Origin: Trichodesmium erythraeum IMS101
GTDB taxonomy: Bacteria; Cyanobacteriota; Cyanobacteriia; Cyanobacteriales; Microcoleaceae
Direction: 5' to 3'
Assembly: GCF_000014265.1 (NCBI RefSeq)
Contig: NC_008312.1
Span: forward strand, 3,330,001-3,362,000
Length of the DNA stretch: 32,000 nucleotides
Shown: in pieces, positions 1 to 32,000 of the stretch
How the letters are laid out: each line of letters starts with the position of its first letter
How positions within the stretch are numbered: position 1 is the stretch's first letter
Made by a program: the position numbers and the translations under genes
Notes under the pieces: generated by a model
Told to the model about the DNA's origin: nothing
Seen by the model: the letters and a program-made list of their open reading frames with translations, nothing else
Database searches by the model: none

Positions 1-1
1 T

Positions 2-991
2 CAAAAGGAAGAGGTTCAAAAAAAAATAGTATCTGATTCTTTTTCGTTATCTGAAATAAACCCCAACCAAACGTTTAATATTATTGATGATAATGTTGTG
101 GAAAATCAGAAAAATCAGTGTCTTGATGATAATAATTATGTTTATTTGGCGATAGATTTAAAATTAGAAAGCACAAAAATTCAGAAAAATGATGCAGACA
201 AATTCCTGGTTAATACATGGTTGGCAATTCCTCAATCTTCTCAAAGTTTTTATCATAAAAATTTGTTAAATACTTTTGAATATAATCGAACTTATAGTCA
301 GGCAGAGGTTGAAGAAAAAATTATGAAACTAATTGCAGAATGTAATGAAGAATTAGCAAATATTTTCCCTCCAGAAAAAGATTGGGAGATTGCTATAGAA
401 TGGGTTCTTCCTAATAATTTATTATCTCTACCTGTTGACTGTTGGGAGTATCGAAAAAATGAAAGGATAGGACGTGGTAAATTTCTTTCTGTTCATATTC
501 GTTCATCTCAACGTTTACACATAGCTTATAAACATTATCATAAATCATGGAAAGATAAATGGAACTATCTTCAGGGAAACATACAAAATATTAATTTGGG
601 TAACTATATTTTAGCTTGCCAATGTCAAAATATTAATGATAATTATTTGAAAAATATTGATAATAAAAAGAAGATTCTGGGGATTAATTTCCCCTTCAAA
701 ATAGAAGAGTTAGAAAATATTACTTATGAGTTAATGATAGAAACAGGAATTCCTATAGCTTTGTGGTCTAGATGTAAAGAGTCTAATGTGAATCACCTTA
801 TAGATTTAGATACATTGATAAACCCCAATAATGAAAATGTTTTAAATCTACAAAATTTACCTGAATATGTGGAACAGAAGAGGTTAGACTCTCATTCAAA
901 TGACCCTCATCATTTAGGACATCATCTTTGCTTTTTATGTGAAAATCCTTATAATTATCCAATAAAAAGAAAATTAAATTTTGGGTATTAA
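2..991 (+). CDS. 3' part of a larger protein that runs off the left edge. The C-terminal region resembles a VMAP-C (vWA-MoxR-associated protein C-terminal) domain.
   Basis: Frame 2 is open from nt 2, with no stop before the GTG at 98 used by the ORF track. The stop TAA is at 989-991. The block IEWVLPNNLLSLPVDCWEY...GKFLSVHIRSSQRL recalls the LPxxLLxxPVxxW ... hhhRSxxR pattern I associate with VMAP-C. The gene lies directly upstream of a MoxR-type ATPase. The domain call is from memory and was not searched. Confidence 0.55.
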   Translation, partial: QKEEVQKKIVSDSFSLSEINPNQTFNIIDDNVVENQKNQCLDDNNYVYLAIDLKLESTKIQKNDADKFLVNTWLAIPQSSQSFYHKNLLNTFEYNRTYSQAEVEEKIMKLIAECNEELANIFPPEKDWEIAIEWVLPNNLLSLPVDCWEYRKNERIGRGKFLSVHIRSSQRLHIAYKHYHKSWKDKWNYLQGNIQNINLGNYILACQCQNINDNYLKNIDNKKKILGINFPFKIEELENITYELMIETGIPIALWSRCKESNVNHLIDLDTLINPNNENVLNLQNLPEYVEQKRLDSHSNDPHHLGHHLCFLCENPYNYPIKRKLNFGY

Positions 992-1034
992 TTTAGTACT
1001 GTTTATTAGCTGACCTTGTGGGAAAAATTAATGG

Positions 1035-1995
1035 ATTTGGTAGTAACATTTTATCAGTTTATTAATTTTGAAACCTGAAACATAACACCTGAGAAAAAAA
1101 AGAATGAATTTTGTTAATTCTTACACCTAATACCTAACACCTGAAACTTAAAATTTTAGAAAAAAGAAAAAATTTTGTTCCTTTTTAAACCTCAAACCTA
1201 AAGCCTAAAGCCTAAAAACTAAAGCCTAAAACCTAAAACCTAAAACCTAAAGCCTAAAACCTAAAACCTAAAACCTAAAACCTAAAACCTAAAGCCTAAA
1301 ACCTAAAACCTAAAGTAACACCTAAAACTCATGAGTAAAAAGAACAAATTTTGTTAATTTTTAAACCTAAAACCTAAAGCCTAAAACCTAAAACCTAAAA
1401 CCTAAAGCCTAAAACCTAAAACCTAAAGTAACACCTAAAACTCATGAGTAAAAAGAACAAATTTTGTTAATTTTTAAACCTAAAACCTAAAGCCTAAAAC
1501 CTAAAGCCTAAAACCTAAAACCTAAAACCTAAAACCTAAAACCTAAAGTAACACCTAAAACTCATGAGTAAAAAGAACAAATTTTGTTAATTTTTAAACC
1601 TAAAACCTAAAACCTAAAACCTAACACCTAAAACCCAATACCTAAAGCCTAAAACCTAACACCTAAAACCTAAAACCTAAAGCCTAAAACCTAAAACCTA
1701 AAGCCTAAAACCTAAAACCTAAAGTAACACCTAAAACTCATGAGTAAAAAGAACAAATTTTGTTAATTTTTAAACCTAAAACCTAAAGCCTAAAACCTAA
1801 TACCTAACACCTAAAACCTAAAGCCTAAAACCTAACACCTAAAACCTAAAGTAACACCTAAAACTCATGAGTAAAAAGAACAAATTTTGTTAATTTTTAA
1901 ACCTAAAACCTAAAGCCTAAAACCTAACACCTAACACCTAATACCTAAAGTCTAATACCTAAAACCTAAAACCTAACACCTAACACCTAAAACTT
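1035..1995 (+). repeat. Compound tandem repeat. Heptanucleotide arrays (consensus CCTAAAA, variants CCTAAAG/CCTAACA/CCTAATA) are organised into 5-7 higher-order units of about 113-176 bp.
   Basis: Direct reading. A 35-nt head ATTTGGTAGTAACATTTTATCAGTTTATTAATTTT (1035-1069) is followed by heptamer runs. The runs are interrupted by a conserved core CACCTAAAACTCATGAGTAAAAAGAACAAATTTTGTTAATTTTTAAACC, whose ATG falls at 1331, 1444, 1564, 1740 and 1867. Two degenerate cores lie near 1100 and 1170. The last unit merges into the real MoxR start at 1996. Confidence 0.95.
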
Positions 1996-2943
1996 ATGAG
2001 TAATTGGCAAATTTTTAAGGGAAATAATACACCTCATACTGTTAGTAAATGGCCGGAACCTCCCCCTTGGCGGAATTTTAATCAACAGCAGGAACCAAAG
2101 AATAATTTTCAAGCAAATGAGAAAGTTATTAACGCTGTTAATATGGCTATTTATTTACATCGCCCACTTTTGGTAACAGGAAAACCAGGAACCGGTAAAT
2201 CTAGTTTAGCGAGGGCGATCGCTTCGGAATTACAATTAGGAAAAGTCTTACATTGGCCAATTAATACCCGGAGTACTTTACAGGAGGGATTATATTATTA
2301 TGACGCGATCGCTCGTCTACAGGATGCTCAAATTAATCAACAGGAAAAAGATAAGTTTAATATTGGAAATTATATACGTTTAGGAGCTTTAGGAACTGCG
2401 ATGTGTTCTTCTGAAAAACCGAGGGTATTACTAATTGATGAAATTGATAAAAGTGACATTGATTTACCTAATGATTTACTCAATATTTTTGAGGATGGCT
2501 ATTTTATTATTAAAGAACTACAAAGATTGAAAAAATATCAGAATTCTCAAAAAATAAGTGTTGAAACTTATGATGGTAAGACTCATAAAGTTGAGGATGG
2601 AATGATAGCCTGCAAGAAATTTCCTATTGTAATAATGACGAGTAATGGAGAAAGAGAATTTCCTTTACCTTTTAAGCGTCGCTGTATTCAACTAGAAATT
2701 AATGAACCTAATATTGAGGAACTAACTAATATTATTAAAGCCCATTTAGGAGATGATTTAACTCAAGATATTGAAGCAAGAATTTCTGAGTTTGTGAAAA
2801 AAAGAGACAAGGGACCTTTGGCAACAGATCAATTACTTAATGTGGCATTTATGTTGATGAATAAGCCATTGCCTAATGCTGGGGAAAAAGAGGAAATAAT
2901 TCAACGTTTAATGGCATATCTCAACACAACTGGAGAAGAATAA
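1996..2943 (+). CDS. MoxR-like / AAA_5-type AAA+ ATPase
   Basis: 315-aa ORF with an ATG start. Walker A is GKPGTGKS, Walker B is VLLIDEIDKSD, sensor-1-like is IVIMTSN, and an Arg pair is FKRRC. Size and motif spacing are typical of MoxR/AAA_5 chaperone-like ATPases. A vWA-containing protein is encoded downstream. Confidence 0.85.
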   Translation: MSNWQIFKGNNTPHTVSKWPEPPPWRNFNQQQEPKNNFQANEKVINAVNMAIYLHRPLLVTGKPGTGKSSLARAIASELQLGKVLHWPINTRSTLQEGLYYYDAIARLQDAQINQQEKDKFNIGNYIRLGALGTAMCSSEKPRVLLIDEIDKSDIDLPNDLLNIFEDGYFIIKELQRLKKYQNSQKISVETYDGKTHKVEDGMIACKKFPIVIMTSNGEREFPLPFKRRCIQLEINEPNIEELTNIIKAHLGDDLTQDIEARISEFVKKRDKGPLATDQLLNVAFMLMNKPLPNAGEKEEIIQRLMAYLNTTGEE

Positions 2944-2954
2944 TAATTAAAATG

Positions 2955-3091
2955 ATAGCTTGTAGTATTGGGCTTAAGTTATTAGATAAAGTAGTTATAG
3001 AACAGCTCGCAGTAGATGGCTGCAGTTATTAGAAAAAGTAGTTATAAGATAGCTAGTAGTATTTTTTTTAGATATTAGAAAAACTAGTAGA
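2955..3091. repeat. About 2.5-3 copies of a ~47-bp direct repeat
   Basis: AGTTATTAGATAAAGTAGTTATAGAACAGCTCGCAGTAG (2977-3015) matches AGTTATTAGAAAAAGTAGTTATAAGATAGCTAGTAGTAT (3024-3062). Partial copies flank both. Read by eye. Confidence 0.6.
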
Positions 3092-3208
3092 GTTTTAGCC
3101 CGAAGATCCAGCATATTTCACCTGGATGAGGTTAAATTACTCCAAGTAATACACCTGTCTATTGTTGATAAATATTCTACAATTTATACAAAATAATGTT
3201 ATACTCTA

Positions 3209-3715
3209 ATGGCTGTTAAAATAGTGAATAATATGGTTTGTTACGTTAAAATAGATATTATTGAATCAGCGGAAGAACTAAAAGAAATATTATCTCGACA
3301 GACAGATATAAAGCTCAAGCAAAAAGTACAAGCATTATATTGGCTTAAAATAGGAGCAGTAAATACTATTGAAAATATATCAATATTATTAGGATGTCAT
3401 CGAACAACTGTATCACGATGGTTTAGTACATATAGAAAGTTGGGTATAGAAGGTTTATTGAAGAAGAAAAAAATTTTGGGTAGACCTAGAAAAATATCAC
3501 CTATGTTAGAAAAAAAACTTAGAGATGAGCTAAAAGATATAGAGAGTTTTAAGAGTTATAATGAAGTGCAAACATGGTTAAAAGCAATGTGGGATATTAA
3601 TCTGCCATACTCAACAGTACATCGGTATGTTTATTATAATTTAAATACTAAATTAAAAGGGTCACCTCCAATAAGTAGTCAACAAAATTCAACAGCAGTT
3701 GAGGACTCAAAATAA
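3209..3715 (+). pseudogene. IS630-family-like transposase remnant. Only the N-terminal HTH / winged-helix part is present, and no DDE domain follows.
   Basis: The residues ...ISILLGCHRTTVSRWFSTYRKLGIEGLLKKKKILGRPRKISP...YSTVHRYVYYNLNTKLKG resemble the orfA/HTH region of cyanobacterial IS630-type transposases (from memory). The ORF stops at 168 aa, and downstream frames are broken. No catalytic domain and no clear terminal inverted repeats were found. Confidence 0.55.
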
Positions 3716-5014
3716 AATATTTTAACTACTATCGAAGGTAATTGAAAAATTGAAAATAACGGGTAAGTAAATTTTGGAACAGAGTTAAGTTTTACCTAAC
3801 TATTTAACTATCAGCTATCAGCTATTGAATGCTTACCTAATTATTTATCTCTACTTTATATACTTACTAAATACTTAATAGGCTAAGTTTCTACTACAAA
3901 AAAAATTATTACTTATTTACTGTCAGGTTAGTTTTTCCTTCTATTGCCTACTAAATTATGTTTGAAAAATTCATAGCTTTTATAAAGACAAAAGAATGGC
4001 AACTTGATTCGATGCAAATAGCAGAAGTTTTATGGTTTGTGCACCAAGTTAGTGAACAAAAACAGGAAGAAAATAATTCTCAAAATTTAGTTTCAAGTAA
4101 TACGGAGGAGCTAGCTGAAAACTTTGATCAATCTTATGACTTTCAACTTTCAAAAACAGCTAGTATTCAACAACCAAAAAAAACGCCTACTAGGTCTTCG
4201 TCTTCTCAATATCCTTTAACTACTTCATCATCAAATAAATCTCAAAATACAGAAATTCAACCAACATCTTTGACTACTGAAAAATTGCCTATCAAATTAC
4301 CAGACATAGCAATTTTGCGTAATACTCTAGAATTAAGTCGCCTAAGTAGTCAACAAAATTCAACAGCAGTTGAGGACTCAAAATAAAATATTTTAACTAC
4401 TATCGAAGGTAATTGAAAAATTGAAAATAACGGGTAAGTAAATTTTGGAACAGAGTTAAGTTTTACCTAACTATTTAACTATCAGCTATCAGCTATTGAA
4501 TGCTTACCTAATTATTTATCTCTACTTTATATACTTACTAAATACTTAATAGGCTAAGTTTCTACTACAAAAAAAATTATTACTTATTTACTGTCAGGTT
4601 AGTTTTTCCTTCTATTGCCTACTAAATTATGTTTGAAAAATTCATAGCTTTTATAAAGACAAAAGAATGGCAACTTGATTCGATGCAAATAGCAGAGGTT
4701 TTATGGTTTGTGCACCAAGTTAGTGAACAAAAACAGGAAGAAAATAATTCTCAAAATTTAGTTTCAAGTAATACGGAGGAGCTAGCTGAAAACTTTGATC
4801 AATCTTATGACTTTCAACTTTCAAAAACAGCTAGTATTCAACAACCAAAAAAAACGCCTACTAGGTCTTCGTCTTCTCAATATCCTTTAACTACTTCATC
4901 ATCAAATAAATCTCAAAATACAGAAATTCAACCAACATCTTTGACTACTGAAAAATTGCCTATCAAATTACCAGACATAGCAATTTTGCGTAATACTCTA
5001 GAATTAAGTCGCCT
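3673..5014 (+). repeat. Perfect-register tandem duplication, 2 x 671 bp (copy 1 is 3673-4343, copy 2 is 4344-5014)
   Basis: By eye the two copies are identical apart from one substitution that I found (A at 4026 versus G at 4697, synonymous Glu). Each copy holds ~285 bp of IS-remnant/leader sequence plus the first ~386 nt of the large vWA gene. Confidence 0.95.
3958..4386 (+). pseudogene. Truncated duplicate of the N-terminus (about aa 1-129) of the 1911-aa vWA protein, fused to a 13-aa out-of-context tail. It may be expressed as a stand-alone N-terminal domain.
   Basis: Same leader, ATG and first 129 codons as the CDS at 4629. The reading frame then crosses the duplication junction (4343/4344) into IS-remnant sequence and ends with SSQQNSTAVEDSK*, the same tail as the ORF at 3209. 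Confidence 0.8.
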
Positions 5015-8000
5015 TATTAAACCCTTCAAACAAAAGGTAAACTCTCGAGTTGCTCAGGAATTAGATGTTAATGAAACTGCCAAAATAAGTGCAGAACTTA
5101 GTACCCTGAATTTTCCCCGTTATTTTCCAGTTTTAACTCCTAAAAAAGAACGTTGGTTAGATGTTGTTTTGCTCATAGAAGATAGTGATTCAATGATTCT
5201 TTGGCAGTCTTTATTGCCAGAAGTTAGAGATTTTCTAGAACATTTAGGAGCATTTCGAGATATCAAACTTTATCGCATAAAATGGGATAATAATTCAGAA
5301 AATTTACAAATTTATCCTTTTCATTCTCCTTCTCTGACTCTATCTCCTCAAGAATTAAATTCATCCGATCATAGACGGTTAATTTTGATGCTTAGTGATT
5401 GTATTTCCCTAGCTTGGATTAATCAGAAATTTATTAATATTCTTCAAAAATGGGCAACAAAAGAAAAGTTGACTATCCTCAATCCTTTTCCTGAAAGAAT
5501 GTGGGAAAATACAAATCTTTGTTATGCAATTAGACTGCGATTAGGAAATAATAAAAAGCAAAATTCGACTCAAAAATGGGATGCAATTCCTATTGAGTAT
5601 TGGCAAGAAAAATACCTTAATCAACAAACAGTTAAATTACCAATTCTAAATTTAGAACCAAAGTCAATGGCTGCTTGGGTTAATGTTATGGTAGGAAAAG
5701 GAATCAGTTGGTGTGCTGGTGCTGGGTTAGGTTTAGAATTGATGGGTCCAGAGCCAGAAGAAGAGGAAGAACCTCTCACTCCTAGAGAACAAATTAATAA
5801 TTTTTATGCCACTTTTTCCAAGGAAGCTTGGCAATTAATTCAATGGTTATCTGCTATTCCAATTAATCTTTCTACTATTCGTTTAATACAACGAGCTTTA
5901 TTACCAAAGTCGACTCAAATTAATGTCGCAGAAGTATTAATGGGAGGATTATTAAGTCCGGTTAAACCTTTTAATTCTTATCGTTTTCCTCATCAAATTG
6001 AGTTTGAATTTCAACCGGGAATTAGGGAGATATTTTTAGACCGTTTAGGAGGAAAAGAATTTTGTATTGGGGTTATTGGTCGTTTAACTGAAAAAATTGC
6101 TAGTCATTTTGGATATGAAACTATTCGAGAATTTGAAGCAATTCTATTAAATGAACCTTGGAATTTTCGGGATGATCAAGATATTAGATTAATTCACACT
6201 TTTGCGACTATATCTATCTCAACTCTTAGGCAATATGGAGATAAATATACTGATTATATTCCCAAGTTAGATAGAAGTCGCGCTCAGTTATATTTGATGT
6301 CTGAAGTTCCAGGAGAATCTATAAATTGGAGAGATTTTCTGGAAAAAGTCGCTCAAAAATATCGTTTAAGTTCTATTCAAAAAGAAATTTTAATTAATCT
6401 ATTTCCAAGTTCCCAAGAATTTCTTTCTATTTCTGAACTAGCTCAAAAACTTCTCAGTTCGGCTTCAGTTATTAAAGGTCGCTTAAATCATATTTTTCCT
6501 AAATTTGAAAGTAAAAATCCAGATTTATTTGCATCTCAAAAATATTCTCGACTAGAAGCTCTGCATTTATTTTTATCTTCTGAATATAAAAATTCATATA
6601 TTCCTCAAATTCTTGAAAATGATCAAATTGAGGAAAATTTACAAGACTTGAATTCTGAAGTTCCAGGAGAGTCTGTAAAATGGAGAGATTTTCTGGAAAA
6701 AGTCGCTCAAGAGTATGATTTAACTTCTATTCAAAAAGAAATTTTAATTAATCTATTTCCAAGTTCCCAAGAATTTCTTTCTATTTCTGAACTAGCTCAA
6801 AAACTTCTCAGTTCGGCTTCAGTTATTAAAGGTCGCTTAAATCATATTTTTCCTAAATTTGAAAATAAAAATCCAGATTTATTTGCATCTCAAAAATATT
6901 CTCGACTAGAAGCTCTGCATTTATTTTTATCTTCTGAATATGTAAATTCATATATTCCTCAAACTCTTGAAAATGATCAAATTGAGGAAAATTTACAAGA
7001 CTTGAATTCTGAAGTTCCAGGAGAGTCTGTAAAATGGAGAGATTTTCTGGAAAAAGTCGCTCAAGAGTATGATTTAACTTCTATTCAAAAAGAAATTTTA
7101 ATTAATCTATTTCCAAGTTCCCAAGAATTTCTTTCTATTTCTGAACTAGCTCAAAAACTTCTCAGTTCGGCTTCAGTTATTAAAGGTCGCTTAAATCATA
7201 TTTTTCCTAAATTTGAAAGTAAAAATCCAGATTTATTTGCATCTCAAAAATATTCTCGACTAGAAGCTCTGCATTTATTTTTATCTTCTGAATATAAAAA
7301 TTCATATATTCCTCAAATTCTTGAAAATGATCAAATTGAGGAAAATTTACAAGACTTGAATTCTGAAGTTCCAGGAGAGTCTGTAAAATGGAGAGATTTT
7401 CTGGAAAAAGTCGCTCAAGAGTATGATTTAACTTCTATTCAAAAAGAAATTTTAATTAATCTATTTCCAAGTTCCCAAGAATTTCTTTCTATTTCTGAAC
7501 TAGCTCAAAAACTTCTCAGTTCGGCTTCAGTTATTAAAGGTCGCTTAAATCATATTTTTCCTAAATTTGAAAATAAAAATCCAGATTTATTTGCATCTCA
7601 AAAATATTCTCGACTAGAAGCTCTGCATTTATTTTTATCTTCTGAATATGTAAATTCATATATTCCTCAAACTCTTGAAAATGATCAAATTGAGGAAAAT
7701 TTACAAGACTTGAATTCTGAAGTTCCAGGAGAGTCTGTAAAATGGAGAGATTTTCTGGAAAAAGTCGCTCAAGAGTATGATTTAACTTCTATTCAAAAAG
7801 AAATTTTAATTAATCTATTTCCAAGTTCCCAAGAATTTCTTTCTATTTCTGAACTAGCTCAAAAACTTCTCAGTTCGGCTTCAGTTATTAAAGGTCGCTT
7901 AAATCATATTTTTCCTAAATTTGAAAGTAAAAATCCAGATTTATTTGCATCTCAAAAATATTCTCGACTAGAAGCTCTGCATTTATTTTTATCTTCTGAA

Positions 8001-10364
8001 TATAAAAATTCATATATTCCTCAAATTCTTGAAAATGATCAAATTGAGGAAAATTTACAAGACTTGAATTCTGAAGTTCCAGGAGAGTCTGTAAAATGGA
8101 GAGATTTTCTGGAAAAAGTCGCTCAAAAATATCGTTTAAGTTCTAGTCAAAAAGAAATTTTAATTAATCTATTTCCAAGTTCCCAAGAATTTCTTTCTAT
8201 TTCTGAACTAGCTCAAAAACTGTCTCTTTCAACTTCAGCCATTAGGGGTCGCTTAACTAATATCTTTCGTAAATTTGAAAGTAAAAATCCAGATTTATTT
8301 GCATCTCAAAAATATTCTCGACTAGAAGCTCTGCATTTATTTTTATCTTCTGAATATAAAAATTCATATATTCCTCAAATTCTTGAAAATGATCAAATTG
8401 AGGAAAATTTACAAGACTTGAATTCTGAGGTTCCAGGAGAGTCTGTAAAATGGAGAGATTTTCTGGAAAAAGTCGCTCAAGAGTATGATTTAACTTCTAT
8501 TCAAAAAGAAATTTTAATTAATCTATTTCCAAGTTCCCAAGAATTTCTTTCTATTTCTCAAGCTGCTCAAAAACTGTCTCTTTCAACTTCAGCCATTAGG
8601 GGTCGCTTAACTAATATCTTTCGTAAATTTGAAAGTAAAAATCCAGATTTATTTGCATCTCAAAAATATTCTCGACTAGAAGCTCTGCATTTATTTTTAT
8701 CTTCTGAATATAAAAATTCATATATTCCTCAAATTCTTGAAAATGATCAAATTGAGGAAAATTTACAAGACTTGAATTCTGAAGTTCCAGGAGAGTCTGT
8801 AAAATGGAGAGATTTTCTGGAAAAAGTCGCTCAAGAGTATGATTTAAATTCTATTCAAAAAGAAATTTTAATTAATCTATTTCCAAGTTCCCAAGAATTT
8901 CTTTCTATTTCTGAACTAGCTCAAAAACTTCTCAGTTCGGCTTCAGTTATTAAAGGTCGCTTAAATCATATTTTTCCTAAATTTGAAAGTAAAAATCCAG
9001 ATTTATTTGCATCTCAAAAATATTCTCGACTAGAAGCTCTGCATTTATTTTTATCTTCTGAATATGTAAATTCATATATTCCTCAAATTCTTGAAAATGA
9101 TCAAATTGAGGAAAATTTACAAGACTTGAATTCTGAGGTTCCAGGAGAGTCTGTAAAATGGAGAGATTTTCTGGAAAAAGTCGCTCAAGAGTATGATTTA
9201 ACTTCTATTCAAAAAGAAATTTTAATTAATCTATTTCCAAGTTCCCAAGAATTTCTTTCTATTTCTCAAGCTGCTCAAAAACTGTCTCTTTCAACTTCAG
9301 CCATTAGGGGTCGCTTAACTAATATCTTTCGTAAATTTGAGAATAAAAACCCAGGGTTATTTGAATCTAGAAAAGGCTCTAAATTAGAAGCTCTACAGTC
9401 ATTTTTATTTTCTCAATATGTAAATTTAGATATTCCTCAAACTATTAAAAATAATCAGTTTCAAATTGGGGAAAAATTACAACATTGGAGTTTTAAAACC
9501 CCTACTGTTAACCGACGTGGAAATATTATCAACACCAGAACTTATACTGCTTCTTATTTCATCGAAATTCTTGGGCCTGATATTAATTTAGAAATGGTAG
9601 CTATCCCTGGTGGTACTTTTACCATGGGTTCTCCTGAAAGTGAAAAGTATAGCGAAGATAATGAACGGCCCCAACATCAGGTAACTGTTCCTTCCTTTTT
9701 TATGGGCAAATATCCAGTAACTCAAGGACAGTGGAAAGCGATCGCCTCTCGAACAGACATAAAAGTAGAAGGAGACCTAGACCCAGAGCCATCATATTTT
9801 AAAGAACCATACGAAAATATAGATAGATGGCACAGACCAGTGGAGCGGGTTAGTTGGAACCAAGCAGTAGAATTTTGTCAAAGACTATCAAAACTAACAG
9901 GAAGAAAGTACAGGTTGCCGAGTGAAGCAGAATGGGAATATGCTTGTCGTGCAGGAACGAGTACACCATTCTACTTTGGAGAAACCATAACACCTGAGTT
10001 AGCTAACTATGATGGGAAGTATACTTACAGCGATGGGCCAAAAGGAGAATATAGAGGGCAAACAACTCCTGTAGGTAAATTTCCACCAAATGCTTTTGGT
10101 TTATATGATATGCATGGAAACGTTCATGAATGGTGTGCTGACGACAGGCATGATAACTATGTAGGAGCTCCTACAGATGGAAGTGCTTGGATTAATAGTA
10201 ATACACATAGTGATACTAAAAGTAGAAAAATCCTTCGTAGCGGCTCCTGGTACGGCTATCCTTGGTGGTGTCGCTCTGGGGACCGCAACAGCTATTTCTC
10301 CGTCGAGGCGAACAACATCATTTTTGGTTTTCGTCTTGTGAGTGTCCCCCCCCAGGACTTTTGA
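4629..10364 (+). CDS. Giant multidomain protein. Order of parts: N-terminal alpha-helical domain, S/T/Q-rich linker, vWA-like domain, helical middle region, 9 tandem HTH modules, C-terminal FGE-sulfatase (SUMF1/C-type-lectin fold) domain.
   Basis: 1911-aa uninterrupted ORF. The vWA evidence is a MIDAS-like VVLLIEDSDSM (DSDSM at 5181-5195), then LILMLSDC and LTILNPFPERMW strands. The FGE-sulfatase evidence from ~9589 is GGTFTMGS, RPVERVSWNQAVEFCQRL, YRLPSEAEWEYACRAG, FGLYDMHGNVHEWC and RSGSW. Each repeat module contains a sigma70-region-4/LuxR-like HTH (LTSIQKEILINLF...LSISELAQKL..S.SVIKGRLNHIFPKF). Confidence 0.9.
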   Translation: MFEKFIAFIKTKEWQLDSMQIAEVLWFVHQVSEQKQEENNSQNLVSSNTEELAENFDQSYDFQLSKTASIQQPKKTPTRSSSSQYPLTTSSSNKSQNTEIQPTSLTTEKLPIKLPDIAILRNTLELSRLIKPFKQKVNSRVAQELDVNETAKISAELSTLNFPRYFPVLTPKKERWLDVVLLIEDSDSMILWQSLLPEVRDFLEHLGAFRDIKLYRIKWDNNSENLQIYPFHSPSLTLSPQELNSSDHRRLILMLSDCISLAWINQKFINILQKWATKEKLTILNPFPERMWENTNLCYAIRLRLGNNKKQNSTQKWDAIPIEYWQEKYLNQQTVKLPILNLEPKSMAAWVNVMVGKGISWCAGAGLGLELMGPEPEEEEEPLTPREQINNFYATFSKEAWQLIQWLSAIPINLSTIRLIQRALLPKSTQINVAEVLMGGLLSPVKPFNSYRFPHQIEFEFQPGIREIFLDRLGGKEFCIGVIGRLTEKIASHFGYETIREFEAILLNEPWNFRDDQDIRLIHTFATISISTLRQYGDKYTDYIPKLDRSRAQLYLMSEVPGESINWRDFLEKVAQKYRLSSIQKEILINLFPSSQEFLSISELAQKLLSSASVIKGRLNHIFPKFESKNPDLFASQKYSRLEALHLFLSSEYKNSYIPQILENDQIEENLQDLNSEVPGESVKWRDFLEKVAQEYDLTSIQKEILINLFPSSQEFLSISELAQKLLSSASVIKGRLNHIFPKFENKNPDLFASQKYSRLEALHLFLSSEYVNSYIPQTLENDQIEENLQDLNSEVPGESVKWRDFLEKVAQEYDLTSIQKEILINLFPSSQEFLSISELAQKLLSSASVIKGRLNHIFPKFESKNPDLFASQKYSRLEALHLFLSSEYKNSYIPQILENDQIEENLQDLNSEVPGESVKWRDFLEKVAQEYDLTSIQKEILINLFPSSQEFLSISELAQKLLSSASVIKGRLNHIFPKFENKNPDLFASQKYSRLEALHLFLSSEYVNSYIPQTLENDQIEENLQDLNSEVPGESVKWRDFLEKVAQEYDLTSIQKEILINLFPSSQEFLSISELAQKLLSSASVIKGRLNHIFPKFESKNPDLFASQKYSRLEALHLFLSSEYKNSYIPQILENDQIEENLQDLNSEVPGESVKWRDFLEKVAQKYRLSSSQKEILINLFPSSQEFLSISELAQKLSLSTSAIRGRLTNIFRKFESKNPDLFASQKYSRLEALHLFLSSEYKNSYIPQILENDQIEENLQDLNSEVPGESVKWRDFLEKVAQEYDLTSIQKEILINLFPSSQEFLSISQAAQKLSLSTSAIRGRLTNIFRKFESKNPDLFASQKYSRLEALHLFLSSEYKNSYIPQILENDQIEENLQDLNSEVPGESVKWRDFLEKVAQEYDLNSIQKEILINLFPSSQEFLSISELAQKLLSSASVIKGRLNHIFPKFESKNPDLFASQKYSRLEALHLFLSSEYVNSYIPQILENDQIEENLQDLNSEVPGESVKWRDFLEKVAQEYDLTSIQKEILINLFPSSQEFLSISQAAQKLSLSTSAIRGRLTNIFRKFENKNPGLFESRKGSKLEALQSFLFSQYVNLDIPQTIKNNQFQIGEKLQHWSFKTPTVNRRGNIINTRTYTASYFIEILGPDINLEMVAIPGGTFTMGSPESEKYSEDNERPQHQVTVPSFFMGKYPVTQGQWKAIASRTDIKVEGDLDPEPSYFKEPYENIDRWHRPVERVSWNQAVEFCQRLSKLTGRKYRLPSEAEWEYACRAGTSTPFYFGETITPELANYDGKYTYSDGPKGEYRGQTTPVGKFPPNAFGLYDMHGNVHEWCADDRHDNYVGAPTDGSAWINSNTHSDTKSRKILRSGSWYGYPWWCRSGDRNSYFSVEANNIIFGFRLVSVPPQDF
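6300..9485 (+). repeat. Nine in-frame tandem copies of a 354-bp (118-aa) coding unit
   Basis: Unit starts (TCTGAAGTTCCAGGAGA) fall at 6300, 6654, 7008, 7362, 7716, 8070, 8424, 8778 and 9132. Copies 2+3 and 4+5 form an apparently identical 708-bp super-repeat. Copies 6, 7 and 9 carry an alternative recognition-helix cassette (KLSLSTSAIRGRLTNIFRKF instead of KLLSSASVIKGRLNHIFPKF). Copy 9 diverges in its second half. Confidence 0.95.
10236..10361 (+). other. Candidate DGR variable region (VR) at the extreme C-terminus of the FGE-sulfatase domain
   Basis: It encodes RSGSWYGYPWWCRSGDRNSYFSVEANNIIFGFRLVSVPPQDF. This aligns with the RGGSW-NNN..N-CRSANRN-NN...-NNN-GFR(V/L)V layout of C-type-lectin-fold DGR targets (from memory). 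The segment is conspicuously A-poor (about 18 A in ~125 nt by hand count) and GC-rich within an AT-rich gene. It ends with a C8 run (10346-10353) just before the stop. Confidence 0.5.
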
Positions 10365-10469
10365 ATAGCCCTTTGCCCTCTTGCCCTCTTGCCCTATTTA
10401 GTCTCGCCAAAGGCTAGTCGAAATTTTTGAGCTTATGTAGTATTGTTGTAATATGTTGCGTGCTATATT

Positions 10470-10604
10470 CCAACTTAATAGAACAAAGGAGTCTGCTATA
10501 CAGAAATTTTCCTCAACAGAAAACCACAGTAAGGACGCCCTACATGCAAAGTCCCTACATGTAACCTCCCTACATTCCGAAAAAACTAATTATTCATTTC
10601 AAAC
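10470..10604 (+). repeat. Copy 1 of a ~120-135-nt dispersed/duplicated intergenic element
   Basis: Shares CCAACTTAA...ATACAGAAA..TCCT...AACCTCCCTA(C/A)ATTC(C/G)GAAAAAACTAATTATTCATTT(C/T)AAAC with 10865-10982. The last ~42 nt differ at 3 positions. Confidence 0.75.
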
Positions 10605-10809
10605 TCTAAACTCTCAACAAAATAGCTGAGTATTGGCCTCAAAGCTAACTCTTTATTCTAAACTGTTCATTCTAAATTCTGAAAAAAACTTCTGAGTCCT
10701 CGTTTTTGCCTTATCTGCGATCGCCTGATAACCCTCTAACCCTTTTCTCCTTTCCCCTTTTGGCCTTTAGCCATAATTTCTTTTTCCTAAAACTTCCCCC
10801 CTTGAGGGC

Positions 10810-10838
10810 TTGACATTTTTTAAAATCAATGATATAAT
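10810..10838 (+). promoter_or_regulatory. Consensus sigma70-type promoter (TTGACA, 17-nt spacer, TATAAT) with no plus-strand ORF downstream
   Basis: TTGACA at 10810-10815, a 17-nt spacer, and TATAAT at 10833-10838. A transcript from it would run through repeat copy 2 and antisense into the 3' end of the minus-strand ORF 10972-11700. Confidence 0.45.
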
Positions 10839-10864
10839 TATAACAGCTTATTACTTAATAAATC

Positions 10865-10982
10865 CCAACTTAACCCCGTAAAGAGGCCTCCCATACAGAA
10901 AAACTCCTGCATAGTAGACCTCTTTATAGATGTTCCATTTAACCTCCCTAAATTCGGAAAAAACTAATTATTCATTTTAAAC
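10865..10982 (+). repeat. Copy 2 of the ~120-135-nt element
   Basis: See copy 1. This copy overlaps the stop codon region of the minus-strand ORF that ends at 10972. Confidence 0.75.
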
Positions 10983-11622
10983 AGCTTATTTTCAAATCTT
11001 GAGGAAACTTCTCAATTAAAGAACAATCAAAATAATAATTACACCAAAACTCAGACACCTCTAATAACATAGGAACAGAAGCAGGAATTAACCCACTACC
11101 ATAACTTGGCTCATAACGTACAACATATACCATAGCCAACTTATAAGCCCAGCTAGAAAAATCTTGTTCAACAAAACAGCGCAAAGCATAATCTAACTTA
11201 AGTAAATAACCACTACGAAAAAAACTTACAGTACTCCAATTAACCCTACCATAATGATTACTTTGTAAACCATCAATTCTTCTCAACAACTCCCAGAAAG
11301 AGTGCTTTTTTTCAGCAGTAGGATCTGCTAAATAATCCTCCATTTGAGCAACAGTATCAGAAATCAAATTAAGGCGAATTGACCATTCTTCTTGAGTAAA
11401 TTCTTTATAACGTTTAACTTCATTCATCTCCTGCTGTAATTTTTTAGCAAGATGAAAAGCAAATAATTCTGCTGCTGTTTTATCTTGAATTAGACTTTTA
11501 AGACTTGTTAAACGAGTAGTAGGTATAGCAAAAATAAAATCTCCATTATTAAGTTGAGATACTACTTGAAGCCATTTTTTAATTTTGTTAGCTATTGCTT
11601 TATCAGTACATTTTTGTTTCAT
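10972..11622 (-). CDS. Hypothetical protein
   Basis: The ORF track gives 10972-11700 with a TTG start. The first ATG (MKQKCTDK...) is at 11622, so the start is ambiguous. I recognise no motif. Confidence 0.55.
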   Translation of the reverse strand: MKQKCTDKAIANKIKKWLQVVSQLNNGDFIFAIPTTRLTSLKSLIQDKTAAELFAFHLAKKLQQEMNEVKRYKEFTQEEWSIRLNLISDTVAQMEDYLADPTAEKKHSFWELLRRIDGLQSNHYGRVNWSTVSFFRSGYLLKLDYALRCFVEQDFSSWAYKLAMVYVVRYEPSYGSGLIPASVPMLLEVSEFWCNYYFDCSLIEKFPQDLKISCLK

Positions 11623-11785
11623 CAGAATATATTTTAATCTGCTTAAATAATAGTCATAAAAATATGCACAAATTAAAAGCCAGAAATTATCCCTGACCAA
11701 GTTTTAACACTGAACTATCTGTGCCTAATATTCAACTACTACAATTGTTTTATCGAAGTTTTCTAAGCATAAACAGGAATCTTTA

Positions 11786-12769
11786 TTAAGCCCCACCATT
11801 GTAAGTTCCATGCACCTTACCATCTAACCAAAGTTCTTGTAAATGTCCCAATACCTCTTCAGAAAGATCAGGCAACATAGTCACAGAAGCATTATCGCGA
11901 ATATGTTCAGGGCTAGATGAACCTGGAATAACCGAAGTCACCGTTTTATTGTTCAAAATATATTTTAAGCCTATAGTCCACATTGGTAAGTTAGTATTTT
12001 TGACGATCGGTTTAATATGATCCACCATTTCCATTTGTTTAGCCACCCAATCATGAGAAGTCCATAAGCCCCGCCAGTCTCCTTCAGGAAACTTATGAGA
12101 AGATGTCCAATTACTCACCAATGCACCAGAACTAAACGGACAGCGTGCTATTATCCCCACCTGATGTTTTTTAGCCATCGGCAAGAGAGTATATTCTGGC
12201 TCCTGTTCCAAAACATTATAAACAGCCATTACCACATCTATCCGTCCTGCTTCGATATGACTATTCGCTTCAGAAGCACGCCGGTCCCCCACTGATACCC
12301 CGATAGCTCTAATTTTTCCCTGTTCTTTTAGCTTGACCATCGCCTCATACCATTCCGTGCGATCGCCCCAAGCCACATTCCAAGTATGCAGAAATAAAAT
12401 ATCAATGCATTCTCGCCGTAAATTTCTAAGTGTGGTCTCGCAACATTTATTTATCCAAGCAGGGGAAAAATAATCATCAATATTATCTTGAGGTTTTGGT
12501 GACCATTCATCACATTGAGGAGGTATTTTACTAGAAATAACCACAGATGGATATCTCTGTAATACCTTTCCCACAACCTGTTCACAATAGCCATTTCCGT
12601 ATTCTAAAGCCGTATCAAAATAATCAATACCCGCCTCTATTGCCACCTCGATCCCCCGACAATATTCAGCCTCCGTTTTTTTCCCCCACACATCCCCTGA
12701 CATTTGCCAAGTACCCAAGCCAACCTCACTAATTTTGATATCCGTATTTCCCAACTGACGTTTTTTCAT
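11786..12769 (-). CDS. Aldo/keto reductase family oxidoreductase
   Basis: MKKRQLGNTDIKISEVGLGTWQM..., DTALEYGNG, LFLHTW and GVS..... are typical AKR motifs. The track start at 12781 is TTG, so I prefer the ATG at 12769. Confidence 0.88.
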   Translation of the reverse strand: MKKRQLGNTDIKISEVGLGTWQMSGDVWGKKTEAEYCRGIEVAIEAGIDYFDTALEYGNGYCEQVVGKVLQRYPSVVISSKIPPQCDEWSPKPQDNIDDYFSPAWINKCCETTLRNLRRECIDILFLHTWNVAWGDRTEWYEAMVKLKEQGKIRAIGVSVGDRRASEANSHIEAGRIDVVMAVYNVLEQEPEYTLLPMAKKHQVGIIARCPFSSGALVSNWTSSHKFPEGDWRGLWTSHDWVAKQMEMVDHIKPIVKNTNLPMWTIGLKYILNNKTVTSVIPGSSSPEHIRDNASVTMLPDLSEEVLGHLQELWLDGKVHGTYNGGA

Positions 12770-13070
12770 ATTTACTGGCAAATTTTGAAGAAAAAAAAGC
12801 TCGACTAAAATTATCAGGGAACAAAAAGCAATTATTAAACCAGTTTTACGGTTATTAAAAAAGATCAGCTTATTATAACCTGCTATAGTCCCAGTCTTGA
12901 GTCATCAGGATTTTCTGTTTGTTTATTATTTAGCTTAAGCTTACTCAAGACTTACCCAGAAAAGCAACTCTAATATTTACCTCCTACAGATAGGGTCTTA
13001 TCCAGTAGTTATTTATATCCTATCTCATAGTAGAATTATTTACATATTTTATCATTATTCTTTAATTAAG

Positions 13071-13733
13071 TCAAGACTGAGAATTACTTAACTCATTATA
13101 TTTTTCACAAATTGCTTTTACCACTAACTGTTGTACCTGATAACAACTAACTACCTGAGAGAGTGGTAGACGCCTTAGTAACCACCAACCTTTTAAATTA
13201 CAGTCCTCTTTGTGGGGATCGAAATGACCTTTTAACCAGCCATCCTCAGTTTCCTCATCCATTAATTGTAACCGAAAGTGATTCCAAATATTTTCAGCTA
13301 CATCCTCCAACCTCTCCGAAGGGTTTTCTACTTCTGGCTTCGTAACAGCTAACCAACATTCAGGCTCTTTTGTATCTGGGACATGAGGATCATTGCATCC
13401 TATCCAATTCCAAACAAACGCTATATAATCTAATCGTTCTATGGGACAATCTTCTATAGCCGTATCTGCGGGGATCTTCTGGGAATTTACATAAAAACGA
13501 CCATACCATTGTGGAACCCAAAGATATATAGGATAAACCTTTTTCTCATAAATATCATAATCTTGGGAAATCGCAAAAAGTCCATTACGAATGGGTTCTA
13601 ATTTTACTCCATATTCCCGCGCCTTAAATTGTGCATCTAAGAATTGGTAAAGTTCCTTAATCTGTTTTTGATATCCTACGACTTGCCAATAGCTATCTAT
13701 TAAATTATTTAATTCATCTGTTTTAATCAGCAT
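13071..13733 (-). CDS. Hypothetical protein (acidic, Trp-rich)
   Basis: 220-aa ORF with an ATG start and coding-like composition. No recognisable motif. Confidence 0.6.
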   Translation of the reverse strand: MLIKTDELNNLIDSYWQVVGYQKQIKELYQFLDAQFKAREYGVKLEPIRNGLFAISQDYDIYEKKVYPIYLWVPQWYGRFYVNSQKIPADTAIEDCPIERLDYIAFVWNWIGCNDPHVPDTKEPECWLAVTKPEVENPSERLEDVAENIWNHFRLQLMDEETEDGWLKGHFDPHKEDCNLKGWWLLRRLPLSQVVSCYQVQQLVVKAICEKYNELSNSQS

Positions 13734-13974
13734 ATTAATCCTGGATAATATATAGTTAATTTAGCATTTCTATATCACCCAGACGAGACAATTTATTACA
13801 GAATTATCCCACAAGATACATGAGACTCTGCACAATTTTCCCATTTACCAATTCATAATTTTTGACTTGATTTTGCCCAATCAATTACATTCTTTAAGTA
13901 ACTATATTATAACTAGCCTCAGCAATAACTTAATTAATTAATCAGAATTATATAGGGCGAACCAATTAAAAAAG

Positions 13975-14047
13975 AGCCGGTGAGGAGACTCGAACTCCTG
14001 ACCGTTCGATTACAAGTCGAGTGCTCTACCAACTGAGCTACACCGGC
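13975..14047 (-). tRNA. tRNA-Thr (anticodon UGU), CCA not encoded
   Basis: The reverse complement is GCCGGTGTAGCTCAGTTGGTAGAGCACTCGACTTGTAATCGAACGGTCAGGAGTTCGAGTCTCCTCACCGGCT, which folds as a cloverleaf. The acceptor is GCCGGTG/CACCGGC, the D arm is GCTC/GAGC, the anticodon loop is CTTGTAA, and the T arm is AGGAG-TTCGAGT-CTCCT. Confidence 0.95.
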
Positions 14048-14105
14048 AACGTTTTTTAATATAGCAAAAGTAGAGCTATTTTGGCAACCCCTATTTCATT
14101 TTTAA

Positions 14106-14486
14106 TTATATTTTTTTTAAATAGCTTAATAAATCGGCCATTTCTTGCTCACTAGGTTGAAATTGCGGCATAGGTGGTGTTTGGCCACTAACTACTTGTT
14201 TAATAATTGCCAAGTCCGACTTATGTTGGGATACTCCCTCTAACCTTGGTCCAACCTGACTATCCATAGATGATTTGTGACAACCTGCACAATTGATCTG
14301 AAAAATATCTTCACCTTTTATGGGGTCTGCCTCAAGAGACAATACATCTTTGCTATAAGGATCAGACACTTGAGATGGCTCAACTCCTAGAAATATAAAT
14401 AAGATTACTAGAAGAACAGCAGAACCAACTAAGCTGATCCACTGCAGCGGGACTTCTTTTTTGATTTCAGCAAGTTGGTTATCCAA
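14106..14486 (-). CDS. Membrane-anchored c-type cytochrome (cytochrome cM-like?)
   Basis: Has an N-terminal hydrophobic helix (WISLVGSAVLLVILFIFLGV), a heme-binding CAGCH motif and a distal Met region PPMPQF. The start codon is TTG, so the start is uncertain. Confidence 0.8.
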   Translation of the reverse strand: MDNQLAEIKKEVPLQWISLVGSAVLLVILFIFLGVEPSQVSDPYSKDVLSLEADPIKGEDIFQINCAGCHKSSMDSQVGPRLEGVSQHKSDLAIIKQVVSGQTPPMPQFQPSEQEMADLLSYLKKI

Positions 14487-15064
14487 AATCTTTTAGAGCT
14501 CAAAAATTATTTACAGAAAAATTTAAAGTTTAATATTGATTTGTACATCTTAACAGATGTAATATTTTCAGTGGTAATACTTTGATTGAAAGTTAAATAT
14601 TTTTTGAAAGTCCTAAGTCTATAACAATATTCTTCTAAAATAGCTTTATATTTTTATGTTTAAGGAAGAAAAAGACAGTTAGTTTTCTCAAGTGCTAACT
14701 TTATGAGAGATTAGTACAAGTTGATGCCGAGCTAGAATCAAAACTCTAATGTTCTCTGCTCATACTGTAGTGCCAAGTTCTCTTTCCCCGGTTATCTAAA
14801 GTTTTTATCCTAGCAAACTATTTTTCCTCACCTCTGTCTTTGTTGAATTTTCTTGAATTGTTTAATGCCCAAAATGTAGAGGTTAGAACCTGCCTCCCCC
14901 AAGAGAAATATTGTCACAACAATAATGTTTACCTGAAAAAAAGAACTAGACTCACCATCTCAAGACAAAGTACAGGTTTTGATCAAATTGATCGTTAGTT
15001 TAACTTTAATCCACTATATTATTGATCAATAACAAACAAAAATTTCATCAAAGGAGTTAGCTTC

Positions 15065-15178
15065 GTGGTAGAACCATTACTTTCTGGAGTAGTACTAGGT
15101 CTAATCCTCGTAACATTGTCAGGACTATTTTTTGCAGCTTACCAACAATACAAGCGAGGTAACCAATTAAATGGTTAA
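15065..15178 (+). CDS. petG: Cytochrome b6-f complex subunit 5 (PetG)
   Basis: Not in the ORF track because it is only 37 aa. GTG start at 15065, preceded by AAGGAG. The translation (M)[36 protein letters not shown] matches the conserved PetG sequence. Confidence 0.9.
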
Positions 15179-15600
15179 ATATTAAGGAGCAATAGTTAAC
15201 CAAAACCAAAAATACAAAACTTTTTAAAGTTACTAATATGTCATTATGTAGCTTTAAAAAGCTTACCTTAAAAAATTTAGTTAGCCCTTGACAAAAGCTC
15301 TATATTGAGGTATTGAAATCACAATTATAACTTGTTTAAAAAGGAAAAACTAAAAGCTATTACTTATATATGACTATTTCTAAGTTAAGGGACATAAAAG
15401 AAAGGAAACCATTCTTGTTACAGTGCTGGGAGTGAGTAAGCAACATACTCCAAATTATCAACCAGTGTAATATGGGTTTTGTCCTCAAAGACCAAGACAA
15501 TACATGTAAAAACCATCACTTTTATCCCTCAGTGATAGTATACATATTCAAGACGTAGAGATGGAAAGAAAGTTAAGTTTTTCCATAAATTTATCTATGC

Positions 15601-16149
15601 TCAGTTCTGAAAAAGACGAAAGAAAGTCAAAGCTGTATTGCCATAGACTTTCTGCCGACAAATTTCTAAATTGGGAATAGATTTAACTGGCCATATTTTG
15701 GGACAATGTTCTACTGCTAGCTCGCTGGTTAGCCCTAGAAGTTGATATTGAGCGATCGCCTCCAATACTGGTTGATATAAATTACTAGTATAGGGGGGAT
15801 CAAAATAAATCAAATCAAACTTCTGGCCCACTAAAACTTTTAACCGTTTTAAAACATCTCCCCGCAAAACCTGAAATTCCTGGGATGAACTAGCCACCAG
15901 TTGCCAATTTTGGCGAATTAAAGTACAAGCAGGGCTATATTGTTCCATAGCGATCGCTATGGATGCTCCTCTACATAAAGCTTCTGCTCCCATAGAACCT
16001 ACACCAGCACATATATCGAGCCATCGACATCCATCTATATTATTTTGCCAGATATTAAAGACTGCTTCTCGCACCTTAGCCAAAGTTGGTCGAATTTCCA
16101 TTCCTGGTAAAGTTTTTAACTGACGGTTACCATATATTCTTAAATTCAT
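15601..16149 (-). CDS. rsmD: 16S rRNA (guanine966-N2)-methyltransferase RsmD
   Basis: 182 aa. Contains LDICAGVGSMGAEAL (SAM motif I) and the DPPY catalytic motif. Size and layout are typical of RsmD. Confidence 0.85.
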   Translation of the reverse strand: MNLRIYGNRQLKTLPGMEIRPTLAKVREAVFNIWQNNIDGCRWLDICAGVGSMGAEALCRGASIAIAMEQYSPACTLIRQNWQLVASSSQEFQVLRGDVLKRLKVLVGQKFDLIYFDPPYTSNLYQPVLEAIAQYQLLGLTSELAVEHCPKIWPVKSIPNLEICRQKVYGNTALTFFRLFQN

Positions 16150-16523
16150 ATCAAAAATTCACCTCAAAAATTCATCTCAAAGACTTATCTTAAAAAAAAA
16201 AGAAGTACCAGGATATCAAATTAAAAATTAAATTAAAAATTAAATTAAAAATAATAGTCATTTCACTATAGCTTGCTAATTAAATATCAAGCCATTTACT
16301 GATATTTACAAATACCTTTTTAAAAGTCTAATAAAGTGTAATTTTTTCAGTACCTAAAGCTAATACATATTAATATCAACAGCAGAATAATTGCCCAAAA
16401 ATCAAGGGCAAATATATCTGACTACTTTCTAATTAATTCCCATTTAGACCTAAGTAAGTTCCATGAAATGTTCCCACCTATTTCTGAGTTCTAACTTCAC
16501 TGCTCAGACTTTTTCAGCAAGCC

Positions 16524-17168
16524 TTAACTAGCTAAAGCCAAATTTTTAGGGATAACTTTACTAACAAAATTTGACAAAATTTTTAATCCGGCAGTAGAAG
16601 ATTTTTCTGGGTGAAATTGTACTGCTATTAAATTATCTTTTCCTACTGCTGCAGTAACAGTTTGATGACCATGGGTGACAGTTGCTGCTGTAACTTGAGA
16701 GTCTGTAGGATCAACATAATAAGAATGAACAAAATATACCCAGGGTTGAGAACCTATTTCACTCCACAAAAGATGTTCTGGTTGAGTAAATTGTAATTTA
16801 TTCCAACCCATTTGTGGAATTGTCAGGCCAGGTTCAGATTTAAACCGACATACTTTTCCAGCAAATATTCCTAAGCCTGGTTCTTGACCTTCTTCGCTAC
16901 TTTCAAATAATATTTGTAAACCTAAACATATACCTAAAAATGGTTTTCCAGAAGCAATAACTTGTTTAATAGGTATTTCTAAGTTGCGTGTTCTTAAATG
17001 TTGTACTGCTGGATCGAAAGACCCTACCCCTGGTAAAATCACTGCATCAGCCTTGTCTATTTCTATTGAAGAATCTGTAATTTTTGGAGTTGCTCCTGCT
17101 TTTTCTAAGCCTTTACAAACGGAGTGCAAGTTACCCATATCGTAATCTATAACTGCAATAGTTGACAT
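16524..17168 (-). CDS. hisH: Imidazole glycerol phosphate synthase, glutamine amidotransferase subunit HisH
   Basis: Contains IAVIDYDMGNLHSV, LPGVGSF, GICLGLQ (catalytic Cys), YFVHSY and VQFHPEKS. Confidence 0.92.
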   Translation of the reverse strand: MSTIAVIDYDMGNLHSVCKGLEKAGATPKITDSSIEIDKADAVILPGVGSFDPAVQHLRTRNLEIPIKQVIASGKPFLGICLGLQILFESSEEGQEPGLGIFAGKVCRFKSEPGLTIPQMGWNKLQFTQPEHLLWSEIGSQPWVYFVHSYYVDPTDSQVTAATVTHGHQTVTAAVGKDNLIAVQFHPEKSSTAGLKILSNFVSKVIPKNLALAS

Positions 17169-18502
17169 ATATTCATTATCCTAATTTTATATTTAGTAAC
17201 TTTAATATTATATGTAAAAAATTACCATAATTGAAAGGATTTACACTTTTTATAATTTGGTGATAATTCACAGATAAAATTAAAGTTTTACTCATATAAT
17301 TTAATATTTAGAAACCTAAAAATAAATGTAATTATTCTGAGAAATTATTAAATATGATATTTTCCCAAAAATCAACTAATTACTGTCTAAATTTCATAAA
17401 AAAGTTGGCTATTGATTAATAAATTGTGATTTCTTAATCAAATAGCACAAATTAATCTCAATAGAATTATTGATTCTAGGATGAAATAAATATTCCTGAC
17501 TGGTCCTCACTTAATCAGTAAAATTACTAATAAATTAATGAGAGGTCAAATGTCAAGAAAAAATAAAAGTTAGCAAAAAAAAATTAATCTGAGAACTATT
17601 GACAAAAATTTTATATCTTTGCTATTATTCAAATTAATAAAGTATAAAATTTTAGAACCTATAGTCATTAGTTGGCTGCTGTCTCATCCATGGTAGATAT
17701 ATCAAGTTTATTTGTGTATCCAATCTTTGTAAGTAATCTCTAGCATAAATATATAATTATTTATTTAGGTAAATAGTTCAAAAGAATAATAATTTTTAAG
17801 ATAGTTATTTCCAACTATGATATGAGCAAATAAGTTTTTAAGTTTCTACTTAACTAAAAATATCATAATTCTTTATCTAAAAGAAAAGTAACTACAAATG
17901 AGATGAAAGCAATAAGTGTAATATATGGCAATCTACCATTGATAAGACATTAGCTTAGCTGAGGAAACTTAATATAATGTTTGCTCAGTTTGAGTGGTTC
18001 TAATTTGATAAAATTTTATGCCGAAAAACATACCAATATTATTAGTAATTTTGGAGTGATATTACAGCTAATTTCGGGCATAAGATGTACGGCTGTATTT
18101 AGAGAAAATTATGCATTGCGGGAATCTTGCTAGGGTGAGGGTATTCATAAAGTTGAAATATCCTGTATTTGTCACTCTCAATATATATTTTTTTGGTAAT
18201 TGTCTATCAAGAGATGGGAGTTTTTTTTATTTATACACTATTAAAAATAGATATCTAATATTCCCATATGTAAGTATTCAGTTATTAGCAGTCAGCTCTC
18301 AGTTTTTCCCAGCATAACCTTGTAAAAAACATGGATAAAAGTAATAAATTACTAAGTTTAGCTGATCGTCTTTTTCGTGTTGGACTTTTAATTTTTTTTG
18401 GAGGCTCATTCTTCCTTTTAGCTGATAGCTGATAGTTGATAGCTGAATACTTACCCAATATAGATAAATATAAATAAATATCAATAAATTGAAAATTAGC
18501 AA

Positions 18503-19204
18503 ATGATAGATAAAATACCTGAGTTTAAAAATCAAAAACTTCTTCAACAAGCTCTAACCCATCGTTCCTATTTAAACGAAAATTATGGAGATGAGGAAGA
18601 CAACGAAAGTCTAGAATTTATCGGCGATGCTTTACTAGGTTTCTTAGTAGGAGAATTGCTATATAGAAGATACAAAGAAGAGCATAATCTCAAACCCAAA
18701 GAACTTACTCGGATCCGTTCACTTTTAGTAGATGAAAAACAATTAGCAAAGTTCGCAGTTCAATTGGGAATTGGTGCAAAAATGCGCTTAGGTAAAGGTG
18801 CGGAAAAAGATGGTGGAAGGAAAAATCCAGCTTTACTAAGTGACACTTTTGAAGCAATAATTGGAGCCTATTTTTTGGACTCAAATTTAACGAAAGTTAA
18901 ACCTTTTATTAAAAGGCTTTTTGAACCTGTTGCAGATAATATAATTTTGCCTAATTATGGTGATAATTCACAACCAAAAGATTTAGTAGATACTAAGGGT
19001 AAATTTCAACAGTGGGCACTCGCAAAATTTGGAGAAAATCCTAGATATGAATCTAATAATGGAGAAGGTTTAGATCATGCTAAAATATTTACTGCGGAAG
19101 TTAGAGTTAGAGGAAAATTATATGGTGTTGGTAAAGGAAATCGTAAACAAGAAGCAGAAAAAAGTGCGGCAGAAAAAGCTCTGAAAAAAGTAGGGTTAAT
19201 TTGA
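18503..19204 (+). CDS. rnc: Ribonuclease III
   Basis: Contains LTHRSY, the signature ESLEFIGDALL, DTFEAIIGA, and a C-terminal dsRBD (KGKFQQWA...HAKIFTAEV...GKGNRKQEAEKSAAEKAL). Confidence 0.9.
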   Translation: MIDKIPEFKNQKLLQQALTHRSYLNENYGDEEDNESLEFIGDALLGFLVGELLYRRYKEEHNLKPKELTRIRSLLVDEKQLAKFAVQLGIGAKMRLGKGAEKDGGRKNPALLSDTFEAIIGAYFLDSNLTKVKPFIKRLFEPVADNIILPNYGDNSQPKDLVDTKGKFQQWALAKFGENPRYESNNGEGLDHAKIFTAEVRVRGKLYGVGKGNRKQEAEKSAAEKALKKVGLI

Positions 19205-19564
19205 TTGAATAAGGAAAAACTAATTTGGATAATTTCCTAGATTCATTTTTTTGAAGAGCTTAATTTTTTATTTGGGCAAGTCAGCCAATAAATTTTTATT
19301 TAAAAAGATTTAACTTAAAAAAAAGCTGATAACTCAATACTAATTGATATAAATAATTTTGAAATCTTAACTTTTGAGTTTCAACTTAAAATTACCAAAG
19401 AAATAAAGTTAATCTTTTACTCTTTCAACAGAATAAAAAAAACGAAATTTGGGATTTTTAGGTCTCCCTATTACTGGAAGTACTGTTGCCCTACGCGATA
19501 TGAAAAGCCCAGTTCCTCCTCCAGGAAGCTAACCAATAAATGATAATTGATACTGATAACTGAA

Positions 19565-21013
19565 ATGACGGATCAGCCAAGCTCCCGCAAAGAACTATAT
19601 GCTCGTATTCGCGAAATAGGCCGGGAAGAATTTCTCCTCGAAGAAATGACTCGCTATGGCTTTTGGCCAGAAGGTGAAGAAATGCCTCTAGACCCTGTCG
19701 ATGAAATTCAGCGTCGTGGGGAACTAGAACAACAACTGAAAAAACTTCGCCAAGAAAATGCCCACCTTTTTAACTTAAAGAAACTGGGTCAAGAAGCTTA
19801 CAAACAAAGATTAGTTGAGTCACGTCGCAAACAACAAGAAACTAAAGAACTTCGGGAAAGAGAAAGACAAGAACGCGCTAAAGCATGGCAAGAAAAAAAA
19901 GAAAATGACATTATTTATCTAGGGGAAGAGATATCTGGAGGACTGAATAATGTTGAAGGGAATATCTTTCGTCTCGAAATTTACAACCTCCCTATCCTTA
20001 ATACTGCCCAAGATATAGCTAATGCTATGGATATTACTGTGGGAGAACTTAGGTTTCTGGCATTTTCCCGCCCTACTTCTACAGTTTCCCACTACATCCG
20101 TTTCAAAATTCCTAAGAAAACAGGGGGAGAAAGGCAAATATCTGCTCCGATGCCACGTTTGAAAAATGTTCAAACTTGGATACTTGATAATATTCTCTGT
20201 AATGTTCCCCTCCATGAAGCAGTTCATGGTTTCCGTGCCGGACATTCTATTCTTACTAATGCTGAACCTCATGTGGCTAAAGATGTAATTATTAATTTTG
20301 ACCTAAAAAATTTTTTTCCCTCTATTTGTTACAAGCGTGTCAAAGGATTATTTTTTTCATTGGGTTACTCTGAAGCTGCTGCTACTATTTTTGCTCTTCT
20401 TTGTACTGAACCTAATGTCGTAGTAGTAGAGTTAGACGGACAGGTTTATTATGTAGCTCAGAGCGATCGCCACTTACCTCAAGGTTCTCCTGCTAGTCCA
20501 GCAATTACTAATATTATGTGTCGTCGCTTGGATAAACGTCTAAGTGAAATGGCAGCCAAACTTGATTTTGTTTATACTCGTTATGCTGATGACTTGACTT
20601 TTTCTAGTTCTGGAGATAGTCTCCGACACATTTGCAATGTTTTCCGACGTACTGAGTCTATTGTTAGTCATGAAGGGTTTACTGTAAATAGAGAAAAGAC
20701 CAGACTTCTTCGGGGCAAGTCTAGTCAACTTGAAGTTACTGGTGTTGTGGTGAATGAATTTCCGAATATTTCTCGCAAAGAGTTGAAGAGGTTTCGGGCA
20801 ACTTTATATCAGATAGAAAAGGACGGACCTCAAGGGAAAAGGTGGGGTCATAGTGATAATGTGATAGCTGCAATAGAAGGTTTTGCTAATTTTGTGGCGA
20901 TGGTCAACCCGGAAAAAGGTAGGGAGTTAGTGAGGCGGGTGAAACAAATTAAGGAAAAATATACTGGGAGAAGGAGGCGATCGACGAAAATTTTGGAGCA
21001 CGATGGTACTTAG
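19565..21013 (+). CDS. Retron-clade reverse transcriptase with a ~165-aa N-terminal coiled-coil extension
   Basis: RT motifs are IPKKTGGERQISAP, NFDLKNFFPSI, LPQGSPASPAITN and YTRYADDLTFS. Retron-type hallmarks are NAxxH (TNAEPH) and VTG (LEVTGVVVN). The N-terminus is rich in charged heptads (RRGELEQQLKKLRQEN...RKQQETKELRERERQERAKAW). The track start at 19547 is TTG, so I prefer the ATG at 19565. Confidence 0.88.
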   Translation: MTDQPSSRKELYARIREIGREEFLLEEMTRYGFWPEGEEMPLDPVDEIQRRGELEQQLKKLRQENAHLFNLKKLGQEAYKQRLVESRRKQQETKELRERERQERAKAWQEKKENDIIYLGEEISGGLNNVEGNIFRLEIYNLPILNTAQDIANAMDITVGELRFLAFSRPTSTVSHYIRFKIPKKTGGERQISAPMPRLKNVQTWILDNILCNVPLHEAVHGFRAGHSILTNAEPHVAKDVIINFDLKNFFPSICYKRVKGLFFSLGYSEAAATIFALLCTEPNVVVVELDGQVYYVAQSDRHLPQGSPASPAITNIMCRRLDKRLSEMAAKLDFVYTRYADDLTFSSSGDSLRHICNVFRRTESIVSHEGFTVNREKTRLLRGKSSQLEVTGVVVNEFPNISRKELKRFRATLYQIEKDGPQGKRWGHSDNVIAAIEGFANFVAMVNPEKGRELVRRVKQIKEKYTGRRRRSTKILEHDGT

Positions 21014-22624
21014 TTTACACCAGTTTAAGTTGTAATATTTTGCTGGCAGTTAAGACTCAAGAGTCAGGAGTCAAAATTTCAGAGGTTTTCAGTTAAAATT
21101 TTTAGTGAAAGATACAATTAAAATATAGCCAAGTTTTTGAGAATTGGTATAAGACTTTTAAGTTAATTTTTATTTAATCTTCTGTATTAACGAACCAAGG
21201 AGAATTAGTTTGAATTGCTCAATATTACCGAAAGTCTCTCCAAGTGGCTAAAGACTTTACAAAAACGTTGATACTGAAAGAAAAAAGGCAGCAACAGATG
21301 GTTAAAAAATGTTTGCTCAAATGTGTTTTGAGTAAGCAAAGAAAGACTATCTAAAATTTAAAATGAAGCCGGTCATCTTATATATTTATCTTAGTTAGGA
21401 ATAGAAAACCAATGCTATTAAAACTATCGTTACCTTAGTTTAGGGTAATTCTCCAAGTATTCCCGAAAAACCATACCATTTTAGTTTGCTTGCTCCTGGG
21501 TATTTCATCATGAATTAGGATACTTCTGGTAAAACCGCCACAGTTTAGGAGTTCTAGTCTCAGACACGGAATTGTATGTGGGAACGAAGTCAGTCCTTGA
21601 GTCCTCATCTGTTTAGAGGTAAGAAAAGAGTACACTTGAAGGCTCAAGAATTAAGGATATTCCAATAAGCAAAAGCCTAGCCTTATAGCTGGGATACCCA
21701 GGCTTGGGAAGGTATTGGAGGTATTAGTCTTAGTTGAAATTACTTACAACGGCTAAAACCCAGCTATTAGCAAAAGTGGGATCTATTACTATGGGCGAAC
21801 CCTTAAGCGTATATCCAGTATCAGAAGCCATGAGGGGCAAAACTCTCATTTATGGCGCATAAAGGAGGGAAGTAAGGGGATGCAATCTCCCCCATTGACT
21901 CTATGATAAATATCCATTGGTAAGGGTAGGAGTAAAGATTAGGGAGAGACTTTGCATCAAGGCGCGCCTAGTATATAATAGTGGGAATTACAGAGGATGT
22001 AGTTGAAAGAATTGCCCCTTAATTTTCTGCCCTTGTCTCTCACAAAACTCACATGCTCAACTATGGGAACTATGGGAAGAAAAAAGCTCGCAATTTTTTC
22101 CCAGATGCAAAGGCTAAAGTCTTGATATGTAAATGCTTTTAGATTTAGTCAGTAAGCCCTAATTAATTAAAGATGGATGGATACTTACTAATTATCCTGA
22201 TTTGATTGAATAGACCTCTTCAAAAACTAAGTTTTTACTTAGGTATTTCAAGGGTTTGAGATTAATTATCTCATAGATATAATATAGAAAATAAAACTCT
22301 ATTCTGCAAAATGGGTGTTTCACATATAGTATTTGTATTTAACACCCCAATTAAATTTTGAATCCATTTTTGATTAATCGTATCTCTTTCTATATTCAAT
22401 CCAATATTTTTTCTTGATAGTGAAGTTTCTACTTAAAGCTATGATTTGAGAACTGATAACTGATAGAGTTATTTCCTATATATCCTTGTCTAAAAAGTTA
22501 GATAACTTTCCTGAATTGATCTAAATATTAGCTAGAATGTAACTGATGGCCATAGATTTGTTTAATTTCTGTATTATGATATTTCAAGAATAATGAAGTA
22601 AATTTACAATAGGAGGTGAGTCCC

Positions 22625-22966
22625 ATGTTAAAGGAACAGAATCACAACCTCAAGGTTGTTAAACTAACAGAAGGAATATTAGTCCGTACTCAACTAAAAA
22701 ATGCTTATATTCCTGCGCTGCGTTCTGGATTTGCCGGATACCCAGTCAATCCTCGTTGGAGTGGGGTCAAGTTTTGGGCCTGGAAGACAGGGAAACAATG
22801 GCGAAAAGCTTTATTAAATGGAGAGATGGTAGTGCGTTCGACTGACTCAATATTAGTATCTGTCGATCAACTTCCAGACTCGGAAAAAGATTCTGATGCT
22901 GTAGAGTGGCTCTCTCAAAATTCATTTCTAGATAACTTACTTAAGCGAGAAAAATTGACAGTTTGA
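22625..22966 (+). CDS. Hypothetical small basic/Trp-rich protein
   Basis: The ATG at 22625 lies 8 nt after a strong AGGAGG (22611-22616). The track start GTG at 22616 overlaps that SD. No recognisable motif. Confidence 0.6.
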   Translation: MLKEQNHNLKVVKLTEGILVRTQLKNAYIPALRSGFAGYPVNPRWSGVKFWAWKTGKQWRKALLNGEMVVRSTDSILVSVDQLPDSEKDSDAVEWLSQNSFLDNLLKREKLTV

Positions 22967-23060
22967 CAGTTTAATTATTTAACTATTTTGTTAAGTTGTT
23001 TAGAATAGCTGATTTTATGGTTTTGTAACAATACAACCTAATGCTTCAAAAAAAACCTTA

Positions 23061-23098
23061 TTACCCCGTAGAAACAAGAAAAATTATCTGCGGGGTAA
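23061..23098 (+). terminator. Possible hairpin downstream of the 22625-22966 ORF
   Basis: TTACCCCG (23061-23068) pairs with CGGGGTAA (23091-23098), followed by TATCATTTT. The loop is large at 22 nt, so this is weak evidence. Confidence 0.3.
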
Positions 23099-23977
23099 TA
23101 TCATTTTCAGATAGACTGGAACTCCCAGAGGCTTTAAATTGAGTTTAGGTGGTAAAAAAGCTAGTCTAAATAGAATGGCAAGTCTTCTACAAGGATTTAT
23201 GCCACTAAAATTAAAATACTCTAGAAGATTATCAGTAAAAGAGTATAGAATCAAAGAAAAATTATAGTTACACGTATGGAGTATTGAATAAAATATTTGG
23301 CAGCTAAAAATAAGTGTTTACGGATATCTACCCCAACTTACCTATGATTATGATAGAGTTAACATGAATGGGTTCCCTCGTATTGATGGGAAAATCAGAA
23401 TCAACATTGAGGCGCTGGGATTAATTATAGAGGGAAATTAGTAGGGAACTTGAAAGTTCAATAGAAATTAACGATACTTATTTAAAATTATATATACATC
23501 TACATAGCGATACTGTAGCAGTATGGGTAATGAGTGAAAAGTATGTGAATAAGTCGCTTTAGCTTTCTGGGGATTTGAAGCCTGGGTCGTAGATAAGTAG
23601 AAAGACTGCGGCCTAGTGACATAAAGGTGAAACACCGAAGCTAGCTCCAAAACTTATAGGATCACGCTTATGTAAGTTTGGGTAAGTTTAGTCAAACGAA
23701 AATGTTCCCTCGGAAACCAAAGATATTATGATGAAAATAATTTAGAAATCGTTTTAAGCTCTTTACTTGGAATGCTATATGGAAGTTATGGAAAGAAATT
23801 GAGGTATTTTACCTCAACTCCTTTCCCCAGACTATAGCAGATCCGCTCCTGAATGCATTACCTTTTTCAAGTTCTTCTCTAGCTCTTCTGCCTTAACTTC
23901 AAAAATTATGCTTCTATCTAAACCAGATTTAGTCTTAGGTATTATTGTGCTAACTCAGGCTCTTTATCTGCTACAAT

Positions 23978-25360
23978 TTATTCTTCAGGTAATCCGAGCA
24001 TTGATTTGTACATTTTGATATAACCTTGAGCTGACTTATCCCAGCTAAAGTTCTCTCTCATGCCACGCTTCTGTAACTCCTGCCATTGATCTTTGAACCG
24101 GAAACCTTCATAGGCTCGGACCATTGCAGTAAGCAGGTCTAGTGGTTCATAGCGATCAAAAGAATAGCCAGTACCTACATTATTAATAGGATCATAGAAA
24201 GAGACAGTATCAACTAACCCACCTGTGCGACGGACAATAGGTATACTACCATAACGCATTGCCAATAACTGACTAATACCACAAGGCTCAAATCGACTGG
24301 GCATTAAGAAAGCATCAGTACCTGCATATATTCGTCGGGAAAGGGCATCATTATGTAAAAGTTGGACACTCATCCGACCAGGATAACGACTTGCTATTTG
24401 CCACATTTGGGTTTCATAGAAGCGATCGCCTGTACCCAACAAAATAAACTGAGTATCAGTATAAGCCATAAACCGATCTAAGACTTGCAGCATTAAATCA
24501 AGTCCTTTTTGTTCTACCAGTCGGGAGACCATTCCCATGAGAAAGCTATTTTTGTTAACTTCAAAACCTACTTCTTCTTGAAGAGCAATTTTATTGTCAA
24601 CCCGTTTTTCCAGGGTATTGACATCATAAGTTTGAGGAATATATCTGTCATTAGCTGGATTATAAAAGTTCATATCAATACCATTGAGGATACCGTGTAG
24701 TTTCCCCGTAATAAAAGACATTAAACCATCTAGATTTTCTCCGTAGGCAGGTGTTTGGATCTGACTAGCATAGGTTGGAGAAACAGTAGTTACCCGATCT
24801 GCAAACTGAACTGCTGCTGCCATTGTATTATGCCCTTCCATGTACCAAGGACACCAAGTAATTCTTTCCAAGTACCAGCGCCAAGGTCCTTGATAAGCTA
24901 GGTTATGAATAGTAAATACGGTTTTAATGTCTGGAGTTTCGTGCATCCAAACTGGAATCATGCCAGTGTGCCAGTCATTACAATGAACTATCTCTGGTTT
25001 CCAGCCATTCCAGCAAAACTCGGCCGCCCCATTAGCAAATAGAGTGAATCTCCAGTCCTCATCATCTCCATAGTAAATATGACGTGGCCAAAAAGCCGGG
25101 TGACCAAATAGGTACAATGGCACGTCACTTTTTGGTAGTACCGTCTCATAAATCTTAAAGTTTTGATACATGGCCGTTCCTTCCCAGATAGGTTCCTCAG
25201 GAACTTCCATCTTGTCGCCTAAAAAGCCATAATAAGGCATGAAGATACGAACATCGTGACCCATTTTCCGTAGTACTTTGGGTAAGGCACCCACTACATC
25301 TGCCATACCACCAACTTTTGCTAAAGGAGTCGCTTCAGCAGACACAAATAAAATTCGCAT
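23978..25360 (-). CDS. glgA: Glycogen (starch) synthase GlgA
   Basis: Contains MRILFVSAEATPLAKVGGMADVVGALP (KxGG motif), CNDWHTG, a GT5/GT1 C-terminal half with MPSRFEPCGISQL, and is 460 aa. Confidence 0.93.
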   Translation of the reverse strand: MRILFVSAEATPLAKVGGMADVVGALPKVLRKMGHDVRIFMPYYGFLGDKMEVPEEPIWEGTAMYQNFKIYETVLPKSDVPLYLFGHPAFWPRHIYYGDDEDWRFTLFANGAAEFCWNGWKPEIVHCNDWHTGMIPVWMHETPDIKTVFTIHNLAYQGPWRWYLERITWCPWYMEGHNTMAAAVQFADRVTTVSPTYASQIQTPAYGENLDGLMSFITGKLHGILNGIDMNFYNPANDRYIPQTYDVNTLEKRVDNKIALQEEVGFEVNKNSFLMGMVSRLVEQKGLDLMLQVLDRFMAYTDTQFILLGTGDRFYETQMWQIASRYPGRMSVQLLHNDALSRRIYAGTDAFLMPSRFEPCGISQLLAMRYGSIPIVRRTGGLVDTVSFYDPINNVGTGYSFDRYEPLDLLTAMVRAYEGFRFKDQWQELQKRGMRENFSWDKSAQGYIKMYKSMLGLPEE

Positions 25361-25754
25361 AATTTTTGAGTTTGCGTTCCCTTTTTAATTTTAAATATCG
25401 TCATCATAGTTTATAAAAATATAGTCACATAAAATATATCTTTATTTTGCAGGTGTTATCCTGGCTGGTTTAACTACAACACCCTCACTCCCATAGTTAA
25501 AGACATAAGGGAGCTGTTTTTATTATGATTTTCTCTGAACTGTTCACATCAGCATTTGTTGCTCTTTTGCTTACGGTACAGTTAGATTCGTCTTTTTAGT
25601 CTTTTTTTTCCAAAAAAAGTACTTTGATTGTTTTTACCTTTTTTTGTCAACTGGAATAGTATTTTTATCTATAAAAATTACTTTAAAGATATTATCCTGC
25701 TTCTAGTCTAGATTATGGCCAATTATCTTAGTATGGGCATACCTATAGCTGAAT

Positions 25755-25803
25755 TCAGAACTCAGAAATTAGAACTCAGAAGTTAGAAGTTAGACTTCAG
25801 AGG
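25755..25803. repeat. Heptanucleotide tandem array, 7 units of T(C/T)AGA(A/C/G)N
   Basis: TCAGAAC TCAGAAA TTAGAAC TCAGAAG TTAGAAG TTAGACT TCAGAGG, read directly. Confidence 0.9.
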
Positions 25804-25871
25804 TTAAATTCTTTGTTTTGCTTGTTCCCTATCACCCCATCATTCCTATTCTCTCCAAAAATCCGAATCTT

Positions 25872-26336
25872 TTATCCCAAAAATTTAGTTAAATCAAATT
25901 CGGCTTCTGCCTGAGGTTTCTGATATCTTTCAGAAATTAAAACTAATAAAAGACGCTCTGAATAATTTACTGCACCTCGCAGTTCATCTTGTAATATTTC
26001 CAATCCCCCATTAGCATACTCTTCAAATATTTTAATCCGATTTTCCTCTATTTCTTCATTAGTTTGGGAGAGAATTTTTGTATCTCTTGTGTCGGCGATC
26101 GCAATTAATTTAATAATATTTTCATATCCCCTAGACCAAAACACCTCAATATTAATTGGCCCTGGTTCTCTTATAGAAATTTCTGTCACTGGAATTCGCT
26201 TTTTTTTCTTAATAGCTAAAGATGCAGCAAATACTATTACATCTGCATAGGTTTTAAATGGGCCTGTTTTTCCTTCTGATTCAGTTAAAGCTTTAACTAA
26301 ATCTGCTTTATCTTTAGCAATTCTAATTCTGTTCAT
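25872..26336 (-). CDS. Small protein, possibly related to the 'DNA phosphorothioation (Dnd) system-associated protein 4' family
   Basis: 154-aa ORF. The N-terminal R...KD....L....E...GPF.TYADVIVFAASL and the IFEEYANGGLEIL block resemble what I remember of that family. Memory-based only and needs an HMM search. Confidence 0.4.
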   Translation of the reverse strand: MNRIRIAKDKADLVKALTESEGKTGPFKTYADVIVFAASLAIKKKKRIPVTEISIREPGPINIEVFWSRGYENIIKLIAIADTRDTKILSQTNEEIEENRIKIFEEYANGGLEILQDELRGAVNYSERLLLVLISERYQKPQAEAEFDLTKFLG

Positions 26337-26864
26337 AACTCAAAAAATTAAGGTAGTGATTAAGAACTAATTCTGACCATAAAGAGATCGATAAAAAGCA
26401 ATATTTAATTACCTTTTTTTATTGCTATTTTCGAGCCATCTAAATAAATATAAAACCTTAATTATACATTATTTTAATTCGTTTAAACCTTAATAAAAGT
26501 ACCAAACAATTAGGGAACTAATATTCGCTTCCTGAGGATTTTCTCTAATATTAGTGAGTGAGAAAAATGTACAAACAAAACATACTGCAACTATTACAAA
26601 CAATCATATTCTTGATTACTCCCTGTCACTAACATACTTTTTCATAAAAGTCTATTTTAGCATTACTAAAATTAAATATTTATAGCAATTTCACAAAAAA
26701 TATAGAAGATTACTCAAAACTTTATTTCTTAAGTAATAAGTAAGTAATAGTAGTTTTTTTTTACGATTATATACTTGTAAATACCTCTTAATATCTACGC
26801 TTTTTTCTTCCTTATTAACAAATCCAACAAGTCTAGTCACAACCAGAAAGTTAAAAACCTCCCC

Positions 26865-27215
26865 TTATGAAATATTCCTACTCCTTACTCTCTTTTCTTC
26901 TGTCCATAACAACATAGTTTTATTATCAAAATTTCCTTTACTTGCTCGCTTTTTATCTTGTTCTAATCTAACTCTACCATGAGAAATACCATAACTTCTT
27001 AGTAAAGCATCTACTACTTCTAATAAATCTGCTATTTCTATTACTAAATCAGCGTTATTTGCTGCAGCAGCTTCTTGAGCTTCTTCAATAAGTTTCTGTC
27101 GTAGCGCTTGCTGATATTCTATTTCTGATAGAGTTACAGTTTCACATTCTATACCACTTTTAAGGATAATTTCTGGGATGCGATCGCGGACTAATTTATT
27201 ATATTCTTGACGCAT
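26865..27215 (-). CDS. MazG-like all-alpha nucleoside triphosphate pyrophosphohydrolase (small 'house-cleaning' type)
   Basis: 116 aa. YNKLVRDRIPEII at the N-terminus and the EExxE.......E(I/L)ADLLEV acidic helices are typical of short MazG/HisE-like NTP-PPases. Confidence 0.7.
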   Translation of the reverse strand: MRQEYNKLVRDRIPEIILKSGIECETVTLSEIEYQQALRQKLIEEAQEAAAANNADLVIEIADLLEVVDALLRSYGISHGRVRLEQDKKRASKGNFDNKTMLLWTEEKRVRSRNIS

Positions 27216-27735
27216 AATTATATTGCCTTATTCAGTAAGTTTTGTTTATTAATTAAACTAACACAAACCATTATATATAAAATATATAGCAATTATATAA
27301 AACGGTTATAAAAATTAAAAAACTCAAAATAAACTTTGAAACTCTTGCTCATTGCCCTCATTGCCCGTTGCCCCAAACCCTCAAAAACGCCAATATTTTG
27401 GACAACATAAATATAGGATAGCTATCTACCAATTGCTAAAAATATGCTTATTCTCAAGTCAATGTTCCGTGGTTTATTTGTAACAAAGGTTCATCAGAAC
27501 TATAATGTTTTATTAAACAGACTTTGGATTGCATCGAATTTATGTTTGTTTTTTTCTTTATAATGTTTAGTATTATTTCCCTTATTCAAAATTAATTTTA
27601 TTTATGACCAAAAAATCAGGTCTCAAGTCTCTGAATTAAGCGTTCGGTACTGATAACTGTTTAACTACAGGAGATGAAAAGGGAAGCTCCGACCCAAGAA
27701 GGCTAACTCATAACTGAAATAACCAGGTATTTGCT

Positions 27736-28503
27736 ATGACTAAAAATATCATAAAATTTATAGAAAATTTAGGAAAAATTTTATCTCTATTGCTGCTAGT
27801 TTCGACTCTAGCTTCTTGCGCCATTAACACTGGTATAGTTACCAATTCAGATAGTATTTACCAATATAGAACTATTCATAATTATGAAGGTATTGGCAAA
27901 TTTTATCTAGGTCGAGAAATTGCTAAAGTAATGGGGCATGAAGGCGCAGGATGGTTAGAAAGAGATAGTAGAACTTATCAAGAAAAACCTGAAAGTGCTA
28001 TTAATAATCTTGAATTAAAATCAACAGATATCGTGGCAGATATTGGTGCTGGTACTGGCTATTTTACTTTTAGGATGAGTCCTTTAGTTCCAGAGGGAAA
28101 GGTACTAGCAATAGATATACAGCCAGAGATGTTAGAGTTAATTAATTTTGTTAATCATGAGGAAAATATTACTAATGTTGAGACAATTTTAGGTGATGTA
28201 GATAATCCAAAGATACCGCCATCTAGTGTTGATATTGCCTTGTTAGTTGATACTTATCATGAGTTTGAATATCCACGAGAAATGATGTTAGGAATAGTTG
28301 AGGGATTGAAACCTGGTGGGCGAGTAGTTTTATTGGAATATCGGAGTGAAAATCCAATGATTATGATTAAGGGTTTACACAAAATGAGTGAAAAACAGGT
28401 AAAAAAAGAAATGAAAGCTGTTGGTTTGATTTGGCAAGATACTAGAGATTTTTTACCACAACAGCATTTTTTAGTGTTTAAAAAGCCTGATATTTCTTTG
28501 TGA
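27736..28503 (+). CDS. Class I SAM-dependent methyltransferase with an N-terminal lipoprotein-type signal peptide
   Basis: The signal/lipobox is LLLLVSTLASC. SAM motif I is VADIGAGTGYFT, followed by an acidic post-I residue (LAIDIQ) and motif II-like DIALLVDTYHE. Confidence 0.8.
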   Translation: MTKNIIKFIENLGKILSLLLLVSTLASCAINTGIVTNSDSIYQYRTIHNYEGIGKFYLGREIAKVMGHEGAGWLERDSRTYQEKPESAINNLELKSTDIVADIGAGTGYFTFRMSPLVPEGKVLAIDIQPEMLELINFVNHEENITNVETILGDVDNPKIPPSSVDIALLVDTYHEFEYPREMMLGIVEGLKPGGRVVLLEYRSENPMIMIKGLHKMSEKQVKKEMKAVGLIWQDTRDFLPQQHFLVFKKPDISL

Positions 28504-28816
28504 AACTAAGGTTAAGAATAATACTAAGTTAATACTATTAGATAATTCAAGAAAAACTACTATAGCAATCTTATTTGAATTCTGAGAATTTGTAGATTTT
28601 TGGTAACAAATAATAGGGCAGAGGATAGATATAAAAACTATATCTGATTAATATAAAAAGGGTGATGTTCTAGATTTTAAGAAATAGTCAAATTATCCTA
28701 TTTAATTCATGATACCCTTATGAGCAAATCTCATAAATTTTTAATCAGGTCTTTTCGGGTATATGTGTAAGCCACTAAGATAAAAAATTTCTATTGTCTA
28801 ACTTTCACATTTTATA

Positions 28817-29025
28817 TGTCAGGTTTTAGGTATCAGGTGTCAGGTTTCAGGTGTTAGGTATTAGTTTTAAAAATCAATAAATTGATAGCATATTACTACC
28901 AAATATATTGATTTTAGCCCGTTAAATATCAATAACTTTTTACTTCAATTCACTTTCAATTATTTCTAATAACCTGAAACCTGAAATCACCAAACCTTAA
29001 ACATTAAACCTACTAAAACTTAATA
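28817..29025. repeat. Second member of the head-plus-heptamer repeat family, in inverted orientation with an opposing heptamer arm
   Basis: 28817-28866 is the GGT-strand array (CAGGTTTTAGGTATCAGGTGTCAGGTTTCAGGTGTTAGGTATTAG). The reverse complement of 28869-28903 is ATTTGGTAGTAATATGCTATCAATTTATTGATTTT, matching 30 of 35 nt of the head at 1035-1069. 28967-29020 carries ACCTGAAACCTGAAATCACCAAACCTTAAAC in the opposite orientation. Confidence 0.85.
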
Positions 29026-29059
29026 TATAAATGAGTGCTAATGGTTAGTTATTATATGA

Positions 29060-31132
29060 TTAAAAATCATTATTATCTACCTCAAGTAATTCTGTATATT
29101 CAAACTCATTTGGACTACGTTTTACCAAAGGATAAGATTTACCACCTAACTCAATAGCATCTTCCTCACAATCTGATTTTGGAGAATTATAAGAAAGCAC
29201 ATATTCCCTGCCAATATAATCAGCCATTTCCTCAGCAACTTCACCTCGCCATTGAGTCTTAGTTACTAATACAACTAATTGATTTGCTAATTGAGGAATT
29301 ATTTTAGCAATTTTTCGCCGATAAATCTCATCTAAACTCCCAAAAGGAGAATCCATTACAATAGGAAAAGTACTACTGTCAGGACCCATTAAAGTATTTT
29401 TTTTACTCCACTCTCTTACCTGATCAATAATGCTACCAATAAATGCCAAACTGAGGATTTGATTCTCTCCTGTAGAAGCAGCAACTAAGTCATTTTTACT
29501 ACTAGTATTTTCTACTAAAGTTAACTCATAGTTTTTATTTAGCTGAGGAATATAAGGAGTAAAAGAAATTTCAGAAAATAACTCTTGTACCCGTTTTTCT
29601 AAAGAAATTCTAAATTGTTTTTCTAAACGTAAACGTACTTCGTTTAGCCTCTCAATAGCATCCTGAGTAGCAGCAATTCGTCTTTGAGATAAAACTTGCC
29701 TTAACTCATTCATAGTTTGGCGATCGACTTGTTTATCTAAAACCTTAATTTCTTTATGTAAAGTTTCTAACTGTAGACTATTTGAACCAGTTTCTCTATT
29801 TAAATTTCCCACCTTAATTTCAATTTCATCTAACCTTTTTTGTAACTCCTGAATATCCTCATCTGGATAAGAGCGTAATTTTTTTTGAACTATTTCCAAT
29901 TCATTTTCCACCCCTGAAAGCTGATAACGTAATTGTTCTATATTTCCTTGTTGTCTATCAACTTCATCCCAAAAATCTACAATTTGCTTATCAACTTCAT
30001 CCATTTGTACAGTCATTCTAATTGCAGTTTCTTCAACATCAGCAACCTCTACTTTTTGCATCCATTTTTCTACTAATTTTCTCCCATTAGAATCTATAGT
30101 TAATTCAGTGCCACAAATACAACGTTGTTTTTCTAATAACTGTTGAACAAACTGCCGATTAATTCCTGTAAGTAACTCACCTTTTTCCTTTAAATGACTA
30201 AATAATTCTCGAAATTCTACTATTGCTTCTGATAAAAAAACCATATAACCACGAGTTGATATAGCTCTTTTTAAACTCTGATTTGCTTGTACTATTTGTT
30301 CTTTTATTTCCCCAATACGAACCTTTAATTTGTCTCTTTGTTGAGGCAATCCTTCTGCACCTTTAAAATCTAACAAACGACTATTAATTTCTTTTTTAAA
30401 TTTTCCATGATGTTGTAATTCTTGATCTATTTCTTGTTGGCGTTTTGATAATTTATAAATTTCCTGTTCAATTTTACTTTTTTCTTTCAAGAACTTTTTA
30501 GTCTCTGGATTCCCAATCAATCTTAAATCAGTTTCTAGGGATTTTTTAGCTTCCCCTAAATGTCTAACAGAACGATTTAATACTTCAATTCCTAATAATT
30601 CCTTAGTAGCTTCTGCAATTTCACTTTTTTGGTTATCCCTAACAATATATTCAATTCTTTCACCGTCAAAAAAGAAATATCGATGTAAACTTTCTGGCAG
30701 AATTCTACCAATAATATCATCAGGATGTTCTGGTGGTGGAGACCAACGTCCATCATCTCCAGCTATCTGCATATATAGCTCACTTTTGCCATGTTCAATT
30801 TTATTTTCTTCGTTTCTATAAGCTCGACATAAACGCTTTGCTTGATAACGTTTATGATTATGTTCAAATATAATTTCTACCCAACAAGCAATAGCTTTAC
30901 CCGCTTTTGCTTCTGTAATTGCTCGTTTATTTACCAATTGAGTTTCTGCAGCAAAAGCTGCACTAAATTTCTCATAAAGTACCCAGGTAAAAGCATTCAT
31001 GATAGTAGTTTTACCGGCACCATTGTTGCCATGAATAATTGTCGTATTTTGTTTCCCTGAAGCACAAATTATTTCTGGAGTTTTGCCATAAAACTGGCGA
31101 AAGTTACACAATATAATTGACACTAATTTCAT
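29060..31132 (-). CDS. DndD-like SMC/ABC-type ATPase with a long coiled-coil insert
   Basis: 690 aa. Contains N-terminal LCNFRQFYG...IHGNNGAGKTT (Walker A), FFFDGERIE (DndD-like), ~330 aa of heptad-rich E/K/Q/L sequence with a central CICGTEL, a signature-like STGENQILSLAFIGSII, Walker B/D-loop FPIVMDSPFGSLD, and QLVVLVTKTQW. Confidence 0.8.
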   Translation of the reverse strand: MKLVSIILCNFRQFYGKTPEIICASGKQNTTIIHGNNGAGKTTIMNAFTWVLYEKFSAAFAAETQLVNKRAITEAKAGKAIACWVEIIFEHNHKRYQAKRLCRAYRNEENKIEHGKSELYMQIAGDDGRWSPPPEHPDDIIGRILPESLHRYFFFDGERIEYIVRDNQKSEIAEATKELLGIEVLNRSVRHLGEAKKSLETDLRLIGNPETKKFLKEKSKIEQEIYKLSKRQQEIDQELQHHGKFKKEINSRLLDFKGAEGLPQQRDKLKVRIGEIKEQIVQANQSLKRAISTRGYMVFLSEAIVEFRELFSHLKEKGELLTGINRQFVQQLLEKQRCICGTELTIDSNGRKLVEKWMQKVEVADVEETAIRMTVQMDEVDKQIVDFWDEVDRQQGNIEQLRYQLSGVENELEIVQKKLRSYPDEDIQELQKRLDEIEIKVGNLNRETGSNSLQLETLHKEIKVLDKQVDRQTMNELRQVLSQRRIAATQDAIERLNEVRLRLEKQFRISLEKRVQELFSEISFTPYIPQLNKNYELTLVENTSSKNDLVAASTGENQILSLAFIGSIIDQVREWSKKNTLMGPDSSTFPIVMDSPFGSLDEIYRRKIAKIIPQLANQLVVLVTKTQWRGEVAEEMADYIGREYVLSYNSPKSDCEEDAIELGGKSYPLVKRSPNEFEYTELLEVDNNDF

Positions 31133-31374
31133 TGTACTGCTTCCTTAATAATTTTGAGAATATCATCATTAATTCGAGGAGTTTTTTTATAAAGCCTGTC
31201 TTTTTCTAGTTGTAATACTCGGCCAATGATATACTTTACTTCTGGAGGTGCAGTAGTAATTGGTTCTTGAATATTATTTAGCTTACTTTGACTTTGAGCA
31301 TTGTATGTTGAATGCTTCTCTGAAAAAATATTTGATATGTTTATGATTCCTTTGTCTGAGTATTTTGAAGTCAT
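31129..31374 (-). CDS. Small protein of unknown function, translationally coupled to the DndD-like ATPase
   Basis: Its stop TGA overlaps the ATPase ATG (ATGA overlap at 31129-31132). The track start is TTG at 31419, and the first ATG (MTSKYSDKG...) is at 31374. The C-terminal helix is PEVKYIIGRVLQLEKDRLYKKTPRINDDILKIIKEAV. Confidence 0.55.
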   Translation of the reverse strand: MTSKYSDKGIINISNIFSEKHSTYNAQSQSKLNNIQEPITTAPPEVKYIIGRVLQLEKDRLYKKTPRINDDILKIIKEAVQ

Positions 31375-32000
31375 TTGAATTTTAATAATAAGTAATACCT
31401 CATGTTCTTTATGTACCAAATTTTTATCAAAGATGGCTACATATCATGCTCAAAAACTAAATCACACAATTTTTTAAAATATTTAGTGTAGCCTAAGTTA
31501 GGAGTTATATATGTGTAGCAATATTCACAATAAAATTCCTTTCATTCTCACAAGCCTAACTGCAAAAATCACTACTTGTACACTACTACCCCTAAATTAA
31601 TGAAATTGGAATCATTATACTGGGTTGCTAAGTATTAGTGGTAAGTATTACAGCACTTTTCAGATTTATGAGCCATACCTTCATAACCAAAAGAAAATCC
31701 TGTAGAGGCATTTTCCTGTAGAATACTATGTAAACATATTGAACAAAAAAAGGGCCATTTACTCTTATTCAAATCTACTGAAATGAAAACTGCTGTATGT
31801 ATATAAGTGGTAGGTATTATGTACATTGTTTTCAACAACAAATTTGGCTAAGGTTAAGAAATAGTATTTATAGGGTTAATTTAATTGAATACATTCAAGT
31901 TTTGTTAACAGATTTTAATTTGTATTGGCATAAAAAAGCTGGCTTCCTAATATACTAAAATCTTAATTGTAAAATTTTAGTAGCGGGAAAAATCAGGTGA

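Follow-up and report, generated by a model that had tools for sequence, protein, structure and literature searches.

The window, a 32,000-nt stretch from the genome of Trichodesmium erythraeum IMS101, begins with three open reading frames on the plus strand (2-991, 1996-2943 and 4629-10364), and an ORF check reproduced the coordinates and strand that the initial annotation had given for them. Together with a conserved gene to the left of the window, the order of the locus is a 300-aa CHAT partner, a CHAT-protease–VMAP-C protein, a MoxR AAA+ ATPase and a vWA–HTHx9–FGS protein. The features to which we refer below are as follows.

L001 5969-6871 (public contig, left of the window): conserved upstream neighbour gene, 300 aa
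2..991, plus strand: 3′ 330 codons of the CHAT–VMAP-C gene (699 aa), from Pfam VMAP-C and identical DNA in L001
992..1995, plus strand: VMAP-to-MoxR spacer, 1004 nt, from TRF, repeat families and sequence
1066-1217: two old diverged units within the VMAP-to-MoxR spacer
1187-1993: heptamer AAACCTA array, about 115 copies, in higher-order units of 113-176 nt
1331..1893, plus strand: five copies of ATGAGTAAAAAGAACAAATTTTGTTAA, starting at 1331, 1444, 1564, 1740 and 1867
1996..2943, plus strand: MoxR-type AAA+ ATPase, 315 aa, from AAA_5, bpMoxR near threshold and Walker A/B
2957..3050, plus strand: two copies of a 47-nt unit, 77% identity, just 3′ of MoxR (repeat family D11)
3209..3715, plus strand: IS630-family transposase remnant, an intact 168-aa ORF, from NCBIfam transpos_IS630 and Pfam HTH_32 and HTH_23
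3672-4342 and 4343-5013, plus strand: tandem duplication of a 671-nt unit with 1 mismatch, from self-comparison
3958..4386, plus strand: 142-aa ORF, SAV_2336_NTERM positions 2-109, E 6e-6
4629..10364, plus strand: vWA–(LuxR-HTH)x9–FGS protein, 1911 aa, from ORF and domain searches
4680..6113, plus strand: SAV_2336-type N-terminal domain, aa 18-495, NCBIfam SAV_2336_NTERM E 1e-97
5157-5729, plus strand: vWA-like alpha/beta core, aa ~177-367, with a helical subdomain after it, from AlphaFold models
6300..9485, plus strand: nine tandem 354-nt (118-aa) units, 83-97% nucleotide identity, from repeat analysis
9591..10340, plus strand: FGE-sulfatase / C-type-lectin-fold (FGS) domain, aa 1655-1904, Pfam E 9.2e-55
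10236..10325, plus strand: variable region (VR) of the type found in targets of diversity-generating retroelements (DGRs), last ~40 codons, from clustered differences from L007
10326..10430, plus strand: constant 3′ element, ATTGGTTTTCGTCTTGTGAG..CCCCCCCAGGAC..stop..TAGCCCTTTGCCCT.., accompanied by a weak inverted repeat and by a T-run, common to all paralogous VR genes

Four features do not appear in the initial annotation: the array of nine HTH units, the FGS domain at the C-terminus and its VR, the CHAT domain and the conserved upstream 300-aa gene.

The first ORF is open from the window edge to its stop codon. Its tail had been described as VMAP-C-like, and Pfam VMAP-C (PF20028) indeed matches there at E 2.2e-20 (74 bits, cutoff 27, over positions 2-226 of the 226-position profile; roughly nt 200-949), with the same result for the full-length protein. 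The leftward extension suggested earlier for recovering the N-terminal effector was achieved through contig L001, whose identical DNA carries the full gene at 6926-9025 and places its start 1110 nt left of the window. The effector found there is a CHAT caspase-like protease domain (E 1.3e-16), in which both catalytic motifs, H-G (FHFIGHG) and QAC-x-G (LQACEGG), are kept. The CHAT–VMAP gene differs from its counterpart in L007 by 18 nonsynonymous and 0 synonymous codon differences, and omega against MAG_R01 is 0.82. By these measures the protease evolves fast, unlike the MoxR protein and the vWA domain, whose dN/dS values (0.17-0.30 and 0.27-0.44, respectively) point to purifying selection on both.

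Immediately upstream of the protease gene, the 300-aa protein has no match in Pfam, NCBIfam, PADLOC or the PDB, whether as a single sequence or as a 21-sequence profile. Both a gasdermin-like and an alpha/beta-hydrolase identity were considered, and the family and PDB searches support neither. Caspase-type VMAPs are described as "always" having an alpha/beta-hydrolase neighbour (Kaur et al.; PMC7159879); no such domain was found in the called or scanned genes across ~7 kb upstream (in L001) and ~20 kb downstream (in the window). A metagenome scan with the CHAT–VMAP-C protein returned 4 distant loci only, and there the partner–CHAT cassette carries a SIR2_2 C-terminus. The 300-aa gene and the CHAT protease gene after it, in whose product the C-terminal domain is exchangeable, form a conserved two-gene cassette that suggests a protease–substrate pair.

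The ATPase that the initial annotation had assigned to the MoxR/AAA_5 type matches AAA_5 above cutoff (37 bits versus 22) and falls just under the threshold for bpMoxR (24.3 versus 27), and its Walker A (GKPGTGKS, aa 62) and Walker B (LLIDEID, aa 145) motifs are intact; a comparison with PDB sequences yielded generic P-loop matches only. Its orthologues are the ATPases of the Symploca and Crocosphaera operons, and since the N-terminus MSNWQIFKG is conserved in both of them, ATG 1996 is the true MoxR start.

Directly 5′ of this start lies the heptamer array, which accounts for the 1.0 kb of heptamers noted earlier between the first two genes; a 2.5-unit probe gave 65 matches where 0.04 were expected by chance. 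Each copy of ATGAGTAAAAAGAACAAATTTTGTTAA within it repeats the MoxR start context (CCTAAAACT[C/T]ATGAGTAA) as a decoy, and an 8-codon mini-ORF, MSKKNKFC*, begins at each. In MAG_R01 the genuine MoxR start reads AAAACTCATGAGTA and equals the decoys across the 14 nt read. The spacer measures 1004 nt in the window and 975, 482 and 241 nt in L001, L007 and L039, respectively, and the array is missing from the Crocosphaera orthologue locus, which has a single HTH unit. The array adjoins the MoxR start codon and brings in five decoy starts; it probably modulates MoxR expression. It resembles the 7-nt tandem arrays directly 5′ of the Haemophilus influenzae hmw1A/hmw2A genes, which also differ in copy number between close strains (PMC8262952, PMC12721329). 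At hmw1A/hmw2A, copy number has been shown to tune expression. The Trichodesmium array has roughly ten times the length of those arrays, and decoy start codons occur in its higher-order units. Promoter and terminator scans of both spacers gave counts equal to the shuffled expectation, and an Rfam scan of the window found only a tRNA.

Between the MoxR and vWA genes, the initial annotation had placed 1.7 kb of IS630 remnant plus a tandem duplication, both of which are located in the 1685-nt spacer (2943-4629). The transpos_IS630 match (E 1e-14) covers profile positions 14-124 of 299, which is the N-terminal HTH part only, and no downstream transposase ORF or DDE remnant occurs beyond the 168-aa ORF; because the ORF comprises the HTH part without the DDE domain, we classify it as a remnant. 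The same ORF is present at the same site in L002-L004, L007 and L039, and contigs L005 and L006 terminate within it. The insertion is old and common to all Trichodesmium lineages examined. The 671-nt unit covers the tail of the IS630 ORF, the upstream region of the vWA gene and the first 385 nt of that gene, so that the 142-aa ORF consists of the duplicated first 128 vWA codons followed by 14 codons from the duplicated IS630 tail. This duplication is found in L001-L004 and not in L007 or L039.

The large protein had been described as bearing a vWA-like domain with a MIDAS. Pfam VWA does not match the N-terminal domain, even at E values up to 10, and a PDB profile search with the SAV_2336 domain returned nothing. 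When an AlphaFold model of the core (aa 165-380; pLDDT 79, pTM 0.78, from a 7-sequence alignment) was compared with the PDB by Foldseek, almost all of the top 50 matches were vWA or vWA-fold proteins, including vWF A1, integrin I, CMG2, MDN1-MIDAS and the MoxR partner NorD, with weak scores (best E 1.2e-3, range to 3e-2, probability up to 0.99, TM ~0.3-0.4); the model of the full-length N-terminal domain gave weak and mixed matches. These comparisons indicate that the core adopts a divergent vWA fold. The putative MIDAS reads ExSxS (E184-D-S-D-S) rather than DxSxS, and its serines are not conserved in the family. The acidic position at the end of strand 1, E184 in the window, is E in 5/7 and D in 2/7 family members, and the strand-4 acidic residue D257 (in SDC) is invariant.

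C-terminal to this domain, the protein contains nine tandem 118-aa units. Units 2 and 4 are identical, as are units 3 and 5, which indicates duplication of a 708-nt block. Single units fall below Pfam thresholds, and an 11-sequence profile of the module matches LuxR-type regulators (ChrA, E 2.9e-4; VpsT, 2.3e-3; and other NarL/FixJ-type C-terminal domains), with S..S.I[KR]GRL..IF.KF corresponding to iSe.TVK.H...i..Kl in the alignment. By this profile similarity, each unit appears to be a LuxR/GerE-type HTH module with a putative DNA-binding function. Two recognition-helix variants, SSASVIKGRLNHIFPKF and LSTSAIRGRLTNIFRKF, occur among the units, and the linkers between them are acidic, reading …ENDQIEENLQDLN/SEVPGES…. 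The module is present once in orthologues and is also found N-terminally in NACHT and NB-ARC STAND NTPases.

The count of nine derives from this one assembly; elsewhere, at least three units are found in P0001, one in P0002 and one in L007. Variation in HTH copy number between strains was rejected as a firm claim, given that megahit and MAG contigs can collapse repeats. The length of the heptamer array, the 671-nt duplication and the number of HTH units, nine, might be artefacts of assembly, in whole or in part, and carry no biological meaning. Short-read assemblies of this locus break at these repeats or possibly collapse them, and contigs L002-L006 begin at the end of the heptamer array; the single unit in P0002 looks as if a graph shortcut had joined the two end units of a longer array; and the exact 1911-aa protein has no record in the public collection searched. 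We nevertheless consider such an origin very improbable. The heptamer array and its core units recur in three independent assemblies (five core units in the window, four in L001, one in L007), the P0001 units come from a different MAG, and L001-L004, which carry the 671-nt duplication, represent different samples. Furthermore, the reading frame is kept through all nine HTH units, whose differences are structured and mosaic.

The check with FGE-sulfatase models proposed in the initial annotation identified this domain at the C-terminus of the 1911-aa protein (E 9e-55). Within it, the VR is GC-rich relative to the rest of the gene. Across 9 Trichodesmium VRs, the variable columns at codon positions 1, 2 and 3 number 16/34, 16/33 and 3/33, respectively, whereas in the 60 nt upstream of the VR, variation is equal at all three codon positions. 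Between the window and L007, strains that are 99% identical elsewhere, 19/19 VR differences fall at codon positions 1-2. At one VR position the window has G and all others have C, which may be a non-adenine change. Neither a template repeat nor a DGR reverse transcriptase was found, so it is from the variation pattern alone that we infer the VR to be a remote target of a DGR. A sensitive blastn search with the VR against the rest of the window gave nothing, 8 related loci likewise yielded no template-like copy, and neither the window nor the related loci examined showed a DGR reverse transcriptase. The reverse transcriptase at 19547-21013, the only one in the window, was considered as the DGR enzyme and was rejected, being a retron type XIII enzyme (PADLOC E 4e-190). 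A degenerate VR pattern run over species-representative genomes recovered further VRs only, with no template repeat and no T. erythraeum contig among the matches; this pattern began GGCGGC where the window reads AGCGGC, and therefore the window's own genome could not match. The further VRs comprise six in Trichodesmium MAG_R02/R03 detected by the pattern and a seventh detected by blastn. The constant element 3′ of the VR is a probable homing (IMH-like) and terminator region; the hairpin 3′ of the VR shows no significant DNA fold (z -1.1).

In Trichodesmium, DGR targets are as a rule remote, and the published T. erythraeum IMS101 DGR has 12 of them (Pfreundt et al. 2014, PMC4143802). As in that system and in the cyanobacterial "remote variable proteins" (PMC7517822), the VR described here lies at the C-terminus of a CLec/FGS domain, is followed by a conserved 3′ stretch shared with many paralogues and is far from a reverse transcriptase, with a transposase gene adjoining as is often the case among those targets. 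The difference is that a template repeat for this VR was not recovered in the window or related loci. Among the VMAP systems of cyanobacteria, about 80% have a link to a DGR (PMC7159879).

The order of VMAP, MoxR and vWA genes is the same in Symploca (L008), where an Avd-like gene and a second FGS gene follow the vWA-FGS gene, in Crocosphaera (L036/L037) and in the Trichodesmium assemblies L001, L007 and L039. This comparison of synteny in related cyanobacteria, which the initial annotation had proposed, also bears out its remark that such genes normally lie close together and are here wide apart: the two gaps are 181 and 6 nt in Symploca and 53 and 5 nt in Crocosphaera, against 1004 and 1685 nt in the window. 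The wide spacing can, with fair assurance, be attributed to lineage-specific tandem duplication at scales of 7 nt, 113-176 nt, 354/708 nt and 671 nt, to which the old IS630 insertion adds.

The initial annotation had offered three alternatives: that the locus is being remodelled, that it is decaying, or that its repeats have taken on a regulatory role. A decaying relic would be an operon broken by IS630 and runaway repeats, with genes that are no longer co-expressed or functional and are becoming pseudogenes. The enlarged gaps are what such a history would leave behind, as are the IS630 remnant and the truncated duplicate ORF. The Crocosphaera orthologue has lost its FGS domain and lies beside an intact IS630, the CHAT–VMAP dN/dS of ~0.8 or more could mean relaxed constraint, and the DGR reverse transcriptase is pseudogenised in cultured T. 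erythraeum (PMC4143802). Against this, all four ORFs are intact, including the 5.7-kb ORF that runs through 3.2 kb of repeats, and they are intact in independent assemblies as well (CHAT–VMAP-C in three, MoxR in all eight). The MoxR protein and the vWA domain are under purifying selection, the CHAT catalytic motifs are retained, and the IS630 insertion is common to lineages about 4% apart whose genes have remained intact. Moreover, the VR was rewritten after strain divergence. With genes intact across strains and a VR rewritten between 99%-identical strains, the sequence comparisons support a locus that is being remodelled and disfavour one that is decaying; we regard the relic as very unlikely.

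These observations bring us to the identity of the locus. The initial annotation had read it as a MoxR/vWA/VMAP conflict system, and this reading is upheld by the significant VMAP-C match, the strong SAV_2336_NTERM match with its vWA-like fold, and the occurrence of the same three neighbours in relatives. We therefore consider it likely that the locus is an intact Trichodesmium copy of the predicted VMAP-type MoxR–vWA ternary immune-type system, functional in conflict or threat sensing. Its subtype is probably the cyanobacterial one, in which the vWA protein terminates in a DGR-diversified FGS (C-type-lectin) domain. Systems of this basic identity have been described before (Kaur et al. 2020); the locus is a repeat-rich variant of that kind. 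What is unusual in the window copy is the presence of tandem repeats between the genes and of nine near-identical, putative DNA-binding modules inside the sensor.

As in the VMAP ternary systems of Kaur et al. 2020 (eLife 9:e52696; PMC7159879), a VMAP-C protein, a MoxR AAA+ ATPase and a vWA protein are encoded in the same order, with a peptidase at the VMAP N-terminus, DGR-type hypervariability and a filamentous, colony-forming cyanobacterial host. The "strict architectural syntax" noted by these authors is also observed, in that the FGS domain is last in the vWA protein and the other domains are N-terminal to it. The differences from their systems are several: genes that lie 1.0 and 1.7 kb apart here abut one another there, nine tandem LuxR-type HTH modules lie between vWA and FGS, the caspase-type VMAP has the conserved 300-aa protein as its neighbour in place of a recognisable alpha/beta hydrolase, Glu stands as the first acidic residue of the putative MIDAS, and the DGR template and reverse transcriptase are not nearby. 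The Thiohalocapsa PB-PSB1 DGR4/5/7 loci (Doré et al. 2024, PMC10907252) likewise bring together MoxR, a vWA-CLec DGR target and VMAP/peptidase, and there too IS debris and short-repeat arrays have been inserted or have replaced parts, with structural variants between close strains. PB-PSB1 is, however, a gammaproteobacterium with MITE-like hairpin repeats and tandem CLec domains, whereas the window has a heptamer microsatellite with decoy gene starts and tandem HTH modules.

The statement in the initial annotation that such systems are experimentally uncharacterised holds for the VMAP type, for which no experimental study was found in the literature. For the wider group it needs amending: a 2026 preprint gives genetic evidence for a related MoxR-vWA-beta-propeller pathway, Esr, of oral Actinobacteria (10.64898/2026.09.08.750141), and is the only experimental support we found for the MoxR–vWA super-family. 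In Esr, as is proposed here, a sequence-divergent sensor is linked through a MoxR–vWA pair to a downstream response, which in Esr includes transcription of defensive genes. Esr differs in that a surface beta-propeller filament replaces VMAP, output proceeds via a kinase and an FHA protein, and DGR, CHAT and FGS components are lacking.

A scheme for how the Trichodesmium system might operate follows Kaur et al. 2020 and Doré et al. 2024. The hypervariable lectin tip would bind an invader-derived or other non-self ligand, and the signal would pass via the vWA domain to the MoxR ATPase, acting as an ATP-dependent threshold switch. VMAP-C would dock the CHAT protease onto the MoxR–vWA pair, and the protease, once activated, would cleave its substrates, candidates being the adjacent 300-aa protein, the linkers of the sensor, or both. 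The LuxR-type HTH modules would be a likely output or adaptor part, because the same module occupies the N-terminus of NACHT and NB-ARC STAND NTPases, a position for effector or adaptor domains.

The HTH modules also invite a different view of the locus, in which it does not serve anti-invader immunity and instead performs DGR-tuned signal transduction with transcriptional output, and might, on sensing self or environmental ligands, govern how colonies behave or trigger programmed cell death, in line with the notion of "regulatory pathway tuning" (Vallota-Eastman et al. 2020, PMC7517822). The nine LuxR-type modules would fit such a role, as would the transcriptional response of the Esr pathway (10.64898/2026.09.08.750141). 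Cyanobacterial DGR targets are mostly signalling-domain proteins (PMC7517822), and Trichodesmium is known for caspase-linked cell death, as cited in the same paper. We judge this view to be unlikely, considering the fast evolution of the protease, which is typical for conflict genes, and the surroundings of the locus: the window also holds defence genes, namely the retron type XIII reverse transcriptase and PbeC/DndD-like and dnd-associated genes. Immune and signalling functions are not mutually exclusive, since a threat sensor can have a transcriptional output.

A more elaborate proposal, and one that we think has very little chance of being correct, is that the nine-fold HTH array and the heptamer/113-176-nt DNA array form a matched pair. 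NarL-type HTH proteins recognise 7-nt sites. The sensor would then bind the array 5′ of MoxR, for autoregulation or tethering, and CHAT would cut the acidic linkers and free the HTH units as an amplified transcriptional output. Were this so, the copy numbers of protein modules and DNA units should co-expand within a lineage; HTH and DNA core units number 9 and 5 in the window and 1 and 1 in L007, though assembly collapse could explain the latter, and the Crocosphaera locus pairs a single HTH unit with absence of the heptamer array.

Of the predicted prokaryotic immune-like systems that still lack experimental characterisation, VMAP ternary systems rank with the largest, and they are a main class of cellular DGR targets. 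The locus offers a natural series in Trichodesmium, a nitrogen fixer of ecological importance: related strains appear to differ in the rewritten sensor tip, HTH module number and MoxR 5′ array length. If long reads confirm the copy-number differences, one could ask whether module number tunes output and whether microsatellite-like arrays serve as rheostats that set the expression of a suicide or immune system with a high cost. In the cassette of the 300-aa protein and the CHAT protease, the locus further provides a testable candidate protease–substrate pair.

All three open reading frames claimed by the initial annotation are present at the coordinates it assigned to them.

2-991: open to the window edge; its proposed VMAP-C-like tail aligns with the full length of the Pfam VMAP-C model (E 2.2e-20)
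1996-2943: a 315-aa AAA+ protein, as expected of the proposed MoxR/AAA_5-type ATPase (AAA_5 above threshold, bpMoxR just below), with Walker A and Walker B both intact
4629-10364: the 1911-aa protein, matching NCBIfam SAV_2336_NTERM (E 1e-97, aa 18-495) and, at its C-terminus, FGE-sulfatase (FGS; E 9e-55)

The spacers described between these genes were likewise recovered, the first as about 115 copies of AAACCTA arrayed within 992-1995, the second (2944-4628) as an IS630 N-terminal fragment accompanied by a 671-nt tandem duplication with one mismatch. The proposal that the three genes form a conflict system is supported by their match to the cyanobacterial VMAP ternary subtype, in which the vWA protein ends in FGS and DGRs are linked to about 80% of systems (Kaur et al., 2020; PMC7159879). 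Overlooked in that reading were a CHAT protease, a conserved upstream 300-aa gene, nine HTH modules and a DGR-type variable region (VR). Sequence comparison suggests that the locus is a remodelled yet live member of a known, so far uncharacterised family, with what appear to be three lineage-specific peculiarities: a nine-fold HTH array, spacers composed of duplicated gene starts and heptamers, and a non-canonical CHAT partner gene. In Thiohalocapsa, IS elements and repeat arrays have remodelled loci of the same kind, and the vWA-CLec protein was proposed to be the sensor and VMAP to carry the effector (Doré et al., 2024; PMC10907252); we adopt this direction of signalling, by which the sensor would act on the VMAP-borne effector. 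A 2026 preprint (10.64898/2026.09.08.750141) provides the first genetic evidence for a related MoxR–vWA pathway in which sensing of a biological threat drives transcription.

The initial annotation assigned the 1911-aa protein a MIDAS-bearing vWA-like domain, of which the vWA-like part stands and the MIDAS is present only as a modified ExSxS motif. No sequence model of vWA matches the N-terminal domain. A first structure model of the N-terminal 554 aa, built from a 7-sequence alignment, comprises a disordered Ser/Thr/Gln-rich linker (aa 33-173), an alpha/beta core (aa 177-367) and a helical subdomain. When the core was modeled separately (pLDDT 79, pTM 0.78) and compared with the PDB using Foldseek, nearly all of the best 50 matches were vWA or vWA-fold domains, with modest scores (E 1e-3 to 3e-2, TM 0.3-0.4); among them were vWF A1, integrin I domains, CMG2/ANTXR, Ku80, MDN1-MIDAS and NorD. 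The last two both partner MoxR-clade ATPases. The vWA metal site is defined by acidic residues ending strands 1 and 4 (Kaur et al., 2020; PMC7159879), to which E184 (E or D in the family) and the invariant D257 correspond. On the strength of these residues and the Foldseek matches, the modeled domain is accepted as vWA-like.

Leftward extension of the first gene, which the initial annotation had called for, was provided by contig L001 (GCA_018457135.1), which is identical to the first 1100 nt of the window and continues about 8 kb beyond it. Two genes are completed or added there.

L001 5969-6871, plus strand: 300-aa protein, about 2.1 kb left of the window start and 55 nt upstream of the CHAT–VMAP-C gene
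L001 6926-9025: the complete first gene, a 699-aa CHAT–VMAP-C protein with an N-terminal CHAT protease retaining the caspase-type H-G and QAC-x-G motifs

The 300-aa protein belongs to a strongly conserved cyanobacterial family (177 clusters at E <=0.001; 46-93% identity across Microcoleus, Symploca, Coleofasciculus, Nostocales and Okeania), and no match to it was found in Pfam, NCBIfam, PADLOC or the PDB. Its gene directly precedes a CHAT gene in all contexts checked, including Coleofasciculus, Microcoleus and one metagenome contig, and the C-terminal half of the adjoining CHAT gene differs by context, being absent, SIR2_2 or, here, VMAP-C. The protein is a candidate substrate or partner of the CHAT protease. 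Caspase-type VMAPs are reported to adjoin an alpha/beta-hydrolase gene (Kaur et al., 2020; PMC7159879), whose place is taken here by the 300-aa gene; its product is not recognisable as such a hydrolase in searches of these databases, either alone or as a profile.

Comparison of L001 6926-9025 with positions 361-2460 of L007, a Trichodesmium contig from a strain 99% identical, revealed 18 codon differences in CHAT–VMAP-C, 18 nonsynonymous and 0 synonymous, a ratio with a probability of about 0.01 under neutrality by a simple binomial. These changes concentrate in the CHAT domain (aa 158-351) and the last 45 residues. In the same lineage pair, dN/dS is 0.30 for MoxR and 0.44 for the vWA N-terminal domain, and against Trichodesmium MAG_R01 omega is 0.82, 0.17 and 0.27 for CHAT–VMAP-C, MoxR and the vWA domain, respectively. 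The ratios argue for ordinary purifying selection on MoxR and the vWA domain and for a fast-evolving protease, a combination that fits either a conflict gene or relaxed constraint and sits poorly with a dead operon.

The synteny comparison suggested in the initial annotation places the VMAP, MoxR and vWA genes side by side in Symploca, Crocosphaera and other Trichodesmium.

Gaps between the three genes; the shorter versions derive from short-read data, in which repeats can be collapsed during assembly
Symploca (L008): VMAP to MoxR 181 nt; MoxR to vWA 6 nt
Crocosphaera (L036/L037): 53 nt; 5 nt
Trichodesmium MAG_R01 (L039): 241 nt; 1014 nt
Trichodesmium L007: 482 nt; 1014 nt
Trichodesmium L001: 975 nt; 1685 nt
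Window: 1004 nt; 1685 nt

Downstream of the trio in Symploca lie an Avd-like gene and another FGS gene, a DGR context. The Crocosphaera vWA–HTH protein (L036 6438-9364) stops directly after a single HTH module, and 15 nt beyond its gene, on the opposite strand and at the expected place of FGS, lies an intact IS630 transposase gene (290 aa, DDE domain). IS630 elements have struck this vWA gene family more than once. The IS630 fragment occupies an identical site in every Trichodesmium lineage examined, indicating an old insertion; the 671-nt duplication, like most of the heptamer expansion, is probably younger. The fragment carries an intact HTH-only ORF of 168 aa (3209-3715, plus strand), for which two strain comparisons show 0 nonsynonymous and 1-2 synonymous differences, too few to distinguish domestication from recency.

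The heptamer array abuts the MoxR start codon, which is genuine given that the N-terminus MSNWQIFKG is conserved in orthologues (MSNWKIFRG in Symploca, MSDWQIFKG in Crocosphaera). Within the array are five higher-order units, each with ATGAGTAAAAAGAACAAATTTTGTTAA after CCTAAAACTC, a copy of the MoxR start context that opens an 8-codon ORF. The true MoxR start of MAG_R01, AAAACTCATGAGTA, resembles these decoys. The copies imply that the array expanded as a segment including the first MoxR codons was repeatedly duplicated in tandem, with heptamer slippage contributing further length. A duplicated gene start also occurs in the second spacer, as a 142-aa ORF (3958-4386).

Between the vWA domain and FGS, nine tandem 118-aa units span nt 6300-9485. 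Unit 2 is identical to unit 4, and unit 3 to unit 5, indicating that a 708-nt block was duplicated recently; the units differ mainly by nonsynonymous changes grouped in one helix, giving two variants. The module, for which Pfam holds no family, matches LuxR/NarL-type HTH domains as a profile (ChrA, E 2.9e-4; VpsT, E 2.3e-3) and is rare, with 10 matching clusters among 1.84 billion representatives. Elsewhere it is found as a single copy: orthologues have it between vWA and FGS, and NACHT, NB-ARC and nSTAND3 proteins (the STAND NTPases P0024, P0025, P0027 and P0028) have it as their N-terminal domain, a distribution suggestive of an output or adaptor module common to several conflict-type systems. 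Protein P0001, from another MAG, contains at least 3 units up to its contig end, so that multi-copy HTH is not peculiar to this assembly. A matched pairing of the HTH array with the DNA array, or a freeing of the HTH units by the protease, seems highly improbable.

The VR comprises the last ~90 nt of the 1911-aa gene, where differences from L007, a syntenic locus 99% identical outside the VR, concentrate at 10236-10325. The constant frame and the 3′ untranslated element recur in seven paralogous Trichodesmium FGS genes. Variable columns number 16/34, 16/33 and 3/33 at codon positions 1, 2 and 3, and the 60 nt 5′ of the VR vary at all three positions alike. All 19 of the 19 VR differences between the window and L007 fall at positions 1-2 (chance probability ~5e-4). 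This pattern would represent the footprint of AAY template codons. Neither a DGR template nor a DGR reverse transcriptase was found within the window, consistent with the 12 dispersed targets served by the published Trichodesmium DGR (PMC4143802). Just 3′ of the stop codon (10368-10395) are 3.6 copies of GCCCTCTT, with fewer in other VR paralogs, and a 47-nt direct repeat of 91% identity (10538-10604 / 10936-10982) flanks the 10.6-10.9 kb intergenic region.

The window is AT-rich (GC 28-40%), and its proteins are 96-98% identical to Trichodesmium MAG proteins named by NCBI. The VMAP system alongside retron, PbeC/DndD-like and dnd-associated genes gives it the look of a defence island. Further features noted in the window are listed below.

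13975-14047, minus strand: tRNA gene, the sole Rfam match within the window
18503-19204: RNase III gene, just upstream of the retron reverse transcriptase
19547-21013, plus strand: retron type XIII reverse transcriptase, 488 aa (PADLOC retron RT type XIII, E 4e-190; NCBIfam retron families)
25872-26336, minus strand: DNA-phosphorothioation-associated protein 4, dnd-associated (TIGR04062, E 5e-64)
29060-31132, minus strand: PbeC/DndD-like SMC-type ATPase (PADLOC PbeC, full length, E 0)
31129-31419, minus strand: 96-aa ORF overlapping the ATPase gene

The reverse transcriptase was considered as the DGR enzyme and rejected on its matches to retron families. At 28817-28861 there is a short opposite-strand array of the same heptamer family as the MoxR spacer (TCAGGTA/TTAGGTA; reverse complement TACCTGA/TACCTAA), and related heptamers are therefore dispersed in the genome rather than confined to that spacer.

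Follow-up and report, generated by a model that had tools for sequence, protein, structure and literature searches.

A copy-variable higher-order heptamer array with reiterated MoxR start codons in a predicted ternary conflict operon of Trichodesmium erythraeum

Introduction

The Trichodesmium genome is 40% non-coding, a proportion that is unexplained. Among the repeats of filamentous cyanobacteria, the STRR heptanucleotides were reportedly found by Mazel et al. in 1990 to be variable between strains and to have no established function. STRR elements can lie between the genes of an operon, e.g. hupS-hupL, where they are again strain-variable and have no established function (PMC2670836). T. 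erythraeum IMS101 holds a tandem array of more than 6 kb next to Tery_0080, whose units contain a partial copy of the neighbouring gene (Pfreundt et al. 2014, PMC4143802). Precedents for both an array of partial gene copies and long intra-operon spacers are already known from this strain (PMC4143802). Heptamer repeats have also been described upstream of genes in other bacteria: in Haemophilus influenzae, hmw1A and hmw2A have in their 5'-UTR an (ATCTTTC)n tract that is variable between strains and populations (PMC12721329), and for the TTTTGAT heptads of the Vibrio cholerae ctxAB promoter a preprint examines how repeat number relates to promoter activity (10.1101/2021.05.14.444153).

The array described here separates two genes of an operon of T. 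erythraeum IMS101 and was analysed in a window of 32,000 nucleotides, by which we mean the whole stretch of DNA under study. Such operons, encoding a caspase-like VMAP, a MoxR and a DGR-type FGE-sulfatase protein, are linked to defence and cell death in multicellular cyanobacteria. Their architecture has been described for the VMAP ternary systems, and a third protein ending in an FGE-sulfatase (FGS) domain is typical of the cyanobacterial representatives (Kaur et al. 2020, PMC7159879).

The operon

The upstream cistron is a CHAT (caspase-like)/VMAP-C gene that begins before the window start; its 3' part (1..991, + strand) matches Pfam VMAP-C (PF20028, E 1.5e-20), the protein is 699 aa long in orthologous contigs, and a full-length ortholog carries PF12770 CHAT and VMAP-C domains. 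The MoxR-type AAA+ ATPase gene (1996..2943, + strand, 315 aa) matches Pfam AAA_5 and bpMoxR. The third component (4629..10364, + strand) is a protein of 1911 aa that contains an in-frame 354-nt repeat in 8.9 copies and has an FGE-sulfatase domain at its C-terminus (Pfam, E 9e-55); a Pfam search detected no vWA domain in it. VMAP-C, MoxR and a large effector-bearing third protein stand together in one neighbourhood, in the same order as in Symploca and Crocosphaera, and judging from this gene content the locus is a VMAP-MoxR-vWA/FGE-sulfatase 'ternary conflict system'.

Structure of the array

The spacer between the VMAP-C gene, which ends at 991, and the MoxR gene, which starts at 1996, opens with a unique, non-repetitive part (992..1085, + strand) that is present in all Trichodesmium loci. 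Two old, degenerate and ATG-less members of the repeat family follow upstream of the amplified copies and had been missed in the preliminary description: core A (CACCTGAGAAAAAAAAGAATGAATTTTGTTAATTCTTACACC; 1086..1127, + strand), conserved in the metagenome-assembled genomes MAG_R01 and MAG_R02, and core B (1147..1191, + strand), whose right half appears to have given rise to that of the amplified cores. Next comes a heptamer block of CCTAAAA and CCTAAAG units, S0 (1190..1314, + strand), and then a series of five higher-order units on the + strand, each composed of a core of 51 identical nucleotides (GTAACACC...TTTTTAAA; starts at 1315, 1428, 1548, 1724 and 1851) and a run of heptamers. Unit 1 (1315..1427) comprises core 1315-1365 with the mini-ORF 1331-1357 (MSKKNKFC*) and 9 heptamers; unit 2 (1428..1547) core 1428-1478, mini-ORF 1444-1470 and 10 heptamers; unit 3 (1548..1723) core 1548-1598, mini-ORF 1564-1590 and 18 heptamers; and unit 4 (1724..1850) core 1724-1774, mini-ORF 1740-1766 and 11 heptamers. 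Unit 5 (1851..1995; core 1851-1901, mini-ORF 1867-1893) ends in 13 heptamers that abut the real start, and this last stretch is the Shine-Dalgarno-less, unstructured leader of MoxR.

Tandem Repeats Finder returned a period of 7 with 114.6 copies over 1187-1993, as well as higher-order periods of 113, 120, 127 and 176. The start-to-start spacings of the cores (113, 120, 176 and 127 nt) differ from one another by multiples of 7 only, and while the five cores are 100% identical, the heptamer spacers between them differ. The heptamers are CCTAAAA, CCTAAAG, CCTAACA and CCTAATA, and a 20-nt heptamer probe matched 73 times against 0.03 expected. There are exactly five occurrences of the core CACCTAAAACTCATGAGTAAAAAGAACAAATTTTGTTAATTTTTAAACC, their ATGs lying at 1331, 1444, 1564, 1740 and 1867, and a 31-nt core probe allowing up to 3 mismatches gave 6 matches against 0.00 expected from shuffles. 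The preliminary description had reported about 0.9 kb of CCTAAAA-type heptamers punctuated by cores with ATGs at these five positions, an 8-codon MSKKNKFC* frame opened by each, and a TAA in all three frames by virtue of the 7-nt period; exact counting, shuffles, Tandem Repeats Finder and translation confirm all of this. The closure in fact extends to all six frames, because every 7-nt period brings a TAA on the + strand and a TAG on the - strand.

Beyond the array, the 31-nt probe (up to 3 mismatches) did not find the core in the rest of the 32-kb window, where related short heptamer tracts occur at two places only, 28819-28861 and 28971-29011. A search of viral contigs and plasmids found no core, and a scan of species-representative genomes returned the orthologous MAG_R02 locus as its sole match. 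Simple (CCTAAAA)n tracts are also present in other HIP1-containing cyanobacterial contigs, and a metagenome scan for (CCTAAAA)4 returned at least 120 very mixed contigs with a GC content of 28-72%, many of which are probably eukaryotic telomere-like sequences since they sit at contig ends beside CCCTAAA runs.

The real start and its copies

Across cyanobacterial genera the MoxR N-terminus, MS[ND]W[QK]IF.G, remains conserved even at 53% identity, so the start at 1996 is ancestral and the cores are copies derived from it; the sister Trichodesmium lineages, which have the heptamer leader without any ATG-core, argue for the same polarity. Identity between core and real start is demonstrable over 25 nt (TAACACCTAAAACT[C/T]ATGAGTAA), comprising 17 nt of leader and only 8 nt of the MoxR ORF. 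It had been proposed that the upstream nucleotides, the ATG and the first codons are all reiterated: the leader and the 8 nt of ORF stand, but the codons up to 'CAAATTTT' do not, as homology past ATGAGTAA was rejected by local alignment against 20,000 shuffles (p about 0.10). The 'CAAATTTT' stretch is assigned to the pre-existing core-B motif. The comparison of core A with the gene start gave p about 0.025, in a match that consists partly of heptamer-like sequence. When cores A and B, the amplified core and the gene start are aligned, the left half of the amplified core corresponds to the gene leader and its right half to core B, such that each copy consists of the 17 nt upstream of the start plus ATGAGTAA, joined to the right half of core B.

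Variation among strains and genera

In other cyanobacterial genera the gap between VMAP and MoxR is 55, 61 or 181 nt and free of heptamers, and the gap between MoxR and the next gene is 5-6 nt. All Trichodesmium lineages, by comparison, have the ATG-less cores A and B followed by heptamers. In MAG_R02 (spacer 365 nt) and MAG_R01 (241 nt) these elements run straight into CTCATGAGT..., and the spacers of both contain 0 ATG-bearing cores. The unique part at 992-1085 is 99-100% identical in erythraeum-type contigs and 85-88% identical in these two genomes. Cores A and B are still present in lineages that have diverged by about 12%. The conservation of core B between lineages is poor, and its MAG_R02 version (AAAAAGAACAAATTTTGTTAA) shares 21 identical nucleotides with the amplified cores.

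ATG-cores are kept in every erythraeum-type contig examined. Strain 21-75 and ALOHA-type contigs have one, Tara and other environmental contigs that span the spacer have one or three, broken contigs have at least three, and the genome studied here has five, although copy numbers taken from short-read assemblies are lower bounds. The form with one core is not a simple collapse of the form with three, because its spacer holds 35 127-mers that are missing from the latter. MAG_R01 is mosaic around the array, so its state of zero cores could reflect a chimeric join; MAG_R02 shows no mosaic. Across assemblies the array length varies between strains and populations, with 0, 1, 3 or 5 ATG-cores and spacers of 241-1004 nt, which bears out the length variability suggested earlier. 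The MSKKNKFC mini-ORF is confined to the erythraeum-type lineage and absent from MAG_R01, MAG_R02 and the other genera; it therefore lacks the conservation in orthologous loci that marks uORFs and leader peptides.

Origin of the array

We consider it likely that the array is a lineage-specific, copy-variable higher-order tandem repeat in an expanded intercistronic spacer, a by-product of mutation in which the start codons are passengers. By comparison between lineages, the ancestral layout was VMAP stop, unique sequence, core A, three heptamers, core B, heptamer tract and MoxR ATG. A single illegitimate recombination at the level of microhomology would have joined ...TAACACCTAAAACTCATGAGTAA (the end of the leader with the first 8 nt of the MoxR gene) to core B at its A-run (AAAAAGAACAAATTTTGTT...); the entire stretch from core B to the start codon, heptamers included, would thereby have been duplicated in tandem. 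Unequal crossing-over among these units, together with slippage in steps of 7 nt, could then have produced the five units seen here and the one to three of its relatives. The junction between core and start is what would be expected of a tandem duplication that was later amplified, and a tandem-duplication origin of the cores is supported by this junction, by the conserved MoxR N-terminus and by the sister lineages with zero cores, in keeping with the earlier proposal that the 5' end of MoxR was repeatedly duplicated along with its heptamer leader. It follows from the junction that the reiterated start codons would be breakpoint passengers rather than elements built as decoys.

The operon contains a second tandem duplication (3672..5013, + strand; 2 x 671 nt with 1 mismatch), which takes in the intergenic region and, from the vWA/FGE-sulfatase gene, the first ~129 codons. 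It creates a truncated ORF at 3958-4386, a position at which no separate 142-aa ORF is called in the loci L012, L013, L016 and L017. A second duplication of a 5' end within one operon suggests a general mutational process and not a dedicated regulatory device. The perfect identity of the five cores alongside differing heptamer spacers points to a recent origin or to homogenisation; selection could explain this identity, and the retention of ATG-cores in erythraeum-type contigs, as well as recency does. In addition, the persistence of cores A and B in lineages about 12% diverged means that the core motif, an imperfect palindrome (AACAAATTTTGTT), may have a function.

Expression through the array

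The sense RNA of a unit folds with -2.8 kcal/mol per 113 nt (z = +0.5 against shuffles), all 200 shuffles of the leader of the real ATG are more structured than that leader itself (z = +2.9), and folding of both strands of unit and leader gave no structure beyond the shuffled controls. An Rfam search of 800-4700 at E<=1 found no family, the only match being a chance one to 'sok' at 17.9 bits against a gathering score of 59. A consensus scan found no promoter- or terminator-like site within the array, and no terminator on the + strand. A GTA-N8-AAC resembling an NtcA site was spotted by eye in the core and dropped, because its half-site is wrong and so is its spacing to any -10. As the tract is G-poor, unstructured and devoid of terminator-like hairpins and Shine-Dalgarno sequences, it would be transparent to read-through transcription. 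Since each copied ATG has the accessible surroundings of the real one, any transcription of the spacer would probably lead to its translation into a peptide of 8 residues.

Bacterial ribosomes do not scan but bind internally. The end of the last mini-ORF (1893) is 103 nt upstream of the MoxR ATG (1996), and this mini-ORF neither overlaps nor is structurally coupled to the main start or a terminator. With an unstructured RNA, a last decoy 103 nt away and ribosomes that do not scan, a throttling, uORF or phase-variation role of the array appears mechanistically weak. The units seem too remote from the real start, and have too little structure, to gate MoxR, and their net effect on it is probably small: they would lengthen the untranslated gap and loosen the coupling with the upstream gene.

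Alternative readings

The array might nevertheless tune expression, in that the number of heptamers and units would adjust MoxR relative to the caspase-like VMAP effector in the manner of a contingency locus. The repeat number does vary, as in simple-sequence contingency loci, both between strains and within natural populations; the array sits immediately upstream of a conflict-system gene for a regulatory ATPase; every erythraeum-type contig still has ATG-cores; and there is a precedent in a 7-nt repeat that is transcribed and gives less expression the longer it is (PMC12721329). That precedent, however, works through a long hairpin with a G-rich arm that is cut by RNase III, and the RNA here is essentially unstructured. 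The repeats lie upstream of the ATG, and neither in an ORF, nor in a detectable -35/-10 promoter spacer, nor in a structured 5'-UTR, where contingency repeats act. Where ribosomes do not scan, decoys 103 nt or more upstream cannot block the real start, and the neighbouring 671-nt duplication of a 5' end is clearly non-regulatory. We regard such tuning as unlikely, and the same holds for the outcome it would have, a population heterogeneous in the threshold at which the defence or cell-death system is triggered.

A second alternative, which we find distinctly improbable, is that core B and the right half of the amplified cores carry the MoxR promoter with an extended -10-like TGTTAATTT. Every unit would then be a module complete with promoter, leader and start, and the amplification would have created five promoters in tandem, all directed at MoxR. 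TGNTANNNT does occur once in each amplified core on the + strand (1352, 1465, 1585, 1761 and 1888), TGTTAAATT stands in core B of MAG_R02, and in IMS101 the long spacers within conserved operons were shown to hold promoters of their own (PMC4143802). Against this, TGTTAATTT turns up about twice per kb per strand in this AT-rich window, a frequency at which its presence in every core is not significant (about a 10% chance of one per core); the motif is missing from core B of the window and from cores A and B of MAG_R01; and there is no -35 element, the consensus scan finding no site in the array. Comparably doubtful is the more elaborate proposal that the unit of core, unstructured heptamer leader and ATG is a self-amplifying cassette whose copy number differs from one Trichodesmium cell to another and sets the ratio of MoxR to caspase-like VMAP, and with it the threshold at which a defence or programmed-cell-death system fires; were this the case, the cassette would be a heritable and rapidly reversible 'dial' that confers heterogeneity in bloom-collapse or phage-response behaviour.

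That the imperfect palindrome AACAAA-T-TTTGTT serves as an operator, or that the repeat yields a functional RNA, seems very unlikely. All seven cores have the palindromic motif, as do both sister lineages; other tandem arrays of IMS101 are very highly transcribed (PMC4143802); and a candidate binder is at hand in the HTH protein ORF at 3209-3715, which is conserved in the operon in all Trichodesmium contigs. This ORF, however, resembles the N-terminal part of an IS630-type transposase (HTH_32, HTH_23), core B differs considerably between lineages, no Rfam family matched in 800-4700, neither strand gave a stable fold, and the window holds no other copy of the motif.

Finally, it is scarcely credible that the five units are a mis-assembly of a simpler repeat: in the draft GCA_018457135.1 the array does contain a gap of 100 Ns and its blocks are ordered differently, and short-read contigs break 34-37 nt upstream of the MoxR ATG, but that same draft independently holds 5/6 of the heptamer blocks of the window, each flanked by cores and hence implying at least four cores, the order of the last two spacers (unit-4 spacer, core, last spacer) recurs in the environmental contigs L030, L034 and L035, and the spacers differ from one another, such that units are not interchangeable reads. 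Because independent assemblies share distinctive spacers and spacer-core-spacer orders, the array is genuine and the artefact once considered for it can be set aside; most short-read contigs break inside it, as expected for a real repeat. An apparent unit deletion in the Logan contig L005 was rejected as a possible graph chimera, since its two spacers share 34 nt, which exceeds the 31-mer of the assembler.

Implications

The array offers a clean, datable case of a bacterial simple-sequence tract becoming a higher-order repeat, in which related genomes reveal the ancestral state, the junction of the duplication and the copy numbers in between, and it illustrates that repeat amplification can reiterate a start codon in its native context. 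Should copy number affect the dosage of MoxR, the array would be a new kind of tuning knob for such conflict systems; should it have no effect, it would still be a useful strain marker. As most short-read contigs break there, it is also a warning for assemblers and annotators.

Comparison with known systems

The array resembles the STRR heptanucleotides in its 7-nt unit repeated head-to-tail, in its variability between strains, in its filamentous cyanobacterial host and in its intergenic location, which for both includes positions within one operon. The canonical STRR units CCCCAGT, TTGGTCA and CAACAGT are richer in G+C and can form hairpins, whereas the CCTAAAA unit is A-rich, G-poor and unstructured. 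Unlike STRR, the array is organised into higher-order units of 113-176 nt and includes a copy of a gene start codon, which is not a described STRR property.

The hmw tract is likewise a 7-nt simple repeat between promoter and start, and it provides the best precedent for a spacer that tunes expression through its length. It depends, however, on a long RNA hairpin and RNase III, no such hairpin being predicted for the array, and it has neither higher-order units nor a reiterated start codon. The ctxAB heptads share the arrangement of heptamer tandem repeats upstream of a gene, but they recruit transcriptional regulators within a promoter, and at the array no promoter or binding protein has been identified.

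With regard to its genes, the operon is akin to the 'classical ternary' VMAP-MoxR-vWA systems (Kaur, Burroughs, Iyer, Aravind 2020) in combining a peptidase-VMAP-C protein and a MoxR with a large protein whose C-terminal end is an FGE-sulfatase (FGS) domain. The description of that family covers the genes and is silent on any repeat array; the VMAP ternary operons of other genera are nearly contiguous, whereas the spacer of 0.24-1.0 kb is specific to Trichodesmium.

The Tery_0080 array comes from the same organism and similarly carries a partial duplicate of the adjacent gene in each of its units, whose near-identity points to recent amplification. Its units, however, measure 736-973 nt, copy the 3' part of the gene and yield the most abundant ncRNA of the cell, whereas those of the MoxR array measure 113-176 nt, are built of heptamers and copy 8 nt of the 5' end.

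Structure of the heptamer array

The stop codon of the upstream ORF, which encodes the C-terminal region of a CHAT (caspase-like)/VMAP-C protein, lies at 991 and is separated by 1004 nt from the ATG at 1996 of a 315-aa MoxR-type AAA+ ATPase. Between 1187 and 1993 the spacer repeats with a period of 7 nt (114.6 copies, Tandem Repeats Finder) on which periods of 113, 120, 127 and 176 nt are superimposed, and the composition at 1201-2000 is very unusual (GC skew -0.53 to -0.70, AT skew +0.37 to +0.48). Five identical copies of a 51-nt core, GTAACACCTAAAACTCATGAGTAAAAAGAACAAATTTTGTTAATTTTTAAA, break up runs of CCTAAAA, CCTAAAG, CCTAACA and CCTAATA; they start on the forward strand at 1315, 1428, 1548, 1724 and 1851 and carry an ATG at 1331, 1444, 1564, 1740 and 1867, respectively. 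Each of these ATGs opens an ORF encoding MSKKNKFC followed by a stop. The five cores of the preliminary description are correct, down to the ATG positions. Unit lengths always differ by multiples of 7, and chance is excluded by probe counts (6 matches against 0.00 expected for the core, 73 against 0.03 for the heptamer). To that description we add two old, degenerate cores without an ATG upstream of the amplified ones, core A (1086-1127) and core B (1147-1191), while the identity with the real MoxR start is narrower than had been proposed. Searches of the rest of the window, of viral contigs and of plasmids found no copy of the core, and among species-representative genomes it matched only the orthologous locus, so the core is no dispersed mobile element. 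Two short related heptamer tracts (ACCTGAA, ACCTAAC, ACCTGAT) lie in inverted orientation at 28819-28861 (reverse strand) and 28971-29011 (forward strand), flanking about 110 nt between convergent methyltransferase and SMC/AAA_23 ATPase genes; AAAACTTAATATATAAATGAGTGCTAATGG, after the second tract, loosely resembles the MoxR start context.

Genomic setting

The operon is a 'classical VMAP ternary system' (Kaur et al. 2020; PMC7159879) of the cyanobacterial type; the FGE-sulfatase (FGS) domain of this family is usually a target of a diversity-generating retroelement (PMC7159879). The window has a G+C content of 32.6% and contains HIP1 sites (GCGATCGC); MoxR relatives at 97-99% protein identity are from Trichodesmium. 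In T. erythraeum 21-75 (LADK02000181.1, 1432-3532) gene calling splits CHAT/VMAP-C into ORFs of 581 and 114 aa in place of a single one of 699 aa, which suggests a frameshift or pseudogene. An IS630-like ORF at 3209-3715 (168 aa; HTH_32/HTH_23 domains) looks like the N-terminal portion of an IS630-type transposase. Most Trichodesmium contigs extending past MoxR have it, with identical spacing, between MoxR and the third gene (in contig L001 it is uncalled though the DNA is there), and it may be a domesticated or fossil insertion. A reverse-transcriptase ORF at 19547-21013 (RVT_1, 488 aa), adjoining an RNase III gene (18503-19204), probably belongs to a group II intron or retroelement, consistent with the many elements of this type reported for the IMS101 genome.

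In the ORF at 4629-10364, which encodes 1911 aa, a 354-nt (118-aa) unit recurs in frame 8.9 times (6300-9457, 95% identity) and gives weak HTH/sigma-70 region-4-like Pfam matches. The protein ends in an FGE-sulfatase (DUF323) domain at about 9590-10364; domains of this type are reportedly targeted by the IMS101 diversity-generating retroelement, which has 12 target genes (PMC4143802). Its orthologues are called at only 967 aa in L012 (an ALOHA-type contig) and L029, the repeats being either variable in number or collapsed in short-read assemblies. A further repeat, GCCCTCTT x 3.6, lies 3' of the stop codon at 10368-10395.

Derivation of the reiterated start codon

The MoxR N-terminus, MS[ND]W[QK]IF.G, is present in all of many cyanobacterial genera, down to 53% identity; 1996 is thus the ancestral start, and the cores were copied from it rather than the reverse. 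In an alignment across three lineages of both older cores (A and B), the MoxR start and the amplified core, the last of these proves to be a composite. On its left, 25 nt (TAACACCTAAAACTCATGAGTAA) are the final 17 nt of the leader followed by nucleotides 1-8 of MoxR, and its right part (AAAAAGAACAAATTTTGTTAA...) is core B, with 21 nt identical to core B of MAG_R02, a Trichodesmium MAG without ATG-bearing cores. The earlier proposal of an origin by tandem duplication is supported by this composite and by the conserved N-terminus. Reiteration of the MoxR start holds for the 17 nt of leader and 8 nt of gene and does not extend to the further codons 'CAAATTTT', whose similarity is not above chance (p ~0.10 against 20,000 shuffles) and is explained by the core-B motif.

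Read from the anatomy of the array, the segment from the core-B A-run to MoxR nucleotide 8 would have been duplicated in tandem, with an A-run microhomology of about 2 nt, and the composite junction is what such a duplication is expected to leave. Subsequent unequal crossing-over between units, together with heptamer slippage, would explain how the block was amplified and why its spacings vary only in 7-nt steps. Five identical cores with differing spacers suggest that the array arose recently or is still being homogenised.

Candidate functions

Rfam, a promoter and terminator scan, RNA folding and core searches yielded no positive evidence of function for the array. The consensus scan detected neither promoter-like nor terminator-like sites within it, the sense RNA of the 113-nt unit is essentially unfolded (-2.8 kcal/mol), and the 141 nt around the real MoxR ATG are predicted to be less structured than all 200 shuffles (z = +2.9). 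The tract would thus be a leader free of structure and terminators and devoid of a Shine-Dalgarno sequence, open to read-through from the VMAP gene. Cyanobacteria are not known to have Rho, and an extended stretch without translation would not necessarily be polar for that reason. The copied ATGs share the accessible context of the real one, and each would therefore probably be used and yield an octapeptide. Bacterial ribosomes do not scan, however, and a gap of 103 nt, bridged by no structure, separates the last mini-ORF from the true MoxR start, so these 'decoys' cannot throttle MoxR as eukaryotic uORFs do. The decoy, throttle or phase-variation role initially suggested is unsupported and mechanistically doubtful.

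The best functional precedent is the (ATCTTTC)n tract in the 5'-UTR of Haemophilus influenzae hmw1A, where expression is inversely proportional to repeat number (PMC12721329). A rheostat by this analogy is nevertheless unlikely, as the hmw1A mechanism requires RNase III together with a long hairpin of a kind not predicted in the array. Less likely still is a promoter cassette based on the extended -10-like motif TGTTAATTT in each core, attractive because intra-operon spacers of IMS101 can hold promoters; the motif is common in the AT-rich DNA of the window and missing from several core-B versions. An operator or ncRNA array on the AACAAATTTTGTT palindrome is very improbable, and Rfam returned no family match.

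A strong pointer favours the array as a mutational by-product, namely a second 5'-end duplication in the same operon. Two tandem copies of 671 nt (3672-5013, one mismatch at 4026) each run from the last 44 nt of the HTH ORF across 243 nt of intergenic DNA to about codon 129 of the large vWA/FGE-sulfatase gene, and the first copy creates a truncated 'decoy' ORF of 142 aa (3958-4386); no separate equivalent of this ORF is called in MAG_R01, 21-75 or ALOHA-type contigs. Published IMS101 examples, a tandem array with part of the neighbouring gene copied into its units and conserved operons split by long spacers, some with their own promoters (PMC4143802), point in the same direction.

Variation among relatives

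Between called VMAP-C and MoxR genes the gap is 55 nt in a marine contig, 181 nt in Symploca and 61 nt in Crocosphaera; MoxR lies 5-6 nt from the next gene and the locus contains no heptamers in these three. The Trichodesmium spacer is expanded in every case, with a shared order of unique sequence, core A, three heptamers, core B and a heptamer tract reaching the ATG. ATG-bearing cores are absent from MAG_R01 (241 nt) and MAG_R02 (365 nt), both with CTCATGAGT(A/G)ATTGG directly 3' of the heptamers. A single one occurs in strain 21-75 (468 nt), the ALOHA-type contig L012 (482 nt) and contigs L022 (426 nt) and L031-L033, including the St11 bin (475 nt), three occur in contig L030 (722 nt), and several broken contigs hold at least 2-3. 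Spacers of 241-1004 nt with zero to five such cores support the length variability suspected earlier. Short-read assemblies may collapse repeats, but the one-core spacer has 35 127-mers that are missing from the three-core spacer and is thus a haplotype in its own right rather than a product of collapse. In the draft GCA_018457135.1 a gap of 100 N interrupts the array, yet five of the six heptamer blocks of the window are retained, each core-flanked, and the order of the window's last two spacers recurs in environmental contigs; these assemblies argue that the array is real and length-variable in nature, with the exact count of five taken from one assembly only, and make an assembly artefact hardly credible.

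MAG_R01 (JAKQYD010000134.1, 2760-5700) is a mosaic relative to the window, the VMAP 3' end being 95.2% and the 5' spacer 84.8% identical versus 99.5% for MoxR and 98.9% downstream, reflecting recombination with its breakpoint at the heptamer tract or, alternatively, metagenome sequences joined chimerically at the repeat.

Relation to known heptamer repeats

Among the matches listed, simple (CCTAAAA)n tracts occur in other HIP1-bearing cyanobacterial contigs. Such runs are also common in unrelated metagenome contigs of 28-72% GC (L038-L157, likewise among the matches listed), often at contig ends beside CCCTAAA runs, and look like eukaryotic telomere-type repeats, so that binning or contamination screens relying on the heptamer alone could be misled. 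That the array sits within a caspase/MoxR conflict system, and in a bloom-forming diazotroph, is suggestive, although a regulatory role is so far unsupported, and the evolutionary history of the array is unusually well resolved. The tract belongs with the STRR-type 7-nt repeats, described long ago in filamentous cyanobacteria, which occur inside operons and have no established function (PMC2670836). It differs from classical STRRs in its unit sequence, in having no hairpin potential, and in being built of higher-order units that contain a copy of the neighbouring gene's start.

Follow-up and report, generated by a model that had tools for sequence, protein, structure and literature searches.

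Ternary systems that combine a VMAP protein, a MoxR ATPase and a vWA protein are predicted conflict systems of multicellular bacteria, and to our knowledge none of them has been dissected experimentally. Which subunit senses and which one acts is still argued, and in this respect the Trichodesmium locus analyzed here amounts to a natural experiment. The system type was described by Kaur et al. 2020 (PMC7159879), and ternary systems with cyanobacterial vWA-FGS subunits were also treated by Doré et al. 2024 (PMC10907252). These systems have the same three components in the same order, namely a protein with CHAT and VMAP-C domains, a MoxR AAA+ ATPase and a SAV_2336/vWA-FGS protein, and they are known from filamentous, colony-forming cyanobacteria, as Trichodesmium is. 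In the scheme of Kaur et al., the VMAP protein usually joins an N-terminal peptidase, nucleotide-signalling or adaptor domain to its VMAP C-terminal domain, and the vWA protein has C-terminal effector or sensor domains that vary. HTH and GUN4 domains are named among the C-terminal domains of the vWA proteins (PMC7159879, PMC10907252), and effector-associated adaptor domains recur in the systems (PMC7159879). No described member carries a tandem array of HTH modules, whereas the Trichodesmium locus has nine modules in such an array.

The window, by which we mean the whole 32,000-nucleotide stretch of T. erythraeum IMS101 DNA that was analyzed, holds a CHAT-VMAP gene, a MoxR ATPase gene and a vWA-HTH-FGS gene in that order, which is conserved in Okeania, in a second Trichodesmium species and in Microcystis. 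Judged by gene order and domain matches, the locus is a VMAP/MoxR/vWA ternary conflict system of the known kind, and the gene with the array supplies its vWA-type subunit. The window opens with the 3' part of the gene for VMAP (vWA-MoxR associated protein; 1..991, + strand), which encodes a VMAP-C domain (Pfam PF20028, 1.5e-20); its frame is open from the window start, with 2-991 translating stop-free, and full-length orthologs consist of CHAT plus VMAP-C (710 aa in the second Trichodesmium species, L003; 699 aa in L020). The MoxR-type AAA+ ATPase gene (1996..2943, +) matches Pfam AAA_5 (4e-9) and bpMoxR (1.9e-5), and its ortholog on the Microcystis plasmid p1FD4 is annotated as a MoxR family ATPase. 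Between these two genes lies an array of AAACCTA-type heptamers (1073..2003; Tandem Repeats Finder period 7, 114.6 copies). An element of about 50 bp, a repeat of the MoxR start region, is interspersed among the heptamers, the array also has higher-order periods of 113-176 bp, and short-read contigs break at it. An earlier speculation, that the HTH array reads these heptamers, is unsupported: similar heptamers occur elsewhere in the window, the heptamer array is shorter in the second Trichodesmium species (24 copies) and absent in Okeania (L002), and nothing links it to the protein.

The locus departs from the usual ternary layout between its MoxR and vWA genes, which are kept apart by an insertion and a 671-bp duplication. 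The insertion, of about 1.5 kb, contains a 168-aa ORF (3209..3715, +) whose HTH domains are homeodomain-like and of the transposase N-terminal type (Pfam HTH_32 9.5e-11, HTH_23 7.4e-9), found also in three other loci (L021-L023), and window positions 3000-4546 have no counterpart in the second Trichodesmium species or in Okeania L002. The tandem duplication (3672..5014, +; 3672-4343 versus 4343-5014 by self-BLAST, 99.85% identical) yields a truncated copy of the first 129 codons of the vWA gene (ORF 3958-4386) and is shared by L020, L022 and L023.

The vWA-HTH-FGS gene itself is a single ORF (4629..10364, +) of 1911 aa, with no overlapping ORF of at least 100 aa, and its translation shows no evident signal peptide or membrane segment. 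The sequence-only reading had placed the repeats between a vWA domain and an FGE-sulfatase domain, and the second flank was recovered by Pfam: positions 9486..10364 (+) encode an N-terminal extension, which is all-beta, and an FGE-sulfatase domain of C-type lectin fold (PF03781, aa 1655-1904, 9.2e-55). The first flank (4629..6299, +) matches the SAV_2336-type N-terminal region that is the vWA component of ternary systems (NCBIfam SAV_2336_NTERM, NF041121, aa 18-495, 1.1e-97). The vWA label could not be reproduced, since Pfam VWA found no match at E<=1 in the window protein and neither single-sequence nor profile searches of this region against the PDB found a vWA structure. It is taken from the name of the family, from gene context and from the literature; an EDSDSM stretch, read by eye in the translation, stands where the DxSxS metal-site motif would be expected.

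The C-terminal FGE-sulfatase domain is of the type targeted by diversity-generating retroelements (DGRs). Both Okeania FGS genes cease to resemble the window DNA at 10202, and the last ~160 bp (10203-10364), which form a DGR variable region in orthologs, are identical in the L018 strain. Most of the cyanobacterial relatives have a DGR, and TR/VR pairs, RT and Avd adjoin four orthologous loci (L001, L005, L006, L010), but the Trichodesmium locus is without one within 32 kb: a DGR inside the window was considered and rejected, as the window contains no template repeat, no Avd and no DGR RT, and the RT that is present is of retron type. That RT (19547-21010) belongs to retron type XIII, and the sole Rfam match in the window is a tRNA at 13975-14047. 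The T. erythraeum DGR is reported to have at least 12 targets (PMC4143802); it might act on this gene in trans. Given the insertion, the 671-bp duplication and the lack of a nearby DGR, the system could be decaying.

Between the two flanks, Tandem Repeats Finder reported a repeat at 6300-9457 with a period of 354, 8.9 copies, 95% matches, 0% indels and a score of 5613. Cutting at 6300 + n*354 gives nine in-frame units of 118 aa (6300..9485, +); a tenth 354-bp frame is already part of the FGE-sulfatase region and is unrelated (~250 mismatches). All 1062 array codons are free of stops and indels, and an HMM of the module finds nine matches in the window, at 124-129 bits each. Units 2 and 4, and likewise units 3 and 5, differ at no position, so that 6654-7361 equals 7362-8069 and the two copies form an exact 708-bp super-repeat (6654..8069, +). 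Both the nine-unit layout and the identical super-repeat had been proposed from the sequence and were borne out at the DNA level by the ORF, the repeat finder and the unit cutting. Units 1-8 differ pairwise at 0-29 positions, and unit 9 (9132..9485, +) differs from the remaining units at 47-76.

The units had also been described as mosaics of two recognition-helix cassettes and two tail cassettes. Both pairs are real (LLSSASVIKGRLNHIFPKF versus SLSTSAIRGRLTNIFRKF, and ESKN..YKNSYIPQIL versus ENKN..YVNSYIPQTL), and two more were found, KYRLSS versus EYDLTS (units 1 and 6) and SQAA versus SELA (units 7 and 9); these few blocks account for 34 of the 34 variable columns of units 1-8. Recognition-helix cassette A, present in six of the nine units, is a derived helix with a Pro and has no HTH match at E<=1, while cassette B is that of units 6, 7 and 9. 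An origin of the cassettes by DGR-like mutagenesis was rejected on inspection because the A/B differences show no adenine-specific pattern. Each unit comprises a five-helix module at residues ~5-100 and closes with an exposed acidic linker, ENDQIEENLQDLNSEVPGES, which is about 25 aa long and the same in all units. The calculated pI is 8.1-10.3 for the HTH core, 4.05 for the linker and 5.06 for the whole array.

The complete orthologs from Okeania, Crocosphaera, Microcystis and Cyanothece have exactly one module each by the module HMM, and the Okeania sp. SIO3B5 locus (L002) is collinear, with a vWA region, one module and an FGS domain. The Microcystis aeruginosa FD4 p1FD4 protein (WP_233271454.1) has an N-terminal region that is 59% identical in amino acids to that of the window protein, and that of the Okeania gene is 81% identical in DNA; in both, the single module occupies the same position before the same FGS end. 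Microcystis and some Crocosphaera orthologs differ further in having an extra GUN4 domain and a DGR adjoining the gene, which the Trichodesmium gene lacks. These comparisons mark the module as an ancestral component, present once, of this subfamily of vWA-FGS proteins. What is new here is the ninefold array; the system and the single module are of a kind already known from relatives.

The claim that no comparable protein is known also stood. Exhaustive phmmer against 1.84 billion representative proteins gave only 13 hits and no second array. The sole multi-stretch match, a protein at a contig end with six ~97-aa repeats (P0008), was rejected as a relative: it has only a 28-aa N-terminal helix (GESVKW..FL) in common and an unrelated context. 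The module is absent from all of the other 120 FGS proteins of a third homolog search, a phage collection gave no match, p1FD4 was the only match among plasmids, and unit peptide patterns matched nothing in genome and metagenome collections that did not include the source genome. A word-indexed homolog search with units 8+9 was likewise empty, because the relatives share no 5-residue words with the units. In the literature, we found nothing comparable to a tandem HTH array. The relatives that were detected include NB-ARC-TPR and NACHT STAND proteins of Nostocales, in which the module family forms the N-terminus or is encoded by a split gene immediately upstream. These modules are homologous across the whole five-helix module at 25-37% identity and adjoin the NTPase switch, the usual position for an output domain. 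They occur singly, with a STAND NTPase partner instead of vWA/MoxR, and the examples examined have no FGS domain. No member of the family matched a dedicated Pfam model in Pfam scans. On the homologs found, the module represents a small family that is confined to cyanobacteria and shared with STAND NTPases.

LuxR/GerE domains of the NarL/FixJ type and sigma-70 region 4 share a four-helix core with the HTH in helices 2-3 and a long recognition helix, a core that is predicted here as well, together with the pattern L-T-x-x-E/Q...S-x-x-E-I/A-A...S-x-x-A/T-V/I-K/R-x-R/H-L...K-F/L. These domains bind DNA, usually as a dimer on repeated half-sites. The proposal that the Trichodesmium units are HTHs of this type is supported through profile and model evidence only, and single units fall below Pfam thresholds. 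Over the whole protein, Sigma70_r4 (PF04545) scores 35.4 bits against a cutoff of 24.1, a value summed over units, and GerE (PF00196) stays under its cutoff (18.2 versus 23.5). Single cassette-B units reach 15-17 bits (E 0.0045-0.017), and no single unit passes, but a distant family member (P0011) exceeds the cutoffs for both Sigma70_r4_2 (PF08281; 29.5 versus 25.7) and GerE (24.1 versus 23.5). In a search of PDB sequences with single units, phmmer found no significant match. A family profile built from 16 modules retrieved ChrA (4yn8, 2.4e-4), VpsT (3kln, 3.1e-4) and 4wt0 (4.9e-3), followed by ComA, VraR and GerE; 10 of the first 12 matches are of LuxR type, of marginal yet consistent significance. 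In the PDB alignments, the module's recognition helix keeps K/R and R where the LuxR-type "TVKTH" has K and H.

Structure prediction, which had been suggested as a check, pointed in the same direction. AlphaFold2 with the family alignment gave a confident model of one module (pLDDT 91.0, pTM 0.81) with helices at 2-16, 21-30, 40-46, 51-68 and 80-96, corresponding to LuxR a1-a4 plus an additional N-terminal helix; two units modeled from single sequence gave a pLDDT of only 59.8. The best Foldseek matches of the predicted module were sigma-4, VpsT and NarL (rmsd 2.5-3.2 A) and ComA, every one with an E-value above 0.1; NarL 1je8 superimposed with an rmsd of 2.6 A over 74 columns and a target TM of 0.72. 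The family profile and the AlphaFold model thus allow the HTH fold to be assigned with good confidence, and on this predicted structure the module is a divergent HTH of the LuxR/sigma-70-region-4 type, rare and confined to cyanobacteria, that has additional helices at both its N and C termini. It differs from the classical domains in the added N-terminal helix (W-x-D-F-L) and in longer loops preceding the HTH and the last helix, and the Trichodesmium protein differs from LuxR/GerE proteins in having no receiver or ligand domain and in arraying the module nine times.

Comparison of strains was constrained by the array itself, at which every short-read assembly breaks or may collapse. An identical MoxR protein occurs on 20 contigs from independent assemblies, and those contigs that reach the array end in unit 1. 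The suggestion that the array varies between populations was nevertheless confirmed for its sequence by two scaffolds with identical or nearly identical flanks. L018 starts inside the array with nearly three units and shows 29 mismatches to the window in 991 bp of array versus none in 10 kb downstream, with 25 of the 29 in the HTH motif. L021 shows 54 differences in the array versus one in 4.4 kb upstream, and has only two units, with sequence combinations that are absent from the window; it is therefore a different haplotype and not a correction of the window. It was not accepted as proof of a two-copy allele, because a homogeneous array that had collapsed and been traversed once would yield an identical scaffold. 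For the figure of nine units, the window assembly is the sole source.

These comparisons identify the array as a lineage-specific amplification, driven by recombination, of a conserved module. On balance we favor an explanation in which the module of the vWA subunit was amplified stepwise to nine copies and reshuffled by recombination. In this protein subfamily, a single HTH module ordinarily links the vWA region to the ligand-binding domain of lectin fold (FGS) at the C-terminus. Here the 354-bp segment of module plus linker would have been duplicated in tandem, growing stepwise by unequal recombination or replication slippage, and later gene conversion and crossing-over among the units would have produced the mosaics and the exact super-repeat. 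The same processes may still reshuffle the array between strains. The expectation of recent expansion or gene conversion proved right in part: mosaic cassettes and identical super-repeats are combined with ends that look ancestral. The 5' features of unit 1 (ESINW, LSS) are those of the first module in the other Trichodesmium species. Unit 9 is closest to the single Okeania module (80.2% DNA identity), with which it shares its 3' half in the protein alignment and a similar recognition helix, and cassette B is closer to the outgroup than cassette A. The dS between unit 9 and the other units is ~0.25, and that of the N-terminal region between the two Trichodesmium species, the second of which also has a contig that breaks at its first module, is 0.21. 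The oldest layer of the array is thus about as old as the species split, and the multi-copy state has probably persisted.

The amplification need not have been selected. It could be a by-product of a duplication-prone genome, neutral or slightly harmful, with the frame kept open only for the sake of the FGS domain and the extra modules degenerating. One argument for this reading is the pattern of constraint: the module has a dN/dS of 0.76-0.88 in the comparison with Okeania and of 0.44-0.84 when units are compared with each other, as against 0.31-0.46 in single-copy orthologs, and compared with 0.35 (N-terminal region versus Okeania) and 0.22 in the still constrained flanking domains of the same gene, which fits relaxed constraint. 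In addition, the six cassette-A units combine the Pro in the recognition helix with the loss of an HTH score, the same locus has the expanded heptamer array and the duplication that made a truncated gene copy, and long tandem arrays are a known trait of T. erythraeum (PMC4143802). However, a merely degenerating array is hard to reconcile with 1062 intact codons, with a dN/dS below 1 throughout, with a multi-copy state that is probably long-lived, and with differences within and between strains that concentrate on the HTH motif rather than being evenly spread. We consider it rather unlikely that passenger amplification is the whole story. As the array is less constrained than the remainder of the protein, selection may not have favored the whole expansion, some of which may simply be tolerated.

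The favored amplification would yield a protein of ~217 kDa in the cytoplasm, built like "beads on a string" from nine small, basic-to-neutral helical HTH cores with acidic linkers between them. The most likely role for the modules, tentatively proposed, is a nucleic-acid-binding output or tether part of the sensor subunit, in which more modules would raise avidity or reach. DNA binding is weakly suggested, as is any benefit from having nine copies. A somewhat less probable alternative than passenger amplification is that DNA binding was lost and that the array serves in protein binding, as a homotypic or heterotypic adaptor, or as a flexible stalk between the lectin-fold sensor and the vWA-MoxR hub. 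The acidity of the linkers and of the array as a whole would suit such a function, and sigma-4/LuxR-type domains are known to make protein contacts; the Foldseek matches include complexes of WhiB7 and of phage G1 ORF67 with sigma-A region 4. Furthermore, adaptor domains recur in ternary systems (PMC7159879), and the module family occupies the N-terminus of STAND NTPases, a position in which adaptor domains are found too. Against this, the HTH core is basic, its recognition helix keeps conserved basic residues, and the pairing expected of effector-associated adaptor domains, with the same domain in a neighboring gene, was not seen: in six-frame searches of the window and of ten related loci (L001-L010), the module HMM matches only the vWA gene.

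The nucleic-acid-binding role could be extended to a more ambitious one, in which the array is a recombination-tuned, multivalent DNA-recognition device in an immune-type sensor, with modules that each bind nucleic acid, cassettes that differ in specificity and strains that shuffle order and copy number in the manner of PRDM9 or TAL arrays. If so, shuffling would alter the targets to which the vWA-MoxR-CHAT system is tethered or which it switches on, and would constitute a second mode of diversification beside the retroelement-driven diversification of the lectin fold in relatives; we regard this as improbable. More doubtful still is that the CHAT protease cuts the acidic linkers, such that one activation frees up to nine HTH monomers and amplifies the output. 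The partner VMAP does have a CHAT (caspase-like) domain, every unit does close with the same exposed linker, and a published cleavage-release model, as outlined in PMC7159879 and summarised in PMC10907252, has the VMAP peptidase cut the vWA subunit to free its C-terminal domains. The linker-cutting version is purely inferential, as no cleavage motif is known for the CHAT protease; another published model assigns sensing to the FGS domain and the effector role to the VMAP protease (PMC10907252), and one module suffices in orthologs. Finally, misassembly of a locus with truly fewer or more units, the super-repeat included, is also very unlikely: although identical 708-bp blocks are hard to assemble, short-read assemblies all break in the array and the L021 scaffold has only two units, the array is perfectly in frame without indels, its ordered mosaic with ancestral ends is unlike random misjoining, L021 holds combinations foreign to the window, and multiple copies are required independently by breaks in at least 4 other assemblies and by the nearly three units of L018.

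Stepwise amplification of the module therefore remains our preferred account, and its interest does not depend on one biochemical function. A small module, predicted to be well folded, is repeated nine times in a protein that is otherwise conserved, and the array is nearly the only part of the region that differs between almost identical strains of a nitrogen fixer of ecological importance. Should the modules bind DNA, the array would be the first bacterial HTH array known to us that evolves like eukaryotic zinc-finger or TAL arrays, and would point to the role of the vWA subunit; if they do not, it is still a clear case of fast intragenic domain amplification in the repeat-rich Trichodesmium genome. 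In either case, caution is needed with short-read assemblies and MAGs, which systematically truncate the vWA-HTH-FGS gene.

Parallels to the array as such, by analogy only, lie outside conflict systems. PRDM9/KRAB zinc-finger arrays and TAL effector repeats consist of near-identical DNA-binding modules that evolve by unequal recombination. Like the Trichodesmium array, they are built of tandem units that are nearly identical at the DNA level, their differences concentrate in the putative ligand-contacting part, and their content differs between close relatives. The analogy does not extend to the fold, which is unrelated, to the units, which are much larger in Trichodesmium (118 aa), or to the changes, which come there as a few linked cassettes instead of independently. 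The Rib/alpha-C repeats of bacterial surface proteins act in display or immune evasion and change in copy number by recombination. They resemble the Trichodesmium array in that whole folded domains are repeated with DNA-level identity and recombination alters the array, but they belong to secreted, cell-wall anchored proteins, whereas the Trichodesmium protein belongs to an intracellular, NTPase-based system.

The array lies within one plus-strand open reading frame (4629..10364, 1911 aa), with no overlapping ORF of at least 100 aa. Tandem Repeats Finder reported a period of 354 bp over 6300-9457, with 8.9 copies, 95% matches, no indels and a score of 5613, and cuts at 6300 + n*354 gave nine in-frame 118-aa units, bearing out the unit structure proposed in the sequence-only reading. 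Units 2 and 4 are identical in DNA, as are units 3 and 5, and the super-repeat also proposed there is therefore exact, 708 bp long with zero mismatches (6654-7361 = 7362-8069). Pairwise differences among units 1-8 number 0-29 positions, and unit 9 differs from the other units at 47-76. The 34 variable columns among units 1-8 are confined to a few blocks, and the units are therefore recombinant mosaics, as had been claimed from their cassettes. These blocks occupy unit columns 58-77 (KYRLSS in units 1 and 6, EYDLTS in the others), 136-141 (SQAA in units 7 and 9, SELA in the others) and 153-200 (SLSTSAIRGRLTNIFRKF in units 6, 7 and 9, LLSSASVIKGRLNHIFPKF in units 1-5 and 8), with variable tail columns at 212, 289-290 and 311.

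The array (aa 558-1619) is preceded in the protein by a SAV_2336-type N-terminal region (aa 18-495; NCBIfam, 1.1e-97) and followed by an FGE-sulfatase/C-type-lectin-fold (FGS) domain (aa 1655-1904; Pfam, 9.2e-55), the latter agreeing with the FGE-sulfatase flank originally described. Pfam and profile searches against PDB sequences did not recover a vWA match for the N-terminal region, and its vWA label rests on the family name, context and literature. Upstream of the array gene are a MoxR-type AAA+ ATPase gene (1996-2943) and the 3' part of a VMAP-C gene (1-991), its frame open from the window start; in relatives, the full-length VMAP-C gene encodes CHAT plus VMAP-C. The locus is a VMAP ternary system as defined by Kaur et al. 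2020 (PMC7159879). Relative to Okeania and the other Trichodesmium species, an insertion of ~1.5 kb (3000-4546) lies between the MoxR and vWA genes. This insertion, by which the vWA gene may be uncoupled from the MoxR operon, includes a 168-aa ORF (3209-3715) with homeodomain-like HTH_32/HTH_23 domains of the transposase N-terminal type, lacking the catalytic part. A 671-bp tandem duplication (3672-5014, 99.85% identical) covers the 3' end of this HTH ORF, the intergenic region and codons 1-129 of the vWA gene, and a truncated 142-aa vWA duplicate (ORF 3958-4386) precedes the intact gene; the duplication is also present in three other T. erythraeum assemblies (L020, from GCA_018457135.1; L022 and L023, from ERZ529327 and ERZ529326) and so is not private to the window assembly. 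Downstream, 2.5 copies of a 15-bp unit (CCCTACATGCAAACT-like) lie at 10538-10575, ~175 bp 3' of the array-gene stop codon, and BLAST found a 47-bp repeat at ~10558-10604 and 10936-10982.

The assignment of the module to an HTH fold is reasonably supported, although single units fall short of the curated models. The whole protein scores 35.4 bits on Sigma70_r4, summed over units; taken singly, cassette-B units reach 15-17 bits, below the cutoff of 24.1, and a cassette-A unit has zero curated-model matches at E<=1. An exhaustive phmmer search over 1.84 billion representative proteins returned only 13 relatives, four of which are vWA-linked single modules. Most of the others either form the N-terminal part of Nostocales STAND proteins (NACHT or NB-ARC/TPR) or are stand-alone proteins of ~100 aa, and a short module gene lies directly 5' of an NB-ARC-TPR gene in both Nostocales contexts checked. 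Since no member matched a dedicated Pfam model in scans, we conclude that the modules form a small cyanobacterial family without one. A distant member, P0011, does exceed the Pfam cutoffs for Sigma70_r4_2 and GerE. Furthermore, a profile of 16 modules (alignment A1) searched against the PDB matched LuxR-type DNA-binding domains, with ChrA (2.4e-4) and VpsT (3.1e-4) followed by ComA, VraR and GerE. AlphaFold2 on the same alignment gave a five-helix model (pLDDT 91.0, pTM 0.81) in which helices 2-5 correspond to the four LuxR helices and the HTH falls in helices 3-4; the additional N-terminal helix bears a conserved W-x-D-F-L. In the Foldseek check suggested earlier, LuxR and sigma-4 folds did top the list (sigma-70 region 4, VpsT, NarL and ComA at 2.5-3.2 A rmsd), but every E value was at least 0.1. 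We thus place the module in the LuxR/sigma-4 HTH superfamily as a divergent member, with support that is good but not conclusive. The HTH cores are neutral to basic (pI 8.1-10.3 for the HTH part); the pI is 4.05 for the acidic 25-aa linkers and 5.06 for the entire array.

One of the 13 matches, P0008, is probably a false relative, sharing a 28-aa helix alone and lying in an unrelated context. This partial protein (L011 1-1750, GCA_029233985.1; 582 aa, at a contig end) has six ~97-aa repeats, each beginning NGESVKW..FL..A as in the window module, with the remainder not HTH-like; its neighbourhood includes DsbD and TraG-like genes.

A genome scan found nine orthologous loci. The module HMM detected nine copies in the window versus exactly one in every complete ortholog scanned (Okeania, Crocosphaera, Microcystis, Cyanothece and the Microcystis plasmid p1FD4). 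The Okeania locus is collinear with the window except in copy number (vWA, one module, FGS), and GUN4 has been added in the Microcystis and some Crocosphaera orthologs. Ancestral sequence is retained at both ends of the array: unit 1 has the ESINW and LSS that also occur in the first module of another Trichodesmium species, and unit 9, Okeania-like in its 3' half, is the closest of all units to the Okeania module in DNA. Cassette B is closer to the outgroup than is cassette A. Such a pattern is expected if unequal exchange first duplicated the unit in tandem and the array then expanded step by step. The layers of the expansion differ in age: dS is zero inside the super-repeat, ~0.1 when the cassette types are compared and ~0.25 when unit 9 is set against the remaining units. 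The claim that no comparable protein had been described also held, in that a literature search turned up no tandem HTH array of this kind.

Independent assemblies show how the array varies. The MAG contig GBRTRLIN201 (L018, from GCA_018457135.1), 99.68% identical to window positions 8495-20364, begins within the array and runs through almost three units into the FGS domain. It differs from the window at 38 positions in total. The array part accounts for 29 of these in 991 bp, 25 of them in unit columns 136-200 (the HTH motif), and includes a CCT (Pro) codon absent from every window unit; the FGS domain has the other 9, in a 172-bp patch (9758-9929) outside the variable-region stretch that resembles a short tract converted from one of many paralogous FGS genes. 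There are no differences in 10 kb downstream. An identical MoxR protein occurs on 20 contigs of other assemblies, and three of the four long enough to reach the array stop inside unit 1 (columns 104, 126 and 233); two of these three have one mismatch to the window in ~4.5 kb, the unit-1 cassette A included. The fourth, scaffold L021 (ERZ23497920), contains no Ns and passes from the N-terminal region through two cassette-B modules to the FGS domain. Upstream it has a single mismatch to the window in 4.4 kb; within the array there are 54 differences, and the combination KYRLTS is not found in the window. We do not accept L021 as a two-copy allele, since collapse of a homogeneous array, crossed only once, would yield an identical scaffold. 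The contig of the second Trichodesmium species, 86% identical, stops 34 residues into its first module. Array content thus differs between populations whose flanks are almost the same, and no other part of the region changes as fast; the copy number is probably polymorphic too. The array gene is truncated at the array in every short-read assembly or MAG examined (L003, L018, L020-L029), and most of these break at the heptamer array upstream of MoxR too. In public annotations the gene consequently appears as two kinds of partial protein, "SAV_2336 N-terminal" and "formylglycine-generating enzyme family", a split that left the first homolog searches empty. Taken together, the data show that recombination has amplified a conserved single HTH-type module, at the output/linker position of a vWA subunit, and that the copies are being reshuffled.

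The dN/dS of the module is 0.31-0.46 in single-copy orthologs, 0.76-0.88 for window units against the Okeania module and 0.44-0.84 among the window units, and the same gene pair gives 0.35 for the N-terminal region and 0.22 for the FGS domain; these figures, from small samples without confidence intervals, point to probably relaxed or diversifying evolution of the module in the window lineage. Cassette A, present in six of the nine units, places a Pro in the recognition helix, and its HTH score is gone.

Nine small helical domains strung on acidic linkers would extend between a vWA-MoxR hub and a lectin-fold ligand-binding domain. We tentatively prefer a reading in which the modules might bind nucleic acid, their multiplication increasing avidity or reach. 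It is suggested by the position of the module family next to NTPase switches, where output domains sit, by the retention in the recognition helix of K/R and R at the K and H positions of the LuxR-type "TVKTH", and by the clustering of differences within and between strains in the HTH motif. Against it, the array is acidic overall, cassette A is weakened, dN/dS is raised and no target is known.

The speculation that the protein array reads the DNA repeats upstream gained no support, as nothing links the protein to that array (1073-2003), which is absent from Okeania. The repeats are AAACCTA-type heptamers, among which a ~50-bp element recurs five to seven times, and they have higher-order periods of 113-176 bp. 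The ~50-bp element (…cctaaaactcATGAGTAAaaagaacaaattttgttaattttt) duplicates the surroundings of the MoxR start codon (…cctaaaacttATGAGTAAttgg at 1996), creating repeated 8-codon mini-ORFs (MSKKNKFC*) 5' of the real start. The array is shorter, with 24 heptamers, in the other Trichodesmium species, and the short-read contigs of many samples start immediately 3' of it. A short array of CAGGT(G/T)T-type heptamers at 28817-28861, reverse-complement relatives of those 5' of MoxR, suggests that the heptamers belong to a dispersed repeat family and are not specific to this locus. The expansion in this lineage of both the HTH array and the heptamer array 5' of MoxR is explained by a common tendency to duplicate in tandem.

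The main alternative to nucleic-acid binding is a tolerated passenger amplification in a repeat-prone genome, and it draws on the 671-bp duplication, the inserted HTH ORF and the expanded heptamer array at the same locus, as well as on the long tandem arrays known in T. erythraeum (PMC4143802). Alternatively, the array could be a protein-binding or spacer element, but it does not follow the adaptor-pairing rule of ternary systems. A further, unlikely proposal is that the CHAT protease releases the modules. Finally, misassembly as the source of the nine-unit layout, also unlikely, is countered by L018, L021 and the contigs ending at unit 1, which show that a multi-copy array exists in nature, the count of nine being that of this single assembly.

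The window as a whole looks like a defence island, with a retron, a PbeC/DndD-like ATPase and a dnd-associated gene in addition to the ternary system. The 488-aa reverse transcriptase at 19547-21010 best matches retron type XIII (PADLOC, 3.9e-190) and was on that basis rejected as a DGR RT. DNA phosphorothioation-associated protein 4 is encoded at 25872-26336 (TIGR04062, 4.7e-64) and the SMC-type ATPase at 29060-31132 (PADLOC PbeC, 1052.7 bits).

In Microcystis and Crocosphaera, the orthologous gene has as neighbours an Avd gene, a DGR RT gene and a template repeat that matches its 3' end; none of the three was found in the 32-kb window. Loci with such neighbours are L001 (Microcystis aeruginosa FD4 plasmid p1FD4), L005, L006 and L010. 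The FD4 system is plasmid-borne and preceded by a TIR-domain gene; after it come a complete DGR (Avd, RT, template repeat) and a second, stand-alone FGS gene with a further copy of the variable region. In T. erythraeum the DGR has been reported to target at least 12 FGS genes in trans (PMC4143802), and the array gene may be a remote target. The 3' stretch (10203-10364) corresponding to the variable region of the orthologs is identical in the L018 strain. In VMAP ternary systems generally, the vWA subunits of cyanobacteria typically carry an FGS domain at the C terminus, often DGR-diversified (PMC7159879), and Doré et al. 2024 argued for a sensor role of the lectin-fold domain and an effector role of the VMAP peptidase (PMC10907252). 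The array is of more than routine interest, being unique among the 1.84 billion representatives searched and differing between otherwise identical strains. The locus is a system of known type with a new, lineage-specific and fast-evolving architectural variant.

Follow-up and report, generated by a model that had tools for sequence, protein, structure and literature searches.

A Trichodesmium erythraeum FGE-domain gene very probably ends in the variable region of a remote DGR

Results

Gene content of the locus

The window, a 32,000-nt (32-kb) stretch from the genome of Trichodesmium erythraeum IMS101, carries at 4629..10364 on the forward strand a gene for a 1911-aa protein that combines a SAV_2336-N domain, tandem repeats and a C-terminal FGE-sulfatase/C-type-lectin domain. 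The first of these matches the NCBIfam model SAV_2336_NTERM at aa 18-495 (E 6e-99, 332 bits against a cutoff of 200). A Pfam search of aa 1-557 at E<=0.1 gave no vWA domain, and a single-sequence AlphaFold model of these N-terminal 557 aa had a pLDDT of 34. By eye only, an EDSDS motif in the N-terminal part resembles a MIDAS site. Tandem Repeats Finder places 8.9 copies of a 354-nt (118-aa) unit, ~95% alike, at 6300..9457 (+), and these repeats give weak HTH/sigma-70 region 4-like Pfam matches. The array is collapsed in short-read assemblies, as in the ENA orthologue P0122 (967 aa), which shares its ATG start with the window gene. The 1911-aa protein was not on record in an exact-sequence look-up.

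The FGE-sulfatase domain (C-type lectin fold; 9591..10340, +) spans aa 1655-1904 in Pfam (E 9e-55) and matches PvdO (2e-45), FGE (8e-23) and TvpA (2Y3C, 1e-20) among PDB sequences. The alignment with TvpA runs through the tail of the protein to the C-terminal end of TvpA, in agreement with an FGE-type C-type lectin fold, one of those that an earlier note, made from the letters of this stretch alone, had named as DGR targets. The presumptive variable region (VR) lies at the C-terminal end of this domain.

Two further genes lie upstream, both on the forward strand. The gene at 98..991 contains a VMAP-C (vWA-MoxR associated protein, C-terminal) domain (PF20028, E 1.5e-20, 74.5 bits against a cutoff of 27), and that at 1996..2943 encodes a MoxR-like AAA+ ATPase (Pfam AAA_5, 4e-9; the weak bpMoxR match, 2e-5, is under cutoff). 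Upstream of the target gene come an IS-like HTH gene and a tandem duplication of 671 nt; these and an ~800-nt heptamer array separate the genes of the locus. Rfam matches over the window comprised tRNA only.

Within the 32 kb we found no TR-like second copy of the gene tail, no bAvd and no DGR-type RT; for the TR and the RT the earlier note had reported the same. The window does encode an RT at 19547-21013 (+), which we rejected as a DGR enzyme: it has no IGxxxSQ context, is 24% identical to DGR RT and belongs to the type XIII retron enzymes (PADLOC RT_XIII, E 4e-190; NCBIfam retron models).

Composition of the gene tail

The last ~42 codons translate to the residues that had been quoted for them, and their composition departs sharply from that of the gene, as had been remarked by hand count. 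Positions 10236-10361 contain 14.3% A, 28.6% C, 27.0% G and 30.2% T (GC 55.6%), against 34.9% A and ~31.5% GC in the remaining target gene (4629-10235) and a genome GC of 33%. When every 126-nt window in the 32 kb is ranked by composition, the segment belongs to the bottom 0.07% in A content and to the top 0.02% in GC, and the GC maximum itself starts at 10233. A run of eight cytosines occupies 10346-10353, and octamer-type repeats follow the gene at 10369-10395 (CCCTTTG CCCTCTTG CCCTCTTG CCCT), both as described before. The boundary at 10236 needed a small correction: homology to the template repeat (TR) begins at 10239, with AGC, and ends at ~10361.

A template repeat beside bAvd and a DGR RT

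The TR and DGR RT were read from congeneric Trichodesmium assemblies, namely ALOHA_ZT_67 (L013) and two ENA metagenome contigs (L016, L017), in which the cassette order is bAvd, DGR RT (IGNLTSQ motif), TR and FGE gene. L016 and L017 hold a full bAvd (Pfam PF22296), a 354-aa RT, the TR and the FGE gene. L013 has a partial RT bearing LPIGNLTSQ and YVDDF motifs, followed by the TR and a 292-aa FGE gene. All three RTs bear LPIGNLTSQFLANFFL and YVDDF, and the TR begins ~115 nt past the RT stop. The bAvd assignment was made on the ORF upstream of the RT in L014 (PF22296, E 1.7e-11, 45 bits against a cutoff of 40), and the ORFs of L016 and L017 are annotated likewise. The L013 RT and P0124, a fragment of the T. 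erythraeum RT, share 95% identity; P0124 was not on record in a sequence look-up. The P0125 contigs are too short to span the TR. A further locus, P0009, was rejected as a DGR; its RT is a group II intron enzyme.

In these cassettes a non-coding copy of 105 nt matches the tail of the window gene, and the mismatches concentrate at template adenines. The window VR (10239-10343) differs from the TR of L013 and L017 at 14 of 29 template A sites and at 3 of 76 other sites (Fisher 3.5e-7); the A-site changes are A->T (nine) and A->G (five). Template adenines number 14, 14 and 0 at codon positions 1, 2 and 3, plus the adenine of the AGC, and the remaining template bases are 69% G+C, which accounts for the adenine-poor, GC-rich character of the VR. 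The diversified part spans the 29 TR-adenine positions at 10239..10323 (+; alignment A1). The three other differences, 10279 C>G, 10301 G>C and 10311 G>A, separate the window VR from all three TR variants; 10301 and 10311 vary in other VRs too. Among the residues previously guessed to derive from template adenines, two did not: the G of 'G-D' (GGG at 10278-10280; TR GCG) reflects a non-adenine change, and the last S of 'S-Y-F-S' (TCC; TR TCG) a synonymous one.

The same pattern extends across the family. Twelve VR-bearing genes, paralogues and orthologues, share one scaffold. Beyond the window copy, six VRs with this identical scaffold turned up in a search of Trichodesmium MAGs. Across the 12 VRs, all 28 scored A columns vary, compared with 10 of 76 others, mostly as singletons. 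The other 11 VR rows, which represent 10 distinct loci since L010 duplicates the window, show 12-16 A-site and 0-4 non-A mismatches to the TR. Variants of the TR itself across Trichodesmium lineages differ only in codons 5-7.

We also predicted the TR from the variable columns of the VRs alone. The prediction had no match in a first metagenome scan (JGI collection), and was later found identical to the actual TR of L017; the JGI collection therefore simply lacked this TR. Viral contigs scanned for the 3' homology gave no matches, and TR sequences or locus tags for this gene are absent from the supplements of PMC7517822.

The 3' homology and the shared 3' UTR

The diversified part is followed at 10324..10361 (+) by an invariant, IMH-like stretch of TR/VR homology, TTGGTTTTCGTCTTGTGAGT-GT-C8-AGGACTTTT, that corresponds to the 35-bp 3' homology region described in T. 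erythraeum (PMC4143802). Over 10336-10361, mean pairwise identity among 12 VR loci is 0.91. A single base after the poly-C run distinguishes the two kinds of element: all VRs read CAG-G-ACT, against CAG-C-ACT in all three TRs. The window stretch has a T>G at 10344 and C8 in place of C7; the T>G is also present in the cassette-adjacent VR of L013. The VR ends 1-3 nt ahead of the stop codon.

Conservation continues into the 3' UTR. A block at 10365..10421 (+), present in all VR loci and absent from the TR, contains CCCTYTTG-type repeats (10369-10395) and a hairpin position. Mean pairwise identity among VR loci is 0.83 over this block and falls beyond it to 0.42 and then 0.29. Because the conserved block extends to ~10421, we regard the octamer repeats as part of a shared 3' UTR module. 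The hairpin position (10403-10417) reads CTCGCC-AAA-GGCTAG, with one C/T mismatch in the window lineage. A hairpin is predicted in paralogues and is absent from the minimum-free-energy fold of the window sequence.

Two alleles in orthologous loci

Comparison with a syntenic orthologue (L011), 99.1% identical to the window over 10.7 kb, reproduces the adenine bias between close relatives. Twenty of the 93 differences fall inside the 107-nt VR; of these, 17 hit one of the 29 A sites and 3 one of the 76 remaining positions (p 2.4e-9). Together with the paralogues, this agrees with the earlier expectation that strains and paralogues should differ at template A sites. The FGE domain as a whole diverges by 4-6% between near-identical genomes, against 0.1-0.7% in the flanks, and the 45 nt immediately upstream of the VR, which lie outside the TR template, are 22% divergent.

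Over the last 10.4 kb of overlap with T. erythraeum GBRTRLIN201, the window matches at 100% identity. Its VR allele is unchanged in four assemblies, whose flanking protein sequence varies at a few residues, and an alternative allele is found in two. With each of the two alleles unchanged across its assemblies, there is no sign of population hypervariability at this locus. A second metagenome scan for population alleles, with the locus-specific 3' flank as query, returned no matches. The ALOHA_ZT_67 orthologue carries the same C8, T>G and hairpin variants as the window, yet differs at 17 A sites, so rewriting seems to have continued after these variants arose. In that MAG the orthologue and the cassette are on different contigs which, with the cassette-free 32 kb, fits the earlier suggestion that the gene is a remote target.

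Discussion

The TR beside a DGR-type RT and bAvd, and the concentration of differences at its adenines, bear out the earlier proposal of a DGR variable region. We conclude with high confidence that 10239-10361 is a VR whose gene the Trichodesmium DGR targets remotely, in trans.

The analysis shows how TR and VR are related, that changes favour A sites, what the cassette consists of in sister genomes and which domains the protein contains; the homing steps and ligand sensing that follow are inferred. A bAvd-RT-TR cassette elsewhere in the genome would transcribe the TR, and the RT would convert the TR RNA to cDNA with misincorporation opposite template adenines. The cDNA would then replace the VR in every gene with matching 3' homology (GGTTTTCGTCTTGTGAGT-poly-C-AGGACT). 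By homology to TvpA, the rewritten residues, at the C-terminal end of the FGE-type C-type lectin domain, would form the ligand-binding face. A protein with SAV_2336-N, nine HTH-like repeats and an FGE domain, encoded near MoxR and VMAP-C genes, would correspond to the arrangement of cyanobacterial 'VMAP ternary' conflict systems, whose hypervariable lectin domain is believed to bind molecules from invaders.

The finding in this window is not new for this organism and agrees with earlier publications (Pfreundt 2014; Kaur 2020; Vallota-Eastman 2020; Doré 2024). The T. erythraeum DGR comprises the RT Tery_1728/1729 and a 265-nt TR RNA, and this single TR RNA supplies 12 or more VR genes; the RT of strain IMS101 has become a pseudogene, broken by a stop codon (PMC4143802). 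The window case is from the same genus and shares with that description the target domain (DUF323/FGE), the placement of the VR at the very 3' end, the restriction of A sites to codon positions 1 and 2, the rewriting of ~17 codons, and a conserved 3' homology that leads into a common 3' UTR. Two of the published targets, Tery_0247 and Tery_2136, have the same one-base insertion and an earlier stop (PMC4143802), and the window gene likewise has a one-base insertion (VSVPPQDF* vs VSFPPRT..*). Our guess is that its locus tag is Tery_2136, since the window protein lacks a kinase domain and Tery_0247 appears as a Ser/Thr kinase in PMC2176072.

The likeness to the BPP-1 DGR (Mtd, Brt, Avd, TR, IMH, 3' hairpin) lies in adenine-specific transfer from TR to VR, an Avd-family gene, an IGxxxSQ RT and a C-type-lectin-fold protein whose VR is 3'-terminal, with GC-rich homology after it; the FGE subtype of the domain is shared with Treponema denticola TvpA (2Y3C). 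Unlike BPP-1, which diversifies one adjacent phage gene, the Trichodesmium system has a dozen dispersed cellular genes as its trans targets, IMH and IMH* are separated by a single base (G vs C after the poly-C), and the hairpin sits ~50 nt downstream. Since that position is in the shared 3' UTR beside a T-run, the hairpin may equally be a terminator.

In cyanobacterial VMAP ternary systems the vWA component is fused to an FGS domain that a DGR diversifies in cis or in trans (PMC7159879, PMC10907252). The window resembles these systems (PMC10907252, clade 5E) in the MoxR-like AAA+ and VMAP-C genes upstream and in a large downstream protein with its other domains N-terminal and a terminal FGE/FGS domain; the eLife paper places the TR possibly 'elsewhere in the genome', as here. 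It departs from them in several respects. Pfam detected no vWA domain in the first 557 aa, where the NCBIfam model SAV_2336_NTERM alone matched; the VMAP-C protein, at 297 aa, is short and lacks an N-terminal effector that could be recognised; and the genes are spaced apart by the elements noted above. We found no description of nine HTH-like tandem repeats such as those of the window protein.

Two explanations would dispense with a DGR. The tail could be a C-terminal module common to a paralogous FGE family, kept alike by gene conversion and with ordinary diversifying selection on a few surface codons, and the elevated divergence of the whole FGE domain and of the 45 nt outside the template speaks for this. 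It would have to account, however, for a non-coding copy of the segment adjoining bAvd and a DGR RT, for template adenines at exactly the columns that vary, for their absence from third codon positions, and for a TR that was predicted from the VRs ahead of its discovery; we consider it very unlikely. Still more improbable, to the point of being negligible, is that an inserted mobile element or horizontally acquired fragment, unrelated to diversification, ends in the tail and 3' repeats. The sharp change of composition at ~10233 and the IS-like HTH gene and tandem duplication upstream might suggest one, but the segment keeps the reading frame, supplies the conserved GSW...CRS...GFRLV with which the FGE fold ends, is syntenic in orthologues and takes its composition directly from the TR. 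We saw no terminal repeats or target-site duplications around 10233-10421.

A different question is whether the window copy is still being written. It may be a relic, diversified by the DGR in the past and now evolving as ordinary coding DNA in a lineage where it is no longer a homing target; this would refine the DGR reading, and we regard it as a real possibility, though somewhat short of an even chance. Its three non-adenine mismatches to every TR variant, the altered IMH-like run, the mismatched hairpin that is not predicted to fold, and the persistence of one VR in four independent assemblies that differ at a few flanking residues all point this way. Pfreundt et al. call VRs with non-A and 3'-homology changes degenerate, and the IMS101 RT is interrupted by a stop (PMC4143802). 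Against this, the ALOHA_ZT_67 orthologue has the same C8, T>G and hairpin variants and nevertheless shows changes at 17 A sites; of the three non-A sites, two vary in other VRs and may be tolerated or recurrent; and the T>G recurs beside the L013 cassette. Allele identity, non-A changes, extra C and weakened hairpin taken together, the window VR may be frozen, and we lean towards the view that its rewriting has slowed or stopped in this lineage.

A one-TR, many-target Trichodesmium DGR and its MoxR/VMAP link being already published, the biological addition made here is small. The modest new points are the restriction of TR variation to codons 5-7, the single G/C that separates VRs from TRs, and two fixed alleles with signs of decay. 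For annotation, an adenine-poor, GC-rich tail on an FGE domain and a following poly-C run are signs of a trans-acting DGR target that can be recognised from raw sequence alone, which helps where the cassette sits on another contig. More speculatively, the ~60-nt 3' UTR block could be a cis signal that lets one TR address a dozen loci in trans, with the window copy a natural hypomorph leaving the target set. We think this rather unlikely; if true, the immune sensor would be polymorphic at this locus with two alleles, and not hypervariable.

Variable tail of the FGE-domain gene

The gene at 4629-10364 (+) encodes a 1911-aa protein, with the C-terminal end ...RSGSWYGYPWWCRSGDRNSYFSVEANNIIFGFRLVSVPPQDF*, that carries an FGE-sulfatase domain at aa 1655-1904 (Pfam, E 9e-55). 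Its PDB sequence matches include PvdO, human and bacterial FGE, and the variable protein TvpA of a diversity-generating retroelement (DGR), and the TvpA alignment extends through the tail of the target protein. The N-terminal 495 aa match SAV_2336_NTERM (NCBIfam, E 6e-99). Between these two domains lies a tandem array (6300-9457) of 8.9 copies of a 354-nt, 118-aa unit, about 95% identical, with weak HTH matches. This array is shrunk to one or few copies in short-read assemblies, the orthologue from ENA (P0122) being 967 aa long, and an exact look-up in the protein collection returned no record of the 1911-aa product.

The tail had been described in an earlier note as about 15% A and GC-rich within an AT-rich gene, and the measured values agree: 10236-10361 has 14.3% A and 55.6% G+C, as against 34.9% A and about 31.5% G+C in the remainder of the gene. 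Its A content falls in the lowest 0.07%, and its GC content in the highest 0.02%, of all 126-nt windows across the 32 kb; the A-poor, GC-rich tail is real and far from chance. It stands out as a compositional island because the bases of the template repeat (TR) other than A are 69% G+C. The C8 run and the octamer repeats that had also been reported were located at 10346-10353 and, as CCCTYTTG-type repeats, at 10369-10395.

A remote template and cassette

The window was said to lack both a TR and a DGR reverse transcriptase (RT), and we found neither a second copy of the tail nor an Avd-like ORF within its 32 kb. Its only RT (19547-21013, +) was rejected as the DGR enzyme, as it is of retron type (PADLOC RT_XIII, E 4e-190; NCBIfam retron models, St85/Ec67-like) and 24% identical to the DGR RT. 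It has an N-terminal extension of about 150 aa, and its position is kept in the orthologous loci L010 (T. erythraeum GBRTRLIN201) and L011 (ALOHA_ZT_67).

A scan of species-representative genomes with a pattern fixing only the conserved tail codons gave six matches, all in Trichodesmium MAGs. These and the window's tail, seven sequences in all, share an invariant scaffold, with nnC-type variation at the first two codon positions, and placing A at every variable column yielded a predicted template. An FGE-domain homologue search led to a protein (P0118) of Trichodesmium sp. ALOHA_ZT_67, whose contig (L013) begins within an RT gene bearing LPIGNLTSQFLANFFL and YVDDF and continues through an intergenic region into a 292-aa FGE gene. 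The intergenic region holds the TR: AGC GGC TCC TGG AAC AAC TAT CCT AGG AGG TGT CGC TCT GCG AAC CGC AAC AAC TAT AAC TCG GAC GAG ACG GAC AAC AAC AAT ATT GGT TTT CGT CTT GTG AGT TTC CCC CCC AGC ACT. The complete order bAvd (confirmed by Pfam), RT (354 aa), TR and FGE gene is present in two ENA metagenome contigs, L016 and L017, and the TR of L017 matches the predicted template exactly. Over the core homologous to the variable region (VR), the three TRs agree except at codons 5-7 (L013 955-963), which read AAC AAC TAT, TAC TTC AAT and TAC AAC AAT in three Trichodesmium lineages; the template itself therefore varies where other lineages have adenines.

Adenine-restricted variation and alleles

Comparison of 10239-10343 with the TR shows mismatches at 14 of the 29 TR adenines and at 3 of the 76 remaining positions (Fisher 3.5e-7), and every TR adenine falls at codon position 1 or 2. 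The remaining 11 VR rows scored, which represent 10 distinct loci as L010 duplicates the window, carry 12-16 mismatches at A sites and 0-4 elsewhere. L010 shows no difference from 9930 onwards and is thus effectively the same strain. The syntenic orthologue L011 is 99.1% identical across 10.7 kb. Of the 93 differences between it and the window, 20 fall in the 107-nt VR, where 17 affect A sites and 3 affect other positions (p 2.4e-9). The earlier note had proposed a VR fed by a remote DGR, to be recognized by a TR-like match near a DGR-type RT and an Avd-like gene, by mismatches at template adenines and by strain comparison. The congeneric TR and cassette and the A-site statistics bear this out; its observation and its interpretation are both right, and the system itself is already known.

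Among cluster members, the window's VR allele occurs in four assemblies and that of L011 in two. Between these alleles the whole FGE domain is 4-6% divergent, as against 0.1-0.7% in the flanks, and the 45 nt before the VR (10194-10238), which have no TR template, are 22% divergent. Divergence so far above that of the flanks suggests that the two alleles may be older than the genomes bearing them. The 45-nt stretch could reflect selection on an adjacent surface loop, balanced alleles of ancient origin, or conversion between paralogues.

A shared 3' module with signs of decay

Mean pairwise identity over 12 VR loci is 0.52 in the 45 nt before the VR, 0.81 in the VR, 0.91 in the IMH-like stretch and 0.83 in the 3' UTR block up to the hairpin, falling to 0.42 just past the hairpin and 0.29 further downstream. 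As homology to the TR does not reach past about 10361, conservation of the 3' UTR block is independent of the template. Beyond the poly-C run, the sequence is CAG-G-ACT in all VRs (window 10356) and CAG-C-ACT in all TRs (L013 at about 1082, L016, L017); this one constant base change could distinguish IMH from IMH* and so set the direction of transfer.

Relative to every TR variant, the window VR has C>G at 10279, G>C at 10301 and G>A at 10311. Within the IMH-like stretch, T>G occurs at 10344 and the run is C8 in place of C7; these variants shift the last residues of the protein to VSVPPQDF*. The 3' hairpin contains one C/T mismatch, with no fold predicted. L011 shares these 3' features with other A-site content; they are therefore no proof by themselves of lost targeting. 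Two neighbouring VR-bearing paralogues occur in L007 (MAG_R03; 2597-2774 and 5809-5993). The first has four non-A changes, lacks one octamer repeat and shows GT and hairpin-AAA-GGCTAG variants as in the window; it resembles a decayed VR of the window's subtype.

Published systems and genomic neighbourhood

Pfreundt et al. (2014) described in T. erythraeum a DGR with a 265-nt TR RNA, 12 FGE-domain VR genes, hypermutation sites confined to the first two codon positions and a 35-bp 3' homology; part of the VRs are degenerate, two VR genes carry a one-base insertion with an early stop, and the DGR RT of the culture strain is a pseudogene (PMC4143802). Kaur et al. (2020, PMC7159879) and Doré et al. 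(2024, PMC10907252) assigned such FGE targets to MoxR/vWA/VMAP ternary conflict systems, in which the TR lies either in cis or at another genomic site, and cyanobacterial remote variable proteins have been catalogued (Vallota-Eastman et al. 2020, PMC7517822). The window agrees point by point with these descriptions.

Upstream of the target lie a VMAP-C gene (98-991) and a MoxR-like AAA+ gene (1996-2943), separated by an array of about 115 AAACCTA heptamers (1187-1993) with a higher-order periodicity of 113-176 nt. Between the MoxR and target genes, an ORF at 3209-3715 (+) has homeodomain-like domains (HTH_32/HTH_23), as is typical for the N-terminus of IS630-type transposases. A 671-nt tandem duplication (3672-4342 and 4343-5013; sole mismatch 4026 A / 4697 G) spans the region ahead of the target gene together with the gene's first 129 codons, and has created a truncated 142-aa ORF (3958-4386) before the real gene. 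Further along are a PbeC/DndD-like SMC-type ATPase (29060-31132, -; PADLOC PbeC, E = 0) and, near it, a small ORF (25872-26336, -) annotated in the collection as DNA_S_mod_dnd_assoc_4. Considered alongside the retron and the DGR target, these two genes suggest a defence-rich neighbourhood.

What the first reader, a model, noticed from the sequence alone, without database searches (positions are those of the whole stretch)
19205..21013. Orphan retron-clade reverse transcriptase with a coiled-coil N-terminal extension and no visible msr/msd or effector
Seen: the RT has the retron-type signatures NAxxH (TNAEPH) and VTG (LEVTGVVVN) plus QGSPASP and YADD. It also has about 165 extra N-terminal residues dominated by charged heptads. 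The 360-nt upstream spacer is extremely AT-rich except for 19450-19535. I could not find the a1/a2 inverted repeats expected of a retron ncRNA there. No cognate effector gene abuts the RT. RNase III lies 360 nt upstream on the same strand, and the next ORF is 1.6 kb downstream.

Established knowledge: retron RTs normally work with an adjacent msr-msd ncRNA and one or more effector proteins.

Inference: the N-terminal extension might itself be the effector or partner domain, the ncRNA may lie in an unusual place, or this is a different RT-based system.
Basis: partly seen in the sequence, partly recalled or inferred. Interest (0 to 1): 0.7.

Follow-up and report, generated by a model that had tools for sequence, protein, structure and literature searches.

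The report
Reverse transcriptase of a split retron
This gene is the reverse transcriptase of a well-known retron family (the Mx162 type, "type XIII") in the marine cyanobacterium Trichodesmium, and it only looks orphaned because its template RNA and one partner gene lie elsewhere on the chromosome, an unusual scattered layout for such a system.

Summary
An intact retron-type reverse transcriptase (RT) gene (19565-21013, +) lies 360 nt downstream of RNase III. The 32-kb window contains no retron ncRNA and no effector gene.

The RT is not a new kind of enzyme. It matches the PADLOC type XIII retron RT model over its full length (E=3.9e-190). Its N-terminal extension is conserved across the whole Mx162 family, so it does not replace an effector. 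By its coordinates in the literature, the gene is Tery_2145 of Trichodesmium erythraeum IMS101.

In 80 related genomes the usual layout is WGR/HEAT protein, SWIM protein, ncRNA, then RT. A covariance model of that ncRNA finds nothing in the window (best 6.6 bits). IMS101 does encode a type XIII SWIM protein (ABG51018.1). Contigs carrying that exact protein also hold a full-scoring ncRNA (175.7 bits) about 2.3 kb downstream, with no RT within 10 kb.

The retron is therefore dispersed: RNase III plus RT here, SWIM plus ncRNA elsewhere. Kamptonema shows the same kind of split. I could not locate the WGR/HEAT partner.

The RT most likely acts in trans on the distant ncRNA. This is a new layout of a known system and of moderate interest.

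The parts
19565..21013 (+). Type XIII (Mx162-family) retron reverse transcriptase, 482 aa. It corresponds to Tery_2145 of T. erythraeum IMS101. The mechanical ORF begins at a TTG at 19547, but the conserved start is the ATG at 19565.
   Evidence: PADLOC RT_XIII E=3.9e-190 over residues 5-478. Pfam RVT_1. Best solved relative is retron Ec86 RT, E=9e-46. Start codon taken from alignment A1. Literature coordinates 3349565-3351013 have the same length, 1449 nt.
19565..20059 (+). N-terminal extension of the RT (about 165 residues before RT motif 1). It has a conserved N-terminal motif (ELYxRIRxxGREEFxLEEMxRYGFWP...DPxDEI), then a long charged helix.
   Evidence: Many invariant columns in A1. Homologues across phyla align from residues 1-14 onward. 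The predicted helix spans residues 50-121, but the model has low confidence. No solved homologue covers residues 1-132.
20258..20272 (+). Retron-specific NAxxH motif (NAEPH)
20582..20593 (+). Catalytic YADD motif
   Evidence: invariant in A1
20735..20743 (+). Retron-specific VTG motif
   Evidence: invariant in A1
18503..19204 (+). RNase III gene (RNase III domain plus dsRBD). It is a recurrent upstream neighbour of this RT in cyanobacteria and stayed with the RT when the locus split. It may be a processing partner or only conserved synteny.
   Evidence: Pfam Ribonucleas_3_3, Ribonuclease_3 and dsrm. The rnc-RT adjacency also occurs in L001, L004, L010, L035 and L085.
19205..19564 (+). rnc-RT spacer. 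It holds no retron ncRNA. Only 19329-19476 is conserved with Okeania, and 19481-19545 is a lineage-specific insertion.
21014..22615 (.). Non-coding stretch downstream of the RT. It holds no ncRNA or gene remnant of the system and is not conserved with Okeania.

Best explanation
The gene encodes the reverse transcriptase of a type XIII (Mx162-family) retron whose components are scattered around the Trichodesmium chromosome.

Shown:
- The RT is a full-length, motif-complete member of the type XIII RT family.
- The family's usual gene order is WGR/HEAT protein, SWIM protein, ncRNA, RT.
- The window contains only the RT, preceded by RNase III.
- The same species encodes an intact type XIII SWIM protein.
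- Contigs carrying that exact protein hold an intact, structurally conserved type XIII ncRNA with no RT nearby.

Inferred:
- The RT made here binds the ncRNA transcribed at the other locus.
- It primes from the 2'-OH of the branching G, in the conserved CAGC just after the a1 arm, and copies the msd hairpin into msDNA.
- The RT-msDNA complex then works with the SWIM protein, a predicted DEDE nuclease or transposase-like protein with a winged helix and a SWIM finger, and with a WGR/HEAT protein if one exists.
- Trans action is plausible because the cyanobacterial ncRNAs look like separate transcription units. The Trichodesmium-clade copies have a conserved TATAAT just upstream of a1, and the cyanobacterial copies have a T-run just after a2.

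The biological output of type XIII retrons, whether defence or a domesticated cellular role, is not known.
For: RT identity:
- PADLOC RT_XIII E=3.9e-190, full length.
- NCBIfam retron models score well above the group II and Drt2 models.
- Best solved relatives are retron RTs.

Canonical layout:
- Clustering of 80 genome loci gives C2-C1-RT.
- C2 is WGR_XIII (E=0) and C1 is SWIM_XIII (E=1.8e-247).
- The ncRNA begins about 20-65 nt after the SWIM stop in the loci checked. 94.7% of cells are paired, 30 of 40 pairs show compensatory changes, and 0 of 500 shuffles do as well.

Absent from the window:
- Covariance model R1 gives at best 6.6 bits, while it scores 29-200 bits in control loci from four phyla.
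- tblastn for WGR and SWIM is negative.

Present elsewhere in the genome:
- P0243 is ABG51018.1, 'zinc finger, SWIM-type [T. erythraeum IMS101]', on the 7,750,108-bp contig.
- It matches SWIM_XIII at E=2.2e-240.
- Contigs carrying that exact protein have the ncRNA at 175.7 bits, E=1.5e-47, and no RT or WGR within 10 kb.
- Compensatory changes in the a1/a2 arms and the msd stem occur among three RT-unlinked copies, L211, L116 and L193.

Precedent for a split:
- In Kamptonema the RT stands alone (L087), and WGR-HicAB-SWIM-ncRNA stands alone (L090).

Selection on the RT:
- dN/dS against Okeania is 0.20, and 0.15 in the RT domain.
- The RT is 68% identical to L004, compared with 75% for GlgA and 51% for RNase III in the same pair of loci.
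Against: - No WGR/HEAT gene was found in the window or within 10 kb of the SWIM gene. I could not search the rest of the genome.
- Mestre et al. report that the RT co-evolves most closely with that WGR/HEAT protein.
- A related Trichodesmium MAG (L010) has this RT as a pseudogene, with an in-frame stop and a lost C-terminus. The RT is therefore dispensable in at least one relative.
- dN/dS of 0.20 is higher than the 0.07 between two Nostocales copies.
- Trans action of a natural retron RT on an unlinked ncRNA, and msDNA in Trichodesmium, have not been shown. Nothing on either turned up in the papers searched.
- The SWIM-ncRNA contigs I read are metagenome contigs that carry the IMS101 protein exactly. 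I did not read the IMS101 chromosome itself.
Confidence: 0.72

Rival explanations
1. Relic RT. After the locus broke up, the RT lost its function. It is decaying slowly and looks intact only because too little time has passed.
For: - L010 (a Trichodesmium MAG) carries a stop codon and a C-terminal truncation in the same rnc-RT context.
- dN/dS is raised, at 0.20.
- No WGR/HEAT gene was found.
Against: - The ORF is intact and motif-complete in the window, in Okeania (L001), and in full-length homologues at 86-88% identity (P0002-P0004, including Trichodesmium sp. MAG_R03 and Okeania).
- dN/dS is well below 1 at dS=0.33.
- The exact protein recurs in 43 blocks of public assemblies.
- The unlinked SWIM gene and ncRNA are themselves intact, and the ncRNA shows compensatory changes.
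Confidence: 0.12
2. The rnc-RT pair is a functional unit. RNase III would process the long a1/a2 or msd duplex of the ncRNA or act as an effector, or the RT would use a template other than the type XIII ncRNA.
For: - RNase III is the gene immediately upstream of the RT, on the same strand, in six cyanobacterial loci that fall in at least two RT subclades. The gap is 34-37 nt in L004 and L035.
- RNase III stayed with the RT when the SWIM-ncRNA module separated (window, L001, L010).
- Okeania carries a tandem duplicate of the gene.
- A NYN nuclease joins the pair in L004 and L010.
Against: - Most type XIII loci, including many cyanobacterial ones (L005-L007, L026, L088, L140, L204), have no rnc.
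- RNase III is less conserved than the RT, at 51% against 68% identity, as expected of an ordinary neighbour.
- It has no PADLOC hit.
- Inherited synteny alone could explain the pattern.
Confidence: 0.12
3. One reading: the N-terminal coiled-coil extension is itself the effector or partner domain, making this a self-contained single-gene system.
For: The extension is long, conserved and has no known fold.
Against: The same extension is present, and alignable from residue 1-14, in RTs that sit next to complete WGR-SWIM-ncRNA sets in several phyla. It was described for Mx162, Mx65, Sa163 and Ne144. It is therefore not a substitute acquired by orphan copies.
Confidence: 0.03
4. It is not a retron RT at all, but a group II intron, DGR or UG/Abi reverse transcriptase.
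For: Only weak secondary matches: TIGR04416 group II RT/maturase at 64 bits against a cutoff of 300, and Drt2 at 39 bits against 390.
Against: - RT_XIII scores 631 bits over the full length, and every top PADLOC hit is a retron RT.
- The retron-specific NAxxH and VTG motifs are present.
- There is no maturase or endonuclease domain and no intron RNA.
Confidence: 0.01

Closest known systems
Type XIII retrons (RT clade 10 of Mestre et al. 2020): Retron-Mxa1 (Mx162), Mxa2 (Mx65), Sau1 (Sa163) and Nex2 (Ne144)
   Same: - The RT family is the same, including the extended N-terminus and the NAxxH, YADD and VTG motifs.
- The genome holds the same partner SWIM protein and the same ncRNA family.
- The branching G sits in a CAGC context, as in Mx162 and Sa163.
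- Inheritance looks vertical.
   Different: - The components are not contiguous. The RT lies at one locus with RNase III. SWIM and the ncRNA lie at another, about 2.3 kb apart from each other.
- No WGR/HEAT gene is next to either.
- The cyanobacterial ncRNAs end in a T-run, and the Trichodesmium-clade copies carry their own TATAAT box, so they look like separate transcription units.
Contiguous cyanobacterial type XIII loci, such as Nostocales L088/L007, Aetokthonos L026 and L085
   Same: RT 65-70% identical, SWIM 73-76% identical, and an ncRNA that scores the same against the covariance model (162-200 bits against 176 bits).
   Different: Those loci keep WGR-SWIM-ncRNA-(NYN)-(rnc)-RT on one strand within about 8 kb. 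Trichodesmium and Okeania keep only rnc-RT together.
'Orphan' retrons such as Retron-Eco5 (Ec107), discussed by Mestre et al. 2020
   Same: No effector gene adjoins the RT.
   Different: Those orphans keep msr-msd next to the RT, and their hosts mostly lack the known partner proteins. Here the RT lacks even the ncRNA locally, while the genome keeps both the ncRNA and the SWIM partner elsewhere.
Engineered retron editors that express the RT and the msr-msd from separate promoters (from my own knowledge, not checked here)
   Same: The RT acts in trans on a separately transcribed ncRNA.
   Different: That arrangement is artificial. This one would be natural, which remains inferred, not shown.

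Membership tests
Type XIII retron (Mestre et al. 2020; PADLOC retron_XIII) | RT belongs to clade 10 and matches the RT_XIII profile over its full length | tested here: met
   E=3.9e-190, 630.8 bits, residues 5-478 against profile positions 5-433 of 469. The next model scores 307 bits.
Type XIII retron (Mestre et al. 2020; PADLOC retron_XIII) | Extended N-terminus typical of the Mx162-group RTs | tested here: met
   It is conserved in A1. Myxococcota, Bacteroidota and Acidobacteriota homologues align from residues 1-14. The literature describes it.
Type XIII retron (Mestre et al. 2020; PADLOC retron_XIII) | Type XIII msr-msd ncRNA contiguous with the RT | tested here: not met
   Covariance model R1 with filters off gives at best 6.6 bits, E=0.55, in the whole window. 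nhmmer finds nothing. An ncRNA of the family exists at another locus of the species (L211 13909-14112, 175.7 bits).
Type XIII retron (Mestre et al. 2020; PADLOC retron_XIII) | Adjacent gene for the DEDE / winged-helix / SWIM protein (cluster 114) | tested here: not met
   There is no tblastn trace in the window. The gene is present elsewhere in the genome: ABG51018.1, SWIM_XIII E=2.2e-240.
Type XIII retron (Mestre et al. 2020; PADLOC retron_XIII) | WGR plus HEAT/ARM accessory protein (cluster 216), present in many but not all systems | tested here: inconclusive
   It is absent from the window and from within 10 kb of the SWIM gene in L211 and L214.
Retron (general) | Retron-specific RT motifs NAxxH and VTG, plus YADD | tested here: met
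   NAEPH at 20258-20272, VTG at 20735-20743, YADD at 20582-20593.
Retron (general) | Produces branched msDNA from the ncRNA | not testable with these tools
   This needs msDNA extraction or cDNA sequencing from Trichodesmium, or heterologous expression.
Group II intron RT/maturase | Reaches the TIGR04416 cutoff; has a maturase (X) domain and the intron RNA | tested here: not met
   64 bits against a cutoff of 300. There is no intron RNA in Rfam.

The most novel reading that the evidence does not exclude
In filamentous cyanobacteria the type XIII retron is not a mobile defence island. It is a domesticated, vertically inherited cellular system whose parts can be scattered around the chromosome and work in trans. 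RNase III, and in some genomes a NYN nuclease, would be a dedicated processing partner of the RT and ncRNA.

Points in its favour:
- Conservation resembles that of core genes. The RT is 65-70% and SWIM 73-88% identical across orders, and the RT is about as conserved as GlgA.
- Chromosomal synteny is shared between L004 and the window.
- Independent splits have occurred in the Trichodesmium/Okeania clade, in Kamptonema and in Spirulinaceae.
- The rnc-RT linkage has persisted.
Probability: 0.15. Interest if true: 0.7.

Novelty: new variant of a known kind. Interest (0 to 1): 0.45.

Why it matters
Retrons are defined, and detected by tools such as PADLOC and DefenseFinder, as contiguous ncRNA-RT-effector cassettes. 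Here a natural case has an intact RT, ncRNA and SWIM partner that are unlinked, and it recurs in several cyanobacterial lineages. Such systems will be called 'orphan RT' or missed altogether.

If trans action is confirmed, retron components do not need co-transcription in nature. It would also support the view that the oldest-known retron family (Mx162 type), whose function is still unknown, has a cellular role that is conserved for long periods. Trichodesmium and its relatives would then offer a natural test of which components must stay together: rnc-RT on one side and SWIM-ncRNA on the other.

Tried and rejected
- **ncRNA in the spacer or downstream.** I looked in 19205-19564 and in 21014-22615. 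The inverted repeats are AT-rich chance matches. Rfam finds nothing. nhmmer and the covariance model R1 are negative. The G+C-richer patch folds no better than shuffles and is largely an insertion absent from Okeania.
- **Pseudogene remnants.** tblastn finds no trace of WGR, SWIM, NYN or the c24 gene in the window.
- **Close relatives on long contigs.** Look-ups of P0002, P0003 and P0242 returned 'not on record'.
- **First SWIM protein search.** Using the L085 SWIM as query gave no Trichodesmium among the top 120 hits. I got round this by scanning metagenome contigs for the invariant motif TLGLSGWTxNDW, picking low-G+C loci and searching again with L116.
- **Structure of the RT and its N-terminal extension.** The 20-sequence alignment gave pLDDT 49.8 and pTM 0.27. 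That is too poor for a fold search, so I ran none. No solved homologue covers residues 1-132.
- **Supplementary tables of Mestre et al. 2020.** They are not held in the library.
- **WGR/HEAT gene in Trichodesmium.** I could not search for it genome-wide.
Full report
**1. The observation**

The ORF at 19547-21013 (+) is real. All homologues start at the ATG at 19565, which gives a 482-aa protein (A1). It carries NAEPH, QGSPASP, YADD and VTG at the expected places.

Pfam RVT_1 begins at residue 188. The alignment to the solved retron Ec86 RT begins at residue 133. The long N-terminal extension is therefore genuine.

RNase III (18503-19204, +) ends 360 nt upstream. The next sizeable ORF begins at 22616. 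The spacer is 20.8% G+C over 19205-19449 and 47.7% over 19450-19535.

**2. Which RT it is**

PADLOC's RT_XIII model matches at E=3.9e-190 over essentially the whole protein, N-terminus included. The next models, all retron RTs, score half as much or less. NCBIfam retron models score 216-231 bits, against 64 bits for group II RT/maturase and 39 bits for Drt2.

Type XIII is clade 10 of Mestre et al. 2020, the family of the classical myxobacterial retrons Mx162, Mx65, Sa163 and Ne144. It is associated with a DEDE / winged-helix / SWIM protein and with WGR-HEAT/ARM proteins. It has its own ncRNA type and shows signs of vertical inheritance (PMC7736814).

Simon et al. 2019 had already grouped a putative T. 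erythraeum RT with the Mx162 group, and they described that group's extended N-terminus (PMC6868368). Paul et al. 2022 list the single retron RT of T. erythraeum IMS101 as Tery_2145 at 3349565-3351013 (+). That gene has the same length as this one, 1449 nt, and an offset of exactly 3,330,000. The window is therefore almost certainly IMS101 3330001-3362000 (inference). The exact protein also occurs on a contig longer than 1 Mb.

**3. What the family looks like elsewhere**

The RT has thousands of homologues, and the top 120 clusters are all at least 65% identical. Those that carry a source name are all cyanobacteria, from many orders.

I fetched 80 genome loci and clustered their ORFs. The recurrent layout is C2 (about 1050 aa), then C1 (about 547 aa), then RT, all on one strand. 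C2 is PADLOC WGR_XIII (E=0) and C1 is SWIM_XIII (E=1.8e-247).

In the loci I checked, the region directly after the SWIM stop folds into a textbook retron ncRNA: long a1/a2 arms, an msr hairpin and a long msd hairpin. It is strongly conserved in sequence (nhmmer; alignment A3). I built a covariance model, R1, from it. On an 18-sequence alignment fitted to that model, 94.7% of cells pair, 30 of 40 pairs show compensatory changes, and 0 of 500 shuffles do as well.

**4. What is missing from the window**

R1 with filters off gives at best 6.6 bits (E=0.55) anywhere in the 32 kb. In contrast it recovers ncRNAs at 29-200 bits in cyanobacterial, Acidobacteriota, Bacteroidota and Firmicutes loci that were not used to build it.

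tblastn with six cyanobacterial WGR and SWIM proteins finds nothing in the window. There is also no remnant of the NYN or c24 genes that flank the RT in L004 and L010.

The spacer shares only 19329-19476 with Okeania. The G+C-richer part is mostly an insertion and is not structured. Locally, then, the RT really is alone apart from RNase III.

**5. Where the partners are**

Split layouts exist in other cyanobacteria.
- In a Kamptonema genome the RT has no WGR, SWIM or ncRNA within 8 kb (L087).
- In Kamptonema animale, WGR-HicAB-SWIM-ncRNA (181.6 bits) has no RT within 8 kb (L090).
- A Spirulinaceae RT (L089) and a Calothrix RT (L039) are also alone.

A first SWIM search did not reach Trichodesmium. 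I therefore scanned metagenome contigs for the invariant SWIM motif TLGLSGWTxNDW. Two low-G+C loci, L116 and L193, came up with SWIM plus ncRNA (172-175 bits) and no RT.

Searching with the L116 SWIM protein returned P0243 at 89% identity. P0243 is ABG51018.1, 'zinc finger, SWIM-type [Trichodesmium erythraeum IMS101]', on the 7,750,108-bp contig. Cluster members come from several other Trichodesmium MAGs.

Contigs carrying exactly that protein (L211-L213, 34% G+C) show this order: DnaK, DnaJ, TusA, RsgA, several other genes, DUF3593, SWIM (SWIM_XIII E=2.2e-240), and about 2.3 kb further on a type XIII ncRNA at 175.7 bits (E=1.5e-47). No RT and no WGR lie within 10 kb. A related low-G+C genome (L214) has the same SWIM-ncRNA pair, again alone.

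Among L211, L116 and L193 the a1/a2 arms and the msd stem differ by compensatory changes. A TATAAT box lies just upstream of a1, and a T-run follows a2. The same T-run follows a2 in the linked cyanobacterial loci. This suggests the ncRNA is its own transcription unit (inference).

**6. Is the RT still in use?**

For:
- It is intact in the window and in Okeania (L001), and full-length homologues at 86-88% identity come from Trichodesmium sp. MAG_R03 and Okeania.
- dN/dS against Okeania is 0.20, and 0.15 in the RT domain, at dS=0.33.
- Against L004, which shares the downstream GlgA gene and hence the chromosomal position, the RT is 68% identical. GlgA is 75% identical and RNase III 51%.

Against:
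- One Trichodesmium MAG (L010) has the RT as a pseudogene.
- The ratio is higher than the 0.07 seen between two Nostocales copies.

**7. RNase III**

An rnc gene lies immediately upstream of the RT, on the same strand, in the window, L001 (two tandem copies), L010, L004, L035 and L085. In L004 and L035 the gap is only 34-37 nt. In the linked loci rnc lies between the ncRNA and the RT.

On an RT tree these loci fall in at least two subclades. About twice as many cyanobacterial loci lack rnc, and so do all the non-cyanobacterial loci examined. When the Trichodesmium/Okeania locus split, the break fell upstream of rnc. This could reflect function, because the long a1/a2 and msd duplexes are plausible RNase III substrates. 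It could equally be inherited synteny. I rate a dedicated role at about 0.12.

**8. Verdict**

The finding is a correctly spotted but misread feature. It is the known type XIII retron RT of T. erythraeum, with the N-terminal extension typical of its family.

What is new relative to the literature I could search is the architecture. The retron is dispersed, with rnc-RT at one locus and SWIM-ncRNA at another, and similar splits recur in other cyanobacteria. The most likely mechanism is trans action of this RT on the distant ncRNA (confidence about 0.7). The WGR/HEAT partner and the biological role remain open.

Noticed in passing
window 29060-31132 (-), 31129-31419 (-), 25872-26336 (-): A 690-aa SMC/AAA_23 ATPase matches PADLOC PbeC (a DndD-like protein) at E=0 over its full length. 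A 96-aa ORF overlaps its start. Nearby, a 154-aa product carries the Pfam family 'DNA_S_mod_dnd_assoc_4' in the precomputed table. This looks like a Pbe/Dnd-type DNA-modification or defence gene set about 5-10 kb from the RT.
   Followed up: partly
window 4629-10364 (+): A giant 1911-aa ORF holds 8.9 near-identical 354-nt tandem repeats (6300-9457, 95% matches) and a C-terminal FGE-sulfatase (C-type-lectin-like) domain. That domain type is the one DGRs diversify in cyanobacteria. I did not check it against the published Trichodesmium DGR target list.
   Followed up: partly
window 98-991 (+) and 1996-2943 (+): A VMAP-C (vWA-MoxR-associated) protein and a MoxR-like AAA ATPase lie at the start of the window, followed by an HTH_32/HTH_23 protein at 3209-3715.
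   Followed up: no
L001 138-781 and 802-1543 (Okeania sp. SIO2F4): RNase III is tandemly duplicated, with a third fragment at 15-138, directly upstream of the orthologous RT.
   Followed up: partly
L028 2259-3068; L018 7364-8040; L008 1016-1542; L013 9338-9900; L088 2233-2427 and 7443-7646; L046 4768-5008 and 9595-9792: Several type XIII loci carry two or three copies of the ncRNA. Most are in tandem. In L088 one copy lies upstream of the WGR gene and one after the SWIM gene.
   Followed up: no
L090 7295-7760 (Kamptonema animale): A HicA/HicB toxin-antitoxin pair is inserted between the WGR and SWIM genes of the retron.
   Followed up: no
L008, L011, L012 (Acidobacteriota / Pyrinomonadaceae MAGs): Their RTs are 62-65% identical to the cyanobacterial ones and sit just outside the cyanobacterial cluster in the RT tree. 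Their ncRNAs are also very similar. This suggests transfer between phyla, or mis-binned contigs.
   Followed up: no
L010 10019-11131 (Trichodesmium sp. MAG jk18x7bins.61): The orthologous RT is a pseudogene, with an in-frame stop at residue 79 and the C-terminus after residue 371 lost. It is still preceded by NYN and RNase III genes.
   Followed up: yes
L004 8273-9061; L010 8068-8586: A NYN-domain (LabA-like) nuclease gene lies between the ncRNA and rnc-RT in some cyanobacterial type XIII loci. The window has lost it: window 18188-18263 aligns to the sequence just upstream of the L010 NYN gene.
   Followed up: partly
window 17169-18502 and 21014-22615: Long AT-rich non-coding stretches (1.3 and 1.6 kb, 25-34% G+C) flank the rnc-RT pair. 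This is typical of the gene-poor Trichodesmium genome. Nothing conserved or structured was found in them.
   Followed up: partly
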